From positions 5,921 through 69,920 of IMG/VR virus record IMGVR_UViG_3300042887_000598: a stretch of 64,000 nucleotides of DNA, one strand, 5' to 3'. This document shows positions 1 through 64,000 of this stretch, one piece after another (within the stretch, counting starts at the first letter, position 1; every line of letters starts with the position of its first letter). Under the pieces are notes generated by a model. The model was given only the letters and a program-made list of their open reading frames with translations, searched no databases and was not told where the DNA came from. The DNA is from a virus. A program made the translations under genes and the position numbers.

Positions 1-2
1 CA

Positions 3-386
3 ACTCTTGATCGTATAGACAACAACGGCCCGTACTCTCCTGATAACTGCCGCTGGGCAACGCGAGATGAGCAGGCAAACAACAAGCGCAACAACCACTG
101 GATAACTGCAAGCGGCAAGACCCAGACTATGGCTCAGTGGGCAAAAGAGCTGGGGTGCAATCCAAGCAACATCATCTACCGTCTCCGAACTGGAATGTCG
201 CCAGAGGAGGCTGTTACCAAGCCGATTGCAGACCGTCCAAACTCCAAGCTCACCGAAGATGATGCGCGGTATGTCAAAGAGAACTATCCTGTGCTGACTT
301 CAAGTCAGCTTGCAGTTAAACTTGGCGTAAGCAAGAAAACAGTGCTCAACATCATCCACGGCAAAACTTTTAGGGATGTGCAATGA
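3..386 (+). CDS. HNH homing endonuclease with C-terminal HTH (5'-truncated at window edge)
   Basis: The frame is open from base 3: [29 protein letters not shown] (HNH-type DRIDNxGxYxPxNCRW motif), continuing into ORF 129..386. Confidence 0.85.
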
Positions 387-565
387 TTAAGATTGACTTT
401 GAATTTGACACACCTCATGGCGTATTTCGGGACGCCTTGCACCTGCCTGACGACCACGGCATGACTGACGAGCAGATTGATGCTATGAAACAGCAGCGCG
501 TGGACAACTGGATCGCCATCGTAACTGCTCCTCCGGTAGAAGAAACTCCTCCAACTGAGGAGTAA
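383..565 (+). CDS. small hypothetical protein, tail module
   Basis: 60-aa ORF, ATGA overlap with upstream stop, followed by GAGGAG RBS of the next gene. Confidence 0.7.
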
Positions 566-567
566 AC

Positions 568-3500
568 ATGGATCGCTTCTGGGTTGGCGGAACTGGCACT
601 TGGAATACAAGCAGCACTACAAACTGGTCTGCTACCTCTGGCGGGGGTGGCGGTGCGTCTGTCCCTACAGCGGCTGACTCAGTATTTTTTGACCAAGCAG
701 GGACGTACACTGTCACCATGACGGGCGGATTGACCTGTCTTGACTTTACGGTGTCAGCGGGTACAGTTACATTTAGTGGCACGGGCACACCAACTATTAG
801 CGGATCAATGTCGCTTATTACGGGTACTCTTTGGCCTGCAACTGGATTTATTACATTTAACGCTACAACTACCGGAAAAACCGTTACAACAAATGGCGTA
901 TCATTTGCAGGATATATTATTTTTAATGGTATTGGTGGGTATTGGACTCTTGGTAGTTCTTTAACATCAACAAGTTCAACCGCTTTTCAAATAGGCGGCG
1001 GTACATTTGATACTGGAGGATATGCTTTAACTGTTTTTAACATAAACCTATCTTTTGCTGCAAACACAAGAGCAATTAAATTAAATAATTCGACAGTTAC
1101 ACTTACTGGCTCTGGTTCTGCTGTATTTTTATCCGCAGGCTCCAACACACTAACATTTGATGCTGGAACATCTCAAATAAACATAACCGCAGCTGGCAAC
1201 ATTGCAAACAACAGCACCTCTCCTGCAATAACATTAAATTTTTATAATGTTGCATTTACATCTACGGCAGCAGGTACTCGGTCTATCAGCGGCACAAACA
1301 CATTCAACAACCTGTCCGTTACCGGGCCTGCATCCGCTGGCCTAGTTACAGTCACCTTTGACTCCCGTCAAACCATCAACGGCACACTGTCCACCACAGG
1401 CACAGCAGGTAACAGGCGCGTATTCTTTGCATCAGCCACTTACGGCATCTCGACTGACCTCGTGGTCAACTCTGCCCCAAGCCTGACAGACGCAGACTTC
1501 CGTGGCCTGTACGTCCGCGGCACAGCAGCCCCTATCAGCGGAACACGCATCGGCAATCGCGGTGAGTGCAGGGGCATCACGTTCAGTACGCCTAAGACGG
1601 TGTATTGGAACTTGGCGGGCGTTCAGAGTTGGACCGCCAATGCTTGGGCAACCACACCAACAGGCACGCCGTCCACAGATAACTTTCCACTCCCACAAGA
1701 CACCGCTACGTTTACAAACGCAGGGTCAGTAACCGGAAACATTTCTCTTGGTGCTGTGATTGGTAGCATTGATATGTCTGGTCGCACAAGCGCCATGACG
1801 CTTGCTTTGTCGACTGCTACAGTTTACGGAAACTGGGCAAACGGATCGGGAACTACGCTAACAAACGCCGTAACGCTCACCTTCTCTGGCGGCACTACCC
1901 AAACCATCACCAGCGCAGGAAGAACCTTTTCATGCGGCATCACCATCGACACCTACGGCGGCACAGTACAGCTTGCTGATGCGTTAAACATTGGGTCGCA
2001 GTCTTTGACGGTGACAAACGGTACGTTTGCTACGGCGGGGTATGCGGTAACTGCTGGGGCTTTGTCGTCCAACAACAGCAACGTCAGGACTATTACGCTC
2101 GGGTCGAGTACGGTTTCAATTATTCAATTTGGTGTTGCGTTTGGAACTGCAACAAACCTTACTTTTAATGCCGGAACCTCCACCATTGACCTTTCAGGAG
2201 TTGGATCAGGGATTGCTGTTGGAGCAGGACTTACTTTCTATAATGTTAATTTTAGTTATACCGCTAGCACTGGAACTTCGCACAGTATTGCTGCAAGTGG
2301 AGCATCGTGCATTTTTAATAATATAACGGTAACTACGGCGCCCAGTGCAGGTATAAAAACAATCTCAATCGGTGTAAATCAAACCATCACCGGAACTTTG
2401 ACTGTCGCAGGCGCTTCCGCAGTCCGGCGCATCTTCTTGCGTTCAGACACCATCGGCACTCCGCGCACCCTGACTGTCAACGCCATCTCTGCCACTGACT
2501 GCGACTTTTGTGACATTAACCTTGCCGGGACTGCATCAGGCGCATCGCCTACACGCGCAGGTAACTGCGGCGGCAACACAGGCATCACGTTCCCCGCACC
2601 CAAAACCGTTTACTGGAACCTTGCTGGCACGCAAAACTGGAGTGCTACGGCTTGGGCTACAGGGTCTGGTGGTACACCTGCCATCAACAACTTCCCGCTG
2701 GCTCAAGACACTGCGGTGTTTGACAATGCGGGTTCTGCTGACACTGTAACCATTAATGCTGTATGGAACATTGGCACGTTTGACGCTTCACTGCGTACCA
2801 GTGCAATGACGCTAACAATTAGTTCTTCTTGTGTAACCTATGGCGACTGGAAGTTTGGCACAGGCGTTACATCGGCTGTCACGGCAACACTTGAATTTAC
2901 TAAAAACGGTACTCAAACAATAACCAGTAATGGCGTCCAATTTGGCTGCTCGTTAACAATAAACAACCCATTTGGAAACGTACAGCTTGCTGATGCTTTG
3001 CTGTTGGAATCGACAAAAGGTATAGTTCTTGCAAGAGGCACGTTTGATGCTGTCACTTATAACGTGACAACAGGGCTGTTTAGCAATGGTTCTACAGCAA
3101 ACACTTTGCGGATGGGGTCTGGCACTTGGACTTTATCTGGTACAGGTGCTGTGTGGAATTGCGCTACTGCACCGACACTTATCGCCAGCACATCTACGAT
3201 AGTTCTTTCTAACACATCAACAACCACAAGAACTTTTGCTGGCGGCGGTCTTTACTACAACAAGCTGACAATTGGCGGCACAACGGGAATATCAACTTTA
3301 CTGCTTCAGGGCAGCAACACATTTGGCGAACTTGCATCTACAAAAACAGTAGCGCACACAATTTTATTTGATTCCGGCTCAACCAATACTTTTGGCAAAT
3401 GGTCCATCACTGGAACCGCTGGTAACGTAGTCACCCTTAACTCAAATGCCGCAACCATAGCCTATAATTTTTCTATCGCAGGACCCGCTAACAGCGGCAT

Positions 3501-6500
3501 TGATTACCTGTCTGTTCGAGATTGCCTTGTTTCCGCCACAAGCCCCGGCGAGTTTTACGTTGGCGCAAACAGCACGAACGTATCCAACAACACTCGCGTT
3601 GTTTTTACAGCTACCCCTGCACCTCGCACACTGTATTGGGTAGGCGGCACAGGCAATTGGTCATCCACAACCAAGTGGGACACAACATCTGGTGGTGGTG
3701 GTGGAGCAGCTATCCCCACATCTTTGGATGCGGTCAACTTTAATTCGCTTTCCAACGCCACAGCCTACACAGCCACAATTGACGCTGGTGTAACGCTTGC
3801 CCGATGCGCCTCGTTCACAATGGCTGGCCCGTTAACTGGCAACGTGACCTTTGCTGGCACTGTGGGTATTGCCTTCCACGGCAACGTGAGTTTTGCTGCT
3901 ACGGGTATTACTCGGACGTACAACGGCTCAATGCAGTGGGCTGGCAACAGCAGTTACACGTTTAATACTGGTGGAAATTTGTTTTCTGGGTCTGCGGTTA
4001 ACGTTATTGGTATTGGAGCAACGTGGACACTTGCTAATTCTATATTTTTAGCTGGGAATATCTTAACAATTACTTATGGAACATTTGACACCTCCACCAG
4101 TAATTACCAAATAACCACAGGAAGATTAGATTCTGCAAATCGTAATATAAGGTCTATTTTATTAAACGGCTCAACAATTATTTCTGCTGCGCTAGGCGGC
4201 ACAACAATTCAGCTTGCTATTACTACAAATTTAACATTTAATGCGGGGACATCAACTTTTTCTTTGCAAAACGGCCTCGCAGCTATTAGTTCTGGCGGTT
4301 TGACTTTTAACAACGTCAGCTTTACTAGCACATCAGCATCAGGCATCACCATTACGGGTGCAAACACATTTAACACACTGTCGTTTGCTGGCCGCACATC
4401 TGTCGGCATTACACCTGTCACATTCAGTGCTGACCAAACCATCAGCACACTGACGCTGAACGCTGGAACAGCATCTGCCTACCGCACGTTCTTGGCATCT
4501 GACACCATCGGCACAACCAGAACATTGACGGTTGGCACTCTGACTGCTGGCGCTGCTGACATTGACTTCCGCGACATTACCATTGCTGGCGCTGCTGCAC
4601 CGATCTCAGGCACTCGGTTTGGTGACGCCAAAGGTAACAGCGGGATTACGTTCCCTGCGGCTAAGACTGTTTATTGGGCTTTGGCAACCAGCAACAACTG
4701 GGGAAGCACTGGATCAGGTTCGTGGTCTGCAACAAACGGCGGCTCGGCAGCGGCGGATCAGTTTCCTCTGGCACAAGACACGGCGTTTATACCGTTTGCC
4801 AGACCCAACAACAACCAAACCATCACAGTCAACGCCAACTACAACATTGGCACACTTGACATGAACGAGCGCAACGGCAGTGCGCTGGTGACGCTGGCGA
4901 CAGGTACAACTTTATCAACAGTTTACGGAAACTGGGTTAACGGCACAGGGACTACGCTGACAGGTGCAAATTTACTAACTTTTGCTGGGCGCGGCACTCA
5001 AACAATTACCAGTGCCGGTAGGACATTTACTCAATTTATTAGTGTGCAAAGTCCGGGCGGTAATGTTTTATTGGGGGATGCTTTATTATGCGACGGCTCT
5101 GGCACTTCACTTCGCGTTAACGCAGGGACTTTTAATGCTAACGGTTATAACGTAACACTTTCTAGTGGCGGTTTTTCGCTTTCAGTTGTTTCTACGGGCA
5201 GCAGAAATGTTAATGTTGGCTCTGGAACATGGGTGCTAGCAGGATCATCTTTTATATGGGACGCAACTGCATTGATTGGAATTACCGTAACAGGCACAGG
5301 CACGATCAATTTAACCTCTGCATCCGCCAAAACATTTTCTGGCGGCAGCATCTCTTACTCCGGCATCACCCTCAACCAAGGCGGCGCAGGTACGTTGACC
5401 ATTTCTGGCAACAATACCTTCAAGACCATCACCAACACCTACAGTGCTACAGGTGCAACAACCATTGCTTTGGGTGCTACAACGCAGACTCTGACGCAAC
5501 CTTGGACAGCAACAGGCGAAGCAGGACGGGTACTGACCATCAGCGGCACATCCGCAGCATCTCCCGGCATTTTGAGGTTTACCGGAGCAGGTCAAGCAGC
5601 CAACGTAGACTATCTGGCAATCAACAACGTCAGGGCATACAATTTGACAGACACTTGGTATGCTGGAGCCAATTCCACCAACGGCGGGACGTTAGGTTGG
5701 TACTTCATTGCCGCAGGCGGTACGGTTTACGCCGTCACCATCACCGAAACCGGAACAGGCACAGACAGCATTACGGCCAGCATAACTTTGCTTGGTTCAG
5801 TCTCAGAAACCGGAACCGGTACAGATTCCTTCTCTGCTGGTTTGGCGTACACCGGAGACATTACAGAGTCAGGCACTGTTACTGATGAAGTGTCTGCCAG
5901 ATTCCTCTTCCTTGGGGCTATCAGCGAAAACGCTACAGGCGAAGACCTTACAGCGGCCATCATGACCGCGCTTGGCAACATCTCTGAGACAGCCACCGGT
6001 ACGGACACGGACAGCGCCAATTTGACGGTAACACCAGCCGTAAGCGAGACCGCAACAGGAACCGACACCGAAAGCGCAAGACTGAGCGCAAACTCAAACA
6101 TCAGCGAAACAGCCACCGCAACGGACTCAGTGGCGGCTTTGGCAAGGCTCTTGGCTGCTGTTTCAGAGGCTGCAACTGCCACCGACCTCACAGACTCAAT
6201 CAAGGGCCTGTTTGCTTACATCGTTGAGTCAGCCAGCATCACTGACGCCCTGAACGCACCGGGCAGCACATACAACCCCTCCTTGAGCGAGACCGCTACA
6301 ACCACCGACAGCATCTCTGCGTTGGCCCGTTTTGCCGTTCAGGTTACAGAGTCGGCCAGCATCACCGATGCAACCGCTGCGTTTAAAGCTTACTTGGCCG
6401 CAATACTGGAGGCTGCTTCCGGCTCAGACGCCGTTTCTCCCCGTTACATTGCCAACCCAGCCATCAGCGAGACGGCCACGGGCGCAGACACAGACGCCGC

Positions 6501-7488
6501 AGCTTTCACTGCACGCTCCTCAGTTTCCGAAACGGCTGCTGGTACGGAGACTGTTTCCTCCCTCAGAACCCTGCGGCCAAGCATTGTTGAGACAGCGACA
6601 GCAACCGATACAGATTCAGCCAGATACAGCACCAACCCCGCCATTTCCGAGGCCGCATCCGGTGCAGACATCCCCAGCGCGGCAGCCACATTCCAGTCGC
6701 AGGTCACAGAAACTTCCGTAGCCCAAGACATTGTGCGCGGGTTCATGGTGGCGGCTGTACAGGTTTCGGAATCTGCCACCGGGTCGGATCAGATCAGCGC
6801 CCTCCGAGCTCTTGCTGCTGCGGTTGTGGAGACCGTGTCTGGCTCGGACGCAGTGTCAGCCAAGGCAGTCTTCCGGGGTATCTTGCAAGAGATCGCCACC
6901 CTGACAGACTCCGTTAATGCTCCGGGGTCCACCTACTCAGCACCGGTTATTGAGCTGGCAACGCTTCAAGACGCGGTACGGGCAGCAGCTACATTCCCCA
7001 CCGCCGTCATAGAAGCGGCCACCGGAACCGAGATCAACAGCGCAGCGTTTACACCGCTTGTCAGGATCGTCGAGACCGCAACCATCACAGACGTTGCGTC
7101 AGCCTTGGCTGCTTTCGCTGCACGGACGGCGGAGTCGGCCAACATCACCGACGAAGTGTCGCCTCCCGGCTCGATATACAACCCTGTGGTGCTGGCAGTT
7201 GCCCAACTTTTGGATCAGGTCAGCCCTGCTGGAAGCATCTACAACGCTCCGGTTCTGGAGTCGGCCACGATTGCGGACTCCCTGATTGGCGGGTTCCTGT
7301 GGAACCTGATCGATGATTCCCAAACGCCCGACTGGGGCGACATCAGCAACATACAGGCGGTATCGTGGGTTGTGGTAGCTGACAACCAGACCCCGAACTG
7401 GCAAAATGTCGGCAATACTCAAGGCACCGGGTGGACGCAGGTTAACACTGACGACGATCCAGACTGGCAATTAATATCCGCACCGTAA
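568..7488 (+). CDS. giant (2306 aa) Thr/Gly/Ser-rich tail fibre / adhesin-like virion protein
   Basis: Repeated modules starting YWVGGTG.W or TVYWNLAG..W with NFPLxQDTA; C-terminal ~600 aa of SETATxTD-type repeats; strong RBS. Confidence 0.8.
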   Translation: MDRFWVGGTGTWNTSSTTNWSATSGGGGGASVPTAADSVFFDQAGTYTVTMTGGLTCLDFTVSAGTVTFSGTGTPTISGSMSLITGTLWPATGFITFNATTTGKTVTTNGVSFAGYIIFNGIGGYWTLGSSLTSTSSTAFQIGGGTFDTGGYALTVFNINLSFAANTRAIKLNNSTVTLTGSGSAVFLSAGSNTLTFDAGTSQINITAAGNIANNSTSPAITLNFYNVAFTSTAAGTRSISGTNTFNNLSVTGPASAGLVTVTFDSRQTINGTLSTTGTAGNRRVFFASATYGISTDLVVNSAPSLTDADFRGLYVRGTAAPISGTRIGNRGECRGITFSTPKTVYWNLAGVQSWTANAWATTPTGTPSTDNFPLPQDTATFTNAGSVTGNISLGAVIGSIDMSGRTSAMTLALSTATVYGNWANGSGTTLTNAVTLTFSGGTTQTITSAGRTFSCGITIDTYGGTVQLADALNIGSQSLTVTNGTFATAGYAVTAGALSSNNSNVRTITLGSSTVSIIQFGVAFGTATNLTFNAGTSTIDLSGVGSGIAVGAGLTFYNVNFSYTASTGTSHSIAASGASCIFNNITVTTAPSAGIKTISIGVNQTITGTLTVAGASAVRRIFLRSDTIGTPRTLTVNAISATDCDFCDINLAGTASGASPTRAGNCGGNTGITFPAPKTVYWNLAGTQNWSATAWATGSGGTPAINNFPLAQDTAVFDNAGSADTVTINAVWNIGTFDASLRTSAMTLTISSSCVTYGDWKFGTGVTSAVTATLEFTKNGTQTITSNGVQFGCSLTINNPFGNVQLADALLLESTKGIVLARGTFDAVTYNVTTGLFSNGSTANTLRMGSGTWTLSGTGAVWNCATAPTLIASTSTIVLSNTSTTTRTFAGGGLYYNKLTIGGTTGISTLLLQGSNTFGELASTKTVAHTILFDSGSTNTFGKWSITGTAGNVVTLNSNAATIAYNFSIAGPANSGIDYLSVRDCLVSATSPGEFYVGANSTNVSNNTRVVFTATPAPRTLYWVGGTGNWSSTTKWDTTSGGGGGAAIPTSLDAVNFNSLSNATAYTATIDAGVTLARCASFTMAGPLTGNVTFAGTVGIAFHGNVSFAATGITRTYNGSMQWAGNSSYTFNTGGNLFSGSAVNVIGIGATWTLANSIFLAGNILTITYGTFDTSTSNYQITTGRLDSANRNIRSILLNGSTIISAALGGTTIQLAITTNLTFNAGTSTFSLQNGLAAISSGGLTFNNVSFTSTSASGITITGANTFNTLSFAGRTSVGITPVTFSADQTISTLTLNAGTASAYRTFLASDTIGTTRTLTVGTLTAGAADIDFRDITIAGAAAPISGTRFGDAKGNSGITFPAAKTVYWALATSNNWGSTGSGSWSATNGGSAAADQFPLAQDTAFIPFARPNNNQTITVNANYNIGTLDMNERNGSALVTLATGTTLSTVYGNWVNGTGTTLTGANLLTFAGRGTQTITSAGRTFTQFISVQSPGGNVLLGDALLCDGSGTSLRVNAGTFNANGYNVTLSSGGFSLSVVSTGSRNVNVGSGTWVLAGSSFIWDATALIGITVTGTGTINLTSASAKTFSGGSISYSGITLNQGGAGTLTISGNNTFKTITNTYSATGATTIALGATTQTLTQPWTATGEAGRVLTISGTSAASPGILRFTGAGQAANVDYLAINNVRAYNLTDTWYAGANSTNGGTLGWYFIAAGGTVYAVTITETGTGTDSITASITLLGSVSETGTGTDSFSAGLAYTGDITESGTVTDEVSARFLFLGAISENATGEDLTAAIMTALGNISETATGTDTDSANLTVTPAVSETATGTDTESARLSANSNISETATATDSVAALARLLAAVSEAATATDLTDSIKGLFAYIVESASITDALNAPGSTYNPSLSETATTTDSISALARFAVQVTESASITDATAAFKAYLAAILEAASGSDAVSPRYIANPAISETATGADTDAAAFTARSSVSETAAGTETVSSLRTLRPSIVETATATDTDSARYSTNPAISEAASGADIPSAAATFQSQVTETSVAQDIVRGFMVAAVQVSESATGSDQISALRALAAAVVETVSGSDAVSAKAVFRGILQEIATLTDSVNAPGSTYSAPVIELATLQDAVRAAATFPTAVIEAATGTEINSAAFTPLVRIVETATITDVASALAAFAARTAESANITDEVSPPGSIYNPVVLAVAQLLDQVSPAGSIYNAPVLESATIADSLIGGFLWNLIDDSQTPDWGDISNIQAVSWVVVADNQTPNWQNVGNTQGTGWTQVNTDDDPDWQLISAP

Positions 7489-7497
7489 GGAACACGT

Positions 7498-9405
7498 ATG
7501 ACAACAGGAAATACAACGCTGCTTGGTCTGGCTCTGCCAGTTGAAGGCGAGCTTGATGGCACATGGGGTGATGTTGTCAACGACTCGATTACCTCGCTGC
7601 TGGACTCCGCCATAGCGGGCACGACCACTCTGAGTGCGGATGCAGACGTTACCCTAACTACCACGGCCCTTGCAGCCAACCAAGCTCGTCAAGCGATTAT
7701 CTTGTGGAACCCGGCTTCGGGCACAGTGACCCGCAACATCACAGCTCCTGCGCAGTCTAAGATTTACACGGTGATTAACGCTTCGGGCGGAACGCAGTCC
7801 ATTGTTTTCCGTGGCGCAGGTCCAACGACAGGTGTAACCATTGTCAAGGGCGAGTCTGCTGTTGTTGCATGGAATGGCTCTGACTTTATAAAAGTCAGTT
7901 CGACTGGCGGCGCAGGTACTTTCACGAACCTGACCGTCACGGGCAACCTGACTGTCAACTCTCTGACCAACACTCGCGTACCCTACGCTTCGACTTCTGG
8001 CTTGCTGGTTGACTCCGCCAACATGACCTTCAATGGCACCCGCCTGACGGTTGCTGACCTTGCTGACTCTGGCCTGACCTCGGGTCGCGTGACATACGCA
8101 AGCACTGGCGGTGCGTTGGTGGATTCTGCAAACTTGACGTTTGACGGGACGACGCTGACCGCAAACGCTCTGACCACCACTTCCACAGTCACGATCAACG
8201 GCGGCACAGCCAACGGCGTGGCCTACCTCAATGGCTCCAAAGTTCTGACCACTGGGTCTGCGCTGACGTTTGATGGGACGACTCTTGGTATCTACAACGG
8301 CACTGCTGACGCGCAGCGGTTAAATCTTGGTACATCTGGAACAAACGCAGTTATTCAAGCAACACGGGCGTCTGGAACAGTGCCAAATATGATTTTCCAA
8401 ATTGACGCTGCCGAACAAATGCGCCTGACCAGCACAGGTCTGGGTATTGGGACGAGTTCGCCGGGGTACAAGCTGGATGTGAGTGTTGGAACAAACACAA
8501 TTGCACAGCAATGGCAGGGGGCGGGTACAAACTTCACCTTGCGCTTGAAATCTGGCAACGGCGCAACCCCTTCATCCTCAGTGTACCGCCTGTACATGGA
8601 TTACTTGAACGGCACTGCAACAAACAGCTACATTGATTTCTACCGTGGTAGCGGTGGTGCTGATGGGTACTTGGTTTTTGGTGCTTCTGGCGCTGACAAA
8701 ATGACTCTCGACTCCTCCGGCAACCTCGGTATTGGGACGAGTTCGCCTTCTGCAAAACTGCAAGTGGCAAATGGCAACATTTTGCTATCAAACGCCTACT
8801 ACCTTTCCGCACGGAACAACGCCAACACTTTGTCGATCAGCTTGATTGGTCGAAACACCAGCGATCAGGTTTTGATTGACCCAGATGGCTACGGCACGCT
8901 GATCGGTGCTGGCGGTGCGTTGAATTTGAATAGCGCAGGCAACCTCGGCTTGGGGGTTACTCCGAGTGGCTCTTGGGAACCTACTGTTAAAGCAATTCAA
9001 ATCTCCAATGCAGGCCAATATATTGCCAGTGGTTCCACTACTTTTAGCGGAGCAAACCAGTTTTGGTTGGGTAACAACGGGTATTTAAACAGTTCAGGAC
9101 AATGGATTTACTTGCGTTCTGTAGGCGCTTCTCAGTACAGGCAGTTTGACAACGAACACGCTTGGTTCACCGCCCCCTCCGGCACAGCAGGCAACGCTAT
9201 TAGCTTTACTCAGGCGTTAACCCTCACGGCGGCGGCAAACCTGTTGCTTGGTGGTACATCTGACCCCGGTGGTGCTTCTGTTTTGTATATTGCGAATGGG
9301 ACTGTCCCCGGAACACCTTCAGGTGGCGGCGTTATCTACGTAGAAGCTGGCGCTTTGAAATACAAAGGAAGTTCTGGCACAGTAACAACATTGGGGGCTG
9401 CATGA
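7498..9405 (+). CDS. tail fibre protein
   Basis: N-terminal [16 protein letters not shown] anchor; repeated [10 protein letters not shown]-type fibre motifs. Confidence 0.8.
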
Positions 9406-9887
9406 TTACCCAACAAGACGTAGCAGACTGCTTTGAGTACCGTGACGGGTACTTGTATTGGAAAGGCGTAAGTCATCCAAACAAACAGCACATGATGGAC
9501 AAACCTGCTGGCTCAATCCACAAGACGGGCTATCGGCATATTACATGGCGTGGCAAGGTTCAAAAGGCTCACCGCTTGATCTTTATGCTGCATCACGGCT
9601 ATCTACCACCAGAGGTTGACCACATCAATGGCGACCGTGCTGATAACCGCATTGAGAATCTACGACCAGCTACACGCAGCGAAAACCAATGCAACCGCAA
9701 CGCCTTGGCAAGCAACACATCAGGTTACCCCGGTGTGTCTTGGCATAAGGCCAGCAAAGCATGGCTTGTGCGTGTGATGAAAAACGGCAAGTCACATCTG
9801 ATTGGCTACTTCAAAGACTTGGAGTTAGCTGGACTTGTCGCAACCGAAGCACGCTCTTTGTATCACGGCGCTTACGCCAAATCTTAA
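9402..9887 (+). CDS. HNH homing endonuclease with AP2-like C-terminal domain
   Basis: AHRLIF...[23 protein letters not shown] then [10 protein letters not shown]. Confidence 0.9.
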
Positions 9888-9905
9888 CCCCCGAAAGGAC
9901 TTATC

Positions 9906-10211
9906 ATGACTACATACAACTGGACAATCACACAGACCAACTACGAAGTCTCCAACGGCTTCATCACCACAGCACACTGGACCGCTTCTGCTACTGATGG
10001 CGAGTACACGGCATCCATCTATTCGACCTGCTCATGGGCTGATGGCACTCCTACGGTTCCATACGCTGATGTGACCATGCAAGAAGTGCTGGACTGGTGC
10101 TGGGCATCGGGCGTTGACAAAGCCGCCACTGAAGCTTCTCTGGCCCAAAACATCGAGTTGCAAAAGAACCCTGTGACCGCTACTGGTACGCCTTGGGCCG
10201 CTGCGGCATAA
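9906..10211 (+). CDS. hypothetical protein (tail-fibre associated)
   Basis: 101-aa ORF with AAGGA RBS; position after the fibre genes. Confidence 0.7.
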   Translation: MTTYNWTITQTNYEVSNGFITTAHWTASATDGEYTASIYSTCSWADGTPTVPYADVTMQEVLDWCWASGVDKAATEASLAQNIELQKNPVTATGTPWAAAA

Positions 10212-10264
10212 TTGCCTCCGGGGTTACGGCGCTGCCCCTTATCAGCGACTGCGTGGAGAAACAC

Positions 10265-10441
10265 ATGAACGAGCAAAATATTACCCTGTCCTTGAACTTG
10301 GTCAACGGCGTACTGCAGTACCTCGGTACACGCCCCTACGGTGAGGTCTTCCAACTGGTGCAAGCCATTCAGGAGCAGGCCATCCCGCAGATCAAAGTTC
10401 CTGAAGTCGCTGAGCCAGAAGCCGCTGGCGGCACGGACTAA
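10265..10441 (+). CDS. hypothetical protein
   Basis: ATG at 10265 after GGAGA RBS (MNEQNITLSL...). Confidence 0.6.
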   Translation: MNEQNITLSLNLVNGVLQYLGTRPYGEVFQLVQAIQEQAIPQIKVPEVAEPEAAGGTD

Positions 10442-10540
10442 GATGCGAGACTGGCTGTTGTCGTTTATAGCGGCAGCAGCCATCGTGTCAGGGGTCATCT
10501 TGCTCGTCAGGATGGCCCTTTTTGCTTTTAGGTAGTACTT

Positions 10541-10987
10541 ATGTTGGCAGAAATTGCAGCAGCGAACGCGGCGTTTGCAGTGATCAAAAGTGCTCTGGCC
10601 AACGGCAAGGAGCTGCACCAGCTCGGCTCACGGGTCTTTGATTACTTCGACAGCAAGGCCAAGATTCAAGAATCTGCCAACAAGAAGGGTGGCAGCTCAG
10701 ACCTTGAAGAATTCATGGCGCTGGAGCAGTTGCGCAAGCAGGAAGAAGAATTACGGGAGCGCATGGTTTACGCTGGCAGACCGGGTATGTGGAATGACTG
10801 GATCAAGTTCCAAGCCCAAGCAGCAAGGCAGCGTAGAGAAGCCAAAGAAGCTGCTGCCCGTGAAGCAGCAAGGCGCAGACAACAGCTTGAGAACTTAGCA
10901 GAGTACATCGCCATTGGTGTGGCGGTCATTGTCTTGGCGGGGCTACTTGTCGGTGGCATCGCCCTCTACATGAAGCATTTGCGATGA
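10541..10987 (+). CDS. membrane-anchored coiled-coil protein (lysis region)
   Basis: 148 aa with C-terminal hydrophobic helix IAIGVAVIVLAGLLVGGIALY. Confidence 0.7.
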   Translation: MLAEIAAANAAFAVIKSALANGKELHQLGSRVFDYFDSKAKIQESANKKGGSSDLEEFMALEQLRKQEEELRERMVYAGRPGMWNDWIKFQAQAARQRREAKEAAAREAARRRQQLENLAEYIAIGVAVIVLAGLLVGGIALYMKHLR

Positions 10988-11601
10988 GCGAAGAAAAGCC
11001 AAACGCCAATACAACGCTTGACAAGGTGCTGTCTTATGTAGACTCGCCATTTAAGCTGTTTGCCATCCTTGTAATGGGCATTGTGGCCTTTGCAGGGTAC
11101 TTTCTCTGGGAGAACCAAGAGTTCATGCGGGATGCCTACAAGGAATCCCAGAAGCTGCCAGAGATCAACACCTCAAGAGCAGATGATGTAGGCTCGATGC
11201 TGATGAAGAAAACCGGGGCCACAGTTGTCGCGGTGTTCAAAGTCAACCCTTTGTTCAATAGCCGGGTGCTGTACCGGGCGTATACCAAGGACGGCAGGGA
11301 CAAGACGATTGAAGATATTGATGTGGGTCTGTTCAGCCAGAACGCATCCAACAATGCGGATGTTGTGCGGCTGATGTCCAACGAGCTTCCTTGCGGGGAA
11401 TACCGCTACGCTCAAAGTGAGGTGGGCCTGTGGTACTTGGAAAAAGGCGTGGCATACACCTGCCGGGTGAGCATTCCGCCGGACAGCTACAGGTTTGTGG
11501 GGCAGGTTACGGTGGGCTGGACAGAGCCCCCACAAGACCTCCAACAAGTAAAATTCATGCTGGAAATTGCCAGCGCAATGCTAACCAAAAGGGGTAACTG
11601 A
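10984..11601 (+). CDS. membrane protein, lysis region
   Basis: N-terminal TM helix LFAILVMGIVAFAGYFLW; coupled to both neighbours. Confidence 0.65.
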   Translation: MSEEKPNANTTLDKVLSYVDSPFKLFAILVMGIVAFAGYFLWENQEFMRDAYKESQKLPEINTSRADDVGSMLMKKTGATVVAVFKVNPLFNSRVLYRAYTKDGRDKTIEDIDVGLFSQNASNNADVVRLMSNELPCGEYRYAQSEVGLWYLEKGVAYTCRVSIPPDSYRFVGQVTVGWTEPPQDLQQVKFMLEIASAMLTKRGN

Positions 11602-12104
11602 TGCTTTCACTCATTTCAACTCTCGGGGGTCTGCTGATCTCCGGCCTGCCCAAGCTGCTGGAGTACTTCCAGAACAAGGCCGATCAGAAACACGAGCTGG
11701 CGCTGGCCCAGATGCAGACCGAGCGTGAACTACAACTGGCTGCTGCTGGTTTTGCCGCGCAAGCCAAGATCGAAGAAATCCGCACCGAGCAGGTGGCAAT
11801 GCAGACCGAAGCGCAAATGACTGAAGCGGCGCTGGAGCATGACGCCAAGGTTCTGGAGAAGGCCTCCGTATGGGTTTCCAACTACGTGGGCACAGTGCGC
11901 CCCACAGTGACCTACATCTTCGTGTTTGAGTTGGTCGCCATCAACGTGTTTATGTGCGCCTACCTGTGGAACAACCCCCAACTGATTCAGAGCATGGATG
12001 ATGTGATCCGCTACTCTGACATCCTGTTTTCCAGCGACGAAATGGCTATGCTTGGGGGAATTTTAGGCTTTTGGTTCGGGTCACGGACTTGGAGCAAGAA
12101 GTGA
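11601..12104 (+). CDS. putative holin (3TM-holin-like)
   Basis: VRPTVTY motif, TM helices, C-terminal ILGFWFGSR; directly upstream of lysozyme. Confidence 0.7.
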   Translation: MLSLISTLGGLLISGLPKLLEYFQNKADQKHELALAQMQTERELQLAAAGFAAQAKIEEIRTEQVAMQTEAQMTEAALEHDAKVLEKASVWVSNYVGTVRPTVTYIFVFELVAINVFMCAYLWNNPQLIQSMDDVIRYSDILFSSDEMAMLGGILGFWFGSRTWSKK

Positions 12105-12607
12105 AACTGAGCAAGGCGGGCGAAGACCTGATGCACAAGTACGAGGGCTTTCGCTCTCGGCCATATCTTTGCCCAGCTCACATCTGGACGATTGGCTACG
12201 GCCACGTCCTGTACCAAGAACAGATCAGGCTGCCTGTGGTGCGCGTGGAGGGTAAGACCATTCCCATGATTCGCAAAGAGATGCCCCTGAAACCGGAGGA
12301 CAATCGTGTCTGGACGAAAGCAGAGATCGACCAATTATTCCGTGAGGACGTCGCAACTTTTGAACGTGGTGTTCTACGACTTGTTCCCGGCGTGGTTGGC
12401 CGTCAAGGCAGCTTTGACGCTCTGGTCTCTATAAGTTTTAACTTCGGGCTGGGCAACTTGCAACGCAGCACCATCCGCATGAAAGCCAACAGGGGGGATT
12501 GGGAAGGCGCAGCCGAGGCGTTCCGTGCTTGGACCAAGGGCGGCGGCAAAGTCCTGCCGGGTTTGGTCAAGCGCCGGGAAGCAGAGATTGCGCTGTTCCT
12601 AAGTTAA
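12101..12607 (+). CDS. endolysin, GH24 (T4/P21-like) lysozyme
   Basis: EG.RSRPYLCPAHIWTIGYGH, FDALVSISFNFG, GLVKRREAE; probable GTG start at 12101. Confidence 0.92.
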   Translation: MKLSKAGEDLMHKYEGFRSRPYLCPAHIWTIGYGHVLYQEQIRLPVVRVEGKTIPMIRKEMPLKPEDNRVWTKAEIDQLFREDVATFERGVLRLVPGVVGRQGSFDALVSISFNFGLGNLQRSTIRMKANRGDWEGAAEAFRAWTKGGGKVLPGLVKRREAEIALFLS

Positions 12608-12638
12608 GTGCGAAAATGTCGCAAAACTAAGGTGACCC

Positions 12639-14546
12639 ATGCCCCTGAAGTCCATAATCTTTCGCCCCGGTGTAAACCGAGAGCAAACCCGCTACGCCGC
12701 CGAAGCAATCGGCGCGGTGACTGCAACTACGCAGGTTGCAGGGGGTTGGTACGAATCCGAAAAAGTCCGCTTTCGCTCTGGCATGCCCGAGAAAATTGGG
12801 GGATGGCAGCGCATTTCTTCAAGCATATTCCTTGGTGTGTGCCGGTCGCTGTGGAACTGGGTGACACTGGGTGCGTTAAACCTTGTGGGCGTTGGGACAA
12901 ACTTGAAGTTTTACATTGAGCGTGGTGGTGCGTATTACGACATTACCCCCATTCGGGACACTGTTACCCTCACAAACCCTTTTACCGCCACCAACGGTTC
13001 ACCAATTATTACCGTCGCAGATGCGGCCCACGGCTGCGTGACCGGGGACTTTGTGACCTACAGCGGAGCTACAGGCTTGGGCGGCAACATAACCGCCGCA
13101 GTGCTTAACAAAGAGCATCAAATCACCGTAGTGAACTTAAACGTTTACACGATCACTGTTAATGTCAATGCCAATGCTACCGATGTATCAGGCTCCCCCG
13201 GCGGTGGCACGGTAACGGCTGCGTATCAAATTAATGTCGGCCCTGAGTATCAAGTTCCAGTTACAGGCTGGGGTGCTGGCACTTGGGGTTCTGGTCCTTG
13301 GGGAACTGGTACAACTTCTATAGCCAGCTTGCGTTTATGGAGTCAGATTAATTTTGGCGAGGATTTAATCTTTGCGCCTCGTGATGGGCAAATTTACTAC
13401 TGGGACGCCACCACGGGAATTGGAACTCGCGGTGTGTTGTTGTCGTCTTTGGGTGGCGCATCGGATGTTCCGACTGTGCAAAAGTTTATTTTCGTCTCGG
13501 ACATCAGCCGATTTGTTTTTGCTTTTGGTTGCAATGAACTTGGCAGTGCGGTTCAAAACCCCATGTTGATTCGTTGGTCAGATCAGGAGTCGGCTGCAGA
13601 TTGGACGCCTTCAGCCACAAGTCAAGCTGGCGGCATTCAGTTGTCTGACGGGTCTGAGTTGGTAACTTGCTTGCAAACTCGACAGGAAATTGTAGTTTGG
13701 ACCGATTCTGCCCTGTATTCAATCCAATACGTGGGCGTGCCTGCTGTGTGGAGCACCCAGCTTCTGGCAAGTAACATTTCCATATACGGCCCAAACGCCA
13801 AAGCAGTGGCCTCCGGTGTGATTTACTGGATGGGCGTGGACAAGTTCTACAAGTACGACGGTCGCACTCAGACCCTGCGCTGCGATCTGCGCCAGTACAT
13901 CTTCAGCGACATCAATCAGCTACAGAATGAGCAAGTGTTTGCCAGCACCAATGAAGGCTTTAATGAGGTCTGGTGGTTCTACTGCTCCGCTGGTAGCAAC
14001 GTGGTGAATAAGTACGTGGTGTACAACTACGCAGAGGACATCTGGTACTACGGCACGATGGGCCGCACAGCATGGCTGGACTCTGGCTTGCGCGACTACC
14101 CGCTGGCTGCAACGTACACGCGCAACTTGGTTAACCACGAGCAAGGTGTGGATGACAATGAAACGGGAACTGCTCTGCCTATTGCGGCATCAATTGGCTC
14201 GTCTGAGTTTGATATTGATGACGGCCACAACTTTGGCTTTATTTGGCGCGTACTGCCTGACATAACCTTCCGCAATTCCACTGGCGAACTGACTCCTCAA
14301 TGCACCATGACGTTGATCCCAATGAGGAATTCTGGTTCTGGATTTACAACCCCAGCCTCCACAAACAACACCAGTTCCGCACAGATTCAGCGCATTGCCA
14401 CGGCTCCGATTGAAGAGTTTACGGGGCAGGTGTACATTCGGGTGCGAGGCAGGCAGCTTATTTTTAAGGTGGATTCAAATCGACTTGGTACGACGTGGCA
14501 GCTTGGCGTGCCTCGGATTGACCTCAAAAAAGATGGCATGAGGTAA
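12639..14546 (+). CDS. tail hub / packaged-DNA stabilization protein (P22 gp10-like)
   Basis: 635-aa beta-rich protein with IRWSDQE motif; position typical of podoviruses. Confidence 0.65.
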   Translation: MPLKSIIFRPGVNREQTRYAAEAIGAVTATTQVAGGWYESEKVRFRSGMPEKIGGWQRISSSIFLGVCRSLWNWVTLGALNLVGVGTNLKFYIERGGAYYDITPIRDTVTLTNPFTATNGSPIITVADAAHGCVTGDFVTYSGATGLGGNITAAVLNKEHQITVVNLNVYTITVNVNANATDVSGSPGGGTVTAAYQINVGPEYQVPVTGWGAGTWGSGPWGTGTTSIASLRLWSQINFGEDLIFAPRDGQIYYWDATTGIGTRGVLLSSLGGASDVPTVQKFIFVSDISRFVFAFGCNELGSAVQNPMLIRWSDQESAADWTPSATSQAGGIQLSDGSELVTCLQTRQEIVVWTDSALYSIQYVGVPAVWSTQLLASNISIYGPNAKAVASGVIYWMGVDKFYKYDGRTQTLRCDLRQYIFSDINQLQNEQVFASTNEGFNEVWWFYCSAGSNVVNKYVVYNYAEDIWYYGTMGRTAWLDSGLRDYPLAATYTRNLVNHEQGVDDNETGTALPIAASIGSSEFDIDDGHNFGFIWRVLPDITFRNSTGELTPQCTMTLIPMRNSGSGFTTPASTNNTSSAQIQRIATAPIEEFTGQVYIRVRGRQLIFKVDSNRLGTTWQLGVPRIDLKKDGMR

Positions 14547-14549
14547 TCA

Positions 14550-15935
14550 ATGACTTTAATTGTTACCTCCGATTTTGAGCTGCAGAAGATAGCTCCGCCG
14601 TCTTTGCCTCTGGCTACCAATGAATACTCTCAGGCGTACCAAGACCAACTTAACAACGTCTTGCGGTTGTACTTCAACCGCTTGCAAAGCATATTGGGGC
14701 AACTCGTGGCATCAGATACATCCGTTCCAATTTCATTCCCGCCAACCGCTCTGGATGCTTTTGGTCGCCAACGTGTAAGCCAGCCTTACACCTTGTTTGA
14801 CAGCCAGCAACGCTACGCTGCCGACAACCAGTTCGATACCAGCACAGCCAACGGAGGATCAACCACATTCTTGACCAACGAGTCCTCGGTGCAGATGTCG
14901 GTAGCGGCCACCACCAACTCGCAGGCTGTGCGCCAGTCCTTCCGCTCCATGTCGTACCAACCGGGCAAGGGATTGTTGGTGCTTGCAACCTTTGCAATGA
15001 ACACGCCCACGGCTAACATCCGCCAGCGGGTGGGTTACTTCAACACGCAGAACGGGGTGTTCTTTCAGGCCAACGGCACAACGCTGTCAATGGTGCTGCG
15101 TTCCAACTCGCTGCCCACACCCGGCACTCCCAGCGACGTTCGGACCATAAACCAAGCCGATTGGAACGGCGACAAGCTGAACGGCACAGGGCCATCAGGG
15201 TTAACCCTTGATCCAAGCAAGACGCAGATTTTTTGGTGCGATTTTGAATGGCTGGGCGTCGGCTCGGTGCGTACAGGCTTTGTGATTAACGGCCAGTACA
15301 TCATCTGCCACACCTTCAACAACGCCAACGACATCAGCTCGGTCTACATGACCACTGCCATCTTGCCGGTGCGTTATGAGATCACAAACCTGTCCAACCT
15401 CGTCACGGCCAGCATGAAACAGATTTGCTCGACCGTGATGTCTGAGGGTGGCTACGAGCAGTACTCCCCAAGCCATTTGGCGCGGCGCACCACCAAGCTG
15501 ACCAACATTCAACTGACGTTTAAACCCATCGTGTCGATCCGTTTGGCGTCTACAGCGCTGGGCGCAGTGGTGGTTCCGGGTAGGATGCAGGTGCTGCCAA
15601 TCACAAGCCAGAGCTACGAGGTGGCGCTGTTCTTTAACTCGACCCTGACGGGCGCATCTTGGGCTGCTGTGGATACGGATGCCAACGTGGAGTTTGACAC
15701 CTCTGCCACGGCCATGACAGGCGGCACGCTGGTTCAAACGGACTACGTGACAGCAAGCGGCTCGGGCGGCCAACAGCCGCTGGTTGACCCCTCCGGGTAC
15801 AACTGGGCTCTTCAGTTAGGCGTTTCCTTGGCTGGAGCCAGCGATGTGTTGACGCTTGCCATCCGCACAGTGGATTCCGCAACCCCTGCGGGCGACTGCT
15901 ACGGCACAATCGCCTTCTGGGACTTGACGCAATAA
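14550..15935 (+). CDS. virion tail protein (needle/spike-like N-terminus plus beta-sandwich domain)
   Basis: N-terminal PPSLPLAxxEY...QLNNVLRLYFNRL helix followed by a DAFGRQRVSQPYTLFD domain. Confidence 0.6.
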   Translation: MTLIVTSDFELQKIAPPSLPLATNEYSQAYQDQLNNVLRLYFNRLQSILGQLVASDTSVPISFPPTALDAFGRQRVSQPYTLFDSQQRYAADNQFDTSTANGGSTTFLTNESSVQMSVAATTNSQAVRQSFRSMSYQPGKGLLVLATFAMNTPTANIRQRVGYFNTQNGVFFQANGTTLSMVLRSNSLPTPGTPSDVRTINQADWNGDKLNGTGPSGLTLDPSKTQIFWCDFEWLGVGSVRTGFVINGQYIICHTFNNANDISSVYMTTAILPVRYEITNLSNLVTASMKQICSTVMSEGGYEQYSPSHLARRTTKLTNIQLTFKPIVSIRLASTALGAVVVPGRMQVLPITSQSYEVALFFNSTLTGASWAAVDTDANVEFDTSATAMTGGTLVQTDYVTASGSGGQQPLVDPSGYNWALQLGVSLAGASDVLTLAIRTVDSATPAGDCYGTIAFWDLTQ

Positions 15936-15944
15936 GGATACGAC

Positions 15945-16067
15945 ATGACGCTTAAAGAAATTCTTGCGATTGACGCACTAACCCCGACATTTGGCGCTAC
16001 CGTGGTTGGTGGCGGAGCAGTGGCCGTACCCGTATATTCAGATGGCACTAACTGGAAAGTTGGCTAA
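15945..16067 (+). CDS. 40-aa mini-ORF, possible relic tail-protein C-terminal domain
   Basis: AAGGA RBS; MTLKEILAIDALTPTFGATVVGGGAVAVPVYSDGTNWKVG; below ORF-track cutoff. Confidence 0.55.
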   Translation: MTLKEILAIDALTPTFGATVVGGGAVAVPVYSDGTNWKVG

Positions 16068-16084
16068 GCCAATAAGGAAAATAT

Positions 16085-19000
16085 ATGTCCACCTCTGAAA
16101 CTTTTAAGAACATATTTGGTCGAGACCCAACAAGCCAAGAGTTAAACGAACTGCGCGGCAGATACGGGGATTCGATTGAGCCGGGTGAGTTTCAGCAATT
16201 TGTTCTGGACAAGCGCGATGTAAACGTTGGCTGGGGCGTTCCCAAAACTAAGCCTGTTACGCCTGTGTATGGCACCCGGACGGCGTATGACCCTGAATAC
16301 GGGCCGTATCAGGAAAGATATGTAACTGGATACACAGACGAGAGCGGAAATGCAGTAGACCAAAGCTCACTTATAGCGATAGACGATTCGGGATGGGAAG
16401 AGGCACCCGGCTCTCGTTATAGATACGAAATGCCAATTGACCAACCATCGTACTCCAGCCTTAACGGAGTTGTTGGCAAACTGACCAGCCAGATTTTAAG
16501 CCAAGGTACAACGGGCAGGTGGGGCGGCGAAGGTTATGGTTCCGCTCAAAAGAGTGCAGCAGACATGGCCCTGCTGCTTACTGCTGCTGGCCTTACCGAC
16601 ATCAATCAGTTTGGTATGGTTCCAGATTACAGACCTGTTCAAGAAATTGGCAGAGCATATAACGGCCAAGAAGTTTTTCAAGTTAGTGACGAGTACAGCG
16701 TTTATCCTGCTATTAGGCAGCCTGATGGTGGGACGGATGAAAACGGCTACCCCACCTTTAGATATATTCCAGTTCCAAGCGGTGCCAAGACTGAGCCTTT
16801 GTACGGTTTAACTGGAGCTGGTGACCCCACGCCGGTAGATCAGTCGAAAGTCAAAAACGTAAACGGCCAGATGGTAGCGGAAGTTGGGACAACCTACGGC
16901 AACAAGGCTACCGGTCAGGCCATCAACCCTTACTACGATAAGGCGTCTGGCAACACTTGGAGTGGCACTTTTGCGGGAGAAGGGTCAACCGCCTACAAGG
17001 TTCAATTCCAGCCTGACGGCACGCCGATCTTCTACAGCCAGTACGGCGGGTCAAGCAATGACTTAGCCAATATCCTTGGCGACAACAAAATATTGAACAT
17101 CGCTGCAAACGTAGCTGCTGCAACATTTGGCGGGCCTGCTGGGGTTGCTGCGTTGCAGTTGGCCCAAGGTCGCGATGCTGACGACGCGCTCAAAGCTGCT
17201 GCACTTACATACATTGGCAATGAGGTCTCTTCTGCGGTCACTGGCTCCAAGGAGATTGTGGATGCACTCGGCAAGACTGGTGCGCAAGTTGCAGGCAACA
17301 CCGCTGCAGCCATTGCGACAGGGCAGGACCCTGAGAAAGCCCTGCTGGCCTCTTTGATTCAAGCTGCGCCCATTGAGCTTGGAAAGCAGTTCCCTGACTT
17401 TGCAAAACTGCCACGCGCAGCTCAAGAAGCAGCAGTTGCGGCCACAGTTGATTTGATGAAGACCGGAGGCGACAACCTTGAGCAGGCTGCTATTCTTGGG
17501 ATGTCCAGAGGTGCAACCGATTACGCCCTTGGTCAGATTGATGAGTTCAAGGACCTGCGCCCAGCGCAGCAGGAGATTGTTCGCACCCGAGTCAGCAATG
17601 TGCTTGGCGGCGAGAGCCTGAGCACGCAGGCTCTTCAGGGTGCAATCAGCCTTGGGCGAGAGGCGGCCAAGAACGAAACCAAGACAGGCGGCGTAACCAA
17701 TCGCGTTGTGGACGAAGCCATCCCGCAAGGAGGGGTTGAGCAGAAACTTGCTGATGCAGGACTGACTCAGGATCTGACTCCCGAGGAACGAGATCAACTG
17801 CTTGCAGATTTGGGGATTGCGGCCCCACCAACTCCGGGTCCGGGGACGCAATATGCGCAGGCCCTTCCAGTTCCCATCTCGGACGCCGGGGGTGGTGCTG
17901 CTGCGGTACAGCGGCTTGGCTCAGGGTTTGCGGCCAACGATCCAAGGTTTGTCGCAATTGCTAACAAAGCGCCGAGTTTGCGTGCTGCGTTTGATGAGTA
18001 CACAAACACATATGGCTTTGGGTCTGGCGGCGATGCGTCGTATCTAAATGAGCTGCAAACCGCTATGCAAGACCCTGCCGCCAGTGCAGAAGACAAGGCA
18101 TTGTTTGAGTCCGAAATTAACAAGCTTTTGGCAAAAAACCCCACGTTGGCGCCCTACGCCGCTCAGGAGCCGCTTGCCCTTGACCCTTCCGTAATTGACT
18201 TTGGGGAGGTAACAGTTTCGGGTAAGAAGATGACGCCCGAAGAGAAGGCGGCGTTTGACAATCTGAGCCCAAAGGAAACAACTCCAGAAGTTCCGCTATT
18301 TCCTGATTTCATTTCGGAAAAGCTGCTGGAGCAAAACAATAAGCAGAGCGATCTGGATTTTTTAAAGAGCATCGTAAACCCGCCGGTCACTCCCCCAGTC
18401 ACGCCACCCGTTACGCCGCCGGTTACACCTCCGGTCACACCACCCGTGACTCCGCCGGTCACACCAACCACAGCCAATGTCACACCTCAAGAGGTGGAGA
18501 AGATCGTCAGTGATGCACTGAAAGCCAACCCCGGCTTGACTGCGGATAATGTTCAAAAGATTGTGCTGGATGCCATTGCAACAGTGCCGAACCTCACCGC
18601 AGATCAGGTAAAGAACATTGTTGGAGCAGAGGTAGCCAAGATTCCTGTTGGCGCAAGTCCGCAAGATGTTCAAAATGCTGTGATTGCCAGTGCCGCAACC
18701 CAAAACGCAGCAACTGCGCAGGCGATTGCTGACGCCAAAATAGAGCTTGCAAAAGAGATTCAAGCCGCCAAAGATATTGGCCTCCAAGGCGATGCCGCCC
18801 TGCAAGCTGGTCTTAATAGCCTGTCCACAAAGATGGGCATCAACCAAACAGACCTACTTAATAAACTAAACGCCACCGAGGGAACGCTGCGCAGCGAATT
18901 CTCAACAGGTATTGGCAATGTGGCTGGTCAGGTCGGAGACTTGAGTGGTCAGGTTGGTAATTTGAGTGGTCAAGTTGCAGGTTTTGAGGGGCAGCTTACA

Positions 19001-19525
19001 GCGCAGGGCAAGAGTTTTGCAGATCAACTCGTGCGCCAAGGCATGGATTACACAACGGCCTTGCGAACCGCAATTGATGCTCAGTCTGCTTTGTTTGGAA
19101 CCCAAATTGGCGGAGTGCAAGCAGAGATTGCCGCCAATGAAGCTCGACGCATAGCCGACCAACAAGCCGCCGCATCCGCTGCTGAGGCTCAACGTCAGGC
19201 CGACCAAAGAGTAGCCGCAGAACGTGATCGCCAAGCAAACATTCGCGACGTTAGAAGTCGTGCGCAGACGAGAACGCAAGACGTGATGCAGCAGCTTGAG
19301 TCCATGCAAAGGGCGGGTTTGGCTCCGCAACCTGTGCCGCTGGTCGAATCCAGCGCTGGTTTTGATTTGTCGGACCCACTTAACACTGGGTTCTTCAGTG
19401 GATTCCAGAACAAAAAAGCGCAGCAAAATCAGCAGCCAACGACTAAAATCGCCGCAGGTGGGTACATTGACGACCTACTGGCGGGGGACATGACGGCAGA
19501 TGACCTGCTGAACCTCTTACGCTAA
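16085..19525 (+). CDS. large internal virion / ejection protein
   Basis: 1146 aa, Ala/Gln-rich helical regions, PPVT linker; lies in the ejection-protein cluster. Confidence 0.65.
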   Translation: MSTSETFKNIFGRDPTSQELNELRGRYGDSIEPGEFQQFVLDKRDVNVGWGVPKTKPVTPVYGTRTAYDPEYGPYQERYVTGYTDESGNAVDQSSLIAIDDSGWEEAPGSRYRYEMPIDQPSYSSLNGVVGKLTSQILSQGTTGRWGGEGYGSAQKSAADMALLLTAAGLTDINQFGMVPDYRPVQEIGRAYNGQEVFQVSDEYSVYPAIRQPDGGTDENGYPTFRYIPVPSGAKTEPLYGLTGAGDPTPVDQSKVKNVNGQMVAEVGTTYGNKATGQAINPYYDKASGNTWSGTFAGEGSTAYKVQFQPDGTPIFYSQYGGSSNDLANILGDNKILNIAANVAAATFGGPAGVAALQLAQGRDADDALKAAALTYIGNEVSSAVTGSKEIVDALGKTGAQVAGNTAAAIATGQDPEKALLASLIQAAPIELGKQFPDFAKLPRAAQEAAVAATVDLMKTGGDNLEQAAILGMSRGATDYALGQIDEFKDLRPAQQEIVRTRVSNVLGGESLSTQALQGAISLGREAAKNETKTGGVTNRVVDEAIPQGGVEQKLADAGLTQDLTPEERDQLLADLGIAAPPTPGPGTQYAQALPVPISDAGGGAAAVQRLGSGFAANDPRFVAIANKAPSLRAAFDEYTNTYGFGSGGDASYLNELQTAMQDPAASAEDKALFESEINKLLAKNPTLAPYAAQEPLALDPSVIDFGEVTVSGKKMTPEEKAAFDNLSPKETTPEVPLFPDFISEKLLEQNNKQSDLDFLKSIVNPPVTPPVTPPVTPPVTPPVTPPVTPPVTPTTANVTPQEVEKIVSDALKANPGLTADNVQKIVLDAIATVPNLTADQVKNIVGAEVAKIPVGASPQDVQNAVIASAATQNAATAQAIADAKIELAKEIQAAKDIGLQGDAALQAGLNSLSTKMGINQTDLLNKLNATEGTLRSEFSTGIGNVAGQVGDLSGQVGNLSGQVAGFEGQLTAQGKSFADQLVRQGMDYTTALRTAIDAQSALFGTQIGGVQAEIAANEARRIADQQAAASAAEAQRQADQRVAAERDRQANIRDVRSRAQTRTQDVMQQLESMQRAGLAPQPVPLVESSAGFDLSDPLNTGFFSGFQNKKAQQNQQPTTKIAAGGYIDDLLAGDMTADDLLNLLR
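18380..18463 (+). repeat. coding tandem repeat (PPVT)x7, 12-bp unit with synonymous variation
   Basis: ccgccggtcact cccccagtcacg ccacccgttacg ... Confidence 0.9.
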
Positions 19526-19535
19526 AGGAACCGAG

Positions 19536-21488
19536 ATGGACGACTACGACTACTACGACTTTGGGTACGGCGACGAATACATCTACCAACCGGGCGATGA
19601 GGATTACAGCTATACACCCACTTACGATTCGGACTTTGAAAGCCCGTATGACAACTTTGATTACGGCGGATCTCCCGGTGCGGTAGACGCTGGCTCGGGT
19701 AACAAAGTCATCCAATACGATGACGGCTCCTCCATAACCATTGGCCCCGATGGCGCTCCAATTGCAACCACCGATAGCCCTGATGCGGTTGGAAACTCCG
19801 CTGCATTTAATAGAGCGCTTGCTTGGACATCAAAAAATCTTGGACCAAACGGAGTCAGGGCTCTTCAGGCTGCAATGAAAAGCCCCGGTGCAACTTTAGG
19901 TACTGCGCTTGCCGGTATCAAAATGATGACCGGCGGAAACGCTGTTCAAACTGGCGGCTACAGCAAGCCAATCCCAAAGTTTGAGGCGGTGCGCGAGCAG
20001 GTTCAGTACAACGACCCAAACCGCGTTCCCGGTTCCGCTGGTCGCCAGTATTTCACTGACACTCGGTACGTTCCACAGGGCAATGCAGAGGCTCTGGCTG
20101 CTGCCAAAGTCGCATCTGCAGAGCAAGCTGCCGGCCTGCAAGCTGCTGCACGAGCCACACCAGCACCAGCACCCAACCCCTACGCTGGCAAGATGAACTT
20201 GGCCTACGCACAACAGCGTCCAGCACCAACTTCCGGTGAGGGTCTCCCACAAATCCCAACTCAACTTAACGCACAAGGCGGTATTGGTATGGCTGAAGGC
20301 GGCATAGCAGATGCGGGTCGTTACCTGCAAGGAGAGACAGATGGAATGGCTGACAAAATTCCAAGTAGCATTGATGGCGAGCAACCTGCTGCGCTCAGTC
20401 ACGGAGAGTTTGTCATTCCGGCTGACGTGGTTTCTCATCTGGGCAACGGTAACTCTGATGCTGGCGCTCAAAAGCTATATGAGATGATGGATCGAATCCG
20501 TCAGGCTCGCACAGGAACAAAAGAGCAGGGCAAGGAAATCAACCCTGACGAGTTCACCATGGGTGGACTGGCTGCTGCTTACGCTGGCGGCGGATCAGTG
20601 CAGAAGTTCAACACTGGAAACCTTGTAACGGCATCGGCTCCAGCCACGCCTGCAGCTCCAACTCCTTCTGCGAGTGGAGTTGTTCCATACGGAAGCTCGG
20701 CCTCTTCGCAGTTGTCCCCTTGGGCTGGAGACTACGTCACCAACTACCTTGGTCAAGGCGCCGCCGCTGCTGCTGCACCATACCAAGCGTACACGGGCCC
20801 ACTGACTGCTGGAGCATCAGACCTTCAGCAGCAGGCCTTTGCTGGATCGAGTGAGATGGCTGCGGCTGGATACACGCCGGGTCAGTTCACCGGTTCGTTC
20901 TCTCCGCAAATGGCCCAGCAGTACATGAACCCGTACATTCAGGCTGCACTCGATCCTCAGTTGAAAGAGCTCAAGCGCCAATCTGACATCGCTCGTCTGG
21001 ATGATGCTGCACGTCTAACCAAAGCTGGCGCGTTTGGCGGTAGCCGTCAGGCCATCATGGAATCCGAGGGCCGTCGCAACCTGCTGGACAAACAAGCTGG
21101 ATTGCTGGGAACCGGTTACAAGACTGCCTACGATGTGGGTCAGCAGCAGTTTGCCAAAGACCGTGGCGAAGAAGAAGCGTCGCGTCAGTTTGGTGCAAAC
21201 TTCGGCCTCAGGAGTCTTGATCAACTGTCCGGTCTTGGCGCAACTCAGCGCGGCATTACATCCGAAGGATTGGCTGCTGACAAGGCGCAGTTTGAAGAGC
21301 AGCGTGACTTTATGTACAAGATGCCGCAGTACCAGAAAGACCTGCTGCAGGGTCTTCCAATCACAACGACTGCGACTACCAGCAACACTACCGAGTTGGG
21401 AAGAATTGCATCCGGTCTGGCCGACCTGCAAGACTTGTACAAGAAGCTGTCAAATCTTGGCGTAACACCCGCAGCACCTAAGCCGTAA
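19536..21488 (+). CDS. internal virion / DNA ejection (pilot-like) protein
   Basis: ADKIPxxIDGEQPAALSHGEFVIPADVVS.LGNG motif; YMNPYIQAAL and AGAFGGSRQAI motifs. Confidence 0.65.
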   Translation: MDDYDYYDFGYGDEYIYQPGDEDYSYTPTYDSDFESPYDNFDYGGSPGAVDAGSGNKVIQYDDGSSITIGPDGAPIATTDSPDAVGNSAAFNRALAWTSKNLGPNGVRALQAAMKSPGATLGTALAGIKMMTGGNAVQTGGYSKPIPKFEAVREQVQYNDPNRVPGSAGRQYFTDTRYVPQGNAEALAAAKVASAEQAAGLQAAARATPAPAPNPYAGKMNLAYAQQRPAPTSGEGLPQIPTQLNAQGGIGMAEGGIADAGRYLQGETDGMADKIPSSIDGEQPAALSHGEFVIPADVVSHLGNGNSDAGAQKLYEMMDRIRQARTGTKEQGKEINPDEFTMGGLAAAYAGGGSVQKFNTGNLVTASAPATPAAPTPSASGVVPYGSSASSQLSPWAGDYVTNYLGQGAAAAAAPYQAYTGPLTAGASDLQQQAFAGSSEMAAAGYTPGQFTGSFSPQMAQQYMNPYIQAALDPQLKELKRQSDIARLDDAARLTKAGAFGGSRQAIMESEGRRNLLDKQAGLLGTGYKTAYDVGQQQFAKDRGEEEASRQFGANFGLRSLDQLSGLGATQRGITSEGLAADKAQFEEQRDFMYKMPQYQKDLLQGLPITTTATTSNTTELGRIASGLADLQDLYKKLSNLGVTPAAPKP

Positions 21489-21497
21489 GGAAAAAAT

Positions 21498-23264
21498 ATG
21501 AACCTCGTACAGATTAACGAACGCCTGAAAGACCTGCCTATGCAGGTGGTGCAGCAGTACGCTAACGGTATGAACCCCGAGGTGCCTCCTTACTTGGCAC
21601 TGGGTGAACTGCAACGCCGTGAACTGTCGCAAAAGCAAATGGCTACTGCGCAGGGTGCGGCACAAGGCCCACAGCCAAGCGTCAAAGAGCAGGTCGAGCA
21701 GAAGGCTGGACTGATGGCTCTTCAGCAGATGCAGCAGCAACAGATGGCTCAGCAGATGGCCCAGCCTCGCGGCCCCATGTCTGTGCCTGCTGGCGTTCCT
21801 CAGCCCGAGCCACAGCCAGAGGCCATGATGGCTAGTGGCGGCTTGGCTTCCATCCCGGTGCGTTCGGACATGTTTGAGTACGCCGGTGGTGGCATTGTTG
21901 CTTTTCAATCTGGCGGTGACGTTGATGCCGCTCGGCAGGGCGCAAAGGCGGCTCGCGATAAATTAATGTCCTACGGTTTGGCTCAGCGCAAAAACGATCC
22001 CGAAGGTTTTGAAGAAGCAAAGAAGGCGGTTGAGGTTGCAGCCAGCAGACTAAGAGAGGCGGAGGCTGGCTACGCAAAAGAAATGAGCGCATCCGGCATG
22101 GATCGACCGGTTCAGGTTAGCGGGATGCCGCAAAGAACCCTTCAAACCACTGCTCCGATAGAGCAGGCGTCTTTGCGGAAGATGGATGCTCAGATGGCGC
22201 CCGCCGGGTTGCCCGGTGCCTCGCGCTCTGCCGCGCCTCCAGCGCCACGTCCACCGATGCCCCGGCCTCCTGCTGCTGCACCTGCCGCGCCACAAACCGG
22301 ACTGCCCGGTGCCGCTGCTGCCATGACTCCACAAGACGAAGTGGCAAAGCTGGCATTGGAGTCTGTTCGCGAGAAAGCCAAAGCCTTGACTCCAGAAGAG
22401 GCTATGGCGCAAGAGGGTAAGTTTGCATCTCAGTACGGCTTGGACAAGAAGTTTGGCGAAGAAGAGCGTGGCTTGCTGGCCTTGATGAGGCAGCGTCAGG
22501 CAGAGCAGGCTAAGGGACGTCCTATGGCTGAGCTTGGCGCCACTCTGCGCGGCTTTGGTCAGGGCTACGGCGGTGCCAGCGCTGCAGGCGAGCGTGCATC
22601 CCGCGAGACCTACGACATGGACATGGCAAACCAGCGTGAGATGCTCAACGCCATCAACGCCATCAACAAGGAAAACCTTGCTACAGGTAAGGCGCGTTAC
22701 GCATCAAGCGGCAGTCTGTTTGGTGAAAGCCAAAAGAGTGCAGCAACAGCCAACCAGCAACGCACTCAGACCTTGGGTCAAATGCGCGGCCAAGACATCA
22801 CCGCTGACACGGCTGAAAAAGGCCGCTTGACACAAATGCAGATTGCTAAGTTGCAGGCCGCAACCGCCAATCGCCCAAGTGAAGCCGAGCGCATCGAAAC
22901 CAATTACAGAAGCATGGTTGCCAAGGGTCAGGTAGCCGAGGCCGATGCTTATCTGGAGCGTATCGCCAAAATTAAGGGCGGTGCTGGCACCGCTGGAGTC
23001 GGAGCTGATAACGCTCAGACAAGAAAGCTGCGTGACGCGGTAAAAGACATTGACTCCCGACTTGAGTTCATGGACCCCAAGGCTCCTGAGTTTAAAACCT
23101 TGCAGGCTCAGCGCGACAGATTGTCAAAACTGATTATTGATCGGGCTATTGGAGAGGCTGGCGCTACTGCCGCTGGTGGGCCTAAAATCGGAGAAGTGCA
23201 GCAAGGCTTCCGATTCAAAGGCGGCAATCCTGCTGATCAATCCAATTGGGAAAAGGTGAAATGA
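21498..23264 (+). CDS. internal virion / ejection protein
   Basis: 588 aa, Gln/Ala/Pro-rich; C-terminal GFRFKGGNPADQSNWEKV. Confidence 0.6.
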   Translation: MNLVQINERLKDLPMQVVQQYANGMNPEVPPYLALGELQRRELSQKQMATAQGAAQGPQPSVKEQVEQKAGLMALQQMQQQQMAQQMAQPRGPMSVPAGVPQPEPQPEAMMASGGLASIPVRSDMFEYAGGGIVAFQSGGDVDAARQGAKAARDKLMSYGLAQRKNDPEGFEEAKKAVEVAASRLREAEAGYAKEMSASGMDRPVQVSGMPQRTLQTTAPIEQASLRKMDAQMAPAGLPGASRSAAPPAPRPPMPRPPAAAPAAPQTGLPGAAAAMTPQDEVAKLALESVREKAKALTPEEAMAQEGKFASQYGLDKKFGEEERGLLALMRQRQAEQAKGRPMAELGATLRGFGQGYGGASAAGERASRETYDMDMANQREMLNAINAINKENLATGKARYASSGSLFGESQKSAATANQQRTQTLGQMRGQDITADTAEKGRLTQMQIAKLQAATANRPSEAERIETNYRSMVAKGQVAEADAYLERIAKIKGGAGTAGVGADNAQTRKLRDAVKDIDSRLEFMDPKAPEFKTLQAQRDRLSKLIIDRAIGEAGATAAGGPKIGEVQQGFRFKGGNPADQSNWEKVK

Positions 23265-23265
23265 C

Positions 23266-26200
23266 ATGAGCGGACCATGGGAAAAATATCAAACTGGACC
23301 ATGGACCAAATACGCAGAGTCTGCCACCCAAGAAATTGCTGCGCCAGAACGTAAGTCCACCATCGGAAGTGAACTTGTCCGTGGTGGCAAGCAGTTGGTC
23401 TCCTCTATCCGCACTGGCGCTGGCGCTCTGACTGGTTCTCCCGAAGAAGCTGCTCTTGCTGGCGTTGCTCGCAGTCGTGCGATTGGCGAGGAAGCTGGCG
23501 AAGGCGCATCTTTTGAGGCTGTGAAGAAGGCTTACCAAGAGCGAGGCCTGCTGTCTGCCGCTGGCGAAGTGGCTGGTCAGATTCCCCGCGCTTTGGCGGG
23601 TCAGGTTCCGCAGTTGGCTGCAATGGCTGGAACTGCAAAGCTGGGCGCTATGGCTGGCGCTCCGCTTGGTCCTGTGGGCGCTATTGGTGGCGGCATTCTG
23701 GGGGCGGGCGCATCCCTGCTGCCTCAGTTCTTTGGCTCCAATATTGAGCGTCAGGCTGCCGAGCAGTTGGCAAGAGACGAGCAGGTCAAGATTGACCGTG
23801 GTGCCGCTGGCGCTGCGGCTGCCGGTCAGGCTGCGATTGAGGGTGCTGGTACGGCGTTTGTGTTGGGCAAGCGAATTGTCAAGGGCGTACTTGGTGTGGC
23901 AGATGACGCGGCCCTTGCAAGCGCCAAGGCTCAGCAGGCCATGACTAAAGCTGCCGAGCGCTCACTTGCTGCTGCGGCTGGTCGTGGCATTGCCAAAGGC
24001 GCTGCTGTTGAGATTCCTGTGGAGATTGCACAGAGCGTGCTCGAGCGTGCTCAGGCTGGCTTGGATGTCACATCCCCAGAGGCGTTGTCTGAGTACGGCG
24101 AAGTGGCATATCAGGCTGGTCTGGTTGGCGGCGCTATCGGCGCTGGCGCTGGCCCGGTGGATACGGCCATGGCACGTCAGGGCGTCAAGGCTCGCACTGC
24201 TTTTGAAGAGGCTGAAGCGAAGCGTTTGGCTGATGCCGAGCGTGCTCGACTTGAAGCTGAAGCTGCTGAGAGAGCCAAGATTCCTCCGTTGGCGCTTGGC
24301 GGTGAGGGCGCATTCACCCCTGTGGTTTTGCCTGATGGCTCGGTCGCCATGACCCGCGAGGAGCTGGCGCAGTACGAAGAGCAGCAGTTCCAGAAGAAGT
24401 ACGCAGCGCAAGCGGCTGACAAGAAACCAACACTGGCGCTTGGTGTTGGAGAGCCGTTCAAGCCTGTTGTGTTTCCTGATGGTTCGGTGGCAACCACACC
24501 TGAAGAGGTTGCCGCGTACGAGAAGCAGCAGTTTGAAGGCAAGTACAAGCCTCAACCCGTTCCACCTAAGCCCGTGTTTCAAGAGGAGCCTGTTGGCAAA
24601 TCCATTACCGGAACCAAGCCGCGCCTTGAGGCAAGACCTGCTGGCGGCGAGTTGGCCGGCATTATCTCTGGTCGCAGGGAGGCTGAAGAGGCGAAGGCTG
24701 AGATTCCTTTGGCTGATGATTATGCTTTCCTCCAGCGCGAGAAGCAGCGCCTATTGCAAGAGCCAAGCACCCCACAGATCAAGCAATTGATCCAACGGAT
24801 TGATGCTCGCATGGGTGAAGTTCTTACTCAGGACATTGAGCGCCAACGCGCAGAGGCTGAGGCTAAAAAGAGGCGCGAGCGGGCCGATGCAGAAGCCGCG
24901 AAGACCAGCGTGTTTGGGCGGGATGAATTGCCCCCAGTTGAGCGCCGTGAAGATGTTGTTGGTCAAGAGGCTTTGGCCAATCTGCAGGCAAAAGAAACTC
25001 CTGCTGAGATGACAGACTTTGAGTTGGCTCGCGCCAAGACTGTTCCACGCAAGCAGCCAAGACCAACCACCGAAGAAGATACGATTGCTGCTGAGCAAGA
25101 GAAGGAACTCAGAACCCTTCAAGCGGAGCGCAACAAGATCAAAGGCGGAGGAAATCTGTACCGCGCTCTTGAAGGTCAGCTCAACGCTTCTGAGGTCAAT
25201 GACATTTCTCCTGACATAAAGAAGCTCTACGGCAAGGGGTTCAAGCCTCTTGTCCGTCCCGGCGGTCAGGGCACAGACATATCCGAGCTTGTTGATGATG
25301 GCCTGCTCAACAACTTCTTGCCTGATGCAATGAAGAAGGGTGCTGAGAATTACGACGTGCAAGAGTCAGCCGAGTACATCAAGAACAAGTTGCGCACCAA
25401 GGATACAAGGGCTGAGGTATCCACCAAAAGAACTCGCGAGCTAGATGAAAAGATTTCGTATCTGAGTAACGTGGTGGGTGAGCGTGAGAGGGTTGCTAAA
25501 ACCCTTGCTGAGATCGAACCCGGCGAAGCTGCGACTATCGAGCGTGCTGTTGGCGATCAGGCTGTGGTCGAGACCACCGATCAAATCCGTTACAAGCGGG
25601 CCACTGGCAAGGTTGGCATCGGCAAGCAGGCTGTGCAGGACACCGTTGACGCAGTGAAGTCGCGCTGGGCCAATGCGCCCGAGGTGGTGGTTGCCGAGAA
25701 CATGGATGATCCAGCCATCCCGCAAGAGGTGCGTGACCACAACAAGGAAGCCATCGCCAAGGGCGCAAAGGGCAGTCCGCAGGGCTTCTACTACAAGGGC
25801 AAGGCATACGTCATCGCTGACTCCATTGGATCAACCAATGATGCTGTCGAGGCCTTGATGCACGAGGCTCTGGGTCACTTCGGCCTGCGTGGTGTGTTCG
25901 GCTCCAAGATGGAGGCTGTGCTGCGCGATGTGGTCAAGAATCGCCGCGCCGAGGTGGAGGCAAAAGCTAAGCAGTATGGCCTTGATCCAAAGAGCGACAA
26001 GGACATGCTTGAGGCTGCGGAAGAAGTGCTGGCTGTTATGGCTCAGACCAAACCCGGCCTGCCGTTCGTTAAGCGTGCCATCGCCATCATCCGCAACTTC
26101 CTGCGTGACCTCGGCTTTGACATCAAGATGTCCGATGCCGACATCATCCAGAAGTACATCCTGCCTGCTCGCGCTTTTGTGGAGAGTGGCAAGGGTCGAA

Positions 26201-29200
26201 CTGTTGAGGGTGGTGTTTCTGCTATGCGTGGGCAGCCCGCCCCAAGCTGGGTGCCGGAAAAAATCTGGAGACTGCATGAGCTTATGCAGCGTGCCGACGA
26301 CGAGGCTGAGGGTCGCGTTCCCTTGCGAGAAAGTGAGCAAGGTAAAGTGCCAACTTCTGGTGCCCTCAAGCGAAACCAAACAATGACTTTCCGACGCTTA
26401 AATGCTGCGGTTGATGAGTATGTTGGCGGCGATTATCAGAAGTCGATGGACTTGATGACTCGCATGAATGAAGAGTCAAACCGTCGGGCAGATGAGGTTG
26501 AGAGCAGGCCTGCCGCTATGCGTGGCGAGGCTCCAAAGACTGGCCGAGCCACCGAGGCATTTGACCGCTGGTTTGGCAACAGCAAGGTGGTGGATGAGAG
26601 TGGAAATCCTCTGGTGGTTTCTCACATCACCAAGGTCAAGGGCATCAATGTATTCGATCCAAATTACAAGACCGAGCTATCGAGCATGGGCTTTCATTTT
26701 GGGAGTAAAGACCAAGCTGAGTTTCGTGGCAAGCAGTACGACTTTAAGTCCAAGGGTGAGCCGGAGGTTGGTCAGTATTACCTGTCAATAAAGAACCCAC
26801 TGCGTGTTTCTCACATGGCGTCTTATGCCCCAGATCATCTTGCTGACCAGATGATGGATATGGGTGTGTTGGATGAAGATGCATACGCCGACATCCAATC
26901 AGAAGCAAAGTATGACTCGGTTGAAACGGGTGATCGACTTGTCAACATTCTCAAAGACCAAGGTTATGACGGTCTTGTGTATGAAAACGAGAAGGAGGGC
27001 GAGGGCGATTCTTTCGTGCCCTTTGAACCCACTCAAATCAAATCCGCCACCGGAAACATCGGCACCTACGATCCAAAAAATGCCGACATCCGCTACAGCC
27101 GCCAGAACATCAAAGGCCAGCCCATTCTCGCGCAGTGGACCACGCCCACAGACACCAAGCTGTACGGTGATACCAACAAGGACGACATCATCTATTCTTT
27201 GCAGAACAAGATGATCGACACCAAGCGCGTGGTGGACGCCATTTCCGCGACCGCTGGCAAGATCATGGCGAAGTGGAATCCGTACCTGCAAGAAGAGCTT
27301 TTCCACGGTCGCACCGCGAAGCAGACTGGTGACTTTCTCAAGAAAGAATTGCGCCCTCTCATGCAAGATATGAGCGCCCGTGGCGTGAACATCAAGGACT
27401 TCGAGGAGTACCTGCACAACCGTCATGCCGAGGATTACAACAAGCACGTAGCCAAGATCAACCCGAATATGCCCGATGGCGGCTCCGGCATTGATACCGC
27501 CGATGCTCGCGCTTACCTCAAGAGCTTGACGCCGCAGCAGAAGGCCGACTTTGAGGCGCTTGCCAAGCGGATGGATGCCATCAACAAGGGTACTCGTGAA
27601 GTGCTGGTTGAGGGCGGGCTTGAAACCCGCGATCTGATTAACCAGTGGGAGAAGACGTTTCCCTTTTACGTGCCGCTCAAGCGTGATGACTTGGATTATG
27701 CCTACACCGCTGGCGGCATGGGCACTGGTCAGGGCTTCGATGTGCGCGGCAACTTCAGCCGCCGTGCGACAGGCTCCGAGCGCAATGTCGTTGACATCTT
27801 GGCCAACACCGCCATGCAGCGAGAGCGTGCCATCATCAAGGCCGAGAAGAACCGTGTGGCTCAGGCCATGTTTGGCTTGGCCGTGCAAAGCCCCAACCCA
27901 GACTTCTGGCTGCCGATTGATCCGATGGCGGAGGTCGATCCTGCTGCTGCGCAAGACCTGCTGAGCTTCGGCTTGTCGCAGCAAGACTTGGACTTCCTAA
28001 TGAAGGAGCCACGTCAGAAGGCCGTGGACAAGAACAGTGGTCAAGTGGTTGAGCGCATCAATGCCACGCTGCGTAACAACGAGAACGTAATGTCGATGCG
28101 CTTCAATGGGCGTGATCGGTACGTGTTCTTCAACCCAAACAATCCTCGCTCAAAGAGGATGATCTCATCCCTCAAGAACTTGGATGCCGATCAGCTTGGC
28201 TACATCCTCGGGAACCTGTCAAAGGTCACCCGCTGGTTTGCTTCGGTCAACACGCAGTACAACCCGATCTTCGGTGCGTACAACTTCTTGCGCGACGTAC
28301 AAGGCGCTGCGCTGCAGTTGAGCGACACACCCCTTGCCAAGGACAGAAAGGCTGTTGTAAGTGGCACTCTGCCAGCCCTGAAGGGCATTTACTCCGCCTT
28401 GCGTGCTGAGCGCGATGGTCAAGTGGTGAACACCCCGTGGGCCAAACTGTGGAATGAGTTCCAAGAAGAGGGTGGGCAGACTGGTTTCCGTGATCAGTTC
28501 AGCCGTTCGCAGGAGCGTGCAGAGGCTCTTGAGAAAGAGCTGAAGATGGTCACCGAAGGAAAGCTGAAGTCTGCTGGCCGCGCAACGCTTGACTGGTTGA
28601 GCGACTACAACGACTCGATGGAAAACGCTGTTCGCCTGTCTGCCTACAAGGCGGCGTTGGATCGCGGCATCAACAAGCAGGAGGCTGCATCCATCGCCAA
28701 GAACCTGACAGTGAACTTCAACCGCAAGGGCCAGATCGCTGTTCAGGCTGGCGCGTTGTACGCCTTCTTCAACGCCGCTGTGCAGGGTACGACTCGCTTG
28801 GCTCAGACCCTGCGTGGCCCTGCCGGCAAGAAGATCATGGCTGGCGGCTTGCTGCTTGGCACGATGCAGGCTGCGCTGCTGGCCGCTGCCGGGTTCGATG
28901 ACGAGGAGCCACCAGAGTTTGTGCGTGAGCGGAACTTGATCCTGCCTATCGGTGGCGATAAGTACCTGACATTCCCCATGCCTCTGGGCTACCACGTCAT
29001 CCCAAGCACAAGCCGCATCATCACCGAGTGGGCGCTGTCTGGATTCAAGGACACAGGGGACCGCATCGCTTCGCTGACTGGCATGTTCCTTGAGGCATTC
29101 AACCCCATCGGTAACGCAGGCTGGTCCGCTCAGACCTTGGCCCCGACCTTTGCAGACCCCATCGTGGCGCTCACGGAGAACCGCGACTGGACTGGAAAGC

Positions 29201-29805
29201 CGATTGCCAAAAAGGATTTTGCAAACACCGATCCAACACCGGGCTACACGCGGGCCAAGGACACGGCAAGCTGGTTCTCTACGCAGTTGGCAAAGTTTTT
29301 GAATTACGCATCTGATGGAACCGAATTCCAGCCGGGCGTCCTGAGTCCAACTCCAGATCAGATCGACTACCTGATTGGTCAGGTGACTGGCGGTATTGGT
29401 CGAGAGCTTTTAAAGGCCGAGCAGACCATTACAAAGACTGCGACTGGTGAAGAGCTGCCGCCTTACAAGATTCCTGTGGTTGGCCGTTTCTATGGTGAGA
29501 CCAAGAGCTCTGCTGCTGAGTCCAATAGGTTCTACAAAAACTTGACCGAGTTAAACAAACTGGAAAACGAGATCAAAGGTCGTCGCGAAAAAAGGCAACC
29601 GATTGGGGATTTCCTCAAAGAAAACCCAGAGGCTCGTCTTGCACCAATGGCGCGAAAGACGCAGGAGGATATCCAGAAGCTACGCAAGCGCAAAGAGCAA
29701 CTGCTTGAGCGTGACGCGCCTCGTGAGTCAATCAAGCAGGTTGAGCTCATGATGACCAAGAAGATGCAGGCCTTCAATGCTCGGGTCGAGGCTGCAAAGG
29801 AGTGA
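23266..29805 (+). CDS. large polyvalent virion protein (zincin-like HExxxH peptidase, ART-like domain, LPD38-like C-terminus)
   Basis: 2179 aa; LMHEALGHFGL; FDRWFGNSKVVDESGNPLVV...GYDG...FEPTQIKSATGNIGTYD; C-terminal TVNFNRKG...LYAFFNA...NRDWTGKPI. Confidence 0.75.
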   Translation: MSGPWEKYQTGPWTKYAESATQEIAAPERKSTIGSELVRGGKQLVSSIRTGAGALTGSPEEAALAGVARSRAIGEEAGEGASFEAVKKAYQERGLLSAAGEVAGQIPRALAGQVPQLAAMAGTAKLGAMAGAPLGPVGAIGGGILGAGASLLPQFFGSNIERQAAEQLARDEQVKIDRGAAGAAAAGQAAIEGAGTAFVLGKRIVKGVLGVADDAALASAKAQQAMTKAAERSLAAAAGRGIAKGAAVEIPVEIAQSVLERAQAGLDVTSPEALSEYGEVAYQAGLVGGAIGAGAGPVDTAMARQGVKARTAFEEAEAKRLADAERARLEAEAAERAKIPPLALGGEGAFTPVVLPDGSVAMTREELAQYEEQQFQKKYAAQAADKKPTLALGVGEPFKPVVFPDGSVATTPEEVAAYEKQQFEGKYKPQPVPPKPVFQEEPVGKSITGTKPRLEARPAGGELAGIISGRREAEEAKAEIPLADDYAFLQREKQRLLQEPSTPQIKQLIQRIDARMGEVLTQDIERQRAEAEAKKRRERADAEAAKTSVFGRDELPPVERREDVVGQEALANLQAKETPAEMTDFELARAKTVPRKQPRPTTEEDTIAAEQEKELRTLQAERNKIKGGGNLYRALEGQLNASEVNDISPDIKKLYGKGFKPLVRPGGQGTDISELVDDGLLNNFLPDAMKKGAENYDVQESAEYIKNKLRTKDTRAEVSTKRTRELDEKISYLSNVVGERERVAKTLAEIEPGEAATIERAVGDQAVVETTDQIRYKRATGKVGIGKQAVQDTVDAVKSRWANAPEVVVAENMDDPAIPQEVRDHNKEAIAKGAKGSPQGFYYKGKAYVIADSIGSTNDAVEALMHEALGHFGLRGVFGSKMEAVLRDVVKNRRAEVEAKAKQYGLDPKSDKDMLEAAEEVLAVMAQTKPGLPFVKRAIAIIRNFLRDLGFDIKMSDADIIQKYILPARAFVESGKGRTVEGGVSAMRGQPAPSWVPEKIWRLHELMQRADDEAEGRVPLRESEQGKVPTSGALKRNQTMTFRRLNAAVDEYVGGDYQKSMDLMTRMNEESNRRADEVESRPAAMRGEAPKTGRATEAFDRWFGNSKVVDESGNPLVVSHITKVKGINVFDPNYKTELSSMGFHFGSKDQAEFRGKQYDFKSKGEPEVGQYYLSIKNPLRVSHMASYAPDHLADQMMDMGVLDEDAYADIQSEAKYDSVETGDRLVNILKDQGYDGLVYENEKEGEGDSFVPFEPTQIKSATGNIGTYDPKNADIRYSRQNIKGQPILAQWTTPTDTKLYGDTNKDDIIYSLQNKMIDTKRVVDAISATAGKIMAKWNPYLQEELFHGRTAKQTGDFLKKELRPLMQDMSARGVNIKDFEEYLHNRHAEDYNKHVAKINPNMPDGGSGIDTADARAYLKSLTPQQKADFEALAKRMDAINKGTREVLVEGGLETRDLINQWEKTFPFYVPLKRDDLDYAYTAGGMGTGQGFDVRGNFSRRATGSERNVVDILANTAMQRERAIIKAEKNRVAQAMFGLAVQSPNPDFWLPIDPMAEVDPAAAQDLLSFGLSQQDLDFLMKEPRQKAVDKNSGQVVERINATLRNNENVMSMRFNGRDRYVFFNPNNPRSKRMISSLKNLDADQLGYILGNLSKVTRWFASVNTQYNPIFGAYNFLRDVQGAALQLSDTPLAKDRKAVVSGTLPALKGIYSALRAERDGQVVNTPWAKLWNEFQEEGGQTGFRDQFSRSQERAEALEKELKMVTEGKLKSAGRATLDWLSDYNDSMENAVRLSAYKAALDRGINKQEAASIAKNLTVNFNRKGQIAVQAGALYAFFNAAVQGTTRLAQTLRGPAGKKIMAGGLLLGTMQAALLAAAGFDDEEPPEFVRERNLILPIGGDKYLTFPMPLGYHVIPSTSRIITEWALSGFKDTGDRIASLTGMFLEAFNPIGNAGWSAQTLAPTFADPIVALTENRDWTGKPIAKKDFANTDPTPGYTRAKDTASWFSTQLAKFLNYASDGTEFQPGVLSPTPDQIDYLIGQVTGGIGRELLKAEQTITKTATGEELPPYKIPVVGRFYGETKSSAAESNRFYKNLTELNKLENEIKGRREKRQPIGDFLKENPEARLAPMARKTQEDIQKLRKRKEQLLERDAPRESIKQVELMMTKKMQAFNARVEAAKE

Positions 29806-29858
29806 TTTCTAAACTGCGCGAGAACCAAAGCGTTTTGGTTGCCGCGTGGTTTTAGTAT

Positions 29859-30134
29859 TCATTTCTCGCTAAACAGGATGCCAATAGTTTTGTTTAGCGC
29901 AGACAGCTCATCGAGCTTAAAAACAGCCCACATTCGCTTCTGACCGTGGATTCCGTTGATGCTTCCACGGTGGCAATCTGCGCACAAAGGCATGGATGTA
30001 AACCACTGCCCCTGCTCGATCTCGTGGCACTCGCTTGGGCCTGATGCCCCGCACACCACGCAGTCCATTTCCTTGATCCGCGTGATGTGCTCCCGCTCTG
30101 CAGCGGTGGGGGCCTTCTTATTTTTGCTTTGCAT
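29859..30134 (-). CDS. small Zn-binding HNH-like (Ref/DUF968-like) protein
   Basis: CVVC...ECHE...PLCADCHRG...GIHG; likely start MQSKNKK. Confidence 0.65.
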   Translation of the reverse strand: MQSKNKKAPTAAEREHITRIKEMDCVVCGASGPSECHEIEQGQWFTSMPLCADCHRGSINGIHGQKRMWAVFKLDELSALNKTIGILFSEK

Positions 30135-30465
30135 CTTGCCTGCCGATGTCAAAGCCTGACTTCAGCCAGAACTTTCGCTCCGCCCTGAGTTGCTCGATCT
30201 CCTGAATGGAGGCGATCAGAAGGTGTTTGGTGTGGCTTGTGTCCGGCAGTGCTGCCACGTTGCCCTGAAGGATTTCAACCACGTCCACGCCCTTGCTGGA
30301 GCCTTGTCGGGCCACCCATGCAAGCATCTTGTCGATGTTGTGTTTGACTGTTGTGGCTCGGGCTTGGATGTCGCGGTAGTCTTTGTGGAGCAGGCCCTTC
30401 TCAATGGCCTTGAGTTGAATCTCGGCACGCATCATGTGCGTTGACCAGTCGTCCAGTTCAATCAT
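30118..30465 (-). CDS. hypothetical protein
   Basis: 115-aa ORF in a tightly overlapping operon with AGGAG RBS. Confidence 0.65.
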   Translation of the reverse strand: MIELDDWSTHMMRAEIQLKAIEKGLLHKDYRDIQARATTVKHNIDKMLAWVARQGSSKGVDVVEILQGNVAALPDTSHTKHLLIASIQEIEQLRAERKFWLKSGFDIGRQDAKQK

Positions 30466-30686
30466 ATCGCTCTCCTTTGAAGCATCTCGTCTGCGTGGTC
30501 AAAAGCTGCTGCGTGGATGCTGGTAAAGCAATCGTCGTTTTCAATGACCGAGCGGTCCCCGTAGTGGGCCAGCAAGCCTTGCAATGCGAACGCTGCAAAG
30601 AAATCCTGCATGGTCAGATCTTGGATCGACACAGGGTCTTGCTTGGCTACGATGGCCGCGATACCGTCAGGCTTTTTTCTTGCCAT
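30462..30686 (-). CDS. hypothetical protein
   Basis: LTMQDFFAAFALQGLLA...AFDHADEML, a common small phage protein pattern. Confidence 0.7.
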   Translation of the reverse strand: MARKKPDGIAAIVAKQDPVSIQDLTMQDFFAAFALQGLLAHYGDRSVIENDDCFTSIHAAAFDHADEMLQRRAI

Positions 30687-30987
30687 TGCCGCGCCCCTTT
30701 ACGTTCTGGTTGACGATCAGTTCTTCCAAGTCATCAGAGAGAATCTTTGCAAGAGTGTCGTCGTAGTAGCTGATTGCTTTGCACAACTCCACGCCATGGA
30801 TATGCCGGATGCAGTCACGCACGCCTTTGTTGTAGCCGCCATTGAACTCGTCGTCGCCTTCAACGATCAAGGTGATGGCGTCACGCACAAGGGCTGATGC
30901 TTTGCGGTTGCCTGCGGCCTCTTTGAGTTTGTTGTACACATCCTCCGGCAGGTGTACGGAGTATGGGATTAAGCGCTTTGCTTCCAT
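30667..30987 (-). CDS. putative ribbon-helix-helix DNA-binding protein
   Basis: YSVHLPEDVYNKLKEAA...SALVRDAI pattern. Confidence 0.55.
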   Translation of the reverse strand: MEAKRLIPYSVHLPEDVYNKLKEAAGNRKASALVRDAITLIVEGDDEFNGGYNKGVRDCIRHIHGVELCKAISYYDDTLAKILSDDLEELIVNQNVKGRGNGKKKA

Positions 30988-31394
30988 GATTGGAATTCCT
31001 CGTTGATGGCCCAGAATCTCTTGGCCTTTTGTTGGTCCTCTTTCAGCTCGGTGCGTGACTCAATGTCCAACTCACCCTTGAGCCACTCAATCACGTCAGC
31101 TTCCTTCGCTTCAAAGATTTCTTCTTTCTCGTGAAGGTACTGTGCGAACTGCTTATCGCGGCACAAAATGCCTGCGGTGCGAACAGGATCGCGGTGGTAC
31201 TCCGCATCCCTGTTCATTGGTTTGTCTTCGCCGTTTAATCTCACCATGACCACCTGATACCTTGCGCCCACGAAGTCTCTGAGCAAGCGCTCGGGGGCGT
31301 CGTCGGGGTGAATGTTGAGTGTCAACACCAGCCCCGTCTTGTCTTGCTTCATGGCGATCTTAACGGCCTCGAATTGAAGCGTTTGGATGGTCAT
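30969..31394 (-). CDS. hypothetical protein
   Basis: 141-aa ORF; AGILCRDKQFAQYL...IESRTEL. Confidence 0.65.
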   Translation of the reverse strand: MTIQTLQFEAVKIAMKQDKTGLVLTLNIHPDDAPERLLRDFVGARYQVVMVRLNGEDKPMNRDAEYHRDPVRTAGILCRDKQFAQYLHEKEEIFEAKEADVIEWLKGELDIESRTELKEDQQKAKRFWAINEEFQSWKQSA

Positions 31395-31396
31395 GG

Positions 31397-31798
31397 TCAG
31401 TACGACTTCCCGCCAGACTGCGCACGGTTCTCGATCTTGTGATCAGCACGGCTTTGGTTGTAGGCCATCTTCTCTGCAATGGCTCCAGCCAAGTCCATCT
31501 GATACGCGCCAGCCATGTCAAAGATTCGGATGACTGCATCGGCCAACTCCACTTCGCGCATCTTGCGGTGCGGCAGCTTGTCGTCCATCAGGTCTTTGCG
31601 ATCACCCTCCATTGCTTCGCTGATCTCGCTATGCACGAGGCACAGTTTGCTGCTGAAGCAGTAGGGGTTTTCGGTAATGCTTGCGCCAGTCTTCGGGTCG
31701 ATCCACCACCCGGCAGCCTTTGCTGCTTGGTGGCACTCGTACTGCAGGATGTCCGCTGCTGTTGTGATGGAGTCCATGTCAATTTCAAACTTGTGCAT
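31397..31798 (-). CDS. MazG-like NTP pyrophosphohydrolase
   Basis: LVHSEISEAMEG...EVELADAVIRIFD...KMAYN..R. Confidence 0.85.
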   Translation of the reverse strand: MHKFEIDMDSITTAADILQYECHQAAKAAGWWIDPKTGASITENPYCFSSKLCLVHSEISEAMEGDRKDLMDDKLPHRKMREVELADAVIRIFDMAGAYQMDLAGAIAEKMAYNQSRADHKIENRAQSGGKSY

Positions 31799-31806
31799 AG
31801 CTCACC

Positions 31807-32280
31807 TCATTCATATTTTGGTTTGTTGTGTCTATGCCATTCTTTGTGGCACTTTTCACACAACCATCTAACGTCGAGTGGTTTTGTGTAGTCATCGTGG
31901 TGTCCTTCAATTTTTTCTGTTGATCCACAAACGGAGCAATTGCTTGTTCGGATTAGCTTGCCATCACGAATTGCGTTACCTGTGATGACATGGGCTGCAT
32001 ATCTCATTGGGTATCTTTCGTGATAGGCCTTGATTCCTCGGCGGTGCGCCTCTTTTCCTTGCTCTGTTTTTGCGTACTCTTTTCTTGCCCTGATTCGATG
32101 CGGTTGATTGGATCGCAGCTTGTCGTAGGCTTGAATTTTTTCCAGATTTGCCTCTCGGTGTTTTGTCACTCTTGACTTAACGCATTCGATGCACTTGTTG
32201 AGGTGCCCGTCTGCCATTTTTGAGTGTTTGTAAAAATCAGAGAGGGGCTTCTCTGCGTTGCACTCTCGACATACCTTCAT
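31807..32280 (-). CDS. HNH-type endonuclease / Zn-finger protein
   Basis: CREC...CIEC N-terminus; CSVC...EGHHDDYTKPLDVRWLCEKCHKEWH. Confidence 0.75.
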   Translation of the reverse strand: MKVCRECNAEKPLSDFYKHSKMADGHLNKCIECVKSRVTKHREANLEKIQAYDKLRSNQPHRIRARKEYAKTEQGKEAHRRGIKAYHERYPMRYAAHVITGNAIRDGKLIRTSNCSVCGSTEKIEGHHDDYTKPLDVRWLCEKCHKEWHRHNKPKYE

Positions 32281-32318
32281 GATTGCTCCTTAAAACGGTA
32301 TGCAAAGAGTATACCATT

Positions 32319-32708
32319 CTAAAATGGCACGTCGTCGCTCATGTCATCAATATCTGCCTGTGCTGGAGTGGGTGCTTGGCGGCGCTCTTCCTGCGGCTCG
32401 GATTCCTTGCGCCCACCTTGCAGCGCAATCTCGCTCACACGCACGTCCATCGACTTGCGCTTGTTGCCTTCTTTGTCTTGCCATTCGCGCTCAGTGATGG
32501 TGCCGACCACGGTGACAGACTGACCTTTGGTGAGGTACTGAGACAGCGCCTCAGCACGCTTACCGAATAGAGAGCAGTTCCACCAGATTGTGGGCTTGTC
32601 ACGACCTTGGCTGTCGGCCACAGAGAAGCTGCAGATGGGGTCGCCGTTGTTCAGGTATTTGATTTCAGCGTCACGGCCCAAGCCGCCAGCGATGGTGATT
32701 ACGTTCAT
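32319..32708 (-). CDS. ssb: single-stranded DNA-binding protein
   Basis: GGLGRDAEIKY, WWNCSLFGKRAE, YLTKGQSVTVVG, acidic tail ending DDVPF. Confidence 0.93.
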   Translation of the reverse strand: MNVITIAGGLGRDAEIKYLNNGDPICSFSVADSQGRDKPTIWWNCSLFGKRAEALSQYLTKGQSVTVVGTITEREWQDKEGNKRKSMDVRVSEIALQGGRKESEPQEERRQAPTPAQADIDDMSDDVPF

Positions 32709-33406
32709 GCTTGCTCCTTGAATTTGTTGCGTGCTGTTTTGAATTCTTCCATGAGAGCGTCGTATGCAGAGCTACCCGGCTCCGCCTTCATGCGGTCATA
32801 GACGTTCTTGTTGGTTCTAAACAAACTCATGACCTCGGCCTCTGCGGTGCATTGCTCAAGACCCAACTTGGTTGCGTCCATCACGATGCTGGCCCAGTCT
32901 GCAAACTCACCTTGTGGCTCAATTGAAACCTTGAGTTGCCATGGGCCCTCCTTGCCTTCAATCTTGGCTGGAGGCGGCGATGCCTTGGCTGGTACAGCGG
33001 GTTGCGCTACCGGCTTTGCTGGTACTGCCTTGGGCTTAGCTGCGCTGTTGCCGTCATCGTCCTCGGGGGCTATGCCGCAGGCAGTCATTAGGCTGTATCG
33101 CCTCGCGTATGTCAACGCGCTGCCGTAGCCTTGTGCGTCATGCTTTGTAGCAGGGACGTGCAGCTTGCCGCTGCTGATCTGCTCGCCAGAGGAGTGGATA
33201 AAGATGGTCTCCACGATCACGCCGTTGTCGCACTCGTGCGTTGGCTGCATCATGAAGATGTCGTTGTTGTTCAGCGCATCAATGACAGCTTCAACGCAAG
33301 CAGACAGGTCTGCATAGCGGCTACGGAATGCCGGATTGGTGCTGGTCTTGAGTGCAGGGCCAAACTCTTTCTGAGCCTTGACCAGTGCTGATGCGATTTC
33401 TTTCAT
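32705..33406 (-). CDS. ERF-family single-strand annealing protein
   Basis: ALVKAQ...NPAFRSRYADL...QGYGSALTYARRYSL...GIAPEDDDGN; likely start MKEIASAL. Confidence 0.9.
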   Translation of the reverse strand: MKEIASALVKAQKEFGPALKTSTNPAFRSRYADLSACVEAVIDALNNNDIFMMQPTHECDNGVIVETIFIHSSGEQISSGKLHVPATKHDAQGYGSALTYARRYSLMTACGIAPEDDDGNSAAKPKAVPAKPVAQPAVPAKASPPPAKIEGKEGPWQLKVSIEPQGEFADWASIVMDATKLGLEQCTAEAEVMSLFRTNKNVYDRMKAEPGSSAYDALMEEFKTARNKFKEQA

Positions 33407-33597
33407 CGTGCTTCCTTGTGTTGTTGGTTCTTGGGGTGGAGTAGCCATTTGTCACCGAGCAACTCAATGGACCTCAGGCGCTTCTCTTCGTTGCGACCTC
33501 GGATGTATTCAATCAGCTCGGGGGTTACTGGCCCGTGCATTGGGTCAGCACTGATTGGGTTGACGTCAAACGTCTGGAAAAAATCTTTAACTTTCAT
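33403..33597 (-). CDS. hypothetical protein
   Basis: 64-aa ORF with GGAGG RBS, coupled to ERF. Confidence 0.6.
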   Translation of the reverse strand: MKVKDFFQTFDVNPISADPMHGPVTPELIEYIRGRNEEKRLRSIELLGDKWLLHPKNQQHKEAR

Positions 33598-33815
33598 GCT
33601 GCCTCCTTAGCTGCTTTGCGGTCTGCCCAACTCTTCTTCATGCGCTCAGATGCTGCCACTCTATTTGCATCCGTCCAGACGCGGCTGTTGCGCTTTTTTC
33701 TCACGAATGGCTGCGGTTTTTCTTTTGCAATCAAAATAAAAAGGTCTCTAACTTCTGCCTGCAATCTGCGGATAGCAAGTTGCATTTCATTTTTTTCTGC
33801 GCGTGAAATGAACAT
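33594..33815 (-). CDS. hypothetical basic protein
   Basis: 73-aa ORF with AGGAG RBS. Confidence 0.55.
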   Translation of the reverse strand: MFISRAEKNEMQLAIRRLQAEVRDLFILIAKEKPQPFVRKKRNSRVWTDANRVAASERMKKSWADRKAAKEAA

Positions 33816-33827
33816 GATGCGCTCCTT

Positions 33828-34040
33828 TTATACGTCGAGCTCAGACTGGGCTGTTTCGCCGTAGGTCTCGACCTTGACGCCGTTGCTCAGTGCTTGGACC
33901 AGATCATCTTGCGATGCGACCTTGGCGCTGAATGCAGACTTGGCTACGTGCGTGATGGCTTGTGATGCCACTGTCGCTTTGACCAAACGTGTTGCGCCAT
34001 CAGTGCTAGTGACAATGTAGATGCGGGTTGATGTTGCCAT
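33828..34040 (-). CDS. hypothetical protein
   Basis: 70-aa ORF with GGAGA RBS. Confidence 0.65.
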   Translation of the reverse strand: MATSTRIYIVTSTDGATRLVKATVASQAITHVAKSAFSAKVASQDDLVQALSNGVKVETYGETAQSELDV

Positions 34041-34945
34041 TAGATTTCTCCTTGAGTTGGCTTGGTTGAAAGATACTTTTTATGCTGCGAACAAAATGCA
34101 GCGACTTGGCAAAACCCTTCGCAGCGTGTGCGTGCGCCGGGCCTGTGCTCGATGAGGAAGGTTTCACCCTTCTTTGCTTTTTCGTTGGCCTGAGCCAGTG
34201 CGCGTTCGGCGTCTTCTCGTTTCTCGTGGACGCTCTTAGCCCTGACTCCGCCATCCTTTTTCACAGCAAAGTATTCAGGCTTCTCCCACATCTCTTCTGG
34301 CGTGCATTCCGCGACATCACTGCCCACCTCAATGTCGAAGAAGGCTGACTCCTGCAAGTGGATGCGCTGCTTGATGTATTCGTCTTGGCGCTCCACCGGC
34401 CACAGAGGGATGTCGATCACCACGATGGGTGCCTTGGGGTATCCCTCGCGTCCAGTGTCGCGGCGTGCCCAGTCACGGACGATGGCAACGATCTGCAGCT
34501 TCTTGACTGTCACGCCCTTGGCCTTGTGCAGCAAGTAAGCGTAGCAGTTCAACTGGTTGTGCCAATCTTGCTTTTCATTCATGACGGTCCATGCACCAAC
34601 AGTTTTATAGTCCGACAAAACAACGCCATCCTCATGCACCTCTTGCAGATCAATTGCACCAGAGATGTTCATGCCGCCAATTTGGATGTGTATGCGCTCT
34701 TCAACAATGTGGTTTTCATCCTTACCGTGCTCAAGAATGTTATGGATGGCTGTTCCAAAAATTGACCAAACCATGTCCGAAGAATCTTCTTCCAGTTCGT
34801 CCCAGTGCCTTCTTTTTAGCTGGACAATTCTTGGGCTCGTCATAAGCTCCGTGACTGACAAGTTTGCTTTCCCTTTTGAATATTGCGGCCTTTTTAGGAC
34901 ATTCAAAATTGTTTCTGGAAGCCCGTGTTTATTGGTCAACTTCAT
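34040..34945 (-). CDS. PD-(D/E)XK (Cas4/RecB-like) exonuclease
   Basis: SVTEL..PR, GTAIH..LE, ISGAIDL...DYKT, QLNCY, C-terminal RC..FC.VA.FC; in an operon with ERF and SSB. Confidence 0.85.
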   Translation of the reverse strand: MKLTNKHGLPETILNVLKRPQYSKGKANLSVTELMTSPRIVQLKRRHWDELEEDSSDMVWSIFGTAIHNILEHGKDENHIVEERIHIQIGGMNISGAIDLQEVHEDGVVLSDYKTVGAWTVMNEKQDWHNQLNCYAYLLHKAKGVTVKKLQIVAIVRDWARRDTGREGYPKAPIVVIDIPLWPVERQDEYIKQRIHLQESAFFDIEVGSDVAECTPEEMWEKPEYFAVKKDGGVRAKSVHEKREDAERALAQANEKAKKGETFLIEHRPGARTRCEGFCQVAAFCSQHKKYLSTKPTQGEI

Positions 34946-35639
34946 CTTTTTTCTCCTTCTGTTTTGCCAAAAACGCCAGCCTTGATTGGCGCATTTTTTC
35001 TCTTGCCTCCGGGGTGTATCTGTACCCTGTTTTTGACCAAGATAGCTTTGTTCTCATCGTCTCTGATTTTGGTTTTCCCATGTGAGCTTTTGAAAGTTTT
35101 TCTTTGTGCTCATCTGTGAGCTTCACGCCCTTTTTTGAGGCAATCATTTTTGCCATTGCTTCCGGGTTTACGCTAACGTGCTTCGCCATCATTGCTGCCT
35201 TTACGTGACTCAGCATTGGCCTGCCCTTGTTTGGCGACGGCTTACCGAACAGAGGATGGTTTTCCCCTTTCATGCGTTCGGAAATTTTTTTCCTAAATTC
35301 TGGAGATTGGCTTTGCTGCCTAATTCGCGCAACATGCTTTTCGTATTGCTCTGGCGGCATTTTCCTTCCAGAGTTTCCCTCGCCTCCGTTCGTCATATTG
35401 GTAAGGCGGCACCCCATGTCTTTGAAGCATAAGATCAAAAATTTCTCATGCTCAAATGCCTCTTGCTCGGTGTTCCACCCTGCGCAAATCTCAACAACTT
35501 TTCCATGCTTGTTTGCAACGCTCTTCCAAAAATTGCTTCGACCGGACGCGGTCCTTGCTCGCGTAATGCTTCCTTTGCCGACATAAAAAACAGAGCCGTC
35601 ATCCGCCTGACGATGGATGTATGTGTAGAAGAGTTTCAT
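34929..35639 (-). CDS. GIY-YIG homing endonuclease with NUMOD3 repeats
   Basis: YTYIHR...FYVGKG, LTNMTNGGEG, HPLFGK, EHKEKLSKAHMGK; likely start MKLFYTY. Confidence 0.85.
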   Translation of the reverse strand: MKLFYTYIHRQADDGSVFYVGKGSITRARTASGRSNFWKSVANKHGKVVEICAGWNTEQEAFEHEKFLILCFKDMGCRLTNMTNGGEGNSGRKMPPEQYEKHVARIRQQSQSPEFRKKISERMKGENHPLFGKPSPNKGRPMLSHVKAAMMAKHVSVNPEAMAKMIASKKGVKLTDEHKEKLSKAHMGKPKSETMRTKLSWSKTGYRYTPEAREKMRQSRLAFLAKQKEKKDEVDQ

Positions 35640-36001
35640 TTTGCTCTTCCCATTTCTGCTGCTGCGCGGACGATGGCTAGGCGGGTTGCGGCGTAAGGGT
35701 TTTTTCCGTGCGGCACTACACACCGCATTTGATGCTGGATTTCATTTAAGTAAAAAACGACAGCCTCTTTACCGACTTCCGTGTATCCCCGGCTAACAAT
35801 CAAATCCAACCTCACCGCCAGTCGTAGCGCATCGCCATCGTCTGTGAGGGGGTCAAACCATCTTCTAGGCCATTCATCTGCTTTTGTCATGAAGCCAATA
35901 AATCGGTTATCACCTTGCTTGGTTACGTTGTCTATCTGCATGGGGATGATTTCAACGCCAGCCGCCTTTGCAGCCAGTTCCAATAGTTCTTTGTCAGTCA
36001 T
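35636..36001 (-). CDS. conserved phage hypothetical protein
   Basis: ELLELAAKAAG...FDPLTDDGDALRLAV...ATRLAIVRAAAEMG. Confidence 0.75.
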   Translation of the reverse strand: MTDKELLELAAKAAGVEIIPMQIDNVTKQGDNRFIGFMTKADEWPRRWFDPLTDDGDALRLAVRLDLIVSRGYTEVGKEAVVFYLNEIQHQMRCVVPHGKNPYAATRLAIVRAAAEMGRAK

Positions 36002-36234
36002 CCTTCACGCTCCATCGCCATGGTCTGCTTGTGTACTGCCATGAACAGGCTCACTACGTCGTGCAAGCTCATGCCCATTGCGGATGTGTATTGCGACAGC
36101 ATGATGGCTACTGCGGTGGCTGCTGTGCCGCCAGTGTGGTCTGCGTCGTCAAGGATCAGTGGACCAAACTTGTTGGAAATCTGAATCGCTCTGACAAGAA
36201 TTGCTATCTCGTCTTTTCTTTCGTCTTCAGTCAT
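35998..36234 (-). CDS. hypothetical protein
   Basis: 78-aa ORF with GGAGG RBS, overlapping both neighbours. Confidence 0.6.
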   Translation of the reverse strand: MTEDERKDEIAILVRAIQISNKFGPLILDDADHTGGTAATAVAIMLSQYTSAMGMSLHDVVSLFMAVHKQTMAMEREG

Positions 36235-36706
36235 TGCTTCCTCCTAATGCGTTTTGAAGCTCTTTGTTCTTCACCTTCATCATTCCGGCGAGCATGGAAA
36301 TCTTTGCTTGCGCATCTGCGTTCTTTGCCCTGCCGGAGTCAGTCAACATCTCTGTCTTTGTGAAGCTGACGGACATGGCCATCTTCTTCATCTCACGACC
36401 GATTGCCTTGATGCCAGTGTCCACCGCGTACTGGGTCTGAGACTCCGGCTCAATGATCACGTAAGAGCCTTTGTTGTCGGACGCCAAGAGCATGCAGTGC
36501 GCTGTCAACAAGATGTCCTTAATCTCTGATGTGCATTGCAAGAGCTCGAGGTCATGCCGACGGACATCCTCAATACTCTCCGGTGGCTTCACATTGCAAA
36601 GCTCGGCGATGCGCTTTCTGCTGATGGTGCTACCGTAGGTGATGCCCTCATCAATCAGAACCTTGACGGCCTGCTTCCAAGCCGGGAACAGTGTTGTCTC
36701 TTGCAT
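36227..36706 (-). CDS. partner protein of the RAMP-like gene (possible winged-helix plus coiled coil)
   Basis: 159 aa; start overlaps the RAMP-like stop (TGATG); YGSTISRKRIAELC...NKGSYVII. Confidence 0.7.
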   Translation of the reverse strand: MQETTLFPAWKQAVKVLIDEGITYGSTISRKRIAELCNVKPPESIEDVRRHDLELLQCTSEIKDILLTAHCMLLASDNKGSYVIIEPESQTQYAVDTGIKAIGREMKKMAMSVSFTKTEMLTDSGRAKNADAQAKISMLAGMMKVKNKELQNALGGSND

Positions 36707-37275
36707 CAGACGAACTCCACATTGAAGCGGCCAAAACGTGGGCGATAGTCACCCAAACCAATGAGAGCTCCAGCATCTTGCACGGCCTTCTTCACCTCGT
36801 TGATGTTGACCACTTCCTCGTTGACAACGATGGTTGCGTTCAGTGACCACTTGCGCAGGATGGGGCGGTAGCGCATGATCTTTGCCATGCCAACCTTGAC
36901 GCCACGGCAGTCAACGTGCTCTGGGTCATTCCAAAGTTGCTCAGGTGTTTTCTTTTCGTAGCCTGTGAATACAAGATCATCCTCCAGCACCTGCACGCCT
37001 TGCTTGAACTTCACGCCGAGCTTTTGCATCTTGGCTGCGGCGATCAGGCACGCATCAAGGTTTTGTGCTGGCAAGAAGAAGCCAACATCCTTGCGCCAGT
37101 AGCAGCCGCCGATGAACTCACTGCGTGCGATGGCGGTGTGGTCGTCGTCTGTTTTCTTGCGTTTGCTGGTCAGCTCTTTGTGAGCCTTGGCAAGTGGGTC
37201 GAGCGGGTTTGCGAAACGGTCCGAGTGCATGAGCAAAGGGGCCTTACCTGTCAGTTGAACTGCGATTGTTTTCAT
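36706..37275 (-). CDS. stand-alone Cas7/RAMP-like RNA-binding protein (Vipr-like effector)
   Basis: 189 aa from ATG 37275 (AAGGAAAAC RBS). N-terminal strand VQLTGKAPLLMH; FLPAQNLDACL resembles RAMP IPGSSLKG; C-terminal Gly-rich loop IGLGDYRPRFGRF. Motif-level recognition only. Confidence 0.75.
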   Translation of the reverse strand: MKTIAVQLTGKAPLLMHSDRFANPLDPLAKAHKELTSKRKKTDDDHTAIARSEFIGGCYWRKDVGFFLPAQNLDACLIAAAKMQKLGVKFKQGVQVLEDDLVFTGYEKKTPEQLWNDPEHVDCRGVKVGMAKIMRYRPILRKWSLNATIVVNEEVVNINEVKKAVQDAGALIGLGDYRPRFGRFNVEFV

Positions 37276-37295
37276 GATGTTTTCCTTGGTTAATT

Positions 37296-37862
37296 GATGC
37301 ACGCTTTGCATCGAGATGACACCTCATTGAAGTGTCATAACGCTACATCAGCCCTCGCCGCGCCACTCCCGGCCTTTCCGTTTCACGCCGTGCCTTGCCA
37401 GTTGGTGTTGCCACCGAGGTGAGCTCTCATTGAAAACTCACGACGCTGTAAACAGCCCATACCGCGCCGGTCCTTTGCCCGCCCAGCCTGACCTGTGCTT
37501 GCCGATCCTCTTGGTGTTGCCACCGAAATAGTTCCTCACCGAAGAACCATCACGCTGTTAACAGCCCAAGCCGCGCCTCTCCAATCCTTGCCTCTCCGGG
37601 TCTCGCCCATGCTCTGCACGTCTTGCCTTTGCGGTCCAGTGCTCGGATAGCACTCAGAAAGATTTCTCCTTCTGGCTGTTATCAGCCCTAGCCAGTCCCG
37701 ACCTCGCCATGCCTTTCCTAGTCACGCTACGCAATGCCGTATGGTGTTACCACCGAAATGACTTCTTCTCAAAAGCCATCCCACTGTTAACAGCCCCTGT
37801 CATGCCGTTCCCTTGCAAACCCGGCCTAGCCTAGGCCAGAGAATCAATTATCAGGTAGGTTG
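37296..37862 (-). ncRNA. array of five putative guide RNAs: (triplet+NN)n pentamer tracts separated by three-hairpin linkers (VIPR-like)
   Basis: No ORF >=60 aa in 37312-37812. Five tracts with strict 5-nt period (37355-37399, 37459-37508, 37568-37637, 37689-37738, 37797-37833), each ending GGGCTG on the minus strand; GGTG-GNAA-CACC hairpin in three linkers. Confidence 0.85.
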
Positions 37863-37868
37863 GACTCG

Positions 37869-37898
37869 ATTGTATCTGCTATATATCAGGTTCGTCAA
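37869..37898 (-). promoter_or_regulatory. sigma70-type promoter for the array and RAMP operon
   Basis: Minus strand TTGACG (37898-37893), 18 nt, TACAAT (37874-37869). A divergent TACAAT at 37906-37911 lies in an ATTGTATC/GATACAAT inverted repeat. Confidence 0.65.
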
Positions 37899-37945
37899 CA
37901 GCCGATACAATATATTTTCAAATTATTTTCATAAGGACAAACCCT

Positions 37946-38230
37946 ATGAGACGAGCCGCCCGAAGAGACGACAACGAGCAGGAGATCATCAAGGCCATGC
38001 GTGCCGAGGGTGCGTATGTGAAGGTGATCAATGACGAAGGGCTGTTTGACTTGCTGGTGAGCCACCGTGGCGAGACTTTGCTGGTCGAGGTGAAGGACGG
38101 CTCGAAGCCACCATCGGCCAGACGGCTGACGGAGGCGGAGCAGAAGTTCCATGACGAGTGGCCGGGATCAGACCTGTACATCGTGAACAGTGTGGAAGAG
38201 GCCATTGCCCTGCTGCGCACTTGCGGCTAA
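37946..38230 (+). CDS. VRR-NUC / Holliday-junction-resolvase-like PD-(D/E)XK nuclease
   Basis: RAARRDDNEQEI...FDLLV...LVEVKDGSK...LTEAEQKF. Confidence 0.8.
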   Translation: MRRAARRDDNEQEIIKAMRAEGAYVKVINDEGLFDLLVSHRGETLLVEVKDGSKPPSARRLTEAEQKFHDEWPGSDLYIVNSVEEAIALLRTCG

Positions 38231-38270
38231 ACTACAGGCGGATTTCATGGCGGTTCTCCTTGATGAACTT

Positions 38271-38300
38271 ACCCCCACCTCAGACGTGGGGGTTTCTTTC
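38271..38300 (+). terminator. rho-independent terminator
   Basis: ACCCCCAC-ctcagac-GTGGGGGT followed by TTCTTTC. Confidence 0.6.
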
Positions 38301-38302
38301 AG

Positions 38303-38372
38303 GGCCATCACGCATGAGGATTGTCCTCTGGGAATTCCCGGAGGCCCGGAACAGTCTTCAGTCGTGATGGTC
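38303..38372 (+). ncRNA. structured RNA resembling the c4-2 motif
   Basis: ggccatcacgcatgaggattgt...acagtcttcagtcgtgatggtc nested stems; family assignment from memory of the consensus. Confidence 0.45.
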
Positions 38373-38458
38373 AAGCGCAACACTCGCGTCGGACTGGGGG
38401 TTCTCGGTTGCCATCAACCCTCTTGCACGCCAGCGGACTTCTTTGATATACTGGAGGC

Positions 38459-38586
38459 GCTAGGTGTGGAAACCAAGCAAGCAATCAAAGCCATCAGGCC
38501 AGACTCCGACCCCGAATGGGGTAGCGCACCGCCCATAAAGCGGAGTGTTTTTCCACCGGGGTCTGACTTGATGGCTTTTTTGTTTT
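38459..38586 (+). promoter_or_regulatory. long hairpin plus U-tract (attenuator-like; possible C4 target leader)
   Basis: aaagccatcaggccagactccg pairs with cggggtctgacttgatggcttt, then TTTTGTTTT; upstream GTGGAAA is complementary to internal TTTCCAC. Confidence 0.5.
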
Positions 38587-38724
38587 GTGTTCTTGAAGAT
38601 GGTGAATGCGCAGGCTGATGCGCAAGGTGAAATTGCTGTACGGGTTGTCGGAAACGCCGGTCACACAGGCTAGTAATCGCACAGCACGCCGGAGATCAGC
38701 ACCGGCCACCATCTTCAAGAACAC
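38587..38724 (+). ncRNA. C4-like antisense RNA (P1/P7 c4 family)
   Basis: 18-bp perfect closing stem (38587-38604 / 38707-38724) enclosing aatgcgcaggctgatgcgc and gccggagatcagcaccggc hairpins, matching the c4 pattern as I recall it. Confidence 0.65.
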
Positions 38725-39011
38725 TCTCCACACCAAGCCGTCAGGGCGCGTTAGCTGATGGTCTGCATGGACTGAACCCAAGAAACACCGGCGCTGGTAC
38801 ACCCCCAGTCAGCCGTCCAGCCTGTCAGCGAGGGACTGGGTAAGCCGGAGTGGCAAGTGGTGAGACAAACACTCCGACGACGAATCGCTGCCTCATGGGT
38901 TTGCTGGGAGAGCACTGCGCGTGCCCTCTGGGCAGGGAGTGAACAGCCTTGGCTATCACCCTTGGGGACCTGTGGCCTGAAATTTTTTGAGCTGACAGAA
39001 TTTTTGGCCGT

Positions 39012-39034
39012 AAAAAAACCCGTACTGTGACGGG
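39012..39034 (-). terminator. rho-independent terminator of the minus-strand small-gene operon
   Basis: Plus strand AAAAAAA-CCCGT-actgtg-ACGGG, i.e. hairpin plus U7 on the minus strand. Confidence 0.7.
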
Positions 39035-39047
39035 CTTCTCGGGCGGC

Positions 39048-39239
39048 TCAGTCCTCTAGCCCGAGCATGTGAACCCCTCGTCGCACGGCGGTCAGTACTT
39101 GCTCTAGGTTGCCATTACTGAGAATCAGCGGCTCCCTGATGTGCAGGGTGCAACAGTGCGCGTCCTCCATGCTGAGGGAGAACAGAACCTGCTTGTCCGT
39201 GTCTACGGCCTCGATGCGGGTTGGGTATACGTCGATCAT
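39048..39239 (-). CDS. hypothetical protein
   Basis: 63-aa ORF with GAGGAG RBS. Confidence 0.6.
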   Translation of the reverse strand: MIDVYPTRIEAVDTDKQVLFSLSMEDAHCCTLHIREPLILSNGNLEQVLTAVRRGVHMLGLED

Positions 39240-39421
39240 GCTATCTCCTCTATGCGTACTCTGACGCGGATTGGTTGAGCTGTTACGCCACTAGTCTTCT
39301 CGACCCTCACGGCAACTGCGGAGGCGTCTACTCTCTTCGTGTACAGAAACGGAACTCCGTTATGGCTGCGAAAGTTGCGGCCTCTGAGCTTGATAGCCCA
39401 TGCCTTGAAGTCTTTCTTCAT
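39236..39421 (-). CDS. hypothetical protein
   Basis: Start MKKDFKAW at 39421, ATGA overlap. Confidence 0.6.
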   Translation of the reverse strand: MKKDFKAWAIKLRGRNFRSHNGVPFLYTKRVDASAVAVRVEKTSGVTAQPIRVRVRIEEIA

Positions 39422-39681
39422 GTGTTCCCCCTTGCTCGGATGGCTTTGGCACACCAGTCACCGTCAGATAAGAAGTGGTCTTCGCACAATCCAGCACACG
39501 CCTCACGTTCCCCAAGAATCATGGTGTGGGCACGCTCCATCCATTTGTCACGCTCATCAGCACGGACAAGGGCTTCAAAGGCTTTGAGGTCTTCAAGAAC
39601 AGCTTGAACGTGTTCTTCCGAATACGCATCACGGAAATCAACAAGTCCAGCCTCACGGGCCATGTCTATCGTGTCTCTCAT
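39418..39681 (-). CDS. hypothetical protein
   Basis: DMAREAG...FEALVRADER...EREACA...AKAIRARG, a common phage small-protein pattern. Confidence 0.7.
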   Translation of the reverse strand: MRDTIDMAREAGLVDFRDAYSEEHVQAVLEDLKAFEALVRADERDKWMERAHTMILGEREACAGLCEDHFLSDGDWCAKAIRARGNT

Positions 39682-39920
39682 GCTGTCCTCTCAATACAAA
39701 CAAGGTATCGAATGTCGCCAGCCTTTGATCCGACTGCTGTGAACAACTGGGTCGTGAACTCTTTGCCAGCAAGCTCCTTTGGTCTACGGCTTTTTGGCGT
39801 ATTTACTGTTCGCATAACATTGGCGTAGTTGTCCAAGTCGGTTTCAATGTAATTGCGATATCCGATTTCCTGCATTGACGCAAGAAAAGTGTTCCAAGAA
39901 ATCTTATGCATTGTTGTCAT
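39678..39920 (-). CDS. hypothetical protein
   Basis: Start MTTMHKISW at 39920 after GGAGAAG RBS. Confidence 0.55.
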   Translation of the reverse strand: MTTMHKISWNTFLASMQEIGYRNYIETDLDNYANVMRTVNTPKSRRPKELAGKEFTTQLFTAVGSKAGDIRYLVCIERTA

Positions 39921-40306
39921 GTGTTCTTCTCCTTGAGTTTGGCTTCGATGGCTCGGGCGACTTCTGTAAAAGACAGCATTGCCGCACCAAGCGGAACACA
40001 AGCTTTTTCAATCTCCTCATCCGTCAGCCCAACCCATTGCCGCTGTGCTGCGGGTGGGGTGGTGTAAACGGGGCCAATCTTTTGATGCCGTGGGTTGTTC
40101 TTCTCAAAACCCCACTCGACTTGCTGAACATCGACAACCGTAGTCAGGCCCGTTTCCTCGTGCTGAAACAGGTAGCCAAAAGGCTCCTGCACAGGTGCTG
40201 GCTGCGAAGGCAAGCTGTGATACTCATGCGGCCCCGGCCCCCAGTCCTCTCGCACAGGCTCATAGTCCAGCCCCAACTCACGTTTAGATTCTGGAAAATT
40301 GTCCAT
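39917..40306 (-). CDS. hypothetical modular protein
   Basis: APVQEP...PVYTTPP...WVGLTDEE...IEAKLKEKNT. Confidence 0.6.
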   Translation of the reverse strand: MDNFPESKRELGLDYEPVREDWGPGPHEYHSLPSQPAPVQEPFGYLFQHEETGLTTVVDVQQVEWGFEKNNPRHQKIGPVYTTPPAAQRQWVGLTDEEIEKACVPLGAAMLSFTEVARAIEAKLKEKNT

Positions 40307-40772
40307 GAAGTTCTCCTGATGCCTTGGTGTATGCCGAATGTGCTTCTTCAGCAGTACTGAAATAACCCAAACATTTTTGCTTGCCAAGCACTCGAATATT
40401 GGCAATGAATTTTTTATCTCTTTTATGAAAAATTACACCCTTAAAACCCAACTTGTTATTTGCTTGAACACCCCTATTCATGCCATTTGTTGAATGTGTT
40501 GCTGGGCGTAAGTTTTCAATTCTGTTGTCGCTTTTATTGCAGTTAATGTGGTCAAGCTGTTCAGGCAAATTTCCATAAACATACAACCAAGCCAATCTAT
40601 GAGCCTGATGTATTTTTTGAAAAATTTTGATGCGGACATACCCACGTGAATTTATGGTTCCCGCTTTATCCCAAGACTTCATTTTTGGTGTGCATACTTT
40701 GCGCCAATAAAAATCACCCGTTTCTTTGTCGTACCAAAGAAATTCTTTAAGTGCTTCTTGTGTAATTTCCAT
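40284..40772 (-). CDS. HNH homing endonuclease with AP2 domain
   Basis: AHRLAWLY...[17 protein letters not shown]...LGYFSTAEEAH; AT-rich relative to flanks. Confidence 0.9.
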   Translation of the reverse strand: MEITQEALKEFLWYDKETGDFYWRKVCTPKMKSWDKAGTINSRGYVRIKIFQKIHQAHRLAWLYVYGNLPEQLDHINCNKSDNRIENLRPATHSTNGMNRGVQANNKLGFKGVIFHKRDKKFIANIRVLGKQKCLGYFSTAEEAHSAYTKASGELHGQFSRI

Positions 40773-40774
40773 GA

Positions 40775-41131
40775 TTACTCCTGATTTTGGTCGTAAGTTA
40801 ACCCGAGTTCTCTGGCGTTCTCTGCCTTCTTGTCGAGGGCTTGCTCCACTGCGCGGCCAGCATCGTAGCCATAGTTCCAGCCCATCTCAACCAGATCGAA
40901 TTGGTCTTCGCTGTAATGCTCGGTGCGGGGAACGCCATGCTCCAGCACGTTGCCACTCTTCCACTGCTCAAAGGTTTTGTAAATCATTGCGTTCTCCTGC
41001 ACAGGTGCTGAACTGGCTTGCTTAATGGCGGTGATGGCTACCTTGGCTCTGTCAGATTGCCATTGGCTGTTGTTGCTCCATTCGATTTCACCTAACGCCT
41101 CCAGCGCCAAGGCGAGTGCTTCGTCTTTCAT
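40775..41131 (-). CDS. hypothetical modular protein
   Basis: MKDEALALALEAL...APVQE...DKKAENARELGL. Confidence 0.65.
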   Translation of the reverse strand: MKDEALALALEALGEIEWSNNSQWQSDRAKVAITAIKQASSAPVQENAMIYKTFEQWKSGNVLEHGVPRTEHYSEDQFDLVEMGWNYGYDAGRAVEQALDKKAENARELGLTYDQNQE

Positions 41132-41403
41132 GTGTTCTTCTCCAAAAGCTGCTTCACTTGCTCGTACACGCCGTTCCTTGCGGTGTTGTCAGCTTCCAGC
41201 TTGTCCCATCCTGCGTAGCGCATCTCGTTTTCGCAGTGTTGAAACAACACATACATCTCACGCAAGCAGTCTGCCGATTTGCCGTGCAAGGGCCACTGCA
41301 TCGTCTTCTCCAACATGGCGGCAAGGCGCAAAGGCTTTGGCAGTTGTCCCACGCGCAACAGCTCTTGCGTTGCGTCTTCGGTTGTGTATTGGTCATTGTT
41401 CAT
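41128..41403 (-). CDS. hypothetical protein
   Basis: 91-aa ORF in an overlapping operon. Confidence 0.6.
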   Translation of the reverse strand: MNNDQYTTEDATQELLRVGQLPKPLRLAAMLEKTMQWPLHGKSADCLREMYVLFQHCENEMRYAGWDKLEADNTARNGVYEQVKQLLEKNT

Positions 41404-41674
41404 TGGTTTTCTCCTTCAATTTTGCTTCTGCTGTTTTGGCTCGTTCGGCCCACTCGTGAATTGCTTCAATGTGTGCGGCGTGTAACGTGCATTGCTGCAC
41501 CTGCTCCTCGCCTTTCCACCTGCAACTGCATGGCTTAAAGACTGGCTCCTGCACAGGTGCTGCAAGGACTTGCTTGATGGCGTCACGCTCACGTTGATAA
41601 GCGTTGTCATTGCCTTTGTCGGCCTCATACTCCAACGCCTCCAGCGCTAATTCGAGTGCTTCGTCTTTGGTCAT
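41393..41674 (-). CDS. hypothetical modular protein
   Basis: MTKDEALELALEAL...APVQEP...AEAKLKEK; GGAGG RBS. Confidence 0.6.
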   Translation of the reverse strand: MTKDEALELALEALEYEADKGNDNAYQRERDAIKQVLAAPVQEPVFKPCSCRWKGEEQVQQCTLHAAHIEAIHEWAERAKTAEAKLKEKTNEQ

Positions 41675-41765
41675 AATACCTCCATCAGCCAAAAGATACC
41701 TGTCCAGAACCACCACCAAACGGTGAGCATTCCGACCCCGGCCAAGATCAAAAGTAGTTTCTCTT

Positions 41766-42092
41766 TCATAGCGATTGCCCCTTCTCCTTACACGGCCACG
41801 TTGCACGTAGCAACTCCAAAATCAAACCGTCCGCAGCCAAGTGCCGCCGAGCAGGTGATCGCTCCAAATACAGCTTCGTCATGTCTACCAGTTGCCCAGC
41901 ATTGACAGAAGCAGGAGTGCAAACCAATGCCCACTGCAACGTATCTGCCACCCCCGTCACATACCCAATTGCATTCATCTGCTCCATCTGGGAGCTGCTG
42001 GTGATCTGCTCGTACAACTTATTCCCAGTCTTGAACTGCGCATGAGCCGAACAAGACAGCAGCAATCCAACAAAAAGTATTTTTGATTTCAT
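41766..42092 (-). CDS. secreted Rap1a/Tai-like immunity-family protein
   Basis: Signal peptide ending SAHA; TGNKLYEQ, GYVTGVAD, VCTP, YLERSPARRHLAA, C-terminal WPC. Confidence 0.7.
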   Translation of the reverse strand: MKSKILFVGLLLSCSAHAQFKTGNKLYEQITSSSQMEQMNAIGYVTGVADTLQWALVCTPASVNAGQLVDMTKLYLERSPARRHLAADGLILELLRATWPCKEKGQSL

Positions 42093-42179
42093 TTTTTCTC
42101 CTTGGCAACCACCACTGTGGAAGTTGCGGCTTCAGTCTACATCAACTTGTACCAGACAGCAATAGGGTAAACATACCTG

Positions 42180-42207
42180 TTGCAACAAATATTGTTTAGT
42201 GTAGAAT
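42180..42207 (+). promoter_or_regulatory. putative sigma70 promoter of the replication operon
   Basis: TTGCAA, 16 nt, TAGAAT in a divergent intergenic region. Confidence 0.4.
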
Positions 42208-42228
42208 TGTGCAGACAATTAGAGAGGA

Positions 42229-42693
42229 GTGTATGTGAGGAAGAGAACAAGGCGCAAGATTTACGACACAACGATGTGCCCTGTCACCCATGCCATTGTG
42301 GGGGCCAGCGTCACTGATGACGAGAGCTTGGATTACCTGAGAAAGATAGAGAACGACAGTTACGAGGCATTCAGAACTGGCAAAGCGACCAAGCGGGATT
42401 GGAACAACATCAACGTGGTTGCAAGGCACGCTGAGTCCATGGCAGCCGCCAACATCGGGCCGGAGGTCATGGTGGTGGTGAAGATTGCAGAGATGCACCT
42501 TTTGGAGGCCAAGGAGAGGTTCGAGCGGATCGGGAAGATGGGCACCACGGGCCTTGGCTTGAAGGCCATGAAGGAGCTTTTGGAATACCACGAGCTTCAG
42601 AGGACGGCGGTATCGCGCAGCGTGTTCGAGAGTCACATCAAGCGCATCACGGACATGATCAAAAGCAAGTCACCCAAGATCAAGTTTTTATAG
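42229..42693 (+). CDS. hypothetical protein
   Basis: 154-aa ORF with GAGGAG RBS. Confidence 0.65.
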   Translation: MYVRKRTRRKIYDTTMCPVTHAIVGASVTDDESLDYLRKIENDSYEAFRTGKATKRDWNNINVVARHAESMAAANIGPEVMVVVKIAEMHLLEAKERFERIGKMGTTGLGLKAMKELLEYHELQRTAVSRSVFESHIKRITDMIKSKSPKIKFL

Positions 42694-43023
42694 GAGGGCA
42701 AATGGGAAGAGAGCAAAAACCGGAGGCGATCAAAAAGGTCGCCAGCGTTTGGGACTACAAAGACAGGCCCAGCATCATGGCGAAGGATCAAACCCTGCGC
42801 CGCTCACAGTCAGCAACCAAAGGTCGTGTAATGCACGGCGATTTACCTGTAAACATGTGGTTTTTTAAGGAGAAGAAATGAACGAAGCACGAGAAAAGTT
42901 TGAGGCCATATTGGTCGCAAAAGGCAAGAGCAAGCCCGACTGGGACGGCCAGAAGTACGACAACATCAACATCCAGACCTACTGGCGCTGGTTTCTTTTG
43001 GGATGGACTATGAAGGACGGCAA

Positions 43024-43848
43024 ATGAACAAGGTAATGAACATCGGCGCTCTCGTGATGGACGAGCGCTTGCAATCCAGAACAGAGATCAACGAGGAGAC
43101 GGTATCGGACTACGCAGATGCTATTGGCACCGGCGCTGAGTTCCCTGCGGTGCTGGTCTATTTCGATGGCATCAACTACTACCTCACGGACGGCTACCAC
43201 CGAGTGCTCGCGCATAAGCGTGCGCAGAAGGTATCCATCCTGTGTGATGTAGTCCACGGCACCATGCGCGATGCCATCTTGCACTCCACTGGGGTTAATG
43301 CAAAGCACGGCATGCGGCGCACATACGCAGACAAGCGCAAGGCTGTGATGACCTTGCTCGATGACTTCGAGTGGAGCGACTGGAGCAATGCAGAGATCGC
43401 ACGGCGCTGCGGTGTGTCGGCACCTTTTGTAGCCAGCCTGAGAGACAGCGGTGGCGCGACAGAAGTTAAGTACAAAACCCCGAGCGGCAACGTAGCGACC
43501 AAAGCAAAAGCACCCGGTCGTCAGGCAAAAGAAAAAGAGCCGGAGCTCAAGGGCCCCGAGATAATTCCAGAGCAGCACGAGCAGGGCGATCAGAACCAAG
43601 AGGCCATCGACATGCTGTTGGCTGAGAACGAAGAGCTGAAGGCGCGTGTGGCAGTTGTGGCAATGGACGGCACACCCGAAGAAAAGCAAGCAGCCACAGA
43701 CATGATCAACGAGTTGCGTGAAGAGCTGCGCATCACCAAGATCGAGCTGAACGCAGTCAAGCAAAGCCGTGATCAGTATCAATCAGAAAATAGCCAGTTA
43801 AAAAAGCAAGTGATGTCGATGCAGCGTCAACTCAAGAAAGCTGCGTGA
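43024..43848 (+). CDS. ParB/Srx-like N-terminal domain protein with HTH and coiled coil
   Basis: LQSR..I.EETV..YA...FPAVLV...LTDGYHRVLA; WSNAEIARRCGVS. Confidence 0.75.
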   Translation: MNKVMNIGALVMDERLQSRTEINEETVSDYADAIGTGAEFPAVLVYFDGINYYLTDGYHRVLAHKRAQKVSILCDVVHGTMRDAILHSTGVNAKHGMRRTYADKRKAVMTLLDDFEWSDWSNAEIARRCGVSAPFVASLRDSGGATEVKYKTPSGNVATKAKAPGRQAKEKEPELKGPEIIPEQHEQGDQNQEAIDMLLAENEELKARVAVVAMDGTPEEKQAATDMINELREELRITKIELNAVKQSRDQYQSENSQLKKQVMSMQRQLKKAA

Positions 43849-43896
43849 TCATTGCCCAAGCCAGCGGGCATGTGTGCTGGCAGTTGGAGAAACCAA

Positions 43897-46311
43897 ATGA
43901 GTTTGCAATTACGAGGGTATCAGCTTGATACATTGGACGGCTTGAGGCGAGGCTTTGCCGCGGGGTACAAGGCCCAAATGCTTTATAGCCCGACTGGTGG
44001 CGGCAAGACTGAGATGGCAATCGCCTTGCTCGATGCCACCAAGAAGAAGGGCAACCGAGCAGCGATGATTTTGGACCGCATCATCTTGTGCGACCAGACA
44101 AGCCAGCGCCTTGAGAAGTACGACATCGACCACGGTGTCTTGCAGTCAGGTCACTGGCGGTACAGGCCATACGAGAACATCCAAGTGTGCAGCGCTCAGA
44201 CGCTGGAGAAGCGCGGCTCTTTTCCCGGCCTTACGCTGATGATCGTTGATGAGGCGCACGCCATGCGCAGACAGACCATCGAGTTCATAAAGAACAATCC
44301 AGACATCAAGGTCATTGGTCTGAGTGCATCACCCTTCACAAAAGGGCTGGGCAACGTGTATGAGAGTGTTGTCAGCACGGTCACGACCAAAGAGCTGGTG
44401 GACCAGAAGGTGCTCTGCCCTCTGCGTGTGTTCGTCGCCAAAGAGATCGACATGACTGGTGCCAAGAAGGTTGCCGGCGAGTGGAGTCAGGCCGAGTCAA
44501 CCAAGCGCGGCATGCAGATCACTGGTGACATCGTGTCCGAGTGGATCAAAAAGACGCACGAGATATTTGGTCGCCCTCGCAAGACGATCATCTTCTGTTC
44601 TGGCGTGGAGCACGGCGCCGACCTGTCCAAGAAGTTTGCAGAGCAAGGCTACAACTTCATCAGCATTTCCTACAAGGATGAGGACGAGTTCAAGCGCGAG
44701 GTTATTGAGGACTTCAGCAAGCCAGACACGGAGATTCATGGCCTGATCGCCACGGACATCCTGACCAAGGGGTTTGATGTGCCTGATGTGATGATCGGCG
44801 TGAGCGCTCGCCCGTTCAGCAAGTCACTGTCCTCTCACGTCCAGCAGATGGGCCGCGTGATGCGTGGCTATCCCGACAAGGAGTTTGCGGTGTGGCTGTG
44901 CTTGGCAAAAGGAAGCCTTGTTTTGACAGACTCTGGTCTTGTTCCGATTGACAAAGTAAAGATGACCCATAAAATATGGGATGGAACTAACTTTGTAACT
45001 CACGGTGGGGCAATTTGCAATGGAATCCAAGAAGTCATCACGTACCAAGGTCTTACGGCGACCGCAGGACACCTTGTCCACACTGCCGAAGGTTGGCGCA
45101 CCTTTGGGGAGTGTGCCAGCCAACAAATCAGAATCACACAGACCGGATTTGGTGGGCAAGCGATACGGCTCGGTGATGATTTACGACCCACAAGTTTTTT
45201 GGTTGGGCGCACGGCAAAGAAGATTCATTCACGTCTTGTGCGAGTGCGTGACTTGTGGGTACAGAAATTTAATCAGCCTTCAAAATCTACAAACGGGAAA
45301 GACGAAGGGTTGCAGGGCTTGCAATCAACCAGATGTGTCGTACCCGATGTGGCTTTACAACAGAGTTCAGGGAATGCGTGCTCGATGCTGCTCTCCGGCG
45401 TGCGATCAGTACCCGGCGTACGGCGGTCGCGGAGTGGAGTTCAGGTTCTCTGGCGTCAAGCAGGGTACGCTTTGGATTATGGAAAATCTTGGGCTTCCAA
45501 AGTTTTCGTCTACCTCGGATCGCTCGCGCATTCAGTTGGACAGAATAGACCCGAATGGGCATTACGAGCCGGGCAATCTTCGTTGGCTTTCTGTGGAATT
45601 GAACCAGCAAAACAAAAGGGGGAACCAGTCTGTCGCTCGGATGCACAAGTTCAGGATGGATCACCCGGAAATTCGATACTCAGACAGCACGTTGAAGCGT
45701 TTCTTTTGGGCTGGCATGACGGCGGAAGAGATTGTGGAAAGGTACAGCAAACCCTCGGTAAAGCCGAAAGGGAAGTATGGGACATACTCGACGCCGGACC
45801 CCACAATCGCTTCACTTGTGAGGGACTCCTAGTCCACAACTGTCATTCCGGCAACTACCTGCGGTTCCGAGAGGACTGGGAGGAGATTTACAACAACGGC
45901 GTGCATGAGCTGGACGACGGCAAAGAGAAGGCCAAGAAAGAAAAGACCGAGAAGGAAAAGGAAGCTGCCAAGTGCCCCAAGTGTGGACACCTATGGGCTG
46001 GCGGGTCGGACACTTGCATTCACTGCGGATACACCCGCGAGAAGCGCAGCATGGTGGAGTCAGTGCCGGGAGAAATGGAGGAGCTGCGAGCAGCAGCCAC
46101 TCGGGAAAGCAAGCAAGACTGGTACAGCATGTGCCAGTACATGGTCAAGTACCACGGATGGAGCACAGGCAGAGCAGCCCACACCTACAAGGACAAGTTT
46201 GGCGTCTGGCCCAAGGGTCTGGCGGAAACGCCGAAAGCCCCGAGCATAGAGTTTGATAAGGCGGTGAAGGCCGCTCTGATTCGTTACCTCAAAGGAAAGG
46301 GAAAGAGATGA
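43897..46311 (+). CDS. superfamily 2 (DEAH) helicase with intein and C-terminal Zn finger
   Basis: SPTGGGKT, IVDEAH, LSASP, LTKGFDVPD, QQMGRVMR, CPKC..CIHC; ATG 43897 after GGAGA RBS. Confidence 0.92.
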   Translation: MSLQLRGYQLDTLDGLRRGFAAGYKAQMLYSPTGGGKTEMAIALLDATKKKGNRAAMILDRIILCDQTSQRLEKYDIDHGVLQSGHWRYRPYENIQVCSAQTLEKRGSFPGLTLMIVDEAHAMRRQTIEFIKNNPDIKVIGLSASPFTKGLGNVYESVVSTVTTKELVDQKVLCPLRVFVAKEIDMTGAKKVAGEWSQAESTKRGMQITGDIVSEWIKKTHEIFGRPRKTIIFCSGVEHGADLSKKFAEQGYNFISISYKDEDEFKREVIEDFSKPDTEIHGLIATDILTKGFDVPDVMIGVSARPFSKSLSSHVQQMGRVMRGYPDKEFAVWLCLAKGSLVLTDSGLVPIDKVKMTHKIWDGTNFVTHGGAICNGIQEVITYQGLTATAGHLVHTAEGWRTFGECASQQIRITQTGFGGQAIRLGDDLRPTSFLVGRTAKKIHSRLVRVRDLWVQKFNQPSKSTNGKDEGLQGLQSTRCVVPDVALQQSSGNACSMLLSGVRSVPGVRRSRSGVQVLWRQAGYALDYGKSWASKVFVYLGSLAHSVGQNRPEWALRAGQSSLAFCGIEPAKQKGEPVCRSDAQVQDGSPGNSILRQHVEAFLLGWHDGGRDCGKVQQTLGKAEREVWDILDAGPHNRFTCEGLLVHNCHSGNYLRFREDWEEIYNNGVHELDDGKEKAKKEKTEKEKEAAKCPKCGHLWAGGSDTCIHCGYTREKRSMVESVPGEMEELRAAATRESKQDWYSMCQYMVKYHGWSTGRAAHTYKDKFGVWPKGLAETPKAPSIEFDKAVKAALIRYLKGKGKR
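44899..45840 (+). mobile_element. intein (314 aa) in the helicase
   Basis: Starts CLAKGSLVLT, block B ATAGHLV, ends EVWDI...NRFTCEGLLVHN followed by +1 Cys; removal restores AVWL/CHSGNYLRF. Confidence 0.92.
45020..45832 (+). CDS. HNH endonuclease nested in the +1 frame inside the intein
   Basis: DLVGKRYG...CECVTCG...GCRAC...MRARC...YPAYGGRGV...LDRIDPNGHYEPGNLRW; exact start uncertain. Confidence 0.85.
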   Translation: MESKKSSRTKVLRRPQDTLSTLPKVGAPLGSVPANKSESHRPDLVGKRYGSVMIYDPQVFWLGARQRRFIHVLCECVTCGYRNLISLQNLQTGKTKGCRACNQPDVSYPMWLYNRVQGMRARCCSPACDQYPAYGGRGVEFRFSGVKQGTLWIMENLGLPKFSSTSDRSRIQLDRIDPNGHYEPGNLRWLSVELNQQNKRGNQSVARMHKFRMDHPEIRYSDSTLKRFFWAGMTAEEIVERYSKPSVKPKGKYGTYSTPDPTIASLVRDS

Positions 46312-46505
46312 GCTACGGCTGTTGGAATCGCACCTCCTTCAAGGAGTTCCTCAAGGTCCAGTCTGGATGGCTGGGCGGTAAGCGAGTGGACACCACCGTC
46401 GATTTCAGGATGGCGCGTGACTGTCAGTACACCAAGACAGAGCTGGGCCGCAAGGATGAGCGCTGCGTTGGCTGCAAGTGGAGGATGCCAGATGCACCTG
46501 CTTGA
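46308..46505 (+). CDS. small Cys-rich hypothetical protein
   Basis: YGCWNR...DCQY...RCVGCKW; ATGA overlap with helicase stop. Confidence 0.65.
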   Translation: MSYGCWNRTSFKEFLKVQSGWLGGKRVDTTVDFRMARDCQYTKTELGRKDERCVGCKWRMPDAPA

Positions 46506-47319
46506 CTTCTGCCGAATCCACGGCGTGATCGTAGACCGTGAGCCACCCATCGGTGTGTGGAAGCGCTACCCCACGCAGGATAAGCCAACGCACCGCAACG
46601 GAGCTGTGAAGTACATGGGCACGCATGCATTCATCCAGAACCACGCCACCATGACAGAGATCGAGGTTTGGCATGCCGAGGGTGATTCAGCGATGGACCC
46701 CAACAAGGCACGCAAGGCTGTCGAGGCTGCTGCGCGTGACATTCGCGAGAAGCAGCAAGAGGCCGCTCGCAAGGCCGCATCAATCCTGAACCAGTGCCAG
46801 ATTGGCTTTCACCCTTATCTCGAGCGCAAAGGCTTCAAGGAAGAGCAGGGCAACGTGTGGAAGACCGATGACGGGCTGCTGCTTGTCATCCCCATGCGAG
46901 TGGGCCACCACCTTGTCGGATGTCAGATCATCAGGGAGGACGGCGAGAAGAAGTTCTTGTTCGGTCAGCGCACATCTGGCGCTTACTTCTGCTTCGACAA
47001 CAAGGGGCCGAACATCTTGTGCGAGGGCTACGCCACGGCGCTGTCGATACGCGCAGCCATGAAGGCATTGAAGCGACGCTACACCCTGTACACCTGCTTC
47101 AGCGCAGGCAACATGAAGAAGGTGGCAGCCACCCTGCCGAACGGTTTTGTCGTAGCGGACAACGACCTCTCGCGCACGGGGCAGAACACTGCGGAGGCCA
47201 TCGGCTGGCCGTATTTCATGAGCGAAGCGGTCGGCGACTTCAACGACCTGCATCAATCAACCAGTCTATTCAAGTGCTCACAGGCACTCGACAAAATGTT
47301 TCGCAAGGAGAGGGCATGA
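46492..47319 (+). CDS. TOPRIM-domain primase
   Basis: HPYLERKG, LVIPMR, QII..DGEKKF, LCEGYATALS, FSAGN, VADND, DFND. Confidence 0.88.
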   Translation: MHLLDFCRIHGVIVDREPPIGVWKRYPTQDKPTHRNGAVKYMGTHAFIQNHATMTEIEVWHAEGDSAMDPNKARKAVEAAARDIREKQQEAARKAASILNQCQIGFHPYLERKGFKEEQGNVWKTDDGLLLVIPMRVGHHLVGCQIIREDGEKKFLFGQRTSGAYFCFDNKGPNILCEGYATALSIRAAMKALKRRYTLYTCFSAGNMKKVAATLPNGFVVADNDLSRTGQNTAEAIGWPYFMSEAVGDFNDLHQSTSLFKCSQALDKMFRKERA

Positions 47320-47651
47320 ACATCACGCAAACCGTTTCGCTATTCAAGGCGCTGCTCGAGGGCCCGCTCAGCCGCAAAGACCTAGCTCGCAAGACGAACA
47401 CTTGCCCCAAGTCTGCCGGCAGGTTTCTCACTGAGATGAAAGCGCAGGGCCTGATCTATGTGATCGGCTACACCAATGAAAGCGATGGCCGCAACAGGGT
47501 GAAGGTGTATGCGCTTGGCGAGGGGGAGGATGCGCTGCCGGTGCGCGTGACAACGCAAGAGGAGAGGAGCCGCAAGAGCTATCTCAAGAGAAAGGAAAAG
47601 ATGTACACCCCGAGAACCACCTTTGTCGGTGGCGTAAGTCTGTGGCAGTGA
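47316..47651 (+). CDS. winged-HTH-like protein
   Basis: Start MNITQ at 47316; LSRKDLARKT...FLTEMKAQGLIYV. Confidence 0.6.
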   Translation: MNITQTVSLFKALLEGPLSRKDLARKTNTCPKSAGRFLTEMKAQGLIYVIGYTNESDGRNRVKVYALGEGEDALPVRVTTQEERSRKSYLKRKEKMYTPRTTFVGGVSLWQ

Positions 47652-47870
47652 TCACTGAAAGTTTTTGCAGTATGTAAGAGGCTGGACGGCCAGTCGGTCA
47701 GGGTGATCGAGCGAGGCCAGTTCCAGCTTCTGCATGATTTCAAAGCCGATGTCGTAGGCGTTCGGTCCTGTGCCTACGGCTTCGGCCATGACGGAGACAC
47801 GGCCATCCTCACCTTCAATCAGATGGATTGAGAACAGCGTTTTCTTTGAGCTCTTTGATGGCAATAACAC
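47652..47870 (-). CDS. hypothetical protein
   Basis: 72-aa ORF convergent on the replication operon; start uncertain. Confidence 0.45.
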   Translation of the reverse strand: MLLPSKSSKKTLFSIHLIEGEDGRVSVMAEAVGTGPNAYDIGFEIMQKLELASLDHPDRLAVQPLTYCKNFQ

Positions 47871-48196
47871 GGGTTTCCTTTAGGTCTTGCCCATCATAGA
47901 CCAATGCCGTGTCATTCACCATACGCAGGGCATCAAGGCGGGTAGCTGCCTCGAAATCAAGCTGAAAGCGCACGGCCCTGTCGATGGTTACGCGGTAGGT
48001 AGGCATATCAAAACCAAGCCAAGATGACAACGAACACCACGGCCAGCACGACAAACCAAAGCGCAAGCCCACGGTCTGATATAGGCTCACGGTGTGTAGG
48101 AATGGGTTTGGCGGGTCCGGTGTATCTCATGGCATCTTCCTCTCAAGCATTACTTCTGCAGCCAGTTTGCACTGGTCAATGGTTAATTGGTCAGCC

Positions 48197-48368
48197 TCTG
48201 TCTCGCAAGCACGGATTAGGCGCAAGGCTTCTGTGTATGCGGCAGGGGTGGTGGCTCGTGCGCCCAGCATATAGGCGCGGGTCAATGGGTGGTTTTGGTT
48301 TGGCATCTGTCTCGCAATCAAAAAATCGGCATCTGTCTCGCAATCACTCCGGGGCATCTGTCTCGCAA
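48197..48368. repeat. direct repeats of GGCATCTGTCTCGCAA
   Basis: Exact 16-mers at 48302, 48328 and 48353; 12-nt core TCTGTCTCGCAA also at 48197. Confidence 0.85.
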
Positions 48369-48484
48369 GCATCACCACGGGGCGGGCGGCGCGGCGTCAC
48401 GGGCTCGGCGCTCGTACTCGCGCACCTGCTCCGGCGTCCACGGTATCGGGCCGCCGGGCGGGGGGAAGGGCCACGGCTGCGGCG

Positions 48485-48667
48485 TCATGCTGTCCGGGCC
48501 TCCTGCCTGCCTCGTTCGATTAGGTGGCGGGCTTCGGTCTGGTCGTGCGGCTTTTCTGCTTCCAGTAGGGTGCGAATTATCTGGCTCGCTGCGGCTACTT
48601 GCGCGGGCGTGCGAGCTCGTTCGTATCTGTGCCCAGCGTTGATATAGGCGGCTTCGGTGTGTGTCAT
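48485..48667 (-). CDS. hypothetical protein
   Basis: 60-aa ORF with AAAGG RBS. Confidence 0.55.
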   Translation of the reverse strand: MTHTEAAYINAGHRYERARTPAQVAAASQIIRTLLEAEKPHDQTEARHLIERGRQEARTA

Positions 48668-48893
48668 GCTTTGACCTTTTCAGGGTGCATGATCAAACCC
48701 TTCAAATAGGGGATTGTCCGGCCTGTCATGTCCGACAATTCCCGAAGGGTCAGATTTAAATGGCTGTCGTAATACTCGACAATCTCGGCGGGTGTGCTGT
48801 TGTAGTTTGGCTGGTGGTCTTCCATGTTGCTGGCTCCTGTTGTTGGGACAATTCCCGCTCTTGCACCCTGTCACGGCGCAAGCGCTGGCGCTG

Positions 48894-49571
48894 TCAGGCT
48901 GCGGCTATTGGGATAACCCGGCGGGCGGTGCGGTCGGCTTGCTTGGCTTTGCTGCCATGGGCTCTAAACCCGATGATCTGGCGGCGGTCGGCTCGTTGGC
49001 ACAATGCACAAATGGCGCATGTCATGTATTCGGTGGTTTGAGCGGGGCAAACCAGCACCGGGCGCCCTTCGGGTGTCTTGCTGTGCTTCGGGGTGTCTAT
49101 GGGGACAATAACGGCGACTGGTAGGCCATGGGCGGCGAGTCGGTCGGCGTGGCCCACATCATCGGCGCTGAGATTCACGGTAAAGCCCCAAGCGGTTGCG
49201 GCTTTGGCCCATTTGATAGCCTCGGCGCTGTGCTTGTGCGTGTAGGTGAAACCTGATCGGCCTCGGTTGGCTTTCACAATTTGCCCGAGTGCGTATGCGT
49301 CCACCTGTTCACCGTCTCCGGGTAAGTCACCCGCTACATTGTGGCGCCAGAGTTGACCCTTTGGGAGTCGGTTGATTGCCTTAACCAGTCCCTCCAAGTC
49401 GGTGCCCCTGCTTGGCACTTTGTCCCAATTCAGGCGGGTGTAAAAATCCTCGGCATAGCATGCGCTGCGGTACTGCGGGCAGGATGGCGGGCAGGATTCG
49501 CGGCTGGTGTATGTCTGCGGGATTGGTCCGGTCTTGCTGTTTTTGCTGGCTTGAATAAAGTGGTAGCGCAT
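48894..49571 (-). CDS. conserved phage protein with CxxxC...CYA motif (Fe-S or Zn-binding candidate)
   Basis: NSKTGPIP...SCPPSCP....CYAE, WRHNVAGD, FTYTH, CPAQ....CAICALC, IGFRAHG. Confidence 0.7.
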   Translation of the reverse strand: MRYHFIQASKNSKTGPIPQTYTSRESCPPSCPQYRSACYAEDFYTRLNWDKVPSRGTDLEGLVKAINRLPKGQLWRHNVAGDLPGDGEQVDAYALGQIVKANRGRSGFTYTHKHSAEAIKWAKAATAWGFTVNLSADDVGHADRLAAHGLPVAVIVPIDTPKHSKTPEGRPVLVCPAQTTEYMTCAICALCQRADRRQIIGFRAHGSKAKQADRTARRVIPIAAA

Positions 49572-49577
49572 GGCGGT

Positions 49578-49766
49578 TTACTCCTGTGTTTCGTGGCTGT
49601 ATTGCAGCTCGTCGGCGGCTTTTTGGCGCATCCATTGGTCGGCGGTCGGGTCTTTCAAAACCCGAAGGGCGAAGGCTATTGCATCATCAAGCGGCATTGG
49701 CACCGGGTCGCTGTCACTGTCGGGGTGTGGGAGTGCGGGGTTCATGGTGAAGTGTTGGCGGTTCAT
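49578..49766 (-). CDS. hypothetical protein
   Basis: 62-aa ORF with AAGGAG RBS. Confidence 0.55.
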   Translation of the reverse strand: MNRQHFTMNPALPHPDSDSDPVPMPLDDAIAFALRVLKDPTADQWMRQKAADELQYSHETQE

Positions 49767-49778
49767 GCTGTCGGCTCC

Positions 49779-50141
49779 TTAGTGGGTCTGGCGTGCTTTG
49801 ACTGTCATGCGGGTGGATGGTTCGCCCGTCTTGGTGTATGCGCGGATAAGTTGCGGGCTGGCCTTTAGGCGCTTGGCGATGGCTTGCCAGTCTGTGAGGG
49901 TCTTTCCGGCGCATTGGGCGAAGTTGACCCGGTAGAGCTGGCCTTCTATGTCGGCGAGTCCGGCATCTTCTAAGTCGGTGCGGAGCTGGTCGGCCTTGCG
50001 TTTCATGTCGGCGATGGCTGCGTGAAGCTGGCCCAGCTCGTCAACCTTGGCGGCGAGTGCTGCGGCTGCGGTGACTGCTGTGCTGTGGCGTGCTGGCATA
50101 AGGGCTGCGGCTGCGAGTGTTTGAAGGTCTTGGGGTTTCAT
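49779..50141 (-). CDS. hypothetical protein
   Basis: VDELGQLHAAIADMK...EGQLYRV...DWQAIA. Confidence 0.65.
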   Translation of the reverse strand: MKPQDLQTLAAAALMPARHSTAVTAAAALAAKVDELGQLHAAIADMKRKADQLRTDLEDAGLADIEGQLYRVNFAQCAGKTLTDWQAIAKRLKASPQLIRAYTKTGEPSTRMTVKARQTH

Positions 50142-50163
50142 GGTGTGTTGTTCCTGTGGTGGT

Positions 50164-50367
50164 TTACTGGTGGGGGCCGTTGCTGCGGGTTTCGTCTGTG
50201 GCGAATTGTTCGTAAATGTCGGTGCATTCCCAATCAGCGTCGCCGTCGTCGTAGTCGCTGATTTGTAACTCTAGCCAAGCTGCGTCCTCGGCTTGCTCTT
50301 TGGTTTCAGCGTCAACGTATATGGTGACGTAGCTGGTGCGCTTTAATTCAACTGCAAACTGTTTCAT
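50164..50367 (-). CDS. hypothetical protein
   Basis: YVTIYVDAETKEQAEDAA pattern; AGGAG RBS. Confidence 0.6.
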   Translation of the reverse strand: MKQFAVELKRTSYVTIYVDAETKEQAEDAAWLELQISDYDDGDADWECTDIYEQFATDETRSNGPHQ

Positions 50368-50825
50368 GGTTTAGGCTCCTTTGGTTGTGGTGGCTGCGAC
50401 AAACTTTCCCCGGCGGGTCACTGTGGCGCGGTCGTAGCAGTGAGCCCATTGCAGGGCGTTCTTGAGCGTGAGCGAGTGGTGCACCTTGTCGAATCCGTGG
50501 CCTTGGGTCTGGTAACCGAAGGTTCGGGCGATGATGGTGCGGATATGGTCGGCTGTGGTCATGTGGTGGGCTCCGTTTGTGCCCGGCGCTGTGGCCGGGC
50601 GGGGTTGGTCAATATCCTTCGGCGAAGTCTTCAAGGCTGGTCACCAGTCCGTCAAAGTCTTCATCCGGGCCGAGTAGGTCGGCGAGTGTGTGGACAATCT
50701 CGCGGGGATATTCCTCGCACAGTGTTTCGAGATAGTCGGCGCGGTCGGTGTAGCCGTTGTTTGTGTATGCGTTTTTCATGGTGTGGGCTCCAGTTGGTGC
50801 CCGGTGGTTAGCCGGGCGGGTTGGT

Positions 50826-51011
50826 TTAAGCGTCGGCGTTCATCTCGTCGTAAAAGTCGGCGAGCGTTTCGTATGGGACACCCTCGGCGCTGGCGGCTTT
50901 AAAGCAAGCGTCCGGAAATTCCCACTCATTGCGCATGAGGTGGCGCATGCGGTCGTAAGCGCGGTGCAAGGGTGTGTTGGTGAAACGGTGTGTGTCTGCT
51001 TTGCGTGTCAT
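50826..51011 (-). CDS. hypothetical protein (probably first gene of the early operon)
   Basis: 61-aa ORF with AGGAG RBS. Confidence 0.55.
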   Translation of the reverse strand: MTRKADTHRFTNTPLHRAYDRMRHLMRNEWEFPDACFKAASAEGVPYETLADFYDEMNADA

Positions 51012-51345
51012 GTCGTCTGCTCCTGTGTGTTAGGTTGTAGGCTGTTCTGCCTGTTGTGTATTTTGCCTGATTGTTTGATGTCGTCAACGAGTATTTTTTA
51101 ATCGCGTTCGGGGTTTCGATTGTTTTTACCAATGAGCGAAGCGGTGCAGTTCTGGGGCTGCTCAGAGGGAAAAGCCTGTAAGGGGTTGACCTGCTGCCGG
51201 TGTCTGCTGCCCGGCTTGTCTGTGGGCTGGTGAGCGGCTGCGGGGTGTGTTGGCTCGGTGGTGTCGGTGAGGGTGTGAGCGTGTCGCGGGGCGTGTTTAA
51301 AGCGAAGCGTTGCAGTGCTCTCATTGTTCCCCTAATATCGCACCC

Positions 51346-52095
51346 ATGAAAGAACAACCCGCACCCCGTAAGTTAACTAAGGCCCAGATACGTGAAGGGC
51401 TCGACTCTGTGCCCGTCTCCCATATCTTGGGCAAGTCGGTTACCCGCGAGCTCACCCCAAAACAGCGAGCATTTGCGCTCGAAGTCGCGAAGGGTTCAAC
51501 GGGTGCGGCTGCGTATCGGAAAGCGTACAACACCAAGGCGCTGCCGAAGACACAAGGGAACCAAGCGCACAAGCTCAGGGCCCGGCCCGACATAAGCGCG
51601 GAGATAGAAGCTTATGAGCTGGCTTTAGAGGGGGCGAAACATCGAAACCCTGCAGCCTTGCGTGAACTCGTCATCCAAAGTCTGGTCAAAGTGATCATCG
51701 ACCCCGAGGCAAAACCCGGTCAGATCACGGCGGCTGCTAAGGTGCTCGGCACAGTCACCGAAGTGGCTGCATTCACTGAGCGCAAGGAAGTCAGAACGAT
51801 CACCAGCTCAGAGGATGCACGCGCCGCGATCATGGCACAGCTCAAGCAACTGAGCAATGCAAGCGCCGAGGATGCTCACGTCATTGATGCTCAGGCCGAT
51901 GACCTGATGCGCGAATTGGCTGGAGACGTGACCCACCCGCCCCCGACCACCCCGAACGAGGAAAAGGAGTCCCACGCTAAGACGCATACTATTCCACAAG
52001 AACAAACAGCAGACCCCCTCGATTCCGAAATTTCCCCCGACGAGACCCCACCCCCCTCCACCGAGGAGACCCCCCCGTCATTGCCTGAAACATGA
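51346..52095 (+). CDS. terS: terminase small subunit
   Basis: LTPKQRAFA.EVAKG....AAYRKAY...; upstream of the large subunit. Confidence 0.75.
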   Translation: MKEQPAPRKLTKAQIREGLDSVPVSHILGKSVTRELTPKQRAFALEVAKGSTGAAAYRKAYNTKALPKTQGNQAHKLRARPDISAEIEAYELALEGAKHRNPAALRELVIQSLVKVIIDPEAKPGQITAAAKVLGTVTEVAAFTERKEVRTITSSEDARAAIMAQLKQLSNASAEDAHVIDAQADDLMRELAGDVTHPPPTTPNEEKESHAKTHTIPQEQTADPLDSEISPDETPPPSTEETPPSLPET

Positions 52096-52177
52096 CCCCG
52101 GGGGGTATATTGCTTAAAAAATAGGCAATCCCTCTAAAAAACTGAATGATGCAATTAGTTCTAGTTGAAAATGTCAG

Positions 52178-52528
52178 ATGAATAAGAAAACAACGCGGCA
52201 ACCAAAACGCTTTGATTGCCGAAAAAAAGTTATCCACAGGGACATGAAGATTCGGCGTAGCGATCCTACGAGGGATGAGTGTATGGAGGCGGGTATGAGT
52301 CCGGCGCAGAAGGAAGTTTTTATGGTGATTGATGCGTGGTGGGAGAGGTATGGGTTCTCGCCGACGTTGAGGGATATTGCGTATGTCCGTGGCAAGATGG
52401 GGATGGGCTCGACGAAGAGGATTGTGGACAGGTTGGCTGAGCTTGGGGTGATTAAGAAGATTGACGGGGTGGGGAGGACGATTCGCCCGGCGTATATCAA
52501 TTTCAAGCACTTGAAGGAACTTGAATGA
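52178..52528 (+). CDS. LexA-type DNA-binding domain protein
   Basis: MSPAQKEVF..I...W...GFSPTLRDIA......ST...VDRL...G; no peptidase domain; start uncertain. Confidence 0.75.
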   Translation: MNKKTTRQPKRFDCRKKVIHRDMKIRRSDPTRDECMEAGMSPAQKEVFMVIDAWWERYGFSPTLRDIAYVRGKMGMGSTKRIVDRLAELGVIKKIDGVGRTIRPAYINFKHLKELE

Positions 52529-54036
52529 ATAACCTTGAGGCGTTGGTTGCGCAGTTGCCCGTGCATGAGCAGGAGAAGCTTTTGGAGCAGGTGGCTGAGT
52601 ACAAGGCTGCGGTGGAGCGGGAGAAGTGTCAGGCGTCCTTCATGGCTTTTGTCAAAAAGATGTGGCCGGGGTTTATTCACGGAAGACATCATGCGGTCGT
52701 GGCTAAAGCGTTTGAGGACATCGCCTCGGGGAAATTGAAGAGGTTGGCGATCTCGATGCCGCCGCGTCACACGAAGTCTGAGTTTGGCTCGTACATGCTA
52801 CCTGCTTGGTTCTTGGGTAAGTTTCCTGATAAGAAGGTGATGCAGGCGTCGAACACTGGCGAACTGGCCGTTGGATTTGGACGGAAGGTTCGTAACTTGG
52901 TGATGAGCGAGCAGTACCACGAGGTGTTTCCGAGTACGAATATTCGGCAGGATTCCAAATCTGCTGGCCGCTGGGCTGTCAATGACGTTGGAGAGTACTT
53001 CGCTATTGGTGTTGGCGGCACCATGACTGGCCGGGGAGCCGATCTGGTGATCATTGACGACCCTCATACTGAAGGGGAAGCTACCCTAGCGGCGCACGAC
53101 CCCTCTATATATGACAAGGCGTACGAGTGGTACACGTCAGGTCCGCGTCAGCGTCTTCAGCCGAACGGGGCGATCATTATCATTGCCACGCGCTGGAGCG
53201 AGAATGATCTCATTGGCCGTGTTTTGAAAGATGCCGGGGAGAGAGGTAAGGGGGACGAGTGGCGCGTGATTGAGTTTCCGGCGATCCTGCCTTCGGGTAA
53301 TCCCTTATGGCCTGAGTTCTGGTCACTGGAACTGCTTGAGGCTTTGAAGGAAGAACTGCCTCCAGCGAAGTGGAATGCTCAGTACCAGCAAGCGCCCACG
53401 GGCGAAGAGGGCGCTATTGTTAAGCGGGACTGGTGGAAGATTTGGGAGAGAGATGACCCGCCGAGGTGCGAGTTCATCATCCAAGCATGGGATACGGCGT
53501 TTACAAAAAACGAGCGGTCCGACTTTTCTGCCTGTACCACTTGGGGTGTGTTCTATTTGGATGAGGACGCGAACAATGCGAACATTATCTTGCTGGATGC
53601 TTTCCAAAAGCGGATGGAGTTTCCTGAGCTTAAGGAAAAAGCTCGGGCGCACTATTTAGAGTGGGAGCCGGACGACTGCATCATTGAAGCCAAGGCCGCA
53701 GGCGCGTCGTTGATTCAGGAATTGAACCAGCAGGCTGATATTTTTATCAGGGGGTACACCCCAAGCCGGGGGACACGTCAGCAGTCGAACGACAAGATTG
53801 CCCGGATGAACACGGTTTCTGCTATTTTTCAAGCTGGCAAGGTGTGGGCGCCGGATACTCGTTGGGCCAGAGAGGTGATCGACCAGATGGCTGCATTTCC
53901 TAACGCGGCCCACGACGACTTGGCTGACACGGCTGTTATGGCTATCACCAGATTTCGACAAGGCGGGTTCTTAAGACTAGAATCCGACGAGCAGGACGAA
54001 CCTTTGTCCTTCCGGCGCAAGGCCGCATTCTATTAG
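52525..54036 (+). CDS. terL: terminase large subunit
   Basis: MPPRHTKSE, TGRGADLVIIDDP, TRW..DLIG, QYQQAP, QAWDTA, FPNAAHDDLAD. Confidence 0.95.
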   Translation: MNNLEALVAQLPVHEQEKLLEQVAEYKAAVEREKCQASFMAFVKKMWPGFIHGRHHAVVAKAFEDIASGKLKRLAISMPPRHTKSEFGSYMLPAWFLGKFPDKKVMQASNTGELAVGFGRKVRNLVMSEQYHEVFPSTNIRQDSKSAGRWAVNDVGEYFAIGVGGTMTGRGADLVIIDDPHTEGEATLAAHDPSIYDKAYEWYTSGPRQRLQPNGAIIIIATRWSENDLIGRVLKDAGERGKGDEWRVIEFPAILPSGNPLWPEFWSLELLEALKEELPPAKWNAQYQQAPTGEEGAIVKRDWWKIWERDDPPRCEFIIQAWDTAFTKNERSDFSACTTWGVFYLDEDANNANIILLDAFQKRMEFPELKEKARAHYLEWEPDDCIIEAKAAGASLIQELNQQADIFIRGYTPSRGTRQQSNDKIARMNTVSAIFQAGKVWAPDTRWAREVIDQMAAFPNAAHDDLADTAVMAITRFRQGGFLRLESDEQDEPLSFRRKAAFY

Positions 54037-54044
54037 GATCAAAT

Positions 54045-56627
54045 ATGGCAACGAGCAGCATGGTTTCGTCCCTCGCACAAGCTCCAAATGGCTTGGATTT
54101 TTCTGACATCGTGGAAGATGACACGCCTGCGGTGGAGATCATCATTGAAAACCCGGACGACGTCATTATTGGCATCGACGGCGTGGCTATTGACCTGATG
54201 CCAGAGGACGATGGACCGGCTTTTGACGCCAACTTGGCTGAATTTATGGACGAGGGTGAGCTTGAGAAGCTTGGCTCCGACTTGGTTGGCGAGGTTGAGT
54301 CGGATATTGCCTCTAGAAAAGACTGGGTGGAGATGTACGTCAAGGGTCTTGAGGTTCTTGGCATGAAATACGAGGAGCGAACCGAGCCTTGGACCGGTGC
54401 TTGTGGTGTTTTTTCAACACTGTTGACCGAAGCCGCTGTTCGATTCCAGTCCGAGACCATCATTGAGACTTTTCCAGCTCAAGGTCCTGTCAAAACGCAG
54501 ATCATTGGAGCCATTGACAAGCTCAAAGAGGACGCAGCCGAGCGAGTTCGTACTGATATGAACTTCCAGTTGGTCGATGGTATGCCTGAGTACCGCCCAG
54601 AGCACGAGCGCATGCTGTTTAACTTGGGTTTGGCGGGTTCCGCCTTCAAGAAAGTGTATTTTGATCCCGGTTTGGGACGCCAAATTTCGATCTTCTGTCC
54701 TGCCGAAGACATCGTCATCCCTTATGGCTCTTCTGGCGCCCGTTCTGCTGAGCGTGTTACCCATGTGATGCGCAAAACAAAGAACGATGTGAAGAAGCTG
54801 CAGGTCGCTGGTTTCTATCGTGATGTCGAGCTGGGCGAGCCGGTCATGATCCACAACGACGTGGAGAAAAAGAAGGCCGAAGAGCAGGGCTACTCCGTTA
54901 CCGATGACGAGCGCTACCAGTTCCTTGAGATTCAAGTGGACTACGACATGCCCGGCTACGAAGACGAGGATGGCATTGCTCTTCCTTACATCGTGACCAT
55001 CGACAAAGGGACCAACAAGGTTCTGTCGGTGTACCGTAACTGGAACGAGAGCGATCCCAAGAAGCTCAAGCGCCAGCACTTCGTTCAGTACGACTACGTC
55101 CCGGGCTTTGGTGCTTATGGCTTTGGCTACATCCACCTGATTGGTGGTTACGCCCGCGCCGGCACATCTTTGATTCGCCAGTTGGTTGATGCTGGCACTT
55201 TGTCCAACTTGCCCGGCGGTTTGAAGTCGCGTGGCCTGCGGATCAAGGGAGATGACACTCCAATTGCTCCGGGCGAGTGGCGCGATGTGGATGTTCCCGG
55301 CGGCACAGTGCACGACAACATCATGCCGCTGCCATACAAAGAGCCATCTATGGTTCTTGCTGGTCTTTTGGACAAGATCACAGAAGAAGGCCGTCGCCTT
55401 GGCTCCATCGCTGACATGAACATCAGCGACATGAGCGCCAATTCTCCAGTGGGAACCACACTGGCTTTGCTTGAGCGTCAACTCAAGACCATGAGCGCGG
55501 TCCAAGCTCGTGTCCACTACTCTATGAAGCAGGAATTTAAACTGCTCAAGGACATCATCCGCGACAACACCCCAAGCGAATACGAGTACGAGCCACAGGG
55601 CGGCGACCGCATGGCTAAGCGGGAAGACTACGACATGGTGGAAGTCATTCCAGTGTCGGACCCTAACAGCTCCACGATGGCTCAACGGATCATGCAGTAC
55701 CAAGCTGTGATTCAGTTGGCCTCGCAGGCTCCTCAAATCTATGACCTGCCGCAGTTGCACCGTCAAATGATTGAAGTTCTGGGAATCAAGAATGCAGACA
55801 AACTTGTCCCGATTGAAGACGACATGAAGCCGCGTGACCCAGTCAGCGAGAACATGGCGTTCTTGAATGGAAAGCCCACAAAGGCGTTTATCTATCAAGA
55901 CCACGATGCACACATTGCTGTTCACATGGCTTTGATGCAAGACCCTTTGATGGCCGCGCAGATTGGTCAGAACCCACAAGCTCAGAAGATGATGGCCGAA
56001 ATTCAGGCTCACGTTGCAGAGCACTTGGCCTTTGCTTACCGCAAGAAAGTTGAAGAGCAGTTGGGCGTACCAATGCCCAAGCCAGACGAAGATTTGCCAG
56101 AAGATGTTGAAGTGCAGTTGTCACGTTTGGTGGCTCAAGCATCACAGCAAGTGCTGGCACAGAGCAAGGGTCAGGCCGCGCAACAACAAGCTCAGCAGAT
56201 GGCGCAAGACCCAATGGTGCAGATGCAACAAGCTGAGTTGCAGATCAAGCAGCAAGAGGTTGAGATCAAGAAGATGAAAGCCCAAGGCGATCTGCAAATT
56301 CGCGCAGAAGAGTTGGGACTCAAGGCTCAAGACTCTGCTCAAAAATCTGGGCAAGACCCCATGATGGCAGCGCAAAGAATGCAGATGGAAATTTCCCAGA
56401 TGCAAGAATCTCACGCCATGGAAATGGCGGCAAAGCAACAGGCCTTGCAGCAAGCTCAAGCTCAAGCCCAACAACAGATGGCTCAAGGACAACAGCAAGC
56501 TGCATTACAGCAAGCACAAGTCCAACAAAAAATGGCGCACGGCGGTCAGGTTCACGCGCAAAAACTGAACCACGCCGAGCGTGCTTTTCAACAACCAAAA
56601 CCGACTGCTAAATCGTCGGAGAACTAA
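54045..56627 (+). CDS. portal protein with Gln-rich C-terminal extension
   Basis: 860 aa directly after terL; LAGSAFKKVY, RQLVDAGTLSNLPGG. Confidence 0.85.
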   Translation: MATSSMVSSLAQAPNGLDFSDIVEDDTPAVEIIIENPDDVIIGIDGVAIDLMPEDDGPAFDANLAEFMDEGELEKLGSDLVGEVESDIASRKDWVEMYVKGLEVLGMKYEERTEPWTGACGVFSTLLTEAAVRFQSETIIETFPAQGPVKTQIIGAIDKLKEDAAERVRTDMNFQLVDGMPEYRPEHERMLFNLGLAGSAFKKVYFDPGLGRQISIFCPAEDIVIPYGSSGARSAERVTHVMRKTKNDVKKLQVAGFYRDVELGEPVMIHNDVEKKKAEEQGYSVTDDERYQFLEIQVDYDMPGYEDEDGIALPYIVTIDKGTNKVLSVYRNWNESDPKKLKRQHFVQYDYVPGFGAYGFGYIHLIGGYARAGTSLIRQLVDAGTLSNLPGGLKSRGLRIKGDDTPIAPGEWRDVDVPGGTVHDNIMPLPYKEPSMVLAGLLDKITEEGRRLGSIADMNISDMSANSPVGTTLALLERQLKTMSAVQARVHYSMKQEFKLLKDIIRDNTPSEYEYEPQGGDRMAKREDYDMVEVIPVSDPNSSTMAQRIMQYQAVIQLASQAPQIYDLPQLHRQMIEVLGIKNADKLVPIEDDMKPRDPVSENMAFLNGKPTKAFIYQDHDAHIAVHMALMQDPLMAAQIGQNPQAQKMMAEIQAHVAEHLAFAYRKKVEEQLGVPMPKPDEDLPEDVEVQLSRLVAQASQQVLAQSKGQAAQQQAQQMAQDPMVQMQQAELQIKQQEVEIKKMKAQGDLQIRAEELGLKAQDSAQKSGQDPMMAAQRMQMEISQMQESHAMEMAAKQQALQQAQAQAQQQMAQGQQQAALQQAQVQQKMAHGGQVHAQKLNHAERAFQQPKPTAKSSEN

Positions 56628-56635
56628 GAGGATAA

Positions 56636-56833
56636 ATGGACACCCAAACATTGGAGCTTCTCAACAAAAAAATTGAGGAGCATGTCAAAAGTCATTCAGA
56701 GGCTTTGGTGGGCGGACAGTCGAAAGACTATGCCGCTTACAAAGAGTTGTGCGGAGTCATCCGAGGTCTCCAGACCGCACAGCGTGAAATTGGTGACCTC
56801 GTGCGTAAACTGAAAGACGACAATGACGACTAA
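56636..56833 (+). CDS. hypothetical protein (head module)
   Basis: 65 aa; DYAAYKELCGVIRGL. Confidence 0.7.
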   Translation: MDTQTLELLNKKIEEHVKSHSEALVGGQSKDYAAYKELCGVIRGLQTAQREIGDLVRKLKDDNDD

Positions 56834-57224
56834 CTTTGATGTTCAGGCGGTGGACCTGTCTGGCCTACTCAACAAAACTGTTGAAGATAAGGCCTCGCAG
56901 ATTCCAGACCCAAAAACCTACCATCTTCTGTGCATGCTCCCAGAAGCCAAGGAAGAGTACGAGGGCGGCTTGCTCAAAGCCAGCCAGACGATGCAGTTTG
57001 AAGAGCTGCTATCACCCGTGCTGTTCGTGGCGAAGATGGGGCCAGATGCATTCAAGGATGAAAAACGCTTCCCAAGCGGCCCAAGCTGCAAGGTGGGCGA
57101 CTTTGTAATCGTAAGGCCCAACACCGGAACGCGAATGAAAATTCACGGCACCGAGTGGCGGATTATTAACGATGATTCTGTCGAAGCTGTGGTTGAAGAC
57201 CCACGCGGCATTCAGCGCGTTTAA
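56823..57224 (+). CDS. GroES-like co-chaperonin
   Basis: GGLL...VAKMGPDAF...CKVGDFVIV...GT...HG.EWRIINDDSVEAVV. Confidence 0.8.
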   Translation: MTTNFDVQAVDLSGLLNKTVEDKASQIPDPKTYHLLCMLPEAKEEYEGGLLKASQTMQFEELLSPVLFVAKMGPDAFKDEKRFPSGPSCKVGDFVIVRPNTGTRMKIHGTEWRIINDDSVEAVVEDPRGIQRV

Positions 57225-57233
57225 GGAGCAATC

Positions 57234-58190
57234 ATGGCAGAACTCGATAAAACCGAATTCACCTTCCCCGACGAGGTGGAGGAAAAACAATCTCGCGCTG
57301 ATTCAAAGGTCGTAGAGGCCGAGCCAGAAGTTGAGATTGTTGACGATACTCCGGAGCAAGACCGTGGCCGCACGCCGATGGAAGACCCTCCAAGGGACGT
57401 AAGCGACGAAGAGCTTGCAAAGTACGACGAGGGTGTGCGCAAGCGCATTCAGCACTTCACCAAGGGCTACCACGAAGAACGCAGAGCCAAAGAAGCGGCC
57501 TTGCGCGAGCGAGAGGAAGCTGTGCGACTGGCCCAGCAGGTTGTCGAAGAGAACAAAAAACTTAAAGGCTCCCTGCACCAAGGCCAAAGCGCTCTTCTTG
57601 AACAAGCCAAGAAGGTTGTGGCTAACGAGATGGAGCAGGCCAAGCGCCGCTTTAAGGAAGCCTACGAAAGTGGAGACGCCGAAGCTCTAACCGCTGCTCA
57701 AGAAGAGATGACAGCGGTGAAGATGAAAGCCGAGCGCGTTAATAATTTTCGGCCAACACCTGTACAAAACGACGAAAAACAGGTACAAATACCTACCGCT
57801 GAACCAGTTCTGCCCAAACTTGATGCGAAAACTCAGGAATGGACAGAGAAAAATACATGGTTCGGCACTGACGACGAAATGACCAGCTTTGCATTGGGAT
57901 TCCACAACAAGCTGGCTAAATCTGGAATCACGCCGTCATCGAAGGAATACTACGAGCGCATCGACGCTCGTATGAGACAGGTCTTTCCGGATGCATTCGA
58001 GTCCGGTGAGGTCGAAGTTTCGGAGGATGCGACTCCTTCTCCGAAGAAATCGAATGTTGTTGCACCAGCGACACGCAGCACAGCGCCTAAAAAAATCGTG
58101 CTGACAAAGACGCAGGTGGAACTCGCTAAGCGGTTGGGACTGACAAATGAGCAGTACGCCCGTGCAGTTGCGGCAGAAATGAGGAAATGA
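57234..58190 (+). CDS. capsid scaffolding protein
   Basis: Acidic N-terminus, long coiled coil, C-terminal LTKTQVELAKRLGLT.EQYA. Confidence 0.7.
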   Translation: MAELDKTEFTFPDEVEEKQSRADSKVVEAEPEVEIVDDTPEQDRGRTPMEDPPRDVSDEELAKYDEGVRKRIQHFTKGYHEERRAKEAALREREEAVRLAQQVVEENKKLKGSLHQGQSALLEQAKKVVANEMEQAKRRFKEAYESGDAEALTAAQEEMTAVKMKAERVNNFRPTPVQNDEKQVQIPTAEPVLPKLDAKTQEWTEKNTWFGTDDEMTSFALGFHNKLAKSGITPSSKEYYERIDARMRQVFPDAFESGEVEVSEDATPSPKKSNVVAPATRSTAPKKIVLTKTQVELAKRLGLTNEQYARAVAAEMRK

Positions 58191-58654
58191 AAATGGCTAA
58201 AACAGAACTTGACAACCGCGAGCCTCGTGCTCTGCAAATGCGTGACTCTACCGAGCGTCCAAAAAAATGGATGCCACCCCAGCTTTTGCCTGATCCGACA
58301 CCGGAGCCGGGTTACGCTTACCGCTGGATTCGGATTGCCACGCTTGGCAAGGATGATGCCATGAACATTTCCGGCAAATGGCGAGAGGGCTGGGAACCCG
58401 TTAAGGCATCAGATCACCCAGAGATTCGCTTGTTCAGTGGTGGCAAAAACCATTACGAGGACAGCATCGAGGTTGGTGGCTTGTTGCTTTGCAAAACACC
58501 TGTGGAGTTTACTGAGCAGCGGAATGCGTATTACGCCCAACAGGCAGAAGCGCAAATGCAATCAGTGGACAACACCTACATGCGTGAAAATGATCCTCGT
58601 ATGCCGCTTTTTAAAGAGCGGAGCACGAAGGTTACTTTCGGCAAAGGCACTTAA
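58187..58654 (+). CDS. conserved head-module protein
   Basis: WMPPQLLP...YRWIR...REGWEPV...GGLLLCK. Confidence 0.7.
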   Translation: MKMAKTELDNREPRALQMRDSTERPKKWMPPQLLPDPTPEPGYAYRWIRIATLGKDDAMNISGKWREGWEPVKASDHPEIRLFSGGKNHYEDSIEVGGLLLCKTPVEFTEQRNAYYAQQAEAQMQSVDNTYMRENDPRMPLFKERSTKVTFGKGT

Positions 58655-58672
58655 CTTTTTTGGAGTCTCAAA

Positions 58673-59269
58673 ATGACTTATCCCGCTGTTACAGCACCAT
58701 ACGGCCTTCAGCCTGTCAATCGTATTGACGGCATGGCTTATGCTGGTGCAATCCGTCAGATTCCCGTAGCTGCTGGCTTCGGCACCGCCATTTTTGATGG
58801 CGATACCGTGGTCATCAACAGCGACGGTTTTCTTGTTAAATCCACCACAACCGACTCCGGCAACATTGTTGGCGTGTGTCTCGGCGGACAGTACGTAAAC
58901 TCGAGCGGCCAAACCGTTCAAGGTCAGTTCATCCCCGCTTTGGCATCTACTGCAAGCAACCTTGCTTTGGCTTACGTTGTTGATGACCCAATGGCTTTGT
59001 TCAAGGTTGCTGTTGTGACCTCTGGTACAACTATGGGCACCGCTGGTCGTACTGTTGTTGGCTCGAACCTCCCATTGGTTCTGAACGCCGGCAGCACCAC
59101 CACTGGTAACTCTGCCTTTGCCGTCACTTTGACTGGCGCTGGCACAACTGCCACCATCCCTGTGCGCGTAATCGACGTGGTTCCTGAAACCGCTACTGGT
59201 GCTGACGCATTCCGTGAACTGTTGGTGAAAATCAACACTCACCAATACAACAACACCACTGGTGTCTAA
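58673..59269 (+). CDS. putative head decoration/cement protein
   Basis: APYGLQPV...AIFDGD...VVDDP; directly upstream of the major capsid gene. Confidence 0.6.
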   Translation: MTYPAVTAPYGLQPVNRIDGMAYAGAIRQIPVAAGFGTAIFDGDTVVINSDGFLVKSTTTDSGNIVGVCLGGQYVNSSGQTVQGQFIPALASTASNLALAYVVDDPMALFKVAVVTSGTTMGTAGRTVVGSNLPLVLNAGSTTTGNSAFAVTLTGAGTTATIPVRVIDVVPETATGADAFRELLVKINTHQYNNTTGV

Positions 59270-59279
59270 GGAGTAAATC

Positions 59280-60185
59280 ATGGCTATTTCACGCGCACAA
59301 CTGCTGAAAGAACTCCTCCCCGGCTTGAACGCTTTGTTCGGTTTGGAGTACGCTAAATACGGCGAGCAGCACAAGGAAATCTACGAGACCGAAACTTCTG
59401 AGCGTAGCTTTGAAGAAGAAGTTAAGTTGTCCGGCTTCTCCGCAGCTCCTGTCAAAAACGAAGGCGCAGCCATCGCTTATGACAATGCTCAGGAAGCTTT
59501 CACCGCTCGCTACACCCACGAGACCATCGCTTTGGGCTTCTCCATCACTGAAGAAGCTATCGAAGACAACCTGTATGACAGCTTGTCCAGCCGATACACC
59601 AAAGCTCTGGCCCGTGGTATGGCTTACACCAAGCAGGTTAAAGCTGCTGCAATCCTGAACACCGGTTTCACCGGCCCCACCTATGGTGACGGCGTGACCT
59701 TGTTCTCGACTGCACACCCACTGATCTCTGGTGGCGTCAACAGCAACCGTCCTGCCACAGCAGCCGACTTGAACGAGACTTCGTTGGAAAACGCCGTCAT
59801 TCAAATCGCAGCTTGGACAGACGAACGTGGCCTGTTGATCGCAGCTAAGCCAAAGAAGCTGGTGGTTCCTCCATCGCTGCAATTCGTTGCAACTCGCTTG
59901 TTGGAAACTGAGCTCCGCGTTGGCACTGCCGACAACGACATCAACGCCATCAAGAACAACGGTTCCATCCCCGGTGGTTACACAGTCAACAACTTCTTGA
60001 CTGACACCAACGCTTGGTTCCTGTTGACTGATGTGCCTAACGGTCTGAAGCACTTCGTCCGCTCGCCTTTGGCGAACTCTATGGACGGCGACTTCGACAC
60101 CGGCAACGTGCGTTACAAGGCCCGTGAGCGTTACAGCTTCGGCGTCTCTGACCCACTGGGCGTGTTCGGTTCTCCCGGCGCTTAA
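59280..60185 (+). CDS. major capsid protein
   Basis: MAISRAQLLKELLPGLNALFGLEY...DFDTGNVRYKARERYSFG; biased codon use; followed by a terminator. Confidence 0.9.
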   Translation: MAISRAQLLKELLPGLNALFGLEYAKYGEQHKEIYETETSERSFEEEVKLSGFSAAPVKNEGAAIAYDNAQEAFTARYTHETIALGFSITEEAIEDNLYDSLSSRYTKALARGMAYTKQVKAAAILNTGFTGPTYGDGVTLFSTAHPLISGGVNSNRPATAADLNETSLENAVIQIAAWTDERGLLIAAKPKKLVVPPSLQFVATRLLETELRVGTADNDINAIKNNGSIPGGYTVNNFLTDTNAWFLLTDVPNGLKHFVRSPLANSMDGDFDTGNVRYKARERYSFGVSDPLGVFGSPGA

Positions 60186-60202
60186 TCCTTCGGGATTATT
60201 TG

Positions 60203-60231
60203 AAAAGGCCCCTTGTGGGGCCTTTTCTTTT
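60203..60231 (+). terminator. rho-independent terminator after the capsid gene
   Basis: AAAAGGCCCC-ttgt-GGGGCCTTTT followed by CTTTT. Confidence 0.85.
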
Positions 60232-60250
60232 GCTGTATATTTTGTTTAAA

Positions 60251-60323
60251 CCCGGACTATCCGGCGTATCTGACGGCTCCGGGCCGACGTCATGCAGACA
60301 GATACGCCTTAACCGCATGAGGA
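60251..60323 (+). ncRNA. putative multi-pseudoknot leader RNA
   Basis: Three interleaved perfect helices (6, 10 and 6 bp); the last overlaps the GAGGA RBS. Confidence 0.45.
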
Positions 60324-60330
60324 AATTATC

Positions 60331-60864
60331 ATGGCTCAGACTACTTTCCAAGGCCCAGTCCGTTCTTTGGCTGGCTTCTATACCCAAGGCCCCGCTTCCG
60401 TGGTGAACTTGGCTAACGGCACCAACACAGTGACTCTGGATGTCGCCTCTTACGCTGGCAAGACTATCCGTACCAATGACGCTACATTGGTTATCACGCT
60501 GCCCACCATCAACACATCAGCCAACTCTGTGACTTCTGGCCCCGGCCAAGACCCCAACACAGCGAACAACGTGGGCACCAGCTACACGTTCGTGATTGAG
60601 ACTGCTGCTACTGCGTGGGCCTTGAAAACTGACGGCACCGACAAATTTGTTGGCTCCATGATCATGGTTGACACCGATAGCTCCGGCGCAGTGACGGCTT
60701 TTGCCCCTAGCGCAACCAATGATGTTATCAACTTGGACGGCTCGACCACTGGCGGCATTGCTGGCTCAACCATCACTGTTACCGTGTTGGCTGCCAACAA
60801 GTACATGGTCACTGGCGTGCTGTTGGCCTCTGGCTCTGTTGTCACGCCTTTTGCTGACGCTTAA
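60331..60864 (+). CDS. virion structural protein (head fibre/decoration-like)
   Basis: MAQTTFQGPVRS N-terminus; Thr/Gly-rich beta protein ending TPFADA. Confidence 0.65.
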   Translation: MAQTTFQGPVRSLAGFYTQGPASVVNLANGTNTVTLDVASYAGKTIRTNDATLVITLPTINTSANSVTSGPGQDPNTANNVGTSYTFVIETAATAWALKTDGTDKFVGSMIMVDTDSSGAVTAFAPSATNDVINLDGSTTGGIAGSTITVTVLAANKYMVTGVLLASGSVVTPFADA

Positions 60865-60906
60865 TCAACTCAGGGGCTCCGGCCCCTGTTTTACAGGAGA
60901 TTGATT

Positions 60907-61197
60907 ATGGCAATGCAAGGCGATGTATCGTCAACGCACCGGAACTCAACCGGCACAGTTTATGCCGGTCGAACACGGGTTAAAGGTTTTTCAATTTGCG
61001 CAGTAGCCAGTCAAACTGGCACTTTGCTTTTGAGAAACGGCGGAGCTTCTGGACCAGTGTTGATTGAGATTGACATTCCGTCTAACTCAAACCCCAACTC
61101 GTTTTATGTGGCAATTCCGCAGCAAGGCGTTTTGTTTACAACAGACGTCTATGCCACAATCACCAACATTGCATCAGTGACGGTGTTTTATGGCTGA
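60907..61197 (+). CDS. small virion protein
   Basis: GRTRVKG...IPQQGVLF...VTVFYG; AGGAG RBS. Confidence 0.65.
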   Translation: MAMQGDVSSTHRNSTGTVYAGRTRVKGFSICAVASQTGTLLLRNGGASGPVLIEIDIPSNSNPNSFYVAIPQQGVLFTTDVYATITNIASVTVFYG

Positions 61198-61939
61198 AGA
61201 GACACGCCCAATGGATGTTGCAGGTCGCAAATTGATGATTGCGATCCCTGCCTACGACGGCAAGTTGAACATCAAGACTTCGTTTGCCTTGGCCGATTTA
61301 GTGGTCAAAGCTTCGCAGTTTGGTGTTCAAGTGCAACTGTCGCATCTGTCGGGCTGCTCTCTGATCACCAAGGCCAGAAACGTTCTGGTCGCAAACTTTC
61401 TAGAGTCGGACTGCACGGACTTTTTGTTCGTCGATGCCGACATCGTGGTGGACGCAGAGTCTGTGCTTCGCCTGTTGGCGCTGAGCACCGGCAAGGACAT
61501 CACAGCCGGGATGTACACCCGCCGCGCAGAAGATCGCAAGTTCTTCTTGGACATCTATATTGACGAAGCCAACACGCTTGAGTTTGACCAGCACGGCATG
61601 CTGCGGGTCGAGAACGTGGCTACAGGCTTCATGATGATTCAGCGCCATGTGCTGGAGAAGATGGTCGCCTCGCACCCCGAGTGGACGTACTTCAACGACT
61701 TCTACAATCGCAACGAGAGCGCCTTGTTTGACTTTGAGTTGCACAATGGGCAGTACGTTGGCGAGGACTACACCTTCTGCAAACGCGCACGCGCAGATGG
61801 TTTCACGGTCTTTGTTGACCCAGAGATCACCTTGCCGCACGTTGGTTCTCAAGAGTACCACCGCAGCTTCAAAGAGTCCGTGTTGATGCCGCTGATCGAG
61901 CAGCACTGCACACCCAAACTGAAAGTCGTCAATGGCTAA
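61190..61939 (+). CDS. GT-A fold glycosyltransferase-like protein
   Basis: IAIPAY, SLITKARN, FLFVDADI (DxD), ATGFMMI.R, GEDYTFC, LPHVG. Confidence 0.75.
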   Translation: MAEETRPMDVAGRKLMIAIPAYDGKLNIKTSFALADLVVKASQFGVQVQLSHLSGCSLITKARNVLVANFLESDCTDFLFVDADIVVDAESVLRLLALSTGKDITAGMYTRRAEDRKFFLDIYIDEANTLEFDQHGMLRVENVATGFMMIQRHVLEKMVASHPEWTYFNDFYNRNESALFDFELHNGQYVGEDYTFCKRARADGFTVFVDPEITLPHVGSQEYHRSFKESVLMPLIEQHCTPKLKVVNG

Positions 61940-62186
61940 GAAGACCCCATCACTTGCAGTCGGTCGTGGCGAGAAGTTGCCCGTCTCCAAGGGAGCTGGG
62001 TTGACAGCTAAGGGCCGCGCCGTGTACAACAAAGCGACCGGCAGCAACCTCAAAGCCCCCCAACCCCAAGGCGGTAAGCGCAAGGACTCGTTCTGCGCAC
62101 GCATGTCAGGTATGCCCGGTCCGATGAAAGACGAAAAGGGAAAGCCCACCCGCAAGGCGGCTTCTCTTGCAAGGTGGAAGTGCTGA
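61932..62186 (+). CDS. small basic protein
   Basis: GLTAKGRA.YN..TGSNLKAP...SFCARM...RWKC. Confidence 0.7.
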   Translation: MAKKTPSLAVGRGEKLPVSKGAGLTAKGRAVYNKATGSNLKAPQPQGGKRKDSFCARMSGMPGPMKDEKGKPTRKAASLARWKC

Positions 62187-62187
62187 T

Positions 62188-62436
62188 ATGGAACTGATGG
62201 CTTGGAACGTACTGCTGTCGTTTACTTCGGCTGCATTGCTATTTTGGGTGAAGGTGTCTCACGACGAGGTAAAGCGCGTCAGCATCTTGCTGAGCAAGAC
62301 CCGCGAAGAGAACGCCGAAAAGTATGTGACCAAAGCTGATGTGCATAGCGACATCAATCGTGTTCTGGCTCGACTGGATCGTCTTGAGGGCAAGATTGAT
62401 GACTTTATGAAGGAGCAGCGCAGTGCCCTCAGTTAG
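62188..62436 (+). CDS. TM plus coiled-coil small protein
   Basis: LLSKTREE...YVTK...RLDRLEGKID. Confidence 0.65.
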   Translation: MELMAWNVLLSFTSAALLFWVKVSHDEVKRVSILLSKTREENAEKYVTKADVHSDINRVLARLDRLEGKIDDFMKEQRSALS

Positions 62437-62776
62437 CAAGAAGCAACACAATTTTATGGCGGCGGTTGCAAATAACCCAGCCTTTGCCAAAAAGACAGGC
62501 GTCCCACAATCTGTGGGCAAAGAGTTCTCCAACGCGGACAAGGGCCGCAAATTTTCTAAAGGTGGCGATATGAAAAACGAAATGATGAGCAAGCTCAAAG
62601 CACACGCAGCCAAACCTGCCTCTAAAGCCCACAAAGGCTTGAAAGCCGGTGGCTCTGTTGGTACAACCAAGATGGGTGCAGTCCGCACTGCTGCTCCAAG
62701 CAAAGACGGCATTGCATCCAAGGGTAAGACCAAGGGCACAATGGTCAAAATGGCACGCGGCGGTAAAGCCTGCTAA
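62423..62776 (+). CDS. small basic protein with GG motifs
   Basis: MPSVSKKQHNFMAAVA; FSKGG, LKAGG, MARGG. Confidence 0.7.
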   Translation: MPSVSKKQHNFMAAVANNPAFAKKTGVPQSVGKEFSNADKGRKFSKGGDMKNEMMSKLKAHAAKPASKAHKGLKAGGSVGTTKMGAVRTAAPSKDGIASKGKTKGTMVKMARGGKAC

Positions 62777-62785
62777 GGAGTTGAT

Positions 62786-62974
62786 ATGAGTCCAGCAGAA
62801 AAAGAAGCTCGCCAGATGATGGCGGACAAAAAAGCAGCGGAAGCCGCCGAGAAAGCCTACAACGCAGCCAGCAAAACGCCTCCAGCGCCAGCGGTTCGAA
62901 AGGCTAAGGGCGGCAGCGTTACTCGTGCTGACGGTTGCGTTAGCAAGGGCCACACTCGCGGCAAGATGGTGTAA
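62786..62974 (+). CDS. small basic protein
   Basis: KAKGGSVTRADG...KGHTRGKMV; AAGGAG RBS. Confidence 0.65.
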   Translation: MSPAEKEARQMMADKKAAEAAEKAYNAASKTPPAPAVRKAKGGSVTRADGCVSKGHTRGKMV

Positions 62975-62977
62975 GCC

Positions 62978-63226
62978 ATGAGAGCCAGCCGTGGCATGGG
63001 CGCCATACTCCCCTCCAAGATGCCTTCCGGCAAGCGTAAAGCTCGCCGGGATAACACCGACTTCACACAATACGCTGAAGGCGGCGAGGTGGGTTTGTAC
63101 GCCAACATTAACGCCAAGAAAAAGCGCATAGCCGCTGGTTCTGGTGAGAAAATGCGCAAACCCGGCACTGCTGGCGCACCAACTGCGCAGGCATTTATCC
63201 AGTCGGCCAAGACCGCAAAGAAGTAA
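62978..63226 (+). CDS. small basic protein
   Basis: MRASRGMG; YAEGGEVGLYANINAK. Confidence 0.65.
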   Translation: MRASRGMGAILPSKMPSGKRKARRDNTDFTQYAEGGEVGLYANINAKKKRIAAGSGEKMRKPGTAGAPTAQAFIQSAKTAKK

Positions 63227-63229
63227 ATC

Positions 63230-63934
63230 ATGGCAACATCAAACACCACTGCGTTCAACATGGACCTCACGGAGATCGTGGAGGAAGCGTTTGAACGCGC
63301 TGGTGGTGAGTTGCGCACTGGTTACGACCTGCGGACAGCCAGCCGGTCTTTGAACTTGATGTTCTCGCAGTGGGCCAACAAAGGCCTGAACATGTTTACG
63401 TATGAGCAGGGGCTGATCAATTTAATCCCCGGCCAAGCAACGTACAACCTTCCTGCTGACACGGTAGACCTTCTGGAGCACGTCATCCGCACGGGCGCTG
63501 GAAACTCCTCAACCCAAGCAGACCTGACCATTACCCGGATCAGCGTCTCCACCTACGCCACAATTCCAAACAAGCTGCAGCAAGCTCGTCCGATTCAGGT
63601 GTGGATTGAGCGTTTGACCGATGCGCCGCGTATTACTGTGTGGCCCGTACCAGACAACTCACAGCCGTATGTGTTTGTGTATTGGCGTCTGCGCCGCATC
63701 CAAGATGCTGGCACTGGTGTAAACACAATGGACATGCCTTTCCGCTTCTATGAGGCGATGACGGCTGGCTTGGCTTACCACCTTGCCTTGAAGATTCCCG
63801 GATCAATGGATCGTCTGCCAATCTTGAAGCAGCAGTACGACGAAGCGTGGGACCTTGCCTCTTCCGAAGACCGCGAGAAGGCTTCTGTCAGGTTTGTCCC
63901 GCGTCCAATGCATATTGGAAACGGTGGCTACTAA
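63230..63934 (+). CDS. putative head-tail adaptor
   Basis: EIVEEAFERAG...TASRSLNL...WAN.G...IPNK...RP...WPVPD...GLAYHLA. Confidence 0.65.
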   Translation: MATSNTTAFNMDLTEIVEEAFERAGGELRTGYDLRTASRSLNLMFSQWANKGLNMFTYEQGLINLIPGQATYNLPADTVDLLEHVIRTGAGNSSTQADLTITRISVSTYATIPNKLQQARPIQVWIERLTDAPRITVWPVPDNSQPYVFVYWRLRRIQDAGTGVNTMDMPFRFYEAMTAGLAYHLALKIPGSMDRLPILKQQYDEAWDLASSEDREKASVRFVPRPMHIGNGGY

Positions 63935-64000
63935 TGTCAAACCGGTTTGCAGCGGGTCACAGAGCGATTGCCATGTGCGACCGCTGTGGTCAGCAATTCA
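63934..64000 (+). CDS. CxxC-containing protein (3'-truncated)
   Basis: MSNRFAAGHRAIAMCDRCGQQF; TAATG overlap with the upstream stop. Confidence 0.55.
   Translation, partial: MSNRFAAGHRAIAMCDRCGQQF

Follow-up and report, generated by a model that had tools for sequence, protein, structure and literature searches.

A VIPR locus, most like type II, predicted in a tailed phage of lake water, with in-silico targets in integration genes of mobile elements

A minus-strand locus in the window, by which we mean the whole 64,000-nt stretch of viral DNA that was analysed, is very probably (probability roughly 0.9) a VIPR system, most like type II, by which a lake-water tailed phage would shut off its competitors' genes for integration and excision. 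VIPR (Viral Interference Programmable Repeat) is the subject of three 2026 bioRxiv preprints (10.64898/2026.04.26.720920, 10.64898/2026.04.26.720927 and 10.64898/2026.10.15.759431); the biology has been demonstrated for Escherichia phage SUSP1 and for a prophage of Pseudomonas. The system is not of a new kind, VIPR being already in print; new here are the in-silico targets obtained under the published 1-nt-skip rule. Besides these targets, the evidence consists of the homology and the fold of the protein, the anatomy of the array and the covariation of its tails. The first-pass annotation had likened the locus to VIPR systems with GGY/NN RNAs, and such systems are indeed described in the first preprint (10.64898/2026.04.26.720920). 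In minus-strand order a sigma-70-like promoter is followed by five non-coding units and then by two overlapping genes, of 189 and 159 aa; all elements that had been claimed for it were found on that strand where they had been placed.

37869..37898, minus strand: sigma-70-like promoter TTGACG-18-TACAAT, 10/12 consensus matches, predicted for the array and the operon
37739..37836, minus strand: predicted vrRNA 1; tract 37836-37797 of 8 units, tail from GGGCTG at 37796
37638..37738, minus strand: predicted vrRNA 2; tract 37738-37689 of 10 units, tail 37688-37638
37509..37637, minus strand: predicted vrRNA 3; tract 37637-37568 of 14 units, tail 37567-37509
37400..37508, minus strand: predicted vrRNA 4; tract 37508-37459 of 10 units, tail 37458-37400
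37290..37399, minus strand: predicted vrRNA 5; tract 37399-37355 of 9 units, tail from 37354
36706..37275, minus strand: vipr, 189 aa, RAMP/Cas7-like, matching PDB 36pp_D and expected to polymerise on the tracts
36227..36706, minus strand: vap1-like gene, 159 aa, its start overlapping the vipr stop (ATGA)

The carrier of the locus is a ~70-kb tailed phage of lake-water metagenomes; its 69,920-bp virus record has terminase, portal and head genes, and the phage is present in 23 lake/pond DNA runs. Similar to SUSP1, it is apparently lytic. Homologues of the window Vipr occur on assemblies labelled Betaproteobacteria. Scanning of 64 window ORFs against PHROGs yielded no cas genes, as the first-pass annotation had stated, the only CRISPR-labelled secondary match of the scan being a RecB/Cas4-like phage exonuclease (34040-34945). 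The array region (37250-37950) has no CRISPR-type repeats, and Rfam, searched at a permissive threshold, returned nothing relevant at the locus. Class 1 CRISPR-Cas combines a repeat-spacer array with a multi-gene cas operon, neither of which was found here, and the Cas7 fold is all that the locus shares with it; a viral carrier in which a CRISPR array and cas genes were not found conforms to the minimal locus of VIPR.

The 189-aa ORF contains the PLLMH, LPAQNL and GLGDYRPRFGRF motifs that had been read as RAMP hallmarks. It matches PDB 36pp_D, 'SUSP1 Vipr protein', over its full length (residues 1-188, E=1.4e-44), phrog_4652 (6e-67) and SUSP1 itself (39% identical, with E between about 1e-44 and 1e-47); Vipr homologues were found in 130 phage records, while no Pfam family was found for the protein. 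In a Foldseek search with the AlphaFold (AF2) model (pLDDT 91.8, pTM 0.83), a comparison of 36706-37275 with Cas7/Csm3 that the first-pass annotation had suggested, 84 PDB chains passed E<=0.001, those of type VII Cas7 and of Csm3 ranking first with a probability of 1.00. The 36pp_D match, the model and the Foldseek ranking identify the protein as a homologous minimal RAMP protein of the VIPR kind. Across 45 Vipr homologues (58-86% identity) no variation occurs at H17, K33, K82, R137 and R178. Of the SUSP1 residues that are RNA G1/G2 grip and DNA clamp contacts in the structural preprint (10.64898/2026.04.26.720927), H17, K33, R39, K82, R138 (here R137), D177 (D176), W178 (Y177) and R179 (R178) all align, W178 being replaced by Y and D176 being D in 33/45 and E in 12/45 homologues. 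The pocket for the third scaffold letter consists of Q71, N72 and I172, in contrast to E71, M72 and C173 in SUSP1.

The protein had been described as 'solo', which does not hold, since a second gene (36227-36706), homologous to SUSP1 vap1, overlaps vipr. Homology of the 159-aa product to SUSP1 vap1 is weak (BLASTP, 24% identity, E=6e-6), and it matches the products of the genes that follow vipr in the Pseudomonas phages vB_Pae_LESphi2 (28%, E=4e-25) and Medea1 (28%, E=8e-13) as well as phrog_5926 (3.6e-16); no Pfam family passes for it. VIPR loci have a vap accessory gene beside vipr, which in type II is vap1, and its product is predicted to bind DNA.

Five GGGCTG tail anchors (37796, 37688, 37567, 37458 and 37354, minus strand) are preceded by 7-8, 10, 14, 10 and 9 pentamers, respectively, in unbroken phase. 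The array region has five tracts (>=7 units, >=75% GG) as against a mean of 0.025 in local Markov surrogates, none of 1000 of which had five; over the whole 69,920-bp contig 6 tracts were called, compared with a mean of 0.17 and a maximum of 2 in 100 surrogates. Among lags 1-12, G is most strongly autocorrelated at lags 5 (0.24) and 10 (0.20), none of the other ten exceeding 0.064. Tandem Repeats Finder returned 0 rows on the array because the units are too variable. The same tract caller retrieves the four published vrRNAs of SUSP1, and in 50/55 related loci it finds one or more tracts in the 1 kb upstream of vipr, on the vipr strand, the remaining five being three loci with downstream tracts and two without upstream DNA. 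A 10-unit pentamer run at 50506-50555 (plus strand) was rejected as a vrRNA: it has 7 GG units and no tail motif, lies within an ORF and is probably due to chance.

A vrRNA is described as having GGY/NN repeats followed by a conserved tail, with a caller minimum of 4 units and 9-16 as typical (10.64898/2026.04.26.720920); here tandem pentamers of this kind form five tracts of 7-14 units, the number and length that the first-pass annotation had given, its example string being unit 5. It had taken each unit to be a pentamer tract, which is correct as to the tract and incorrect as to the tract being the whole, as a structured tail of ~51-65 nt follows. The scaffold of the clade is GGH (third letter C in 248, A in 136 and T in 115 of 499 units), GGA making up 27% of GG units in the clade, and A stands at scaffold position 3 in 8/26 window units. 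Nine units of guides 1-3 (a guide being the NN series of the vrRNA of that number) have the non-GG scaffolds GCC, GCA, GAC, TGC and AGC, among them the five degenerate units of vrRNA 3 (GCAAA, GACGT, GCAGA, GCATG and GACCC). The NN of vrRNA 1 are TA TA CG TT AG AC AT AG, to which the first tail pentamer adds CT, and those of vrRNA 2 are AT GT GT TA AA AT GA CG CT TA; the NN of vrRNA 1 are kept in two relatives (L013 and L018) despite differing scaffold letters. In SUSP1, perturbation of the GGY motif abolished silencing, the vrRNA mutations tried including GGY>AGY, GAY, GGA and AAY, as the preprint reports (10.64898/2026.04.26.720920).

A consensus built from 44 tails is a long hairpin in which 9/15 pairs are compensated by changes on both sides, and this covarying hairpin provides the structured 3' tail of a vrRNA; for the SUSP1 clade a pseudoknot is reported. 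The five window tails have fold z-scores of -3.3 to -5.4 (vrRNA 1: -23.9 kcal/mol, z -5.4), and the consensus fits 4/5 of them, among them vrRNA 5, whose 3' end is a variant: its hairpin there is distinct, stops just before the vipr ribosome-binding site and is also kept in relatives L014, L017, L018 and L019. The divergent tail of vrRNA 2 takes a three-hairpin form of its own, unlike any of the other 43. The first-pass annotation had included neither the tails nor the vap1-like gene nor the 1-nt-skip target geometry.

The claimed promoter is present at 37898-37869. The number of promoter-like sites in the region (1) is not above that of its shuffles (mean 1.4); the four relatives that share the terminal tail variant also keep both hexamers and the leader downstream of them. 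In an RNA-library run (X24), contigs of a ~90% relative span vipr and parts of the array; they may derive from DNA and, running past the promoter to its upstream side, were not counted as evidence of transcription.

Since the 1-nt-skip geometry is known, targets can be predicted, and all targets given here were derived in silico from patterns built on the published rule. The pattern of guide 2 (the first nine NN) has exact matches in at least 119 viral contigs, and among the matches listed every one lies in a large serine recombinase, at codons for IVVYKIDRL and then [ST]R[SA], the skip bases being varied; two target ORFs that were checked both have the Pfam domains Resolvase, Recombinase and Zn_ribbon_recom. 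The footprint is exact in recombinases of 55% median identity at loci of 36-72% GC, and 33/50 target records are classed as provirus. Control 18-letter patterns of equal information made from guides 1, 4 and 5 had 1, 0 and 0 viral matches, respectively. These loci were picked with the skip-1 pattern and cannot therefore test other skip rules, which were compared on the phage's own contig only. Exact guide 2 targets were rare in one sampled Burkholderiales family (2/301 genomes, in the same gene; reversed control 0), a point against our proposal.

Guide 1 has 1 match in viral contigs and 20 in metagenomes, 11/20 of which fall in the catalytic-tyrosine motif SLMVLKRYY of tyrosine integrases (GHKSLMVLKRYY), on the opposite strand; another 5/20 lie where an unrelated ORF of 121 aa begins. 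The target integrases match Pfam Phage_integrase (2e-25) and phrog_1 (1.5e-63), and the L013 version of this guide matches the integrase at 20/20. Relatives share guide families, and further guides of theirs match the serine-recombinase motif TRKSTDEGLE at 18/18. At least guides 1 and 2 appear, from the sequence matches, to be aimed at integrase genes of rival mobile elements, and it is through these two that the locus has natural targets without a self-match, as a VIPR does. A small gene beside the integrase of L243, hit by an L018 guide (23/26), was considered as an excisionase and rejected, its AlpA/HTH_17 match (E about 0.005) falling below the Pfam cut-offs.

For guide 3, 24/30 informative positions (80%), with the first 7 units exact, match at PKKVDWDQAKLAALV of a phrog_2480 gene; the site occurs in 3/14 serine-recombinase proviruses, the null maximum being 22. 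Searched with all 14 units and up to 3 mismatches, it gave 0/50 target records, and its exact 8-unit pattern gave 9 matches, the best at <=23/30, with the phrog_2480 gene not among them. Guide 4 had 0 viral matches with exact patterns of 10 and of 9 units; with <=3 mismatches in 50 records of relatives, it hit 2 unrelated bacterial genes (expected ~0.6), which we judged to be chance. The 9-unit pattern of guide 5 had 0 matches and its 8-unit pattern 7, a chance-like number with no gene in common. On the 14 serine-recombinase proviruses guides 1, 4 and 5 scored within the null, and the searches made found no target for guides 4 and 5. Scored under the 1-nt-skip rule against the 69,920-bp contig of the phage itself, all five guides have best scores within the shuffled-guide null.

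We propose that a single promoter drives a leader with five vrRNAs, followed by vipr, the vap1-like gene and phage recombination genes; the array stands at the head of the phage's early recombination operon. In this phage we infer transcription of the leader, processing of the vrRNAs, filament assembly, DNA binding and repression. Each vrRNA would be a run of 5-nt units (GG, then C, A or T, then two free letters) capped by the structured tail of ~51-65 nt. Given the homology with SUSP1 Vipr, one protomer would occupy each unit, the GGH triplet being buried and the NN pair presented; the first-pass annotation had arrived at the same subunit-per-pentamer grip and gapped pairing, in agreement with the cryo-EM preprint on SUSP1, which reports this arrangement (10.64898/2026.04.26.720927). 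The filament would pair with DNA as NN-x-NN-x, every third base being skipped, and, once bound, block transcription. Because the skipped base is the wobble position of the codon, a guide would in effect spell a peptide: IVVYKIDRL, the active-site strand of large serine recombinases, for guide 2, and SLMVLKRYY for guide 1, while guide 3, less exact, would point to the phrog_2480 gene of the same serine-recombinase proviruses. Probably the locus would act during infection by silencing the genes with which resident prophages or satellites integrate and excise, so that these elements could neither mobilise nor parasitise the phage.

A more general form of this idea, to which we give even odds, is that the VIPR guides of the clade are peptide-motif probes: since just the first two codon positions are read, one guide would cover the catalytic-core motif throughout a recombinase family. 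If so, the array would be a broad-spectrum weapon against prophage and satellite mobilisation, one lytic phage would target both integration chemistries, serine (IVVYKIDRL) and tyrosine (SLMVLKRYY), and a relaxed GGH scaffold would be in use, which the SUSP1 protein appears not to accept.

Counted against the silencing of competitors are guides 4 and 5, which lack a target, the 80% match of guide 3, the non-GG units, the share of GGA and the unique tail of guide 2. The degenerate scaffolds of guides 1-3, that tail and the two guides without targets found could also be those of a decaying relic in which Vipr is intact, most guides are eroded and silencing is lost. We regard a relic as improbable: the contact residues of Vipr are invariant across the 45 homologues; in relatives, scaffold letters of guides 1 and 2 have changed but their NN have not, implying selection on NN; recombinase motifs are matched exactly at 18/18; and the phage is met again in 23 lake/pond DNA runs. 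Slightly less probable still is a working VIPR that regulates genes of the phage itself or of its host and not those of competing elements. The position of the array at the head of the operon would suit such a function, and the search for host targets was limited in scope; however, the self-scores of the five guides do not leave the shuffled-guide null, both exact guide families match provirus integrases or recombinases, provirus being the class of 33/50 target records, and the two bacterial matches of guide 4 are in unrelated genes at about the chance number. That the tracts are not guides, being either a chance G-rich leader or a structured RNA unconnected with the protein, is very improbable, as the blank results of Rfam and Tandem Repeats Finder are set against the period-5 statistics, the same architecture in 50/55 related loci, the retrieval of the published SUSP1 vrRNAs by the same caller and exact targets in codon phase.

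Among known systems, class 1 CRISPR-Cas offers the more distant comparison. Cas7 subunits (Csm3 of type III-A and Cas7 of type VII) share with the Vipr model the RAMP/RRM fold, a predicted thumb and a glycine-rich loop at a TM of about 0.5, and class 1 Cas7 proteins polymerise on guide RNA with a fixed period; in contrast, the identity of the Vipr model to them is 11-16%, the period is 5 nt and not 6, pairing in VIPR is, as reported, gapped (2/3 of target bases) as opposed to near-contiguous, and the window is without a repeat-spacer array or other cas genes (64 ORFs scanned). The closest named Vipr homologues are those of the Pseudomonas phages Medea1 (MW862109.1; 58% identity) and vB_Pae_LESphi2 (OQ594955.1; 46.6%), whose vipr-vap proteins are annotated as hypothetical only. 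Similar to the window, LESphi2 has its vrRNAs, three in number, upstream of vipr, and one of their three tails (L002:2265) opens like the standard tails of the window, whereas Medea1 has a single vrRNA downstream of vipr. The published VIPR of a Pseudomonas fulva prophage is probably near the loci of these two phages.

The type II VIPR of SUSP1 (NC_028808.2) shares with the window a full-length homologous Vipr, a weakly homologous vap1 and vrRNAs of about 100 nt with 5-nt GG-phased units, free NN and a structured 3' tail; as is reported for SUSP1 vrRNA4, the predicted target here is part of a recombinase active site, its codons being read in phase without their wobble base. The two differ in that the window has five vrRNAs under one promoter, all upstream of vipr, while SUSP1 has one upstream and three downstream; in the third scaffold letter, which is C, A or T here and mostly T in SUSP1, and in the pocket for it given above; in the tail, which in the window is a long hairpin of another sequence; and in the predicted targets, which add a tyrosine integrase to serine recombinases and would extend VIPR logic to tyrosine integrases. 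Judged solely by the homology of its Vipr and vap1 to those of SUSP1, the window locus is most like type II VIPR. It would be a natural test case for the tolerance of A at scaffold position 3 and for the permitted variation of the tail, and its sequence suggests a SUSP1-like logic, with a Cas7-like filament, a pentamer code and recombinase targets in codon phase, in an uncultured phage of lake water.

The locus on the minus strand of this phage is a VIPR system, a kind already published, and is most like type II. VIPR is the subject of three 2026 bioRxiv preprints (10.64898/2026.04.26.720920, 10.64898/2026.04.26.720927 and 10.64898/2026.10.15.759431), which catalogue 664-667 loci. According to the first preprint, a system comprises the RAMP protein Vipr and a vap gene, a vrRNA consists of 9-16 YNNGG repeats and then a conserved tail, a 1-nt-skip rule is established for DNA recognition and transcriptional repression, and seven types are distinguished, Escherichia phage SUSP1 and a P. 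fulva prophage being the examples of type II (10.64898/2026.04.26.720920). Structures of the VIPR filament and of the R-loop-triplex are described in the second (10.64898/2026.04.26.720927). The locus comprises, besides the array:

37898-37869, minus strand: sigma-70-like promoter TTGACG-18-TACAAT, predicted from sequence
37275-36706, minus strand: 189-aa gene (vipr)
36706-36227, minus strand: 159-aa gene (vap1-like), its start overlapping the vipr stop by ATGA

A short leader separates the promoter from five non-coding units, and beyond the 159-aa gene the operon continues with a 78-aa ORF, a phrog_5086 gene, a homing endonuclease (phrog_314, 34929-35723, minus strand), an exonuclease, Erf, SSB and an endonuclease. 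A 12-nt inverted repeat (37869-37880 and 37900-37911, 92% complementary), whose first arm covers the -10 hexamer and whose second lies immediately upstream of the -35, may be an operator of the VIPR promoter. Divergent from this promoter lies a 94-aa ORF (37946-38230, plus strand), followed by a terminator-like hairpin (38271-38293); its Pfam match to pPIWI_RE_REase, a restriction-endonuclease-like domain, is sub-threshold (E=0.12), and no PHROG family was found for it.

Every unit of the array is built of pentamers in a single unbroken phase, closed by an invariant GGGCTG and followed by a tail of ~51-65 nt. The tracts of units 1-5 contain 7-8, 10, 14, 10 and 9 pentamers, respectively, and the GGGCTG anchors are spaced by 108, 121, 109 and 104 nt. 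Using a caller that takes GG at unit positions 1-2, ≥7 units and ≥75% conforming, the 611-nt array region yielded 5 tracts compared with a mean of 0.025 in composition-matched Markov surrogates (0/1000 reached 5). The promoter, the five units and the 189-aa gene noticed in the first-pass annotation are all present. Over the whole 69,920-bp contig there were 6 calls, the mean of 100 surrogates being 0.17, and the autocorrelation of G peaks at lags 5 and 10. Relaxed to ≥5 units and 70% GG, the caller recovers the reported vrRNAs of SUSP1, one upstream and three downstream. At the array, Tandem Repeats Finder detected no repeat and Rfam no family. A pentamer run at 50506-50555 (plus strand; 10 pentamers, 7 with GG), within an ORF at 50440-50811, is not followed by the tail motif and is probably due to chance.

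Of the 44 tails aligned, 5 belong to the window and 39, all distinct, to relatives. Their consensus is a long interrupted hairpin, 9 of the 15 pairs of which stay paired despite changes on both sides, while the outer pairs are nearly invariant and therefore uninformative on pairing either way. The window tails fold with -22 to -24 kcal/mol (z-scores -3.3 to -5.4). The vrRNA 2 tail (37638-37688, minus strand) keeps the consensus in its first ~14 letters only, continues with two different hairpins and resembles none of the other 43 aligned tails; guides homologous to guide 2 in two relatives' loci (L013 and L015) bear the standard tail, and guide 2 is an exact serine-recombinase match. The vrRNA 5 tail has its own 3' hairpin, a variant conserved at the vipr-proximal position in relatives.

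The earlier suggestion that the locus is VIPR-like proved right: the units follow the published vrRNA plan, and the single match of the 189-aa protein among PDB sequences is the full-length one to 36pp_D, "SUSP1 Vipr protein" (E=1.4e-44, residues 1-188). The protein matches phrog_4652 (6e-67) and has 625 relatives, almost all unnamed, in a large protein collection. Homologues were found by tblastn in 130 phage records, with identities of 58% in Pseudomonas phage Medea1, 46.6% in LESphi2 and ≤39% in the listed coliphage, Shigella and Salmonella phage records (SUSP1 itself 39%). Pfam returned no family for the 189-aa or the 159-aa protein. Foldseek with the AlphaFold2 model of the former (45 homologues, pLDDT 91.8) retrieved 84 PDB chains at E≤0.001, led by type VII Cas7 and type III-A Csm3 (probability 1.00, TM about 0.5, identity 11-16%), in line with the Cas7/RAMP-like nature proposed from sequence alone. 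The residues that grip G1 and G2 and clamp DNA in SUSP1 Vipr, according to the structural preprint (10.64898/2026.04.26.720927), all align in the window Vipr, W178 of SUSP1 being Y here; H17, K33, K82, R137 and R178 are invariant across 45 Vipr homologues. The 159-aa protein, a phrog_5926 match, shows weak homology to SUSP1 vap1 (24%, E=6e-6) and a clearer one to the gene after vipr in LESphi2 (E=4e-25) and Medea1 (E=8e-13).

Protein-based scans provided 7 loci from genome assemblies (their labels include Rhodoferax, Burkholderiaceae, Methylotenera and Betaproteobacteria and, in one case, Cyanobium) and 48 viral contigs, the latter at 46-97% identity. Of these 55 loci, 50 have one or more pentamer tracts, usually 2-8, ≤1 kb upstream of vipr on the same strand; three of the remaining five carry tracts downstream instead and two are without upstream DNA. 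Array number and content vary even where Vipr is 95-97% identical. Some guide families persist: L013, L015 and L018 keep the free dinucleotides (NN) of guides 1 and 2 despite scaffold differences at several units, as would be expected under target selection on NN, not on scaffold. One relative (L045) has, in addition to five upstream tracts, a second array of four tracts of 12-21 units, 1.2-1.6 kb upstream of vipr on the opposite strand.

Targets were searched with guides recast as NN-x-NN-x, following the VIPR authors. In the phage's own contig every guide stays within the range of its shuffled versions when 0, 1 or 2 nt are skipped, and skip 3 recovers the array itself, as it must. For the nine-unit pattern of guide 2, viral contigs yielded at least 119 exact matches, compared with 1, 0 and 0 for three other 18-letter patterns and 7 and 9 for two 16-letter ones. 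All 119 matches listed encode IVVYKIDRL and then [ST]R[SA], the skipped bases varying as synonymous wobble, and both target ORFs tested contain Resolvase, Recombinase and zinc-ribbon recombinase domains. Among the matches listed, 76 target ORFs are ≥300 aa (median pairwise identity 55%, 25 clusters at 70% identity), the GC of the target loci ranges from 36 to 72%, and the top 50 target records by size include 33 classed as provirus. In 301 genomes from the family of one Rhodoferax-labelled assembly the pattern occurs in two, both times in a serine-recombinase gene, and the reversed control in none. Relatives carry a guide against the serine-recombinase motif TRKSTDEGLE (18/18 positions).

Guide 1 has 20 metagenome matches. 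Eleven of them read GHKSLMVLKRYY on the other strand, in the catalytic C-terminal part of tyrosine integrases, and the one tested gave 2e-25 with Pfam Phage_integrase and 1.5e-63 with phrog_1; the longer version of this guide in L013 matches a tyrosine integrase at 20/20 positions. The targeted motif residues in both recombinase families we take to be catalytic. Five matches (metagenome loci L242, L248, L250, L258 and L259) span the start of an unrelated 121-122 aa ORF that begins MVLKRYYTNG and for which no Pfam or PHROG family was found (L248 tested); they represent either a further genuine target, located where a gene starts, or a single chance match present in several copies. The other four look like chance. 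In L243, LGMGRSTYYLLRK of a small gene (1916-1953, plus strand) is matched by guides of the relatives L018 (23/26) and L017 (21/26); the gene lies downstream of the targeted tyrosine integrase, ~0.7 kb away, and its AlpA/HTH_17 similarity is sub-threshold.

Guide 3 matches PKKVDWDQAKLAALV of a phrog_2480 gene at 24/30 positions, its first seven units exactly (null maximum 22 in 100 shuffles). This site, also matched by guides of the relatives L021 and L024, is present in 3 of 14 serine-recombinase proviruses examined whole, in one of which (G375) it and the recombinase are about 3 kb apart. For guides 4 and 5 no target was found in the searches, which included viral contigs and the 14 proviruses.

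The window stretch is present in 23 DNA runs from lake or pond water, twelve of which may have been its source. A wastewater RNA library contains contigs from a ~90% relative that cover vipr and parts of the array; these contigs reach past the promoter, may stem from DNA carry-over and are not taken as evidence of expression. The steps from transcription to silencing in the window locus we infer from homology. The 64 ORFs scanned include no recognised integrase gene, so the phage looks lytic. It also carries two phrog_99 HNH endonuclease genes (9402-9887, plus strand; 40284-40772, minus strand) and two giant ORFs on the plus strand, of 2306 aa (568-7488) and 2179 aa (23266-29805), the C-terminal 870 residues of the latter matching phrog_14770 (4e-243).

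In SUSP1, as the third preprint has it, vrRNA4 silences the excision recombinase of a satellite; its codon-phased footprint falls within the catalytic domain of this enzyme, which has a catalytic serine (10.64898/2026.10.15.759431). The window guides, by contrast, appear from their sequence matches to span both serine and tyrosine recombinases. The window array also differs from that of SUSP1 in lying entirely upstream, with a single promoter, and in having a different tail, one copy of which is aberrant. Its scaffold is GGH: of 499 GG units across the window's clade, 248 have C, 136 A, 115 T and none G as their third letter, whereas it is T in 22, C in 3 and G in 2 in SUSP1. The pocket for this letter is altered in composition, E71, M72 and C173 of SUSP1 Vipr, said in the structural preprint to exclude purines (10.64898/2026.04.26.720927), being replaced by Q71, N72 and I172 in the window Vipr.

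What the first reader, a model, noticed from the sequence alone, without database searches (positions are those of the whole stretch)
37562..37639. Longest guide decodes to LPKKVEWDPEKLEAL, a foreign phage-protein-like motif
Seen: NN series (CT) CC AA AA GT GA TG GA CC GA AA TT GA GC TT. As codon positions 1-2 this reads L-P-K/N-K/N-V-D/E-W/C-D/E-P-D/E-K/N-L/F-D/E-A-L/F. It resembles the LPK(K/R)V.WDQ..L motif I recall from a small protein in phage/prophage replication modules. No such peptide occurs in this window's ORFs. With 28 specified bases it is the most decisive guide to search.
Basis: partly seen in the sequence, partly recalled or inferred. Interest (0 to 1): 0.82.

Follow-up and report, generated by a model that had tools for sequence, protein, structure and literature searches.

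The report
Phage VIPR guide targeting rival prophages
This stretch is one guide RNA of a lake phage's CRISPR-like VIPR gene-silencing system. Its two-letters-on, one-letter-off code spells the most conserved motif of a small early gene of rival temperate phages, so it is a solid new example of a recently published kind of weapon.

Summary

It is the longest of five guides (vrRNAs) upstream of a Vipr gene. That gene matches the solved SUSP1 Vipr protein at E 1.4e-44. The system is therefore VIPR, published in three 2026 preprints.

This scan has noted VIPR often on other DNA: 940 notes in at least 505 genomes. A neighbouring guide on this window was already followed up.

The reading is supported:
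- Homologous guides in five related phages share the core.
- The consensus under the 1-nt-skip rule hit at least 120 viral and at least 120 genomic stretches.
- 231 of the 240 examined encode, in frame, LPK[KR]V[DE]WDQxKL in a ~156-aa protein of unknown function (phrog_2480).
- Controls gave 3, 0 and 0 hits.

The target gene follows an HTH regulator and precedes a Sak4-type recombinase and a helicase. The motif is the family's most conserved block. The neighbouring guide U4 hits a serine integrase 2.4-7.4 kb upstream in 41 of the same loci.

Caveats: no near-perfect target was found. The best match is 25/30, one mismatch falls on a near-invariant Gln codon, and 5 of 14 scaffold triplets are not GGN.

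Verdict: new member of a known kind.

The parts
37568..37637 (-). Repeat tract of guide U3: 14 pentamers (scaffold triplet + NN). NN = CC AA AA GT GA TG GA CC GA AA TT GA GC TT.
   Evidence: Homologous tracts occur in L009/L010/L046, L011 and L012.
37638..37639 (-). Leading CT dinucleotide, without a scaffold triplet of its own. It matches the Leu codon (CTN) that precedes the motif in most targets.
   Evidence: L011's homologous guide has a full GGT-CT unit here.
37511..37567 (-). 3' tail of vrRNA U3: GGGCTGTTAACAGC palindrome/hairpin, a variable hairpin, then GGTG-GCAA-CACC (GNRA loop).
   Evidence: Repeat families D1, D3, D4 and D6, the fold and the same order in relatives. The published vrRNA layout is tract followed by 3' tail.
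37640..37662 (-). Hairpin AGTGCT...AGCACT that ends the preceding unit (U4) in place of the usual GGTG-GNRA-CACC. Homologous hairpins precede the U3-like guides of relatives and mark one unit lineage.
37355..37836 (-). Whole array of five vrRNA units (U5, U4, U3, U2, U1 in order of transcription).
37689..37740 (-). Neighbouring guide U4. Its sites (>=18/22) lie in large serine recombinase genes of the same elements that carry the U3 target.
37869..37898 (-). Sigma-70-like promoter match TTGACG-18-TACAAT upstream of the array.
   Evidence: 1 site found against 0.4 expected. This is a consensus match only.
36706..37275 (-). vipr gene (189 aa), directly downstream of the array.
   Evidence: PDB 36pp_D 'SUSP1 Vipr protein', E 1.4e-44 over residues 1-188. 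phrog_4652, 6e-67. tblastn: 58% identity to Pseudomonas phage Medea1 and 39% to Felixounaviruses.
36227..36706 (-). Candidate vap accessory gene (159 aa). Its start overlaps the vipr stop.
   Evidence: phrog_5926. It is homologous to the gene directly downstream of vipr in Pseudomonas phages LESphi2 (2e-15) and Medea1 (3e-4).

Best explanation
The stretch is the targeting tract of one vrRNA (guide U3) of a type II-like VIPR system of an uncultivated lake phage.

Proposed mechanism: the array is transcribed from the minus strand and cut into units of tract plus 3' tail. Vipr protomers polymerise along the tract, bury each scaffold triplet and present each NN pair. The filament then binds double-stranded DNA in which the NN pairs recur with one skipped base between them, and blocks transcription there. 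All of these steps are inferred from the published SUSP1 work; none was tested here.

Shown here: the U3 guide lineage is aimed at the coding sequence of the motif LPK(K/R)V(D/E)WDQxKL. This is the most conserved block of a small protein of unknown function (phrog_2480). The skipped bases fall on codon wobble positions. The gene follows an HTH regulator and heads an early operon with a Sak4-type annealing protein and a helicase. It occurs in temperate phages and prophages of Alpha- and Betaproteobacteria that integrate with a large serine recombinase.

The neighbouring guide U4 hits that recombinase in the same elements, so the phage appears to aim at both arms of one class of rival. A roadblock in the second gene of the early operon should stop expression of the rival's recombination and replication genes (inferred).

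The window's copy of the guide spells the Lys-Lys allele. It matches sampled targets perfectly over its first eight units and at 9 of 14 bases thereafter.
For: System identity:
- The adjacent protein matches the solved SUSP1 Vipr at E 1.4e-44 over its full length.
- A syntenic vap-like gene follows it.
- Five units of pentamer tract plus conserved tail lie behind one promoter-like site.
- The published rules (GGY/NN, 1-nt skip, wobble, >=80% threshold, no self hits) were read.

Target:
- Four guide variants in relatives share CC AA (AA|CG) GT GA TG GA C(C|A) .. AA (C|T)T.
- That consensus, written with one skipped base, hit at least 120 viral stretches (115 of 120 examined in frame) and at least 120 genomic stretches (116 of 120).
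- Controls in viral contigs: the reversed pattern gave 3 hits, 2-nt skip gave 0 and 0-nt skip gave 0.
- At positions the pattern did not fix, U3 matches the family better than random guides (mean 6.88 against 3.53, P 0.007).
- L011's guide reaches 29/34 (P 0.002).
- 114 of 231 family sites reach >=24/30 for U3, and 59 of 231 are perfect over the first eight units.
- Unit-shuffled U3 gave 0 such sites in the same 1.9 Mb.

Guide evolution mirrors the protein. NN is invariant in 7 of 12 aligned units, while the scaffold triplet is invariant in 1 of 12. The varying NN units fall on variable residues (K/R88, x94, 97) or are synonymous (TT/CT for Leu96); the exception is the window's own CC at the near-invariant Gln93 codon. 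AA<->CG equals Lys<->Arg.

The motif lies in the family's most conserved 15-residue window, in 150 representatives chosen without regard to the motif.

Convergence: U4 has 41 sites >=18/22 in the same loci against 0 for shuffles. All are in large serine recombinases, on the opposite strand, 2.4-7.4 kb upstream. This holds for 24 of the 51 loci with enough upstream sequence. The same layout is annotated in Acidithiobacillus phage AcaML1.

Foreignness: the target family is absent from the own record and from 48 of 48 records of vipr relatives; the positive control matched 4 of 4.
Against: - No near-perfect target exists in what I could search. The full 28-base pattern gave 0 in viral contigs and metagenome contigs, and both 18-base halves gave 0 in viral contigs.
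- A pattern demanding the guide's own 3' features gave 0 in metagenome contigs. A Lys-Lys + TT-Leu pattern gave 0 in genome contigs.
- The best score is 25/30. By the binomial (my own arithmetic), a score of 25/30 somewhere in a collection of this size could arise by chance. The case therefore rests on the family-wide, in-frame pattern, not on the score.
- Unit 9 of U3 reads CC where the target has a near-invariant Gln codon: Q in 141 of 150 representatives, P in 0 of 150.
- Beyond the pattern-fixed positions, the best U3 match is only marginally above random guides (max 9/14, P 0.055).
- Only 5 of the 14 scaffold triplets are GGY; 4 are GGA, 3 GCA and 2 GAC. The published work says that perturbing GGY abolishes silencing.
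- Guides U1, U2 and U5 do not hit the same elements.
- Expression, processing, Vipr binding and silencing were not tested. The only RNA-library contigs laid come from a relative and do not show transcription.
- The hit lists were cut at 120 rows, so all counts are samples.
Confidence: 0.75

Rival explanations
1. U3 is a decaying or obsolete copy of a once well-matched guide. The lineage targets phrog_2480, but this phage's copy has drifted in both scaffold and NN and no longer silences anything.
For: - 5 of 14 scaffold triplets lack GG, against about 14% in relatives' arrays by my own caller.
- There is a mismatch at the near-invariant Gln codon.
- All five mismatches to the best targets lie in units 9-15.
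- No target better than 25/30 was found in three collections.
- One lake-metagenome contig replaces window 37573-37849, nearly all of the U3 tract plus U4 and U5, with 52 other letters.
Against: - Eight consecutive units plus the leading CT (16 read bases, 17 with the first base of unit 9) are perfect against 59 sampled targets.
- That is more read positions than the 12 of SUSP1 vrRNA4, whose target is the satellite recombinase that phage's VIPR immobilises.
- The U3 region is kept letter for letter in a pond-metagenome contig whose vipr differs at 54 positions.
- The published methods mention frequent internal degeneracy of vrRNAs.
Confidence: 0.15
2. The resemblance to phrog_2480 is coincidental, and U3 has another, unsampled target, possibly read on the other strand or in another register.
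For: A score of 25/30 alone is within reach of chance in a very large collection (my own arithmetic). The pattern search also returned 9 chance hits among the 240 examined.
Against: - At least 120 hits against 3, 0 and 0 in the controls.
- 231 of 240 hits are in frame in one family.
- Four guide variants co-vary with target alleles.
- The adjacent guide hits the same elements.
Confidence: 0.05
3. The tract is not a guide. It is instead a protein-binding or G-rich structural RNA in which the triplets are the signal and the NN are spacers, as in TRAP-type triplet repeats. This was my first reading, before I saw the literature.
For: GGN triplets recur every 5 nt. There was no Rfam match.
Against: - The adjacent gene is a Vipr homologue.
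- NN is more conserved than the scaffold among homologous guides, the opposite of what spacers would show.
- The NN decode to a real protein motif.
Confidence: 0.02

Closest known systems
Type II VIPR systems of Escherichia phage SUSP1 and a Pseudomonas fulva prophage (bioRxiv 10.64898/2026.04.26.720920 and .720927)
   Same: - Vipr homologue: E 1.4e-44 to the solved SUSP1 Vipr.
- A small accessory gene behind it.
- vrRNAs of 9-16 pentamers, each with a conserved 3' tail.
- Targets read with one skipped base that falls on codon wobble positions.
- No self hits.
- Targets in competing temperate elements.
   Different: - All five guides lie in one array upstream of vipr; SUSP1 has one upstream and three downstream.
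- The scaffold is looser (GGA, GCA, GAC beside GGY).
- The vap candidate resembles that of Pseudomonas phages, not of Felixounaviruses, at tblastn sensitivity.
- The habitat is lake water and the host is unknown.
- The type was assigned by likeness only, not by the authors' tree.
SUSP1 vrRNA4 against the excision recombinase of F5 satellites (bioRxiv 10.64898/2026.10.15.759431)
   Same: The guide reads codon positions 1-2 of a highly conserved stretch of an early, probably essential gene of a rival. Synonymous change therefore cannot help the rival escape. The window's U4 is the direct analogue, since it also hits a recombinase.
   Different: U3's target is a protein of unknown function heading a Sak4/helicase operon. 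The match is 83% at best, against an average of 89.2% reported there. No experiment was done here.
P. fulva-clade vrRNAs concentrated on one prophage locus (lysis-lysogeny regulators)
   Same: Several guides of one array converge on one class of prophage near its regulatory region.
   Different: Here only 2 of 5 guides converge. The genes hit are an integrase and the gene after the HTH regulator, not the regulators themselves. The paper's target lists (data S3) are supplements that I could not open.
Class 1 CRISPR crRNA on a Cas7 backbone
   Same: A RAMP protein polymerises on the guide, with periodic interruption of pairing.
   Different: There are no repeats and spacers acquired by Cas1-Cas2. 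Only 2 of every 5 guide bases are read, and the target itself is gapped.

Membership tests
VIPR system | Vipr protein (minimal RAMP) encoded next to the RNA | tested here: met
   Window 36709-37275(-) matches PDB 36pp_D 'SUSP1 Vipr protein' at E 1.4e-44, residues 1-188 on 1-189. 130 phage records were hit by tblastn, among them Felixounaviruses.
VIPR system | vrRNA tract: tandem 5-nt units, conserved GGY alternating with variable NN, 9-16 units (at least 4 for calling) | tested here: met
   14 units in unbroken phase. Caveat: only 5 of 14 triplets are GGY and 9 of 14 are GGN. The paper allows 'a related consensus' and internal degeneracy.
VIPR system | Conserved structured 3' tail after the tract | tested here: met
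   GGGCTG-TTAACAGC, a variable hairpin and a GNRA hairpin follow the tracts in the window (the last hairpin differs in two of the five units) and in relatives. The published pseudoknot was not tested.
VIPR system | Accessory vap gene in the operon | tested here: inconclusive
   A 159-aa gene overlaps the vipr stop and is syntenic in Pseudomonas phages. It was not compared with the published vap1-6, whose sequences I did not have.
VIPR system | Natural target found under the 1-nt-skip rule at >=80% NN match, skipped base at wobble | tested here: met
   114 of 231 family sites reach >=24/30, with a maximum of 25/30. 231 of 240 hits are in frame. The 0-nt and 2-nt skip patterns gave 0 hits.
VIPR system | No self-target at >=80% | tested here: met
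   The best self score is 19/30, within the shuffled null. There were 0 hits at <=3 mismatches.
VIPR system | vrRNA is expressed, processed and bound by Vipr; the complex silences transcription | not testable with these tools
   Read laying gave contigs only. The one RNA library holds a relative and does not show transcription.
phrog_2480 (target protein family, unknown function) | Match to the family profile over the whole length | tested here: met
   2.8e-29 and 2e-31 for two targets. 1125 representative clusters at E <= 1e-3.
Mu Gam-like host-nuclease inhibitors (PF07352), considered for the target | Score above Pfam's gathering threshold, or a shared fold | tested here: inconclusive
   2 of 43 members match, both below the cut-off (19.5 bits against 28.3). 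Foldseek and VIA-align gave no clear solved relative.
Large serine recombinase (target of neighbouring guide U4) | Resolvase N-terminal domain plus Recombinase domain (with or without zinc ribbon) | tested here: met
   PF00239 at 2.4e-40, PF07508 and PF13408 in L159's ORF; PF00239 and PF07508 in L093's ORF.

The most novel reading that the evidence does not exclude
VIPR guides are heritable units that evolve in place. Within one unit lineage, marked by its own odd flanking hairpin, the scaffold letters drift freely while the NN letters are held or changed in step with the alleles of the target protein. Examples are the two-base step AA<->CG for Lys<->Arg, the synonymous TT/CT for Leu, and free change at the protein's variable residues.

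Such a lineage acts as a broad-spectrum, 'motif-level' silencer aimed at the one block that a gene family present in over a thousand protein clusters cannot change. Paired with a second guide on the integrase of the same elements, it would be a two-pronged attack on a whole class of serine-integrase prophages across Alpha- and Betaproteobacteria.

This would give a first concrete picture of how guides without Cas1-Cas2 diversify.
Probability: 0.3. Interest if true: 0.6.

Novelty: new member of a known kind. Interest (0 to 1): 0.45.

Why it matters
VIPR was described only in 2026, mainly from two enterobacterial and Pseudomonas clades. This case extends it in four ways:
- It adds an environmental clade: a lake phage and 48 relatives.
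- It adds a target class not named in the main texts I read, namely the first structural gene of a Sak4/helicase early operon (family phrog_2480, function unknown).
- It shows two adjacent guides converging on the two arms of one class of serine-integrase prophage.
- It gives a small natural series of homologous guides whose read letters track target alleles, which bears on the open question of how these guides arise and change.

It also flags phrog_2480 as a gene that rivals find worth silencing, which is a reason to study its function.

Tried and rejected
First reading. Before seeing the literature I read the tract as a TRAP-like triplet-repeat or G-rich RNA. I dropped this.

RNA families and DNA similarity:
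- Rfam: 0 matches in the window.
- blastn of the intergenic region against isolated phages: no match.

Exact U3 patterns:
- Full 28 bases: 0 in viral contigs and 0 in metagenome contigs.
- 3' 18 bases and 5' 18 bases: 0 each in viral contigs.
- A 20-base pattern keeping U3's own 3' features: 0 in metagenome contigs.
- A 22-base Lys-Lys + TT-Leu pattern: 0 in genome contigs.
- I never sent the full 28-base pattern to genome contigs.

Function of the target:
- Pfam gave only sub-threshold hits: Mu Gam in 2 of 43, DUF7173 in 4 of 43.
- NCBIfam gave none.
- A PDB profile search found no relative; the only hits, HeliScrew4 (9.2e-05, 34 residues of the N-terminal region) and a 14-3-3 protein (0.89), look unrelated.
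- Foldseek against PDB gave nothing at E <= 0.001.
- VIA-align wide gave only long-helix matches, Z <= 4.5, covering residues 18-67. The C-terminal domain was therefore barely tested, and I did not fold it alone.
- BFVD and the Atlas gave only uncharacterised phage proteins.

Isolated phages: only 5 records carry the family. In AcaML1, U3 scores 19/30, below threshold, while U4 scores 18/22.

Other guides on the same rivals:
- U1, U2 and U5 were not above shuffled guides in the 240 loci.
- They were not above shuffles inside the 41 recombinase ORFs either.
- U1 and U2 had 0 hits at <=3 mismatches in five whole doubly-hit records.

Expression. One RNA library held 14% of the sampled words. Laid as contigs, it holds a roughly 90%-alike relative in which the tails align and the tracts differ. 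This shows nothing about transcription.

Literature:
- The structure preprint has no occurrence of 'mismatch', 'seed', 'nucleation' or 'tail', so I could not learn which end of a guide tolerates mismatches.
- No paper holds both 'vrRNA' and 'Sak4'.
- The first VIPR preprint's main text has 0 occurrences of 'recombinase', 'replication' and 'integrase'.
They may already list this family or clade.
Full report
THE OBSERVATION. The region between the divergent genes at 37275 and 37946 contains five tandem units. Read on the minus strand, each unit is a run of pentamers in unbroken phase. It is followed by a conserved tail: GGGCTG-TTAACAGC, a variable hairpin, then usually GGTG-GNRA-CACC.

The unit of this finding is 37639->37568: CT, then 14 pentamers GGA-CC, GCA-AA, GGC-AA, GAC-GT, GCA-GA, GCA-TG, GGC-GA, GAC-CC, GGA-GA, GGC-AA, GGA-TT, GGA-GA, GGC-GC, GGC-TT. 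This is the longest tract of the array. Positions 37562-37567 belong to the tail.

WHAT THE SYSTEM IS. My first idea, triplet repeats bound by a ring protein with NN as spacers, was wrong. Earlier notes of this scan pointed to VIPR, and I checked that myself.

Three 2026 preprints describe VIPR:
- 10.64898/2026.04.26.720920: I read the abstract, all of Results, and Methods sections 20, 26 and 27.
- .720927: I read the abstract and outline.
- 10.64898/2026.10.15.759431: I read the abstract, sections 6 and 17, and passages.

According to these papers:
- A minimal RAMP protein, Vipr, polymerises on vrRNAs made of GGY/NN pentamers with a 3' tail.
- Only the NN bases pair with the target.
- One base of the target is skipped between pairs. 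In natural targets it is mostly the codon wobble base.
- Targets are competing phages, prophages and satellites.
- 80% NN identity is the working threshold.

The 189-aa protein just downstream of the array (36709-37275, minus strand) matches the solved 'SUSP1 Vipr protein' (PDB 36pp_D) at E 1.4e-44 over its whole length. It also matches phrog_4652. It is 58% identical to a protein of Pseudomonas phage Medea1 and 39% identical to proteins of Felixounaviruses.

The next gene, whose start overlaps the vipr stop, is homologous to the gene that follows vipr in Pseudomonas phages LESphi2 and Medea1. A promoter-like site lies upstream of the array on the same strand.

The window is part of a 69,920-b IMG/VR virus record rated complete. 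Its DNA occurs in 21 lake- and pond-water metagenome runs at half or more of the sampled words.

SEARCHING FOR THE TARGET.
- in the window or the whole record, even with 3 mismatches;
- in viral contigs;
- in metagenome contigs.
Neither 18-base half matches in viral contigs.

I then fetched 48 loci that encode relatives of this Vipr, at 46-97% identity. All have pentamer tracts, nearly all directly upstream of the gene (my own caller; 186 tracts in relatives).

Five loci carry guides homologous to U3:
- L012: CC AA CG GT GA TG GA CA AA AA CT GA AT.
- L009, L010 and L046, all the same: ...CA AC AA CT AA.
- L011: CT CC AA AA GT GA TG GA CA TT AA CT AA GA GC GT AA.
In L009, L010, L012 and L046 the preceding hairpin is the same unusual type as in the window, so these are one unit lineage; L011's flank differs.

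Their consensus written with one skipped base is CCNAANMRNGTNGANTGNGANCMNNNNAANYT. Of the 120 examined, 115 encode, in frame, LPK[KR]V[DE]WDQxKL about 85 residues into a protein of roughly 156 aa. The other five are out-of-frame chance hits containing a stop codon.

The same pattern gave at least 120 stretches in genome contigs, of which 116 of 120 are in frame.

Controls in viral contigs:
- The pattern read backwards gave 3 stretches.
- The same letters with two skipped bases gave 0.
- The same letters with no skipped base gave 0.

HOW GOOD IS U3'S OWN MATCH. Over the 231 family sites, U3 (15 read pairs including the leading CT) scores 20-25 of 30:
- 114 sites reach the published 80% threshold (>=24/30).
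- 24 sites reach 25/30.
- 59 sites are perfect over the first eight units.
- Unit-order shuffles of U3 gave no site at >=24 in the same 1.9 Mb; their best score was 22 (30 shuffles).

These loci were fetched with a pattern derived from the guides, so I also scored only the positions that the pattern did not fix. There U3's mean match is 6.88 of 14 against 3.53 for random guides (P 0.007). Its best is 9 of 14 (P 0.055). L011's guide reaches 29/34 (P 0.002).

The mismatches to the best targets are single bases in units 9, 10, 12, 13 and 15. One of them is serious: unit 9 reads CC where the family has a Gln codon. Q occurs in 141 of 150 representatives and P in 0 of 150.

Patterns demanding U3's own 3' features found nothing in metagenome contigs or genome contigs. 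So there is no 'near-perfect' hit. By my own arithmetic, 25/30 taken alone would not be significant in collections of this size.

THE GUIDE LINEAGE MIRRORS THE PROTEIN. Across the four guide variants, NN is invariant in 7 of 12 aligned units, while the scaffold triplet is invariant in only 1 of 12.

- The invariant NN sit on P86, K87, V89, D/E90, W91, D92 and K95.
- The changing NN sit on residue 88 (AA or CG, i.e. Lys or Arg, the two common alleles: 75 K and 43 R of 150), on the variable residue 94, on Leu96 (TT or CT, synonymous) and on residue 97.
- The one exception is unit 8, on the near-invariant Gln93 codon, where the window alone reads CC.

In 150 representatives of the family found by phmmer with a whole target protein, and so chosen without regard to the motif, the most conserved 15-residue window starts at residue 83. 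The four best windows start at 82-85, and the guide footprint is 85-99.

Across the target sequences, the skipped positions are the variable ones: mean entropy 1.19 bits against 0.41 and 0.33. Part of this holds by construction of the pattern.

WHAT THE TARGET IS.
- The family is phrog_2480, of unknown function. It has 1125 representative clusters at E <= 1e-3.
- An AlphaFold model from 43 sequences is confident (pLDDT 92.8). It shows a long helix (22-64), a beta hairpin (70-85), and the motif running from the end of the hairpin into helix 93-105.
- I found no solved relative and only uncharacterised viral look-alikes.
- A Mu Gam likeness is sub-threshold, in 2 of 43 members.

Gene neighbours were clustered from the 52 loci where my ORF picker found the gene. 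Upstream is an HTH_17/excisionase-like regulator. Downstream are an AAA_24 Sak4-like annealing protein, phrog_2300 and an SF2 helicase.

In the isolated temperate phage AcaML1 the homologue (Gp10, annotated as hypothetical) is the second gene of the rightward operon. It lies after a 'transcriptional regulator' and opposite an excisionase-to-recombinase arm.

Of the 80 genomic hits with titles, most are Alphaproteobacteria and nine are Betaproteobacteria. Eight of those nine carry the Lys-Lys allele that U3 spells (my reading of the titles). This is a weak hint at the host.

CONVERGENCE WITH THE NEIGHBOURING GUIDE. I scanned the 240 fetched loci with all five guides of the window.
- U4 has 41 sites at >=18/22, against none for shuffled guides.
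- All 41 encode V/I-V/I-VVYKIDRL-S/T in large serine recombinases (Resolvase + Recombinase domains).
- All lie on the strand opposite to the U3 target gene, 2,375-7,428 nt upstream of it.
- This holds for 41 of 231 loci overall, and for 24 of the 51 loci that have at least 6.5 kb of upstream sequence.
- Nine loci combine U3 at 25/30 with U4 at >=18/22. The four viral records among the five whole records I then searched are classed as proviruses of 42-44 kb.

U1, U2 and U5 do not share these elements.

The target family is absent from the phage's own record and from all 48 records of vipr relatives, nine of which are at least 90% complete. A positive control matched 4 of 4.

MECHANISM, AND WHAT IS SHOWN. 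Shown here:
- the anatomy of the array;
- the Vipr homology;
- the gapped, in-frame match of a guide lineage to one conserved coding motif;
- the foreignness of that motif;
- the co-targeting of the same elements by the next guide.

Inferred from the published SUSP1 work:
- transcription and processing of the array;
- the Vipr filament that hides the scaffold triplets and presents the NN;
- binding of double-stranded DNA with every third base skipped;
- the resulting transcriptional roadblock.

U3 has the sense of the coding strand, so it would pair with the template strand. The papers report silencing on either strand.

A block in the second gene of the early operon should be polar on the Sak4-type recombinase and the helicase. 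From search listings only, Sak4 recombinases are reported as required for phage replication in Staphylococcus aureus (PMC5499656).

SUSP1 vrRNA4 reads only 12 bases, and its target is the satellite recombinase that phage's VIPR immobilises. This suggests that U3's perfect 5' block of 16 read bases could suffice. Mismatch tolerance along a long guide is not described in what I could read.

NOVELTY. The kind is published, and this scan has met it many times: 940 notes in at least 505 genomes hold the search words. On this window the neighbouring guide was already followed up.

New here:
- the clade;
- the target family, which is not named in the main texts I read (supplements unseen);
- the pairing of U3 and U4 on one class of prophage;
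- the natural allelic series of a guide.

The verdict is a new member of a known kind, of moderate interest.

LIMITS.
- Both large hit lists were cut at 120 rows.
- Collection scans allow exact patterns only, so a better-matched allele with scattered differences could have been missed.
- The neighbour analysis used a crude ORF picker.
- The host is unknown.
- There is no expression or activity data.

Noticed in passing
In the 41 recombinase ORFs hit by U4, the best in-frame U5 score averages 9.39/16 against 9.00 for shuffled guides, and the best sites are not at the N-terminal motif. That reading finds no support in these elements.
   Followed up: partly
window 37403-37850, in coded runs X17, X21 and X22: Array content varies in nature. 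One lake contig (X17) replaces window 37573-37849 with 52 other letters. A pond contig (X21) keeps 37403-37680 letter for letter, although its vipr differs at 54 positions and its array is arranged differently. A roughly 90%-alike relative in a wastewater RNA library (X22) aligns at the tails but not at the tracts.
   Followed up: partly
unit 6 of the U3 lineage (window 37608-37612; L011, L012, L046): The scaffold triplet before NN = TG is GCA in all four guide variants. It is the only invariant scaffold among 12 aligned units, and it is not GGN. Unexplained.
   Followed up: no
L011:989-1075: L011's homologous guide keeps its register through a CCC 'scaffold' unit (CCCAA) and a TGT unit. The NN after them still match the target, with AA GA for Asn-Asp of the KLND allele. 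Phase seems to matter more than scaffold identity.
   Followed up: partly
L001-L008 (Vipr 95-97% identical) against L009-L012 and L046 (86%): The closest relatives by Vipr lack a U3-like guide, although L001 shares U5 and L001 and L003 share U4. The U3 lineage appears instead in more distant relatives. Guides seem to be exchanged or lost as cassettes.
   Followed up: partly
L176, L214 (genome contigs): In-frame members of the target family occur in contigs titled Flavobacteriaceae and Gemmataceae MAGs. L176's 45-nt site is letter for letter that of many alphaproteobacterial hits; L214's is an ordinary Lys-Lys site. This is probably mis-binned contigs rather than wide host range.
   Followed up: no
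window 34932-35723 (-): A NUMOD3/homing-endonuclease-like gene sits inside the recombination module, between the small genes after vap and the PD-(D/E)XK exonuclease.
   Followed up: no
window 48302-48383: About three copies of a 26-nt tandem repeat. This may be an iteron-like element. Not examined.
   Followed up: no

What the first reader, a model, noticed from the sequence alone, without database searches (positions are those of the whole stretch)
37683..37740. Guide decodes to the serine-recombinase motif TIVVYKIDRL: a wobble-skipping code
Seen: minus strand AC GGC AT TGC GT AGC GT GAC TA GGA AA GGC AT GGC GA GGT CG GGA CT GGC TA GGG. With one skipped base after each NN this gives T-I/M-V-V-Y-K/N-I/M-D/E-R-L, then TA (one base off the TCn Ser expected next). 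Established: VVxKxDRLxR is the conserved motif of resolvase/serine-integrase catalytic domains. No serine recombinase is encoded in this window. Inference: the guide targets a competing integrative element at a conserved motif and ignores third codon positions, so synonymous escape fails. The decoding was manual and I chose among two-fold ambiguous residues.
Basis: partly seen in the sequence, partly recalled or inferred. Interest (0 to 1): 0.93.

Follow-up and report, generated by a model that had tools for sequence, protein, structure and literature searches.

The report
Phage VIPR guide against serine recombinases
This stretch is one guide RNA of a phage VIPR system (a CRISPR-related DNA silencer described in 2026 preprints) whose variable bases spell, two bases on and one off, a conserved active-site motif of large serine recombinase genes carried by rival mobile elements; it is a good new example of a published kind of weapon.

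Summary
The minus strand 37740-37686 reads exactly as quoted. It is the second of five pentamer guides, each followed by a structured tail. They lie between a promoter-like site and a gene whose product matches the solved SUSP1 Vipr protein (E 1.8e-44).

Read with one skipped base, the ten variable dinucleotides match 80 genome stretches (probably the listing limit) and 9 viral contigs. About 1 and 0.1 were expected by chance. 89 of 90 sites lie in frame in Resolvase-domain ORFs, as ...TIVVYKIDRL[S/T]R....

Controls in viral contigs gave 0 hits: unit order reversed, 0-nt skip and 2-nt skip. The phage record has no serine recombinase and no self-target. Sibling arrays keep the same ten dinucleotides, or carry a second guide reading YTRKSTEEGL, the catalytic-serine motif of the same genes.

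The April 2026 preprint gives the skip rule and wobble alignment. The October 2026 preprint shows a serine-recombinase target.

This scan noted similar guides before, in at least 7 other genomes. Expression, host and the actual resident target are not shown.

The parts
37869..37898 (-). Promoter-like site TTGACG-18-TACAAT upstream of the array
   Evidence: It was the only site found in 36100-38100, but shuffles give a mean of 1.1, so it is a consensus match only.
37797..37833 (-). Guide A. NN = TA TA CG TT AG AC AT AG. Target not identified.
   Evidence: The pattern's hits are at chance level and none lies in a recombinase. The 10-unit version from sibling L090 gave 0 hits.
37689..37740 (-). 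Guide B, the finding. Ten NN+triplet units (NN = AC AT GT GT TA AA AT GA CG CT) plus a last TA. With one skipped base it reads T-I-V-V-Y-K-I-D-R-L.
   Evidence: The same ten NN occur in siblings L090 and L092, with other scaffold triplets and another last NN.
37630..37688 (-). 3' tail of guide B (GGGCTGATAACAGCC..., divergent copy of the array's repeat)
   Evidence: I left this divergent copy and the fifth window tail out of the tail alignment. That alignment held 38 of the 41 tails found: 3 window tails and 35 sibling tails. It shows conserved ends and a central hairpin with compensatory changes in 8 of 19 predicted pairs. This unit folded alone is not more stable than shuffles (z -1.4).
37568..37639 (-). 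Guide C, 13-15 units. Target not identified.
   Evidence: An 11-unit pattern gave 0 hits in viral contigs.
37459..37510 (-). Guide D, 11 units. Target not identified.
   Evidence: It was compared only with loci L001-L089, with no match above shuffled controls.
37355..37401 (-). Guide E, 10 units. Target not identified.
   Evidence: It was compared only with loci L001-L089, with no match above shuffled controls.
36706..37275 (-). vipr gene, 189 aa from the ATG at 37275 (the open frame starts at 37311)
   Evidence: phmmer against PDB chains gives 36pp_D 'SUSP1 Vipr protein', E 1.8e-44 over residues 13-200 of the 201-aa ORF. phrog_4652, E 3.5e-67. K33 and the C-terminal G..GD.RPRFGRF loop are conserved in that alignment.
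36227..36706 (-). vap-like accessory gene, 159 aa; its start overlaps the vipr stop
   Evidence: phrog_5926. Weak pairwise similarity to the gene after vipr in Pseudomonas phage Medea1 (28% identity, E 8e-13) and in Escherichia phage allfine (24% identity, E 6e-6).

Best explanation
The tract is the guide part of one vrRNA of a phage-encoded VIPR system. The locus runs promoter, five vrRNAs, vipr, vap-like gene, all on the minus strand.

By homology with the SUSP1 and P. fulva systems, Vipr protomers bind the scaffold triplets along the RNA. They present each variable dinucleotide for pairing with double-stranded DNA in which every third base is skipped.

The ten dinucleotides of this guide equal codon positions 1 and 2 of T-I-V-V-Y-K-I-D-R-L. 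This is the strand that carries the conserved D-R-L of the catalytic domain of a large subfamily of large serine recombinases. The guide has the sense of the mRNA, so it would pair with the template strand.

The phage has no such gene. The likely role is to sit on the recombinase (integrase or excisionase) gene of a resident prophage, satellite or other integrative element in the host and block its transcription. That would hold a competitor in place, and synonymous changes could not free it.

Shown here: the Vipr homology, the vrRNA architecture, the exact and highly enriched match to recombinase genes under the 1-nt skip rule only, the absence of a self-target, and conservation of the dinucleotides in sibling phages.

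Inferred from the preprints: filament assembly, DNA binding, silencing and the ecological role.

The confidence given is for the whole statement. That the tract is a VIPR vrRNA guide whose code matches serine recombinase genes I put above 0.9. That it silences such a gene in the phage's host I put near 0.7.
For: System identity
- Vipr homology to the solved SUSP1 Vipr is E 1.8e-44.
- The array has five pentamer tracts, each followed by a tail of about 57 nt.
- The tails have conserved ends and a covarying central hairpin across the 38 tails I aligned of the 41 found.
- A vap-like gene is translationally coupled to vipr.

Target match
- The pattern matches 80 genome stretches and 9 viral contigs.
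- 89 of 90 sites lie in frame in ...TIVVYKIDRL[ST]R....
- 89 of 90 ORFs carry Pfam Resolvase, 75 Recombinase and 24 Zn_ribbon_recom.
- T44 to L53 are invariant or nearly invariant in the alignment, inside the Resolvase match.

Controls
- Viral-contig controls gave 0, 0 and 0 hits.
- 0 of 1018 shuffled 10-unit windows hit the loci at 19/20 or better.
- In an order-level sample, 26 of 301 genomes held 32 places, against 1 control place.

Self and siblings
- The own record has no match at up to 3 mismatches and no PF00239.
- Siblings L090 and L092 (97% Vipr identity) keep 20 of 20 NN bases, while 6 of 30 (L090) and 7 of 30 (L092) scaffold bases and the last NN differ.
- 17 of 49 arrays (window plus 48 relatives) carry a second guide reading YTRKSTEEGL. 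At 19/20 or better, its core 10-unit window has 52 matching sites in the 89 recombinase loci, 71 codons upstream of guide B's site in L004.

Target context
- One target contig, L085, is a temperate-phage fragment with a helicase, a Cas4-domain exonuclease, a Sak4-like annealing protein and regulators.

Published mechanism and precedent
-.
Against: - There is no direct evidence of expression. The promoter is a consensus match at chance frequency.
- The only RNA-library contig, in run X22, belongs to a relative with other guides and may be DNA carry-over.
- Only 5 of the 10 scaffold triplets are GGY (GGC x4, GGT x1). Two are GGA and three are TGC, AGC and GAC. The April preprint reports that perturbing GGY motifs abolishes silencing, so this copy could be weakened.
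- The host is unknown, and no target was shown to share a cell with this phage. The exact hits are spread over about ten phylum-level groups by their record titles.
- The 11th dinucleotide matches nothing.
- The other four guides of the array have no identified target, so convergence of several guides on one element is not shown for this window.
- Any exact hit must translate to T[IM]VV[Y*][KN][IM][DE]RL in that frame by construction. The independent evidence is therefore the count against controls, the flanking sequence and the domains.
Confidence: 0.75

Rival explanations
1. The unit is a real vrRNA of recombinase-matching ancestry, but it is now decayed or inactive. Three consecutive scaffold triplets (TGC, AGC, GAC) no longer hold the GG that Vipr reads.
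For: One search shows non-GG triplets in units 2-4. The orthologous guides in L090 and L092 have GAC, GGT and GGA there. The preprint states that perturbing GGY motifs abolished silencing.
Against: All 20 targeting bases are intact and identical to the siblings. [quoted passage not shown] Other guides of this array also carry GCA, GAC and GAA triplets.
Confidence: 0.1
2. The guide acts on serine-recombinase genes in general, including transposons, ICEs and genomic islands of the host. It would be a broad anti-mobile-element or host-manipulating device, not aimed at one particular competitor such as a satellite or prophage.
For: Exact sites occur in genomes whose titles span about ten phylum-level groups, often several per genome. 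OZ242188.1 has three loci, one MAG has eight contigs with hits, and L058 has two tandem genes. 26 of 301 genomes of one order hold a site at up to 2 mismatches.
Against: Breadth follows from reading only positions 1-2 of an invariant motif, and it says nothing about which element meets the phage. At least one target contig is a temperate-phage fragment, and 9 hits are on viral contigs. The experimentally studied precedent is a specific satellite.
Confidence: 0.2
3. The resemblance to the recombinase motif is a coincidence of a short, freely decoded string.
For: Any hit translates to the peptide by construction.
Against: There are 89 loci against about 1 expected, and all controls gave 0. 0 of 1018 shuffled windows matched. 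89 of 90 ORFs carry Resolvase. A second, independent guide in sibling arrays hits the same genes.
Confidence: 0.01
4. The guide regulates a gene of the phage itself or its own integration.
For: Some VIPR guides target other VIPR systems or regulators.
Against: There is no site at up to 3 mismatches in the whole 69,920-base record, which CheckV rates 100% complete. The record has no Resolvase-domain gene and no tyrosine integrase.
Confidence: 0.02

Closest known systems
Type II VIPR systems of Escherichia phage SUSP1 and a Pseudomonas fulva prophage (bioRxiv 10.64898/2026.04.26.720920, Results and three Methods sections read; 10.64898/2026.04.26.720927, outline and one Results section read)
   Same: A Vipr RAMP protein (E 1.8e-44 to the solved SUSP1 Vipr, K33 conserved). 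vrRNAs made of pentamer repeats with variable NN and a structured 3' tail. The order array, vipr, vap is as described for the cloned P. fulva locus (vrRNA1-3, vipr, vap1). The 1-nt skip rule holds, with the skipped base on the wobble position.
   Different: Vipr is only about 39% identical to the Felixounavirus proteins and 58% to the nearest named phage, Pseudomonas phage Medea1. The scaffold triplets are looser than GGY. The tail is a three-part element with GGGCTGTTnACAG and GGTGGCAACACC ends, and I did not test it for the SUSP1-type pseudoknot. The type assignment was not tested by phylogeny.
SUSP1 vrRNA4 against the excision recombinase of F5 satellites (bioRxiv 10.64898/2026.10.15.759431; abstract, one Results section, Discussion, one Methods section and found passages read)
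   Same: A phage vrRNA reads codon positions 1-2 of active-site residues of a serine recombinase of a competing integrated element. Wobble positions are skipped, so synonymous escape fails.
   Different: That footprint has six units, at residues 79-84, described as the buried strand just upstream of the catalytic serine. Here ten units read TIVVYKIDRL, 71 codons downstream of the catalytic-serine motif. The sibling-array guide YTRKSTEEGL is the closer analogue of vrRNA4. The targets here are not one satellite family of one species but a recombinase subfamily found under titles from many phyla. No experiment exists for this system.
Class 1 CRISPR-Cas crRNA and Cas7 filaments
   Same: A RAMP protein polymerises on a guide RNA, with periodic interruption of guide-target pairing by a thumb (as stated in the preprints).
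   Different: There is no repeat-spacer array, no cas1/cas2 and no nuclease in the locus. Three guide bases and one target base are displaced per unit, instead of one in six.

Membership tests
VIPR system | Vipr protein (minimal RAMP with G-loop and thumb) | tested here: met
   phmmer to PDB 36pp_D 'SUSP1 Vipr protein', E 1.8e-44, 188 aligned residues. The C-terminal glycine-rich loop and K33 are conserved in that alignment. No structure was predicted here.
VIPR system | vrRNA: 9-16 tandem YNNGG / GGY-NN units followed by a conserved structured 3' tail | tested here: met
   There are five tracts of 8-15 units in unbroken phase, each followed by a tail. Tail covariation is seen across 38 tails. 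In guide B, 5 of 10 triplets are GGY and 7 of 10 are GGN, which is looser than the consensus. The preprint allows a 'related consensus'.
VIPR system | Target recognition by the 1-nt skip rule | tested here: met
   In silico only. In viral contigs the 1-nt skip gave 9 loci, the 0-nt skip gave 0 and the 2-nt skip gave 0. A 3-nt skip was not tested.
VIPR system | vap accessory gene next to vipr | tested here: inconclusive
   The 159-aa gene overlaps the vipr stop. It has weak pairwise similarity to the gene after vipr in Medea1 (E 8e-13) and allfine (E 6e-6). It has no Pfam family and falls in phrog_5926, of unknown function. I did not compare it with a sequence named vap1.
VIPR system | vrRNAs expressed and bound by Vipr; transcriptional silencing of the target | not testable with these tools
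   Only a consensus promoter and an RNA-library contig of a relative were found.
VIPR type II (SUSP1 / P. fulva clades) | Placement in the Vipr phylogeny and type-specific vrRNA and vap architecture | not tested
   No tree was built. The classification data (data S4) are in supplements that I could not open. Identity to P. fulva Vipr is unknown.
Target: large serine recombinase | Resolvase catalytic domain plus Recombinase domain, with the guide site inside the catalytic domain | tested here: met
   89 of 90 ORFs carry PF00239, 75 carry PF07508 and 24 carry PF13408. The site is T44-L53 of the first sequence, inside its Resolvase match at 14-93. The one miss is L078 (TIVVYKIERLF).

The most novel reading that the evidence does not exclude
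This lake-phage VIPR clade keeps a standing pair of broad-spectrum anti-recombinase guides. One reads TIVVYKIDRL and the other reads YTRKSTEEGL. They occupy the same array slot in sibling phages as alternative cassettes. Each reads an invariant active-site motif, so a single guide could silence serine integrases of elements in many bacterial phyla. The guides would be inherited and held by selection on the dinucleotides while the scaffold drifts. That would make VIPR guides protein-motif readers of very wide reach, not strain-specific spacers. The repeated tails would be the sites of cassette exchange.
Probability: 0.35. Interest if true: 0.5.

Novelty: new member of a known kind. Interest (0 to 1): 0.3.

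Why it matters
It confirms, on an uncultured lake phage far from the E. coli and Pseudomonas models, two published ideas: VIPR guides follow the one-base-skip code, and serine recombinase active-site codons are a favoured target.

It adds a second target motif (the D-R-L strand) to the one published. It shows that sibling phages carry either this guide or a catalytic-serine guide. It gives a concrete 10-unit natural guide and target pair with 61 distinct natural target sequences, usable for testing tolerance at position 3 against positions 1/2.

It does not open a new kind of biology. The mechanism, the wobble logic and the recombinase target are in 2026 preprints, and this scan has already noted similar guides in other genomes.

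Tried and rejected
Rfam. A scan of 30000-45000 at E up to 1 found no family.

Pfam. It gave nothing for vipr or the vap-like gene.

Other guides against the recombinase loci. The window's other four guides were compared with the 89 recombinase loci, and none rose above unit-shuffled controls.

Other guides against viral contigs.
- Guide A extended as in L090: 0 exact hits.
- Guide C, 11 units: 0 exact hits.
- Guide A, 8 units: 20 hits, heterogeneous, none in an open sense frame and none in a recombinase. Eight of them share one identical 24-mer, which I count as one event.
- Guides D and E were never scanned against a collection.

Eleventh unit. The 11-unit guide B pattern gave 0 hits in metagenome contigs. 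A second metagenome scan was allowed but I did not use it.

Single-unit fold. Guide B plus its tail is not more stable than shuffles (z -1.4).

Sequencing runs. Runs labelled lake water metagenome hold the locus. 12 of them may be its source, so this is no independent support. Of the 24 runs listed I laid 4. The DNA contigs agree with the window. The one RNA-library run (X22) holds a relative at under 95% likeness, whose contig aligns to vipr and to the tails but carries other letters where the guides lie. I do not count this as evidence of transcription.

L118 tract. A miscalled long tract of L118 gave one 19/20 hit on L086 outside the recombinase gene, in no long open frame. It is unresolved.

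Host. I did not identify the host.

One search places. I did not run Pfam on the 32 places. By eye most read [I/T][I/V]VVYKIDRL and a few do not.

Supplements. Data S3 and S4 of the first preprint and Table 6 of the October preprint were not opened. They may already list recombinase targets for related clades.

Print search. Only two library searches bear on whether this particular motif is in print. Both found the October preprint and no paper naming this motif.

Full report
What is there. On the minus strand a promoter-like site (TTGACG-18-TACAAT, 37898-37869) is followed by five non-coding units. Each unit is a tract of pentamers, two variable bases plus a G-rich triplet, in unbroken phase. 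Each tract is followed by a tail of about 57 nt that begins GGGCTG. The array runs straight into a gene at 37275-36706, and then into a 159-aa gene whose start overlaps the first gene's stop. The finding is the second tract, 37740-37689. Its variable dinucleotides are AC AT GT GT TA AA AT GA CG CT, then TA directly before the tail.

What system it is. That led me to three 2026 preprints.
- The first (10.64898/2026.04.26.720920; Results and three Methods sections read) describes Viral Interference Programmable Repeat systems. These comprise a minimal RAMP protein (Vipr), an accessory gene (vap) and vrRNAs of about 100 nt, made of 9-16 GGY/NN repeats and a structured 3' tail.
- In that work the NN bases pair with double-stranded DNA in which one base is skipped per unit, and the skipped base falls 'overwhelmingly' on the wobble position.
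- The 201-aa ORF here matches the solved 'SUSP1 Vipr protein' (PDB 36pp chain D) at E 1.8e-44 over 188 residues. The match includes K33, whose mutation to alanine abolishes repression according to the structural preprint, and the C-terminal glycine-rich loop.
- The downstream gene is weakly similar to the gene after vipr in Pseudomonas phage Medea1 and in a Felixounavirus.
- I aligned 38 of the 41 tails found in this window and in relatives. I left out the window's two divergent tails, guide B's among them, and one sibling tail. The aligned tails share invariant ends and a central hairpin, with compensatory changes in 8 of 19 predicted pairs.
- So the locus is a VIPR system with the order array, vipr, vap, as in the cloned P. 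fulva locus.
- The window lies in an IMG/VR virus record of 69,920 bases that CheckV rates complete. Runs labelled lake water metagenome hold it.

Test of the decoding. I searched the dinucleotides with one free base between them, as the preprint's method does.
- The 20-specified-base pattern has 80 matching stretches in genome contigs (probably the listing limit) and 9 in viral contigs.
- My arithmetic expects about 1 and about 0.1 by chance. The second figure is scaled from the 20 hits of a 16-base pattern.
- Of the 90 sites in these 89 loci, 89 lie in long ORFs in the pattern's own frame and read ...D-TIVVYKIDRL-[S/T]-R-S... The exception is L078, TIVVYKIERLF.
- 89 of the 90 ORFs carry Pfam Resolvase, 75 carry Recombinase and 24 carry the recombinase zinc ribbon. 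They are large serine recombinases, and the site lies inside the catalytic domain.
- Controls in viral contigs gave nothing: units in reverse order 0, two skipped bases 0, no skipped base 0.
- In a sample of 301 genomes of one order, 26 genomes held 32 places at up to 2 mismatches, against 1 place for the backwards control.
- The third codon positions vary freely among the sites. There are 61 distinct 30-mers among the 90 sites, and the commonest base at each of the ten third positions ranges from 49% to 89%. A contiguous guide could not cover them.
- By record title the hits come from Alpha-, Beta- and Gammaproteobacteria, Nitrospirota, Myxococcales, Pseudobdellovibrionaceae, Lentisphaeria/Victivallales, Acidobacteriaceae, Phycisphaeraceae and Hydrogenedentota.
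- The role of the D-R-L residues in catalysis is recalled from the resolvase literature and was not checked here.

Evidence from relatives. I fetched 48 related VIPR loci and called their tracts with a simple periodicity script.
- Two siblings with 97% identical Vipr (L090, L092) carry the same ten dinucleotides. 6 of 30 (L090) and 7 of 30 (L092) scaffold bases differ, and so does the last dinucleotide (GA, TT, against TA here). This is the pattern expected if the dinucleotides are what selection holds.
- It also agrees with the last unit matching no target: the second base is A in 0 of 90 sites, and the 11-unit pattern has 0 hits in metagenome contigs.
- I compared all 1018 distinct 10-unit windows of all called tracts with the 89 recombinase loci. 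Two guide families hit at 19/20 or better: guide B, and TA AC CG AA TC AC GA GA GG CT. The only other hit was a single unresolved place from a miscalled tract of L118. No shuffled window hit (0 of 1018).
- The second family reads Y-T-R-K-S-T-E-E-G-L, the catalytic-serine motif of the same genes (alignment consensus RCAIYTRKS.EEGL). Its core 10-unit window has 52 matching sites in the 89 loci.
- Counting the window and the 48 relatives, 3 of 49 arrays carry guide B and 17 of 49 carry the serine-motif guide at 18/20 or better. None carries both. The window and its eight closest relatives each carry one of the two.
- In L090 and L091 the two guides end at the same coordinate, that is, in the same array slot.

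Self and target context. The phage record has no site at up to 3 mismatches, no Resolvase-domain gene and no tyrosine integrase. One target contig (L085, 14 kb) is a temperate-phage fragment: helicase, Cas4-domain exonuclease, Sak4-like annealing protein, regulators, and the 447-aa recombinase flanked by two small genes. Many genome hits are multi-copy or tandem. The motif therefore marks a recombinase subfamily rather than one element.

How it most likely works. By homology, Vipr protomers polymerise on the vrRNA, hide each triplet and present each dinucleotide. The filament binds double-stranded DNA, pairs with one strand while every third base is flipped out, and blocks transcription. This guide has the sense of the recombinase mRNA, so it would pair with the template strand. 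The preprint reports silencing on either strand. The expected result is that an integrated competitor cannot make its integrase or excision enzyme. That is what the October preprint shows by experiment for SUSP1 and the F5 satellites of E. coli. There a six-unit vrRNA reads residues 79-84 of a 506-aa recombinase, described as the strand just upstream of the catalytic serine, and the satellite stays integrated. None of these steps was tested for the present locus.

Against, and open.
- Only 5 of the 10 triplets of this guide are GGY, and three in a row lack GG. The copy may be weaker than its L090 counterpart.
- The promoter match is at chance frequency.
- The one RNA-library contig belongs to a relative with other guides.
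- The host is unknown.
- The other four guides of the window have no identified target.
0 of 20 exact hits lie in a recombinase or an open sense frame.

Comparison and novelty. The system, the skip rule, the wobble argument and a serine-recombinase target are all in print as preprints. This scan has already recorded VIPR guides against serine recombinases in at least 7 other genomes. I did not re-test those. Three things are particular here:
- the target motif, the D-R-L strand, 71 codons downstream of the catalytic-serine motif;
- the ten-unit perfect match to a motif shared across many phyla;
- the two alternative anti-recombinase guides in sibling arrays.

I file it as a new member of a known kind, with modest interest.

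Noticed in passing
L091:2376-2430, and likewise L093, L094, L105-L112, L116, L117, L119: Sibling VIPR arrays carry a guide whose dinucleotides read YTRKSTEEGL, the catalytic-serine motif of the same large serine recombinases. It is present in 17 of 49 arrays at 18/20 or better. None of these arrays also carries guide B.
   Followed up: partly
L090:2376-2430 against L091:2376-2430: Guide B and the serine-motif guide end at the same locus coordinate in two phages with 96-97% identical Vipr, as if they were alternative cassettes in one array slot. The conserved tails could serve as recombination sites.
   Followed up: no
window 37797-37833 (-): Guide A (TA TA CG TT AG AC AT AG) is conserved in siblings L090, L095 and L096. 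Its 8-unit pattern has only chance-level hits in viral contigs (20), none in a recombinase. Its target is unknown.
   Followed up: partly
window 37568-37639 (-), and L098-L101, L135: Guide C shares a dinucleotide core (CC AA .. GT GA TG GA) with guides in several relatives, which suggests a conserved protein-coding target. An 11-unit exact pattern found nothing in viral contigs.
   Followed up: partly
L085:8205-10386: In a temperate-phage fragment, the targeted 447-aa serine recombinase sits between two small genes (phrog_11806 and phrog_14161, the latter labelled 'recombinase'), as a three-gene cassette. L087 has the same layout.
   Followed up: no
window 34040-35723 (-): Downstream on the same strand lie a NUMOD3 homing-endonuclease-like gene and a PD-(D/E)XK, Cas4-like exonuclease, then an ERF annealing protein at 32705-33448.
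   Followed up: no
L086, about 534-581: A long, probably miscalled tract of L118 matches a site on L086 at 19 of 20 bases. L086 is a viral contig that also carries a recombinase with the guide B site. The matched site lies outside the recombinase gene and in no long open frame.
   Followed up: partly
window 36700-37900, run X22: A 1,436-nt contig from a wastewater RNA library aligns to vipr and to the array's tails at under 95% likeness, but has other letters where the guides lie. It is a relative with a different guide set.
   Followed up: partly
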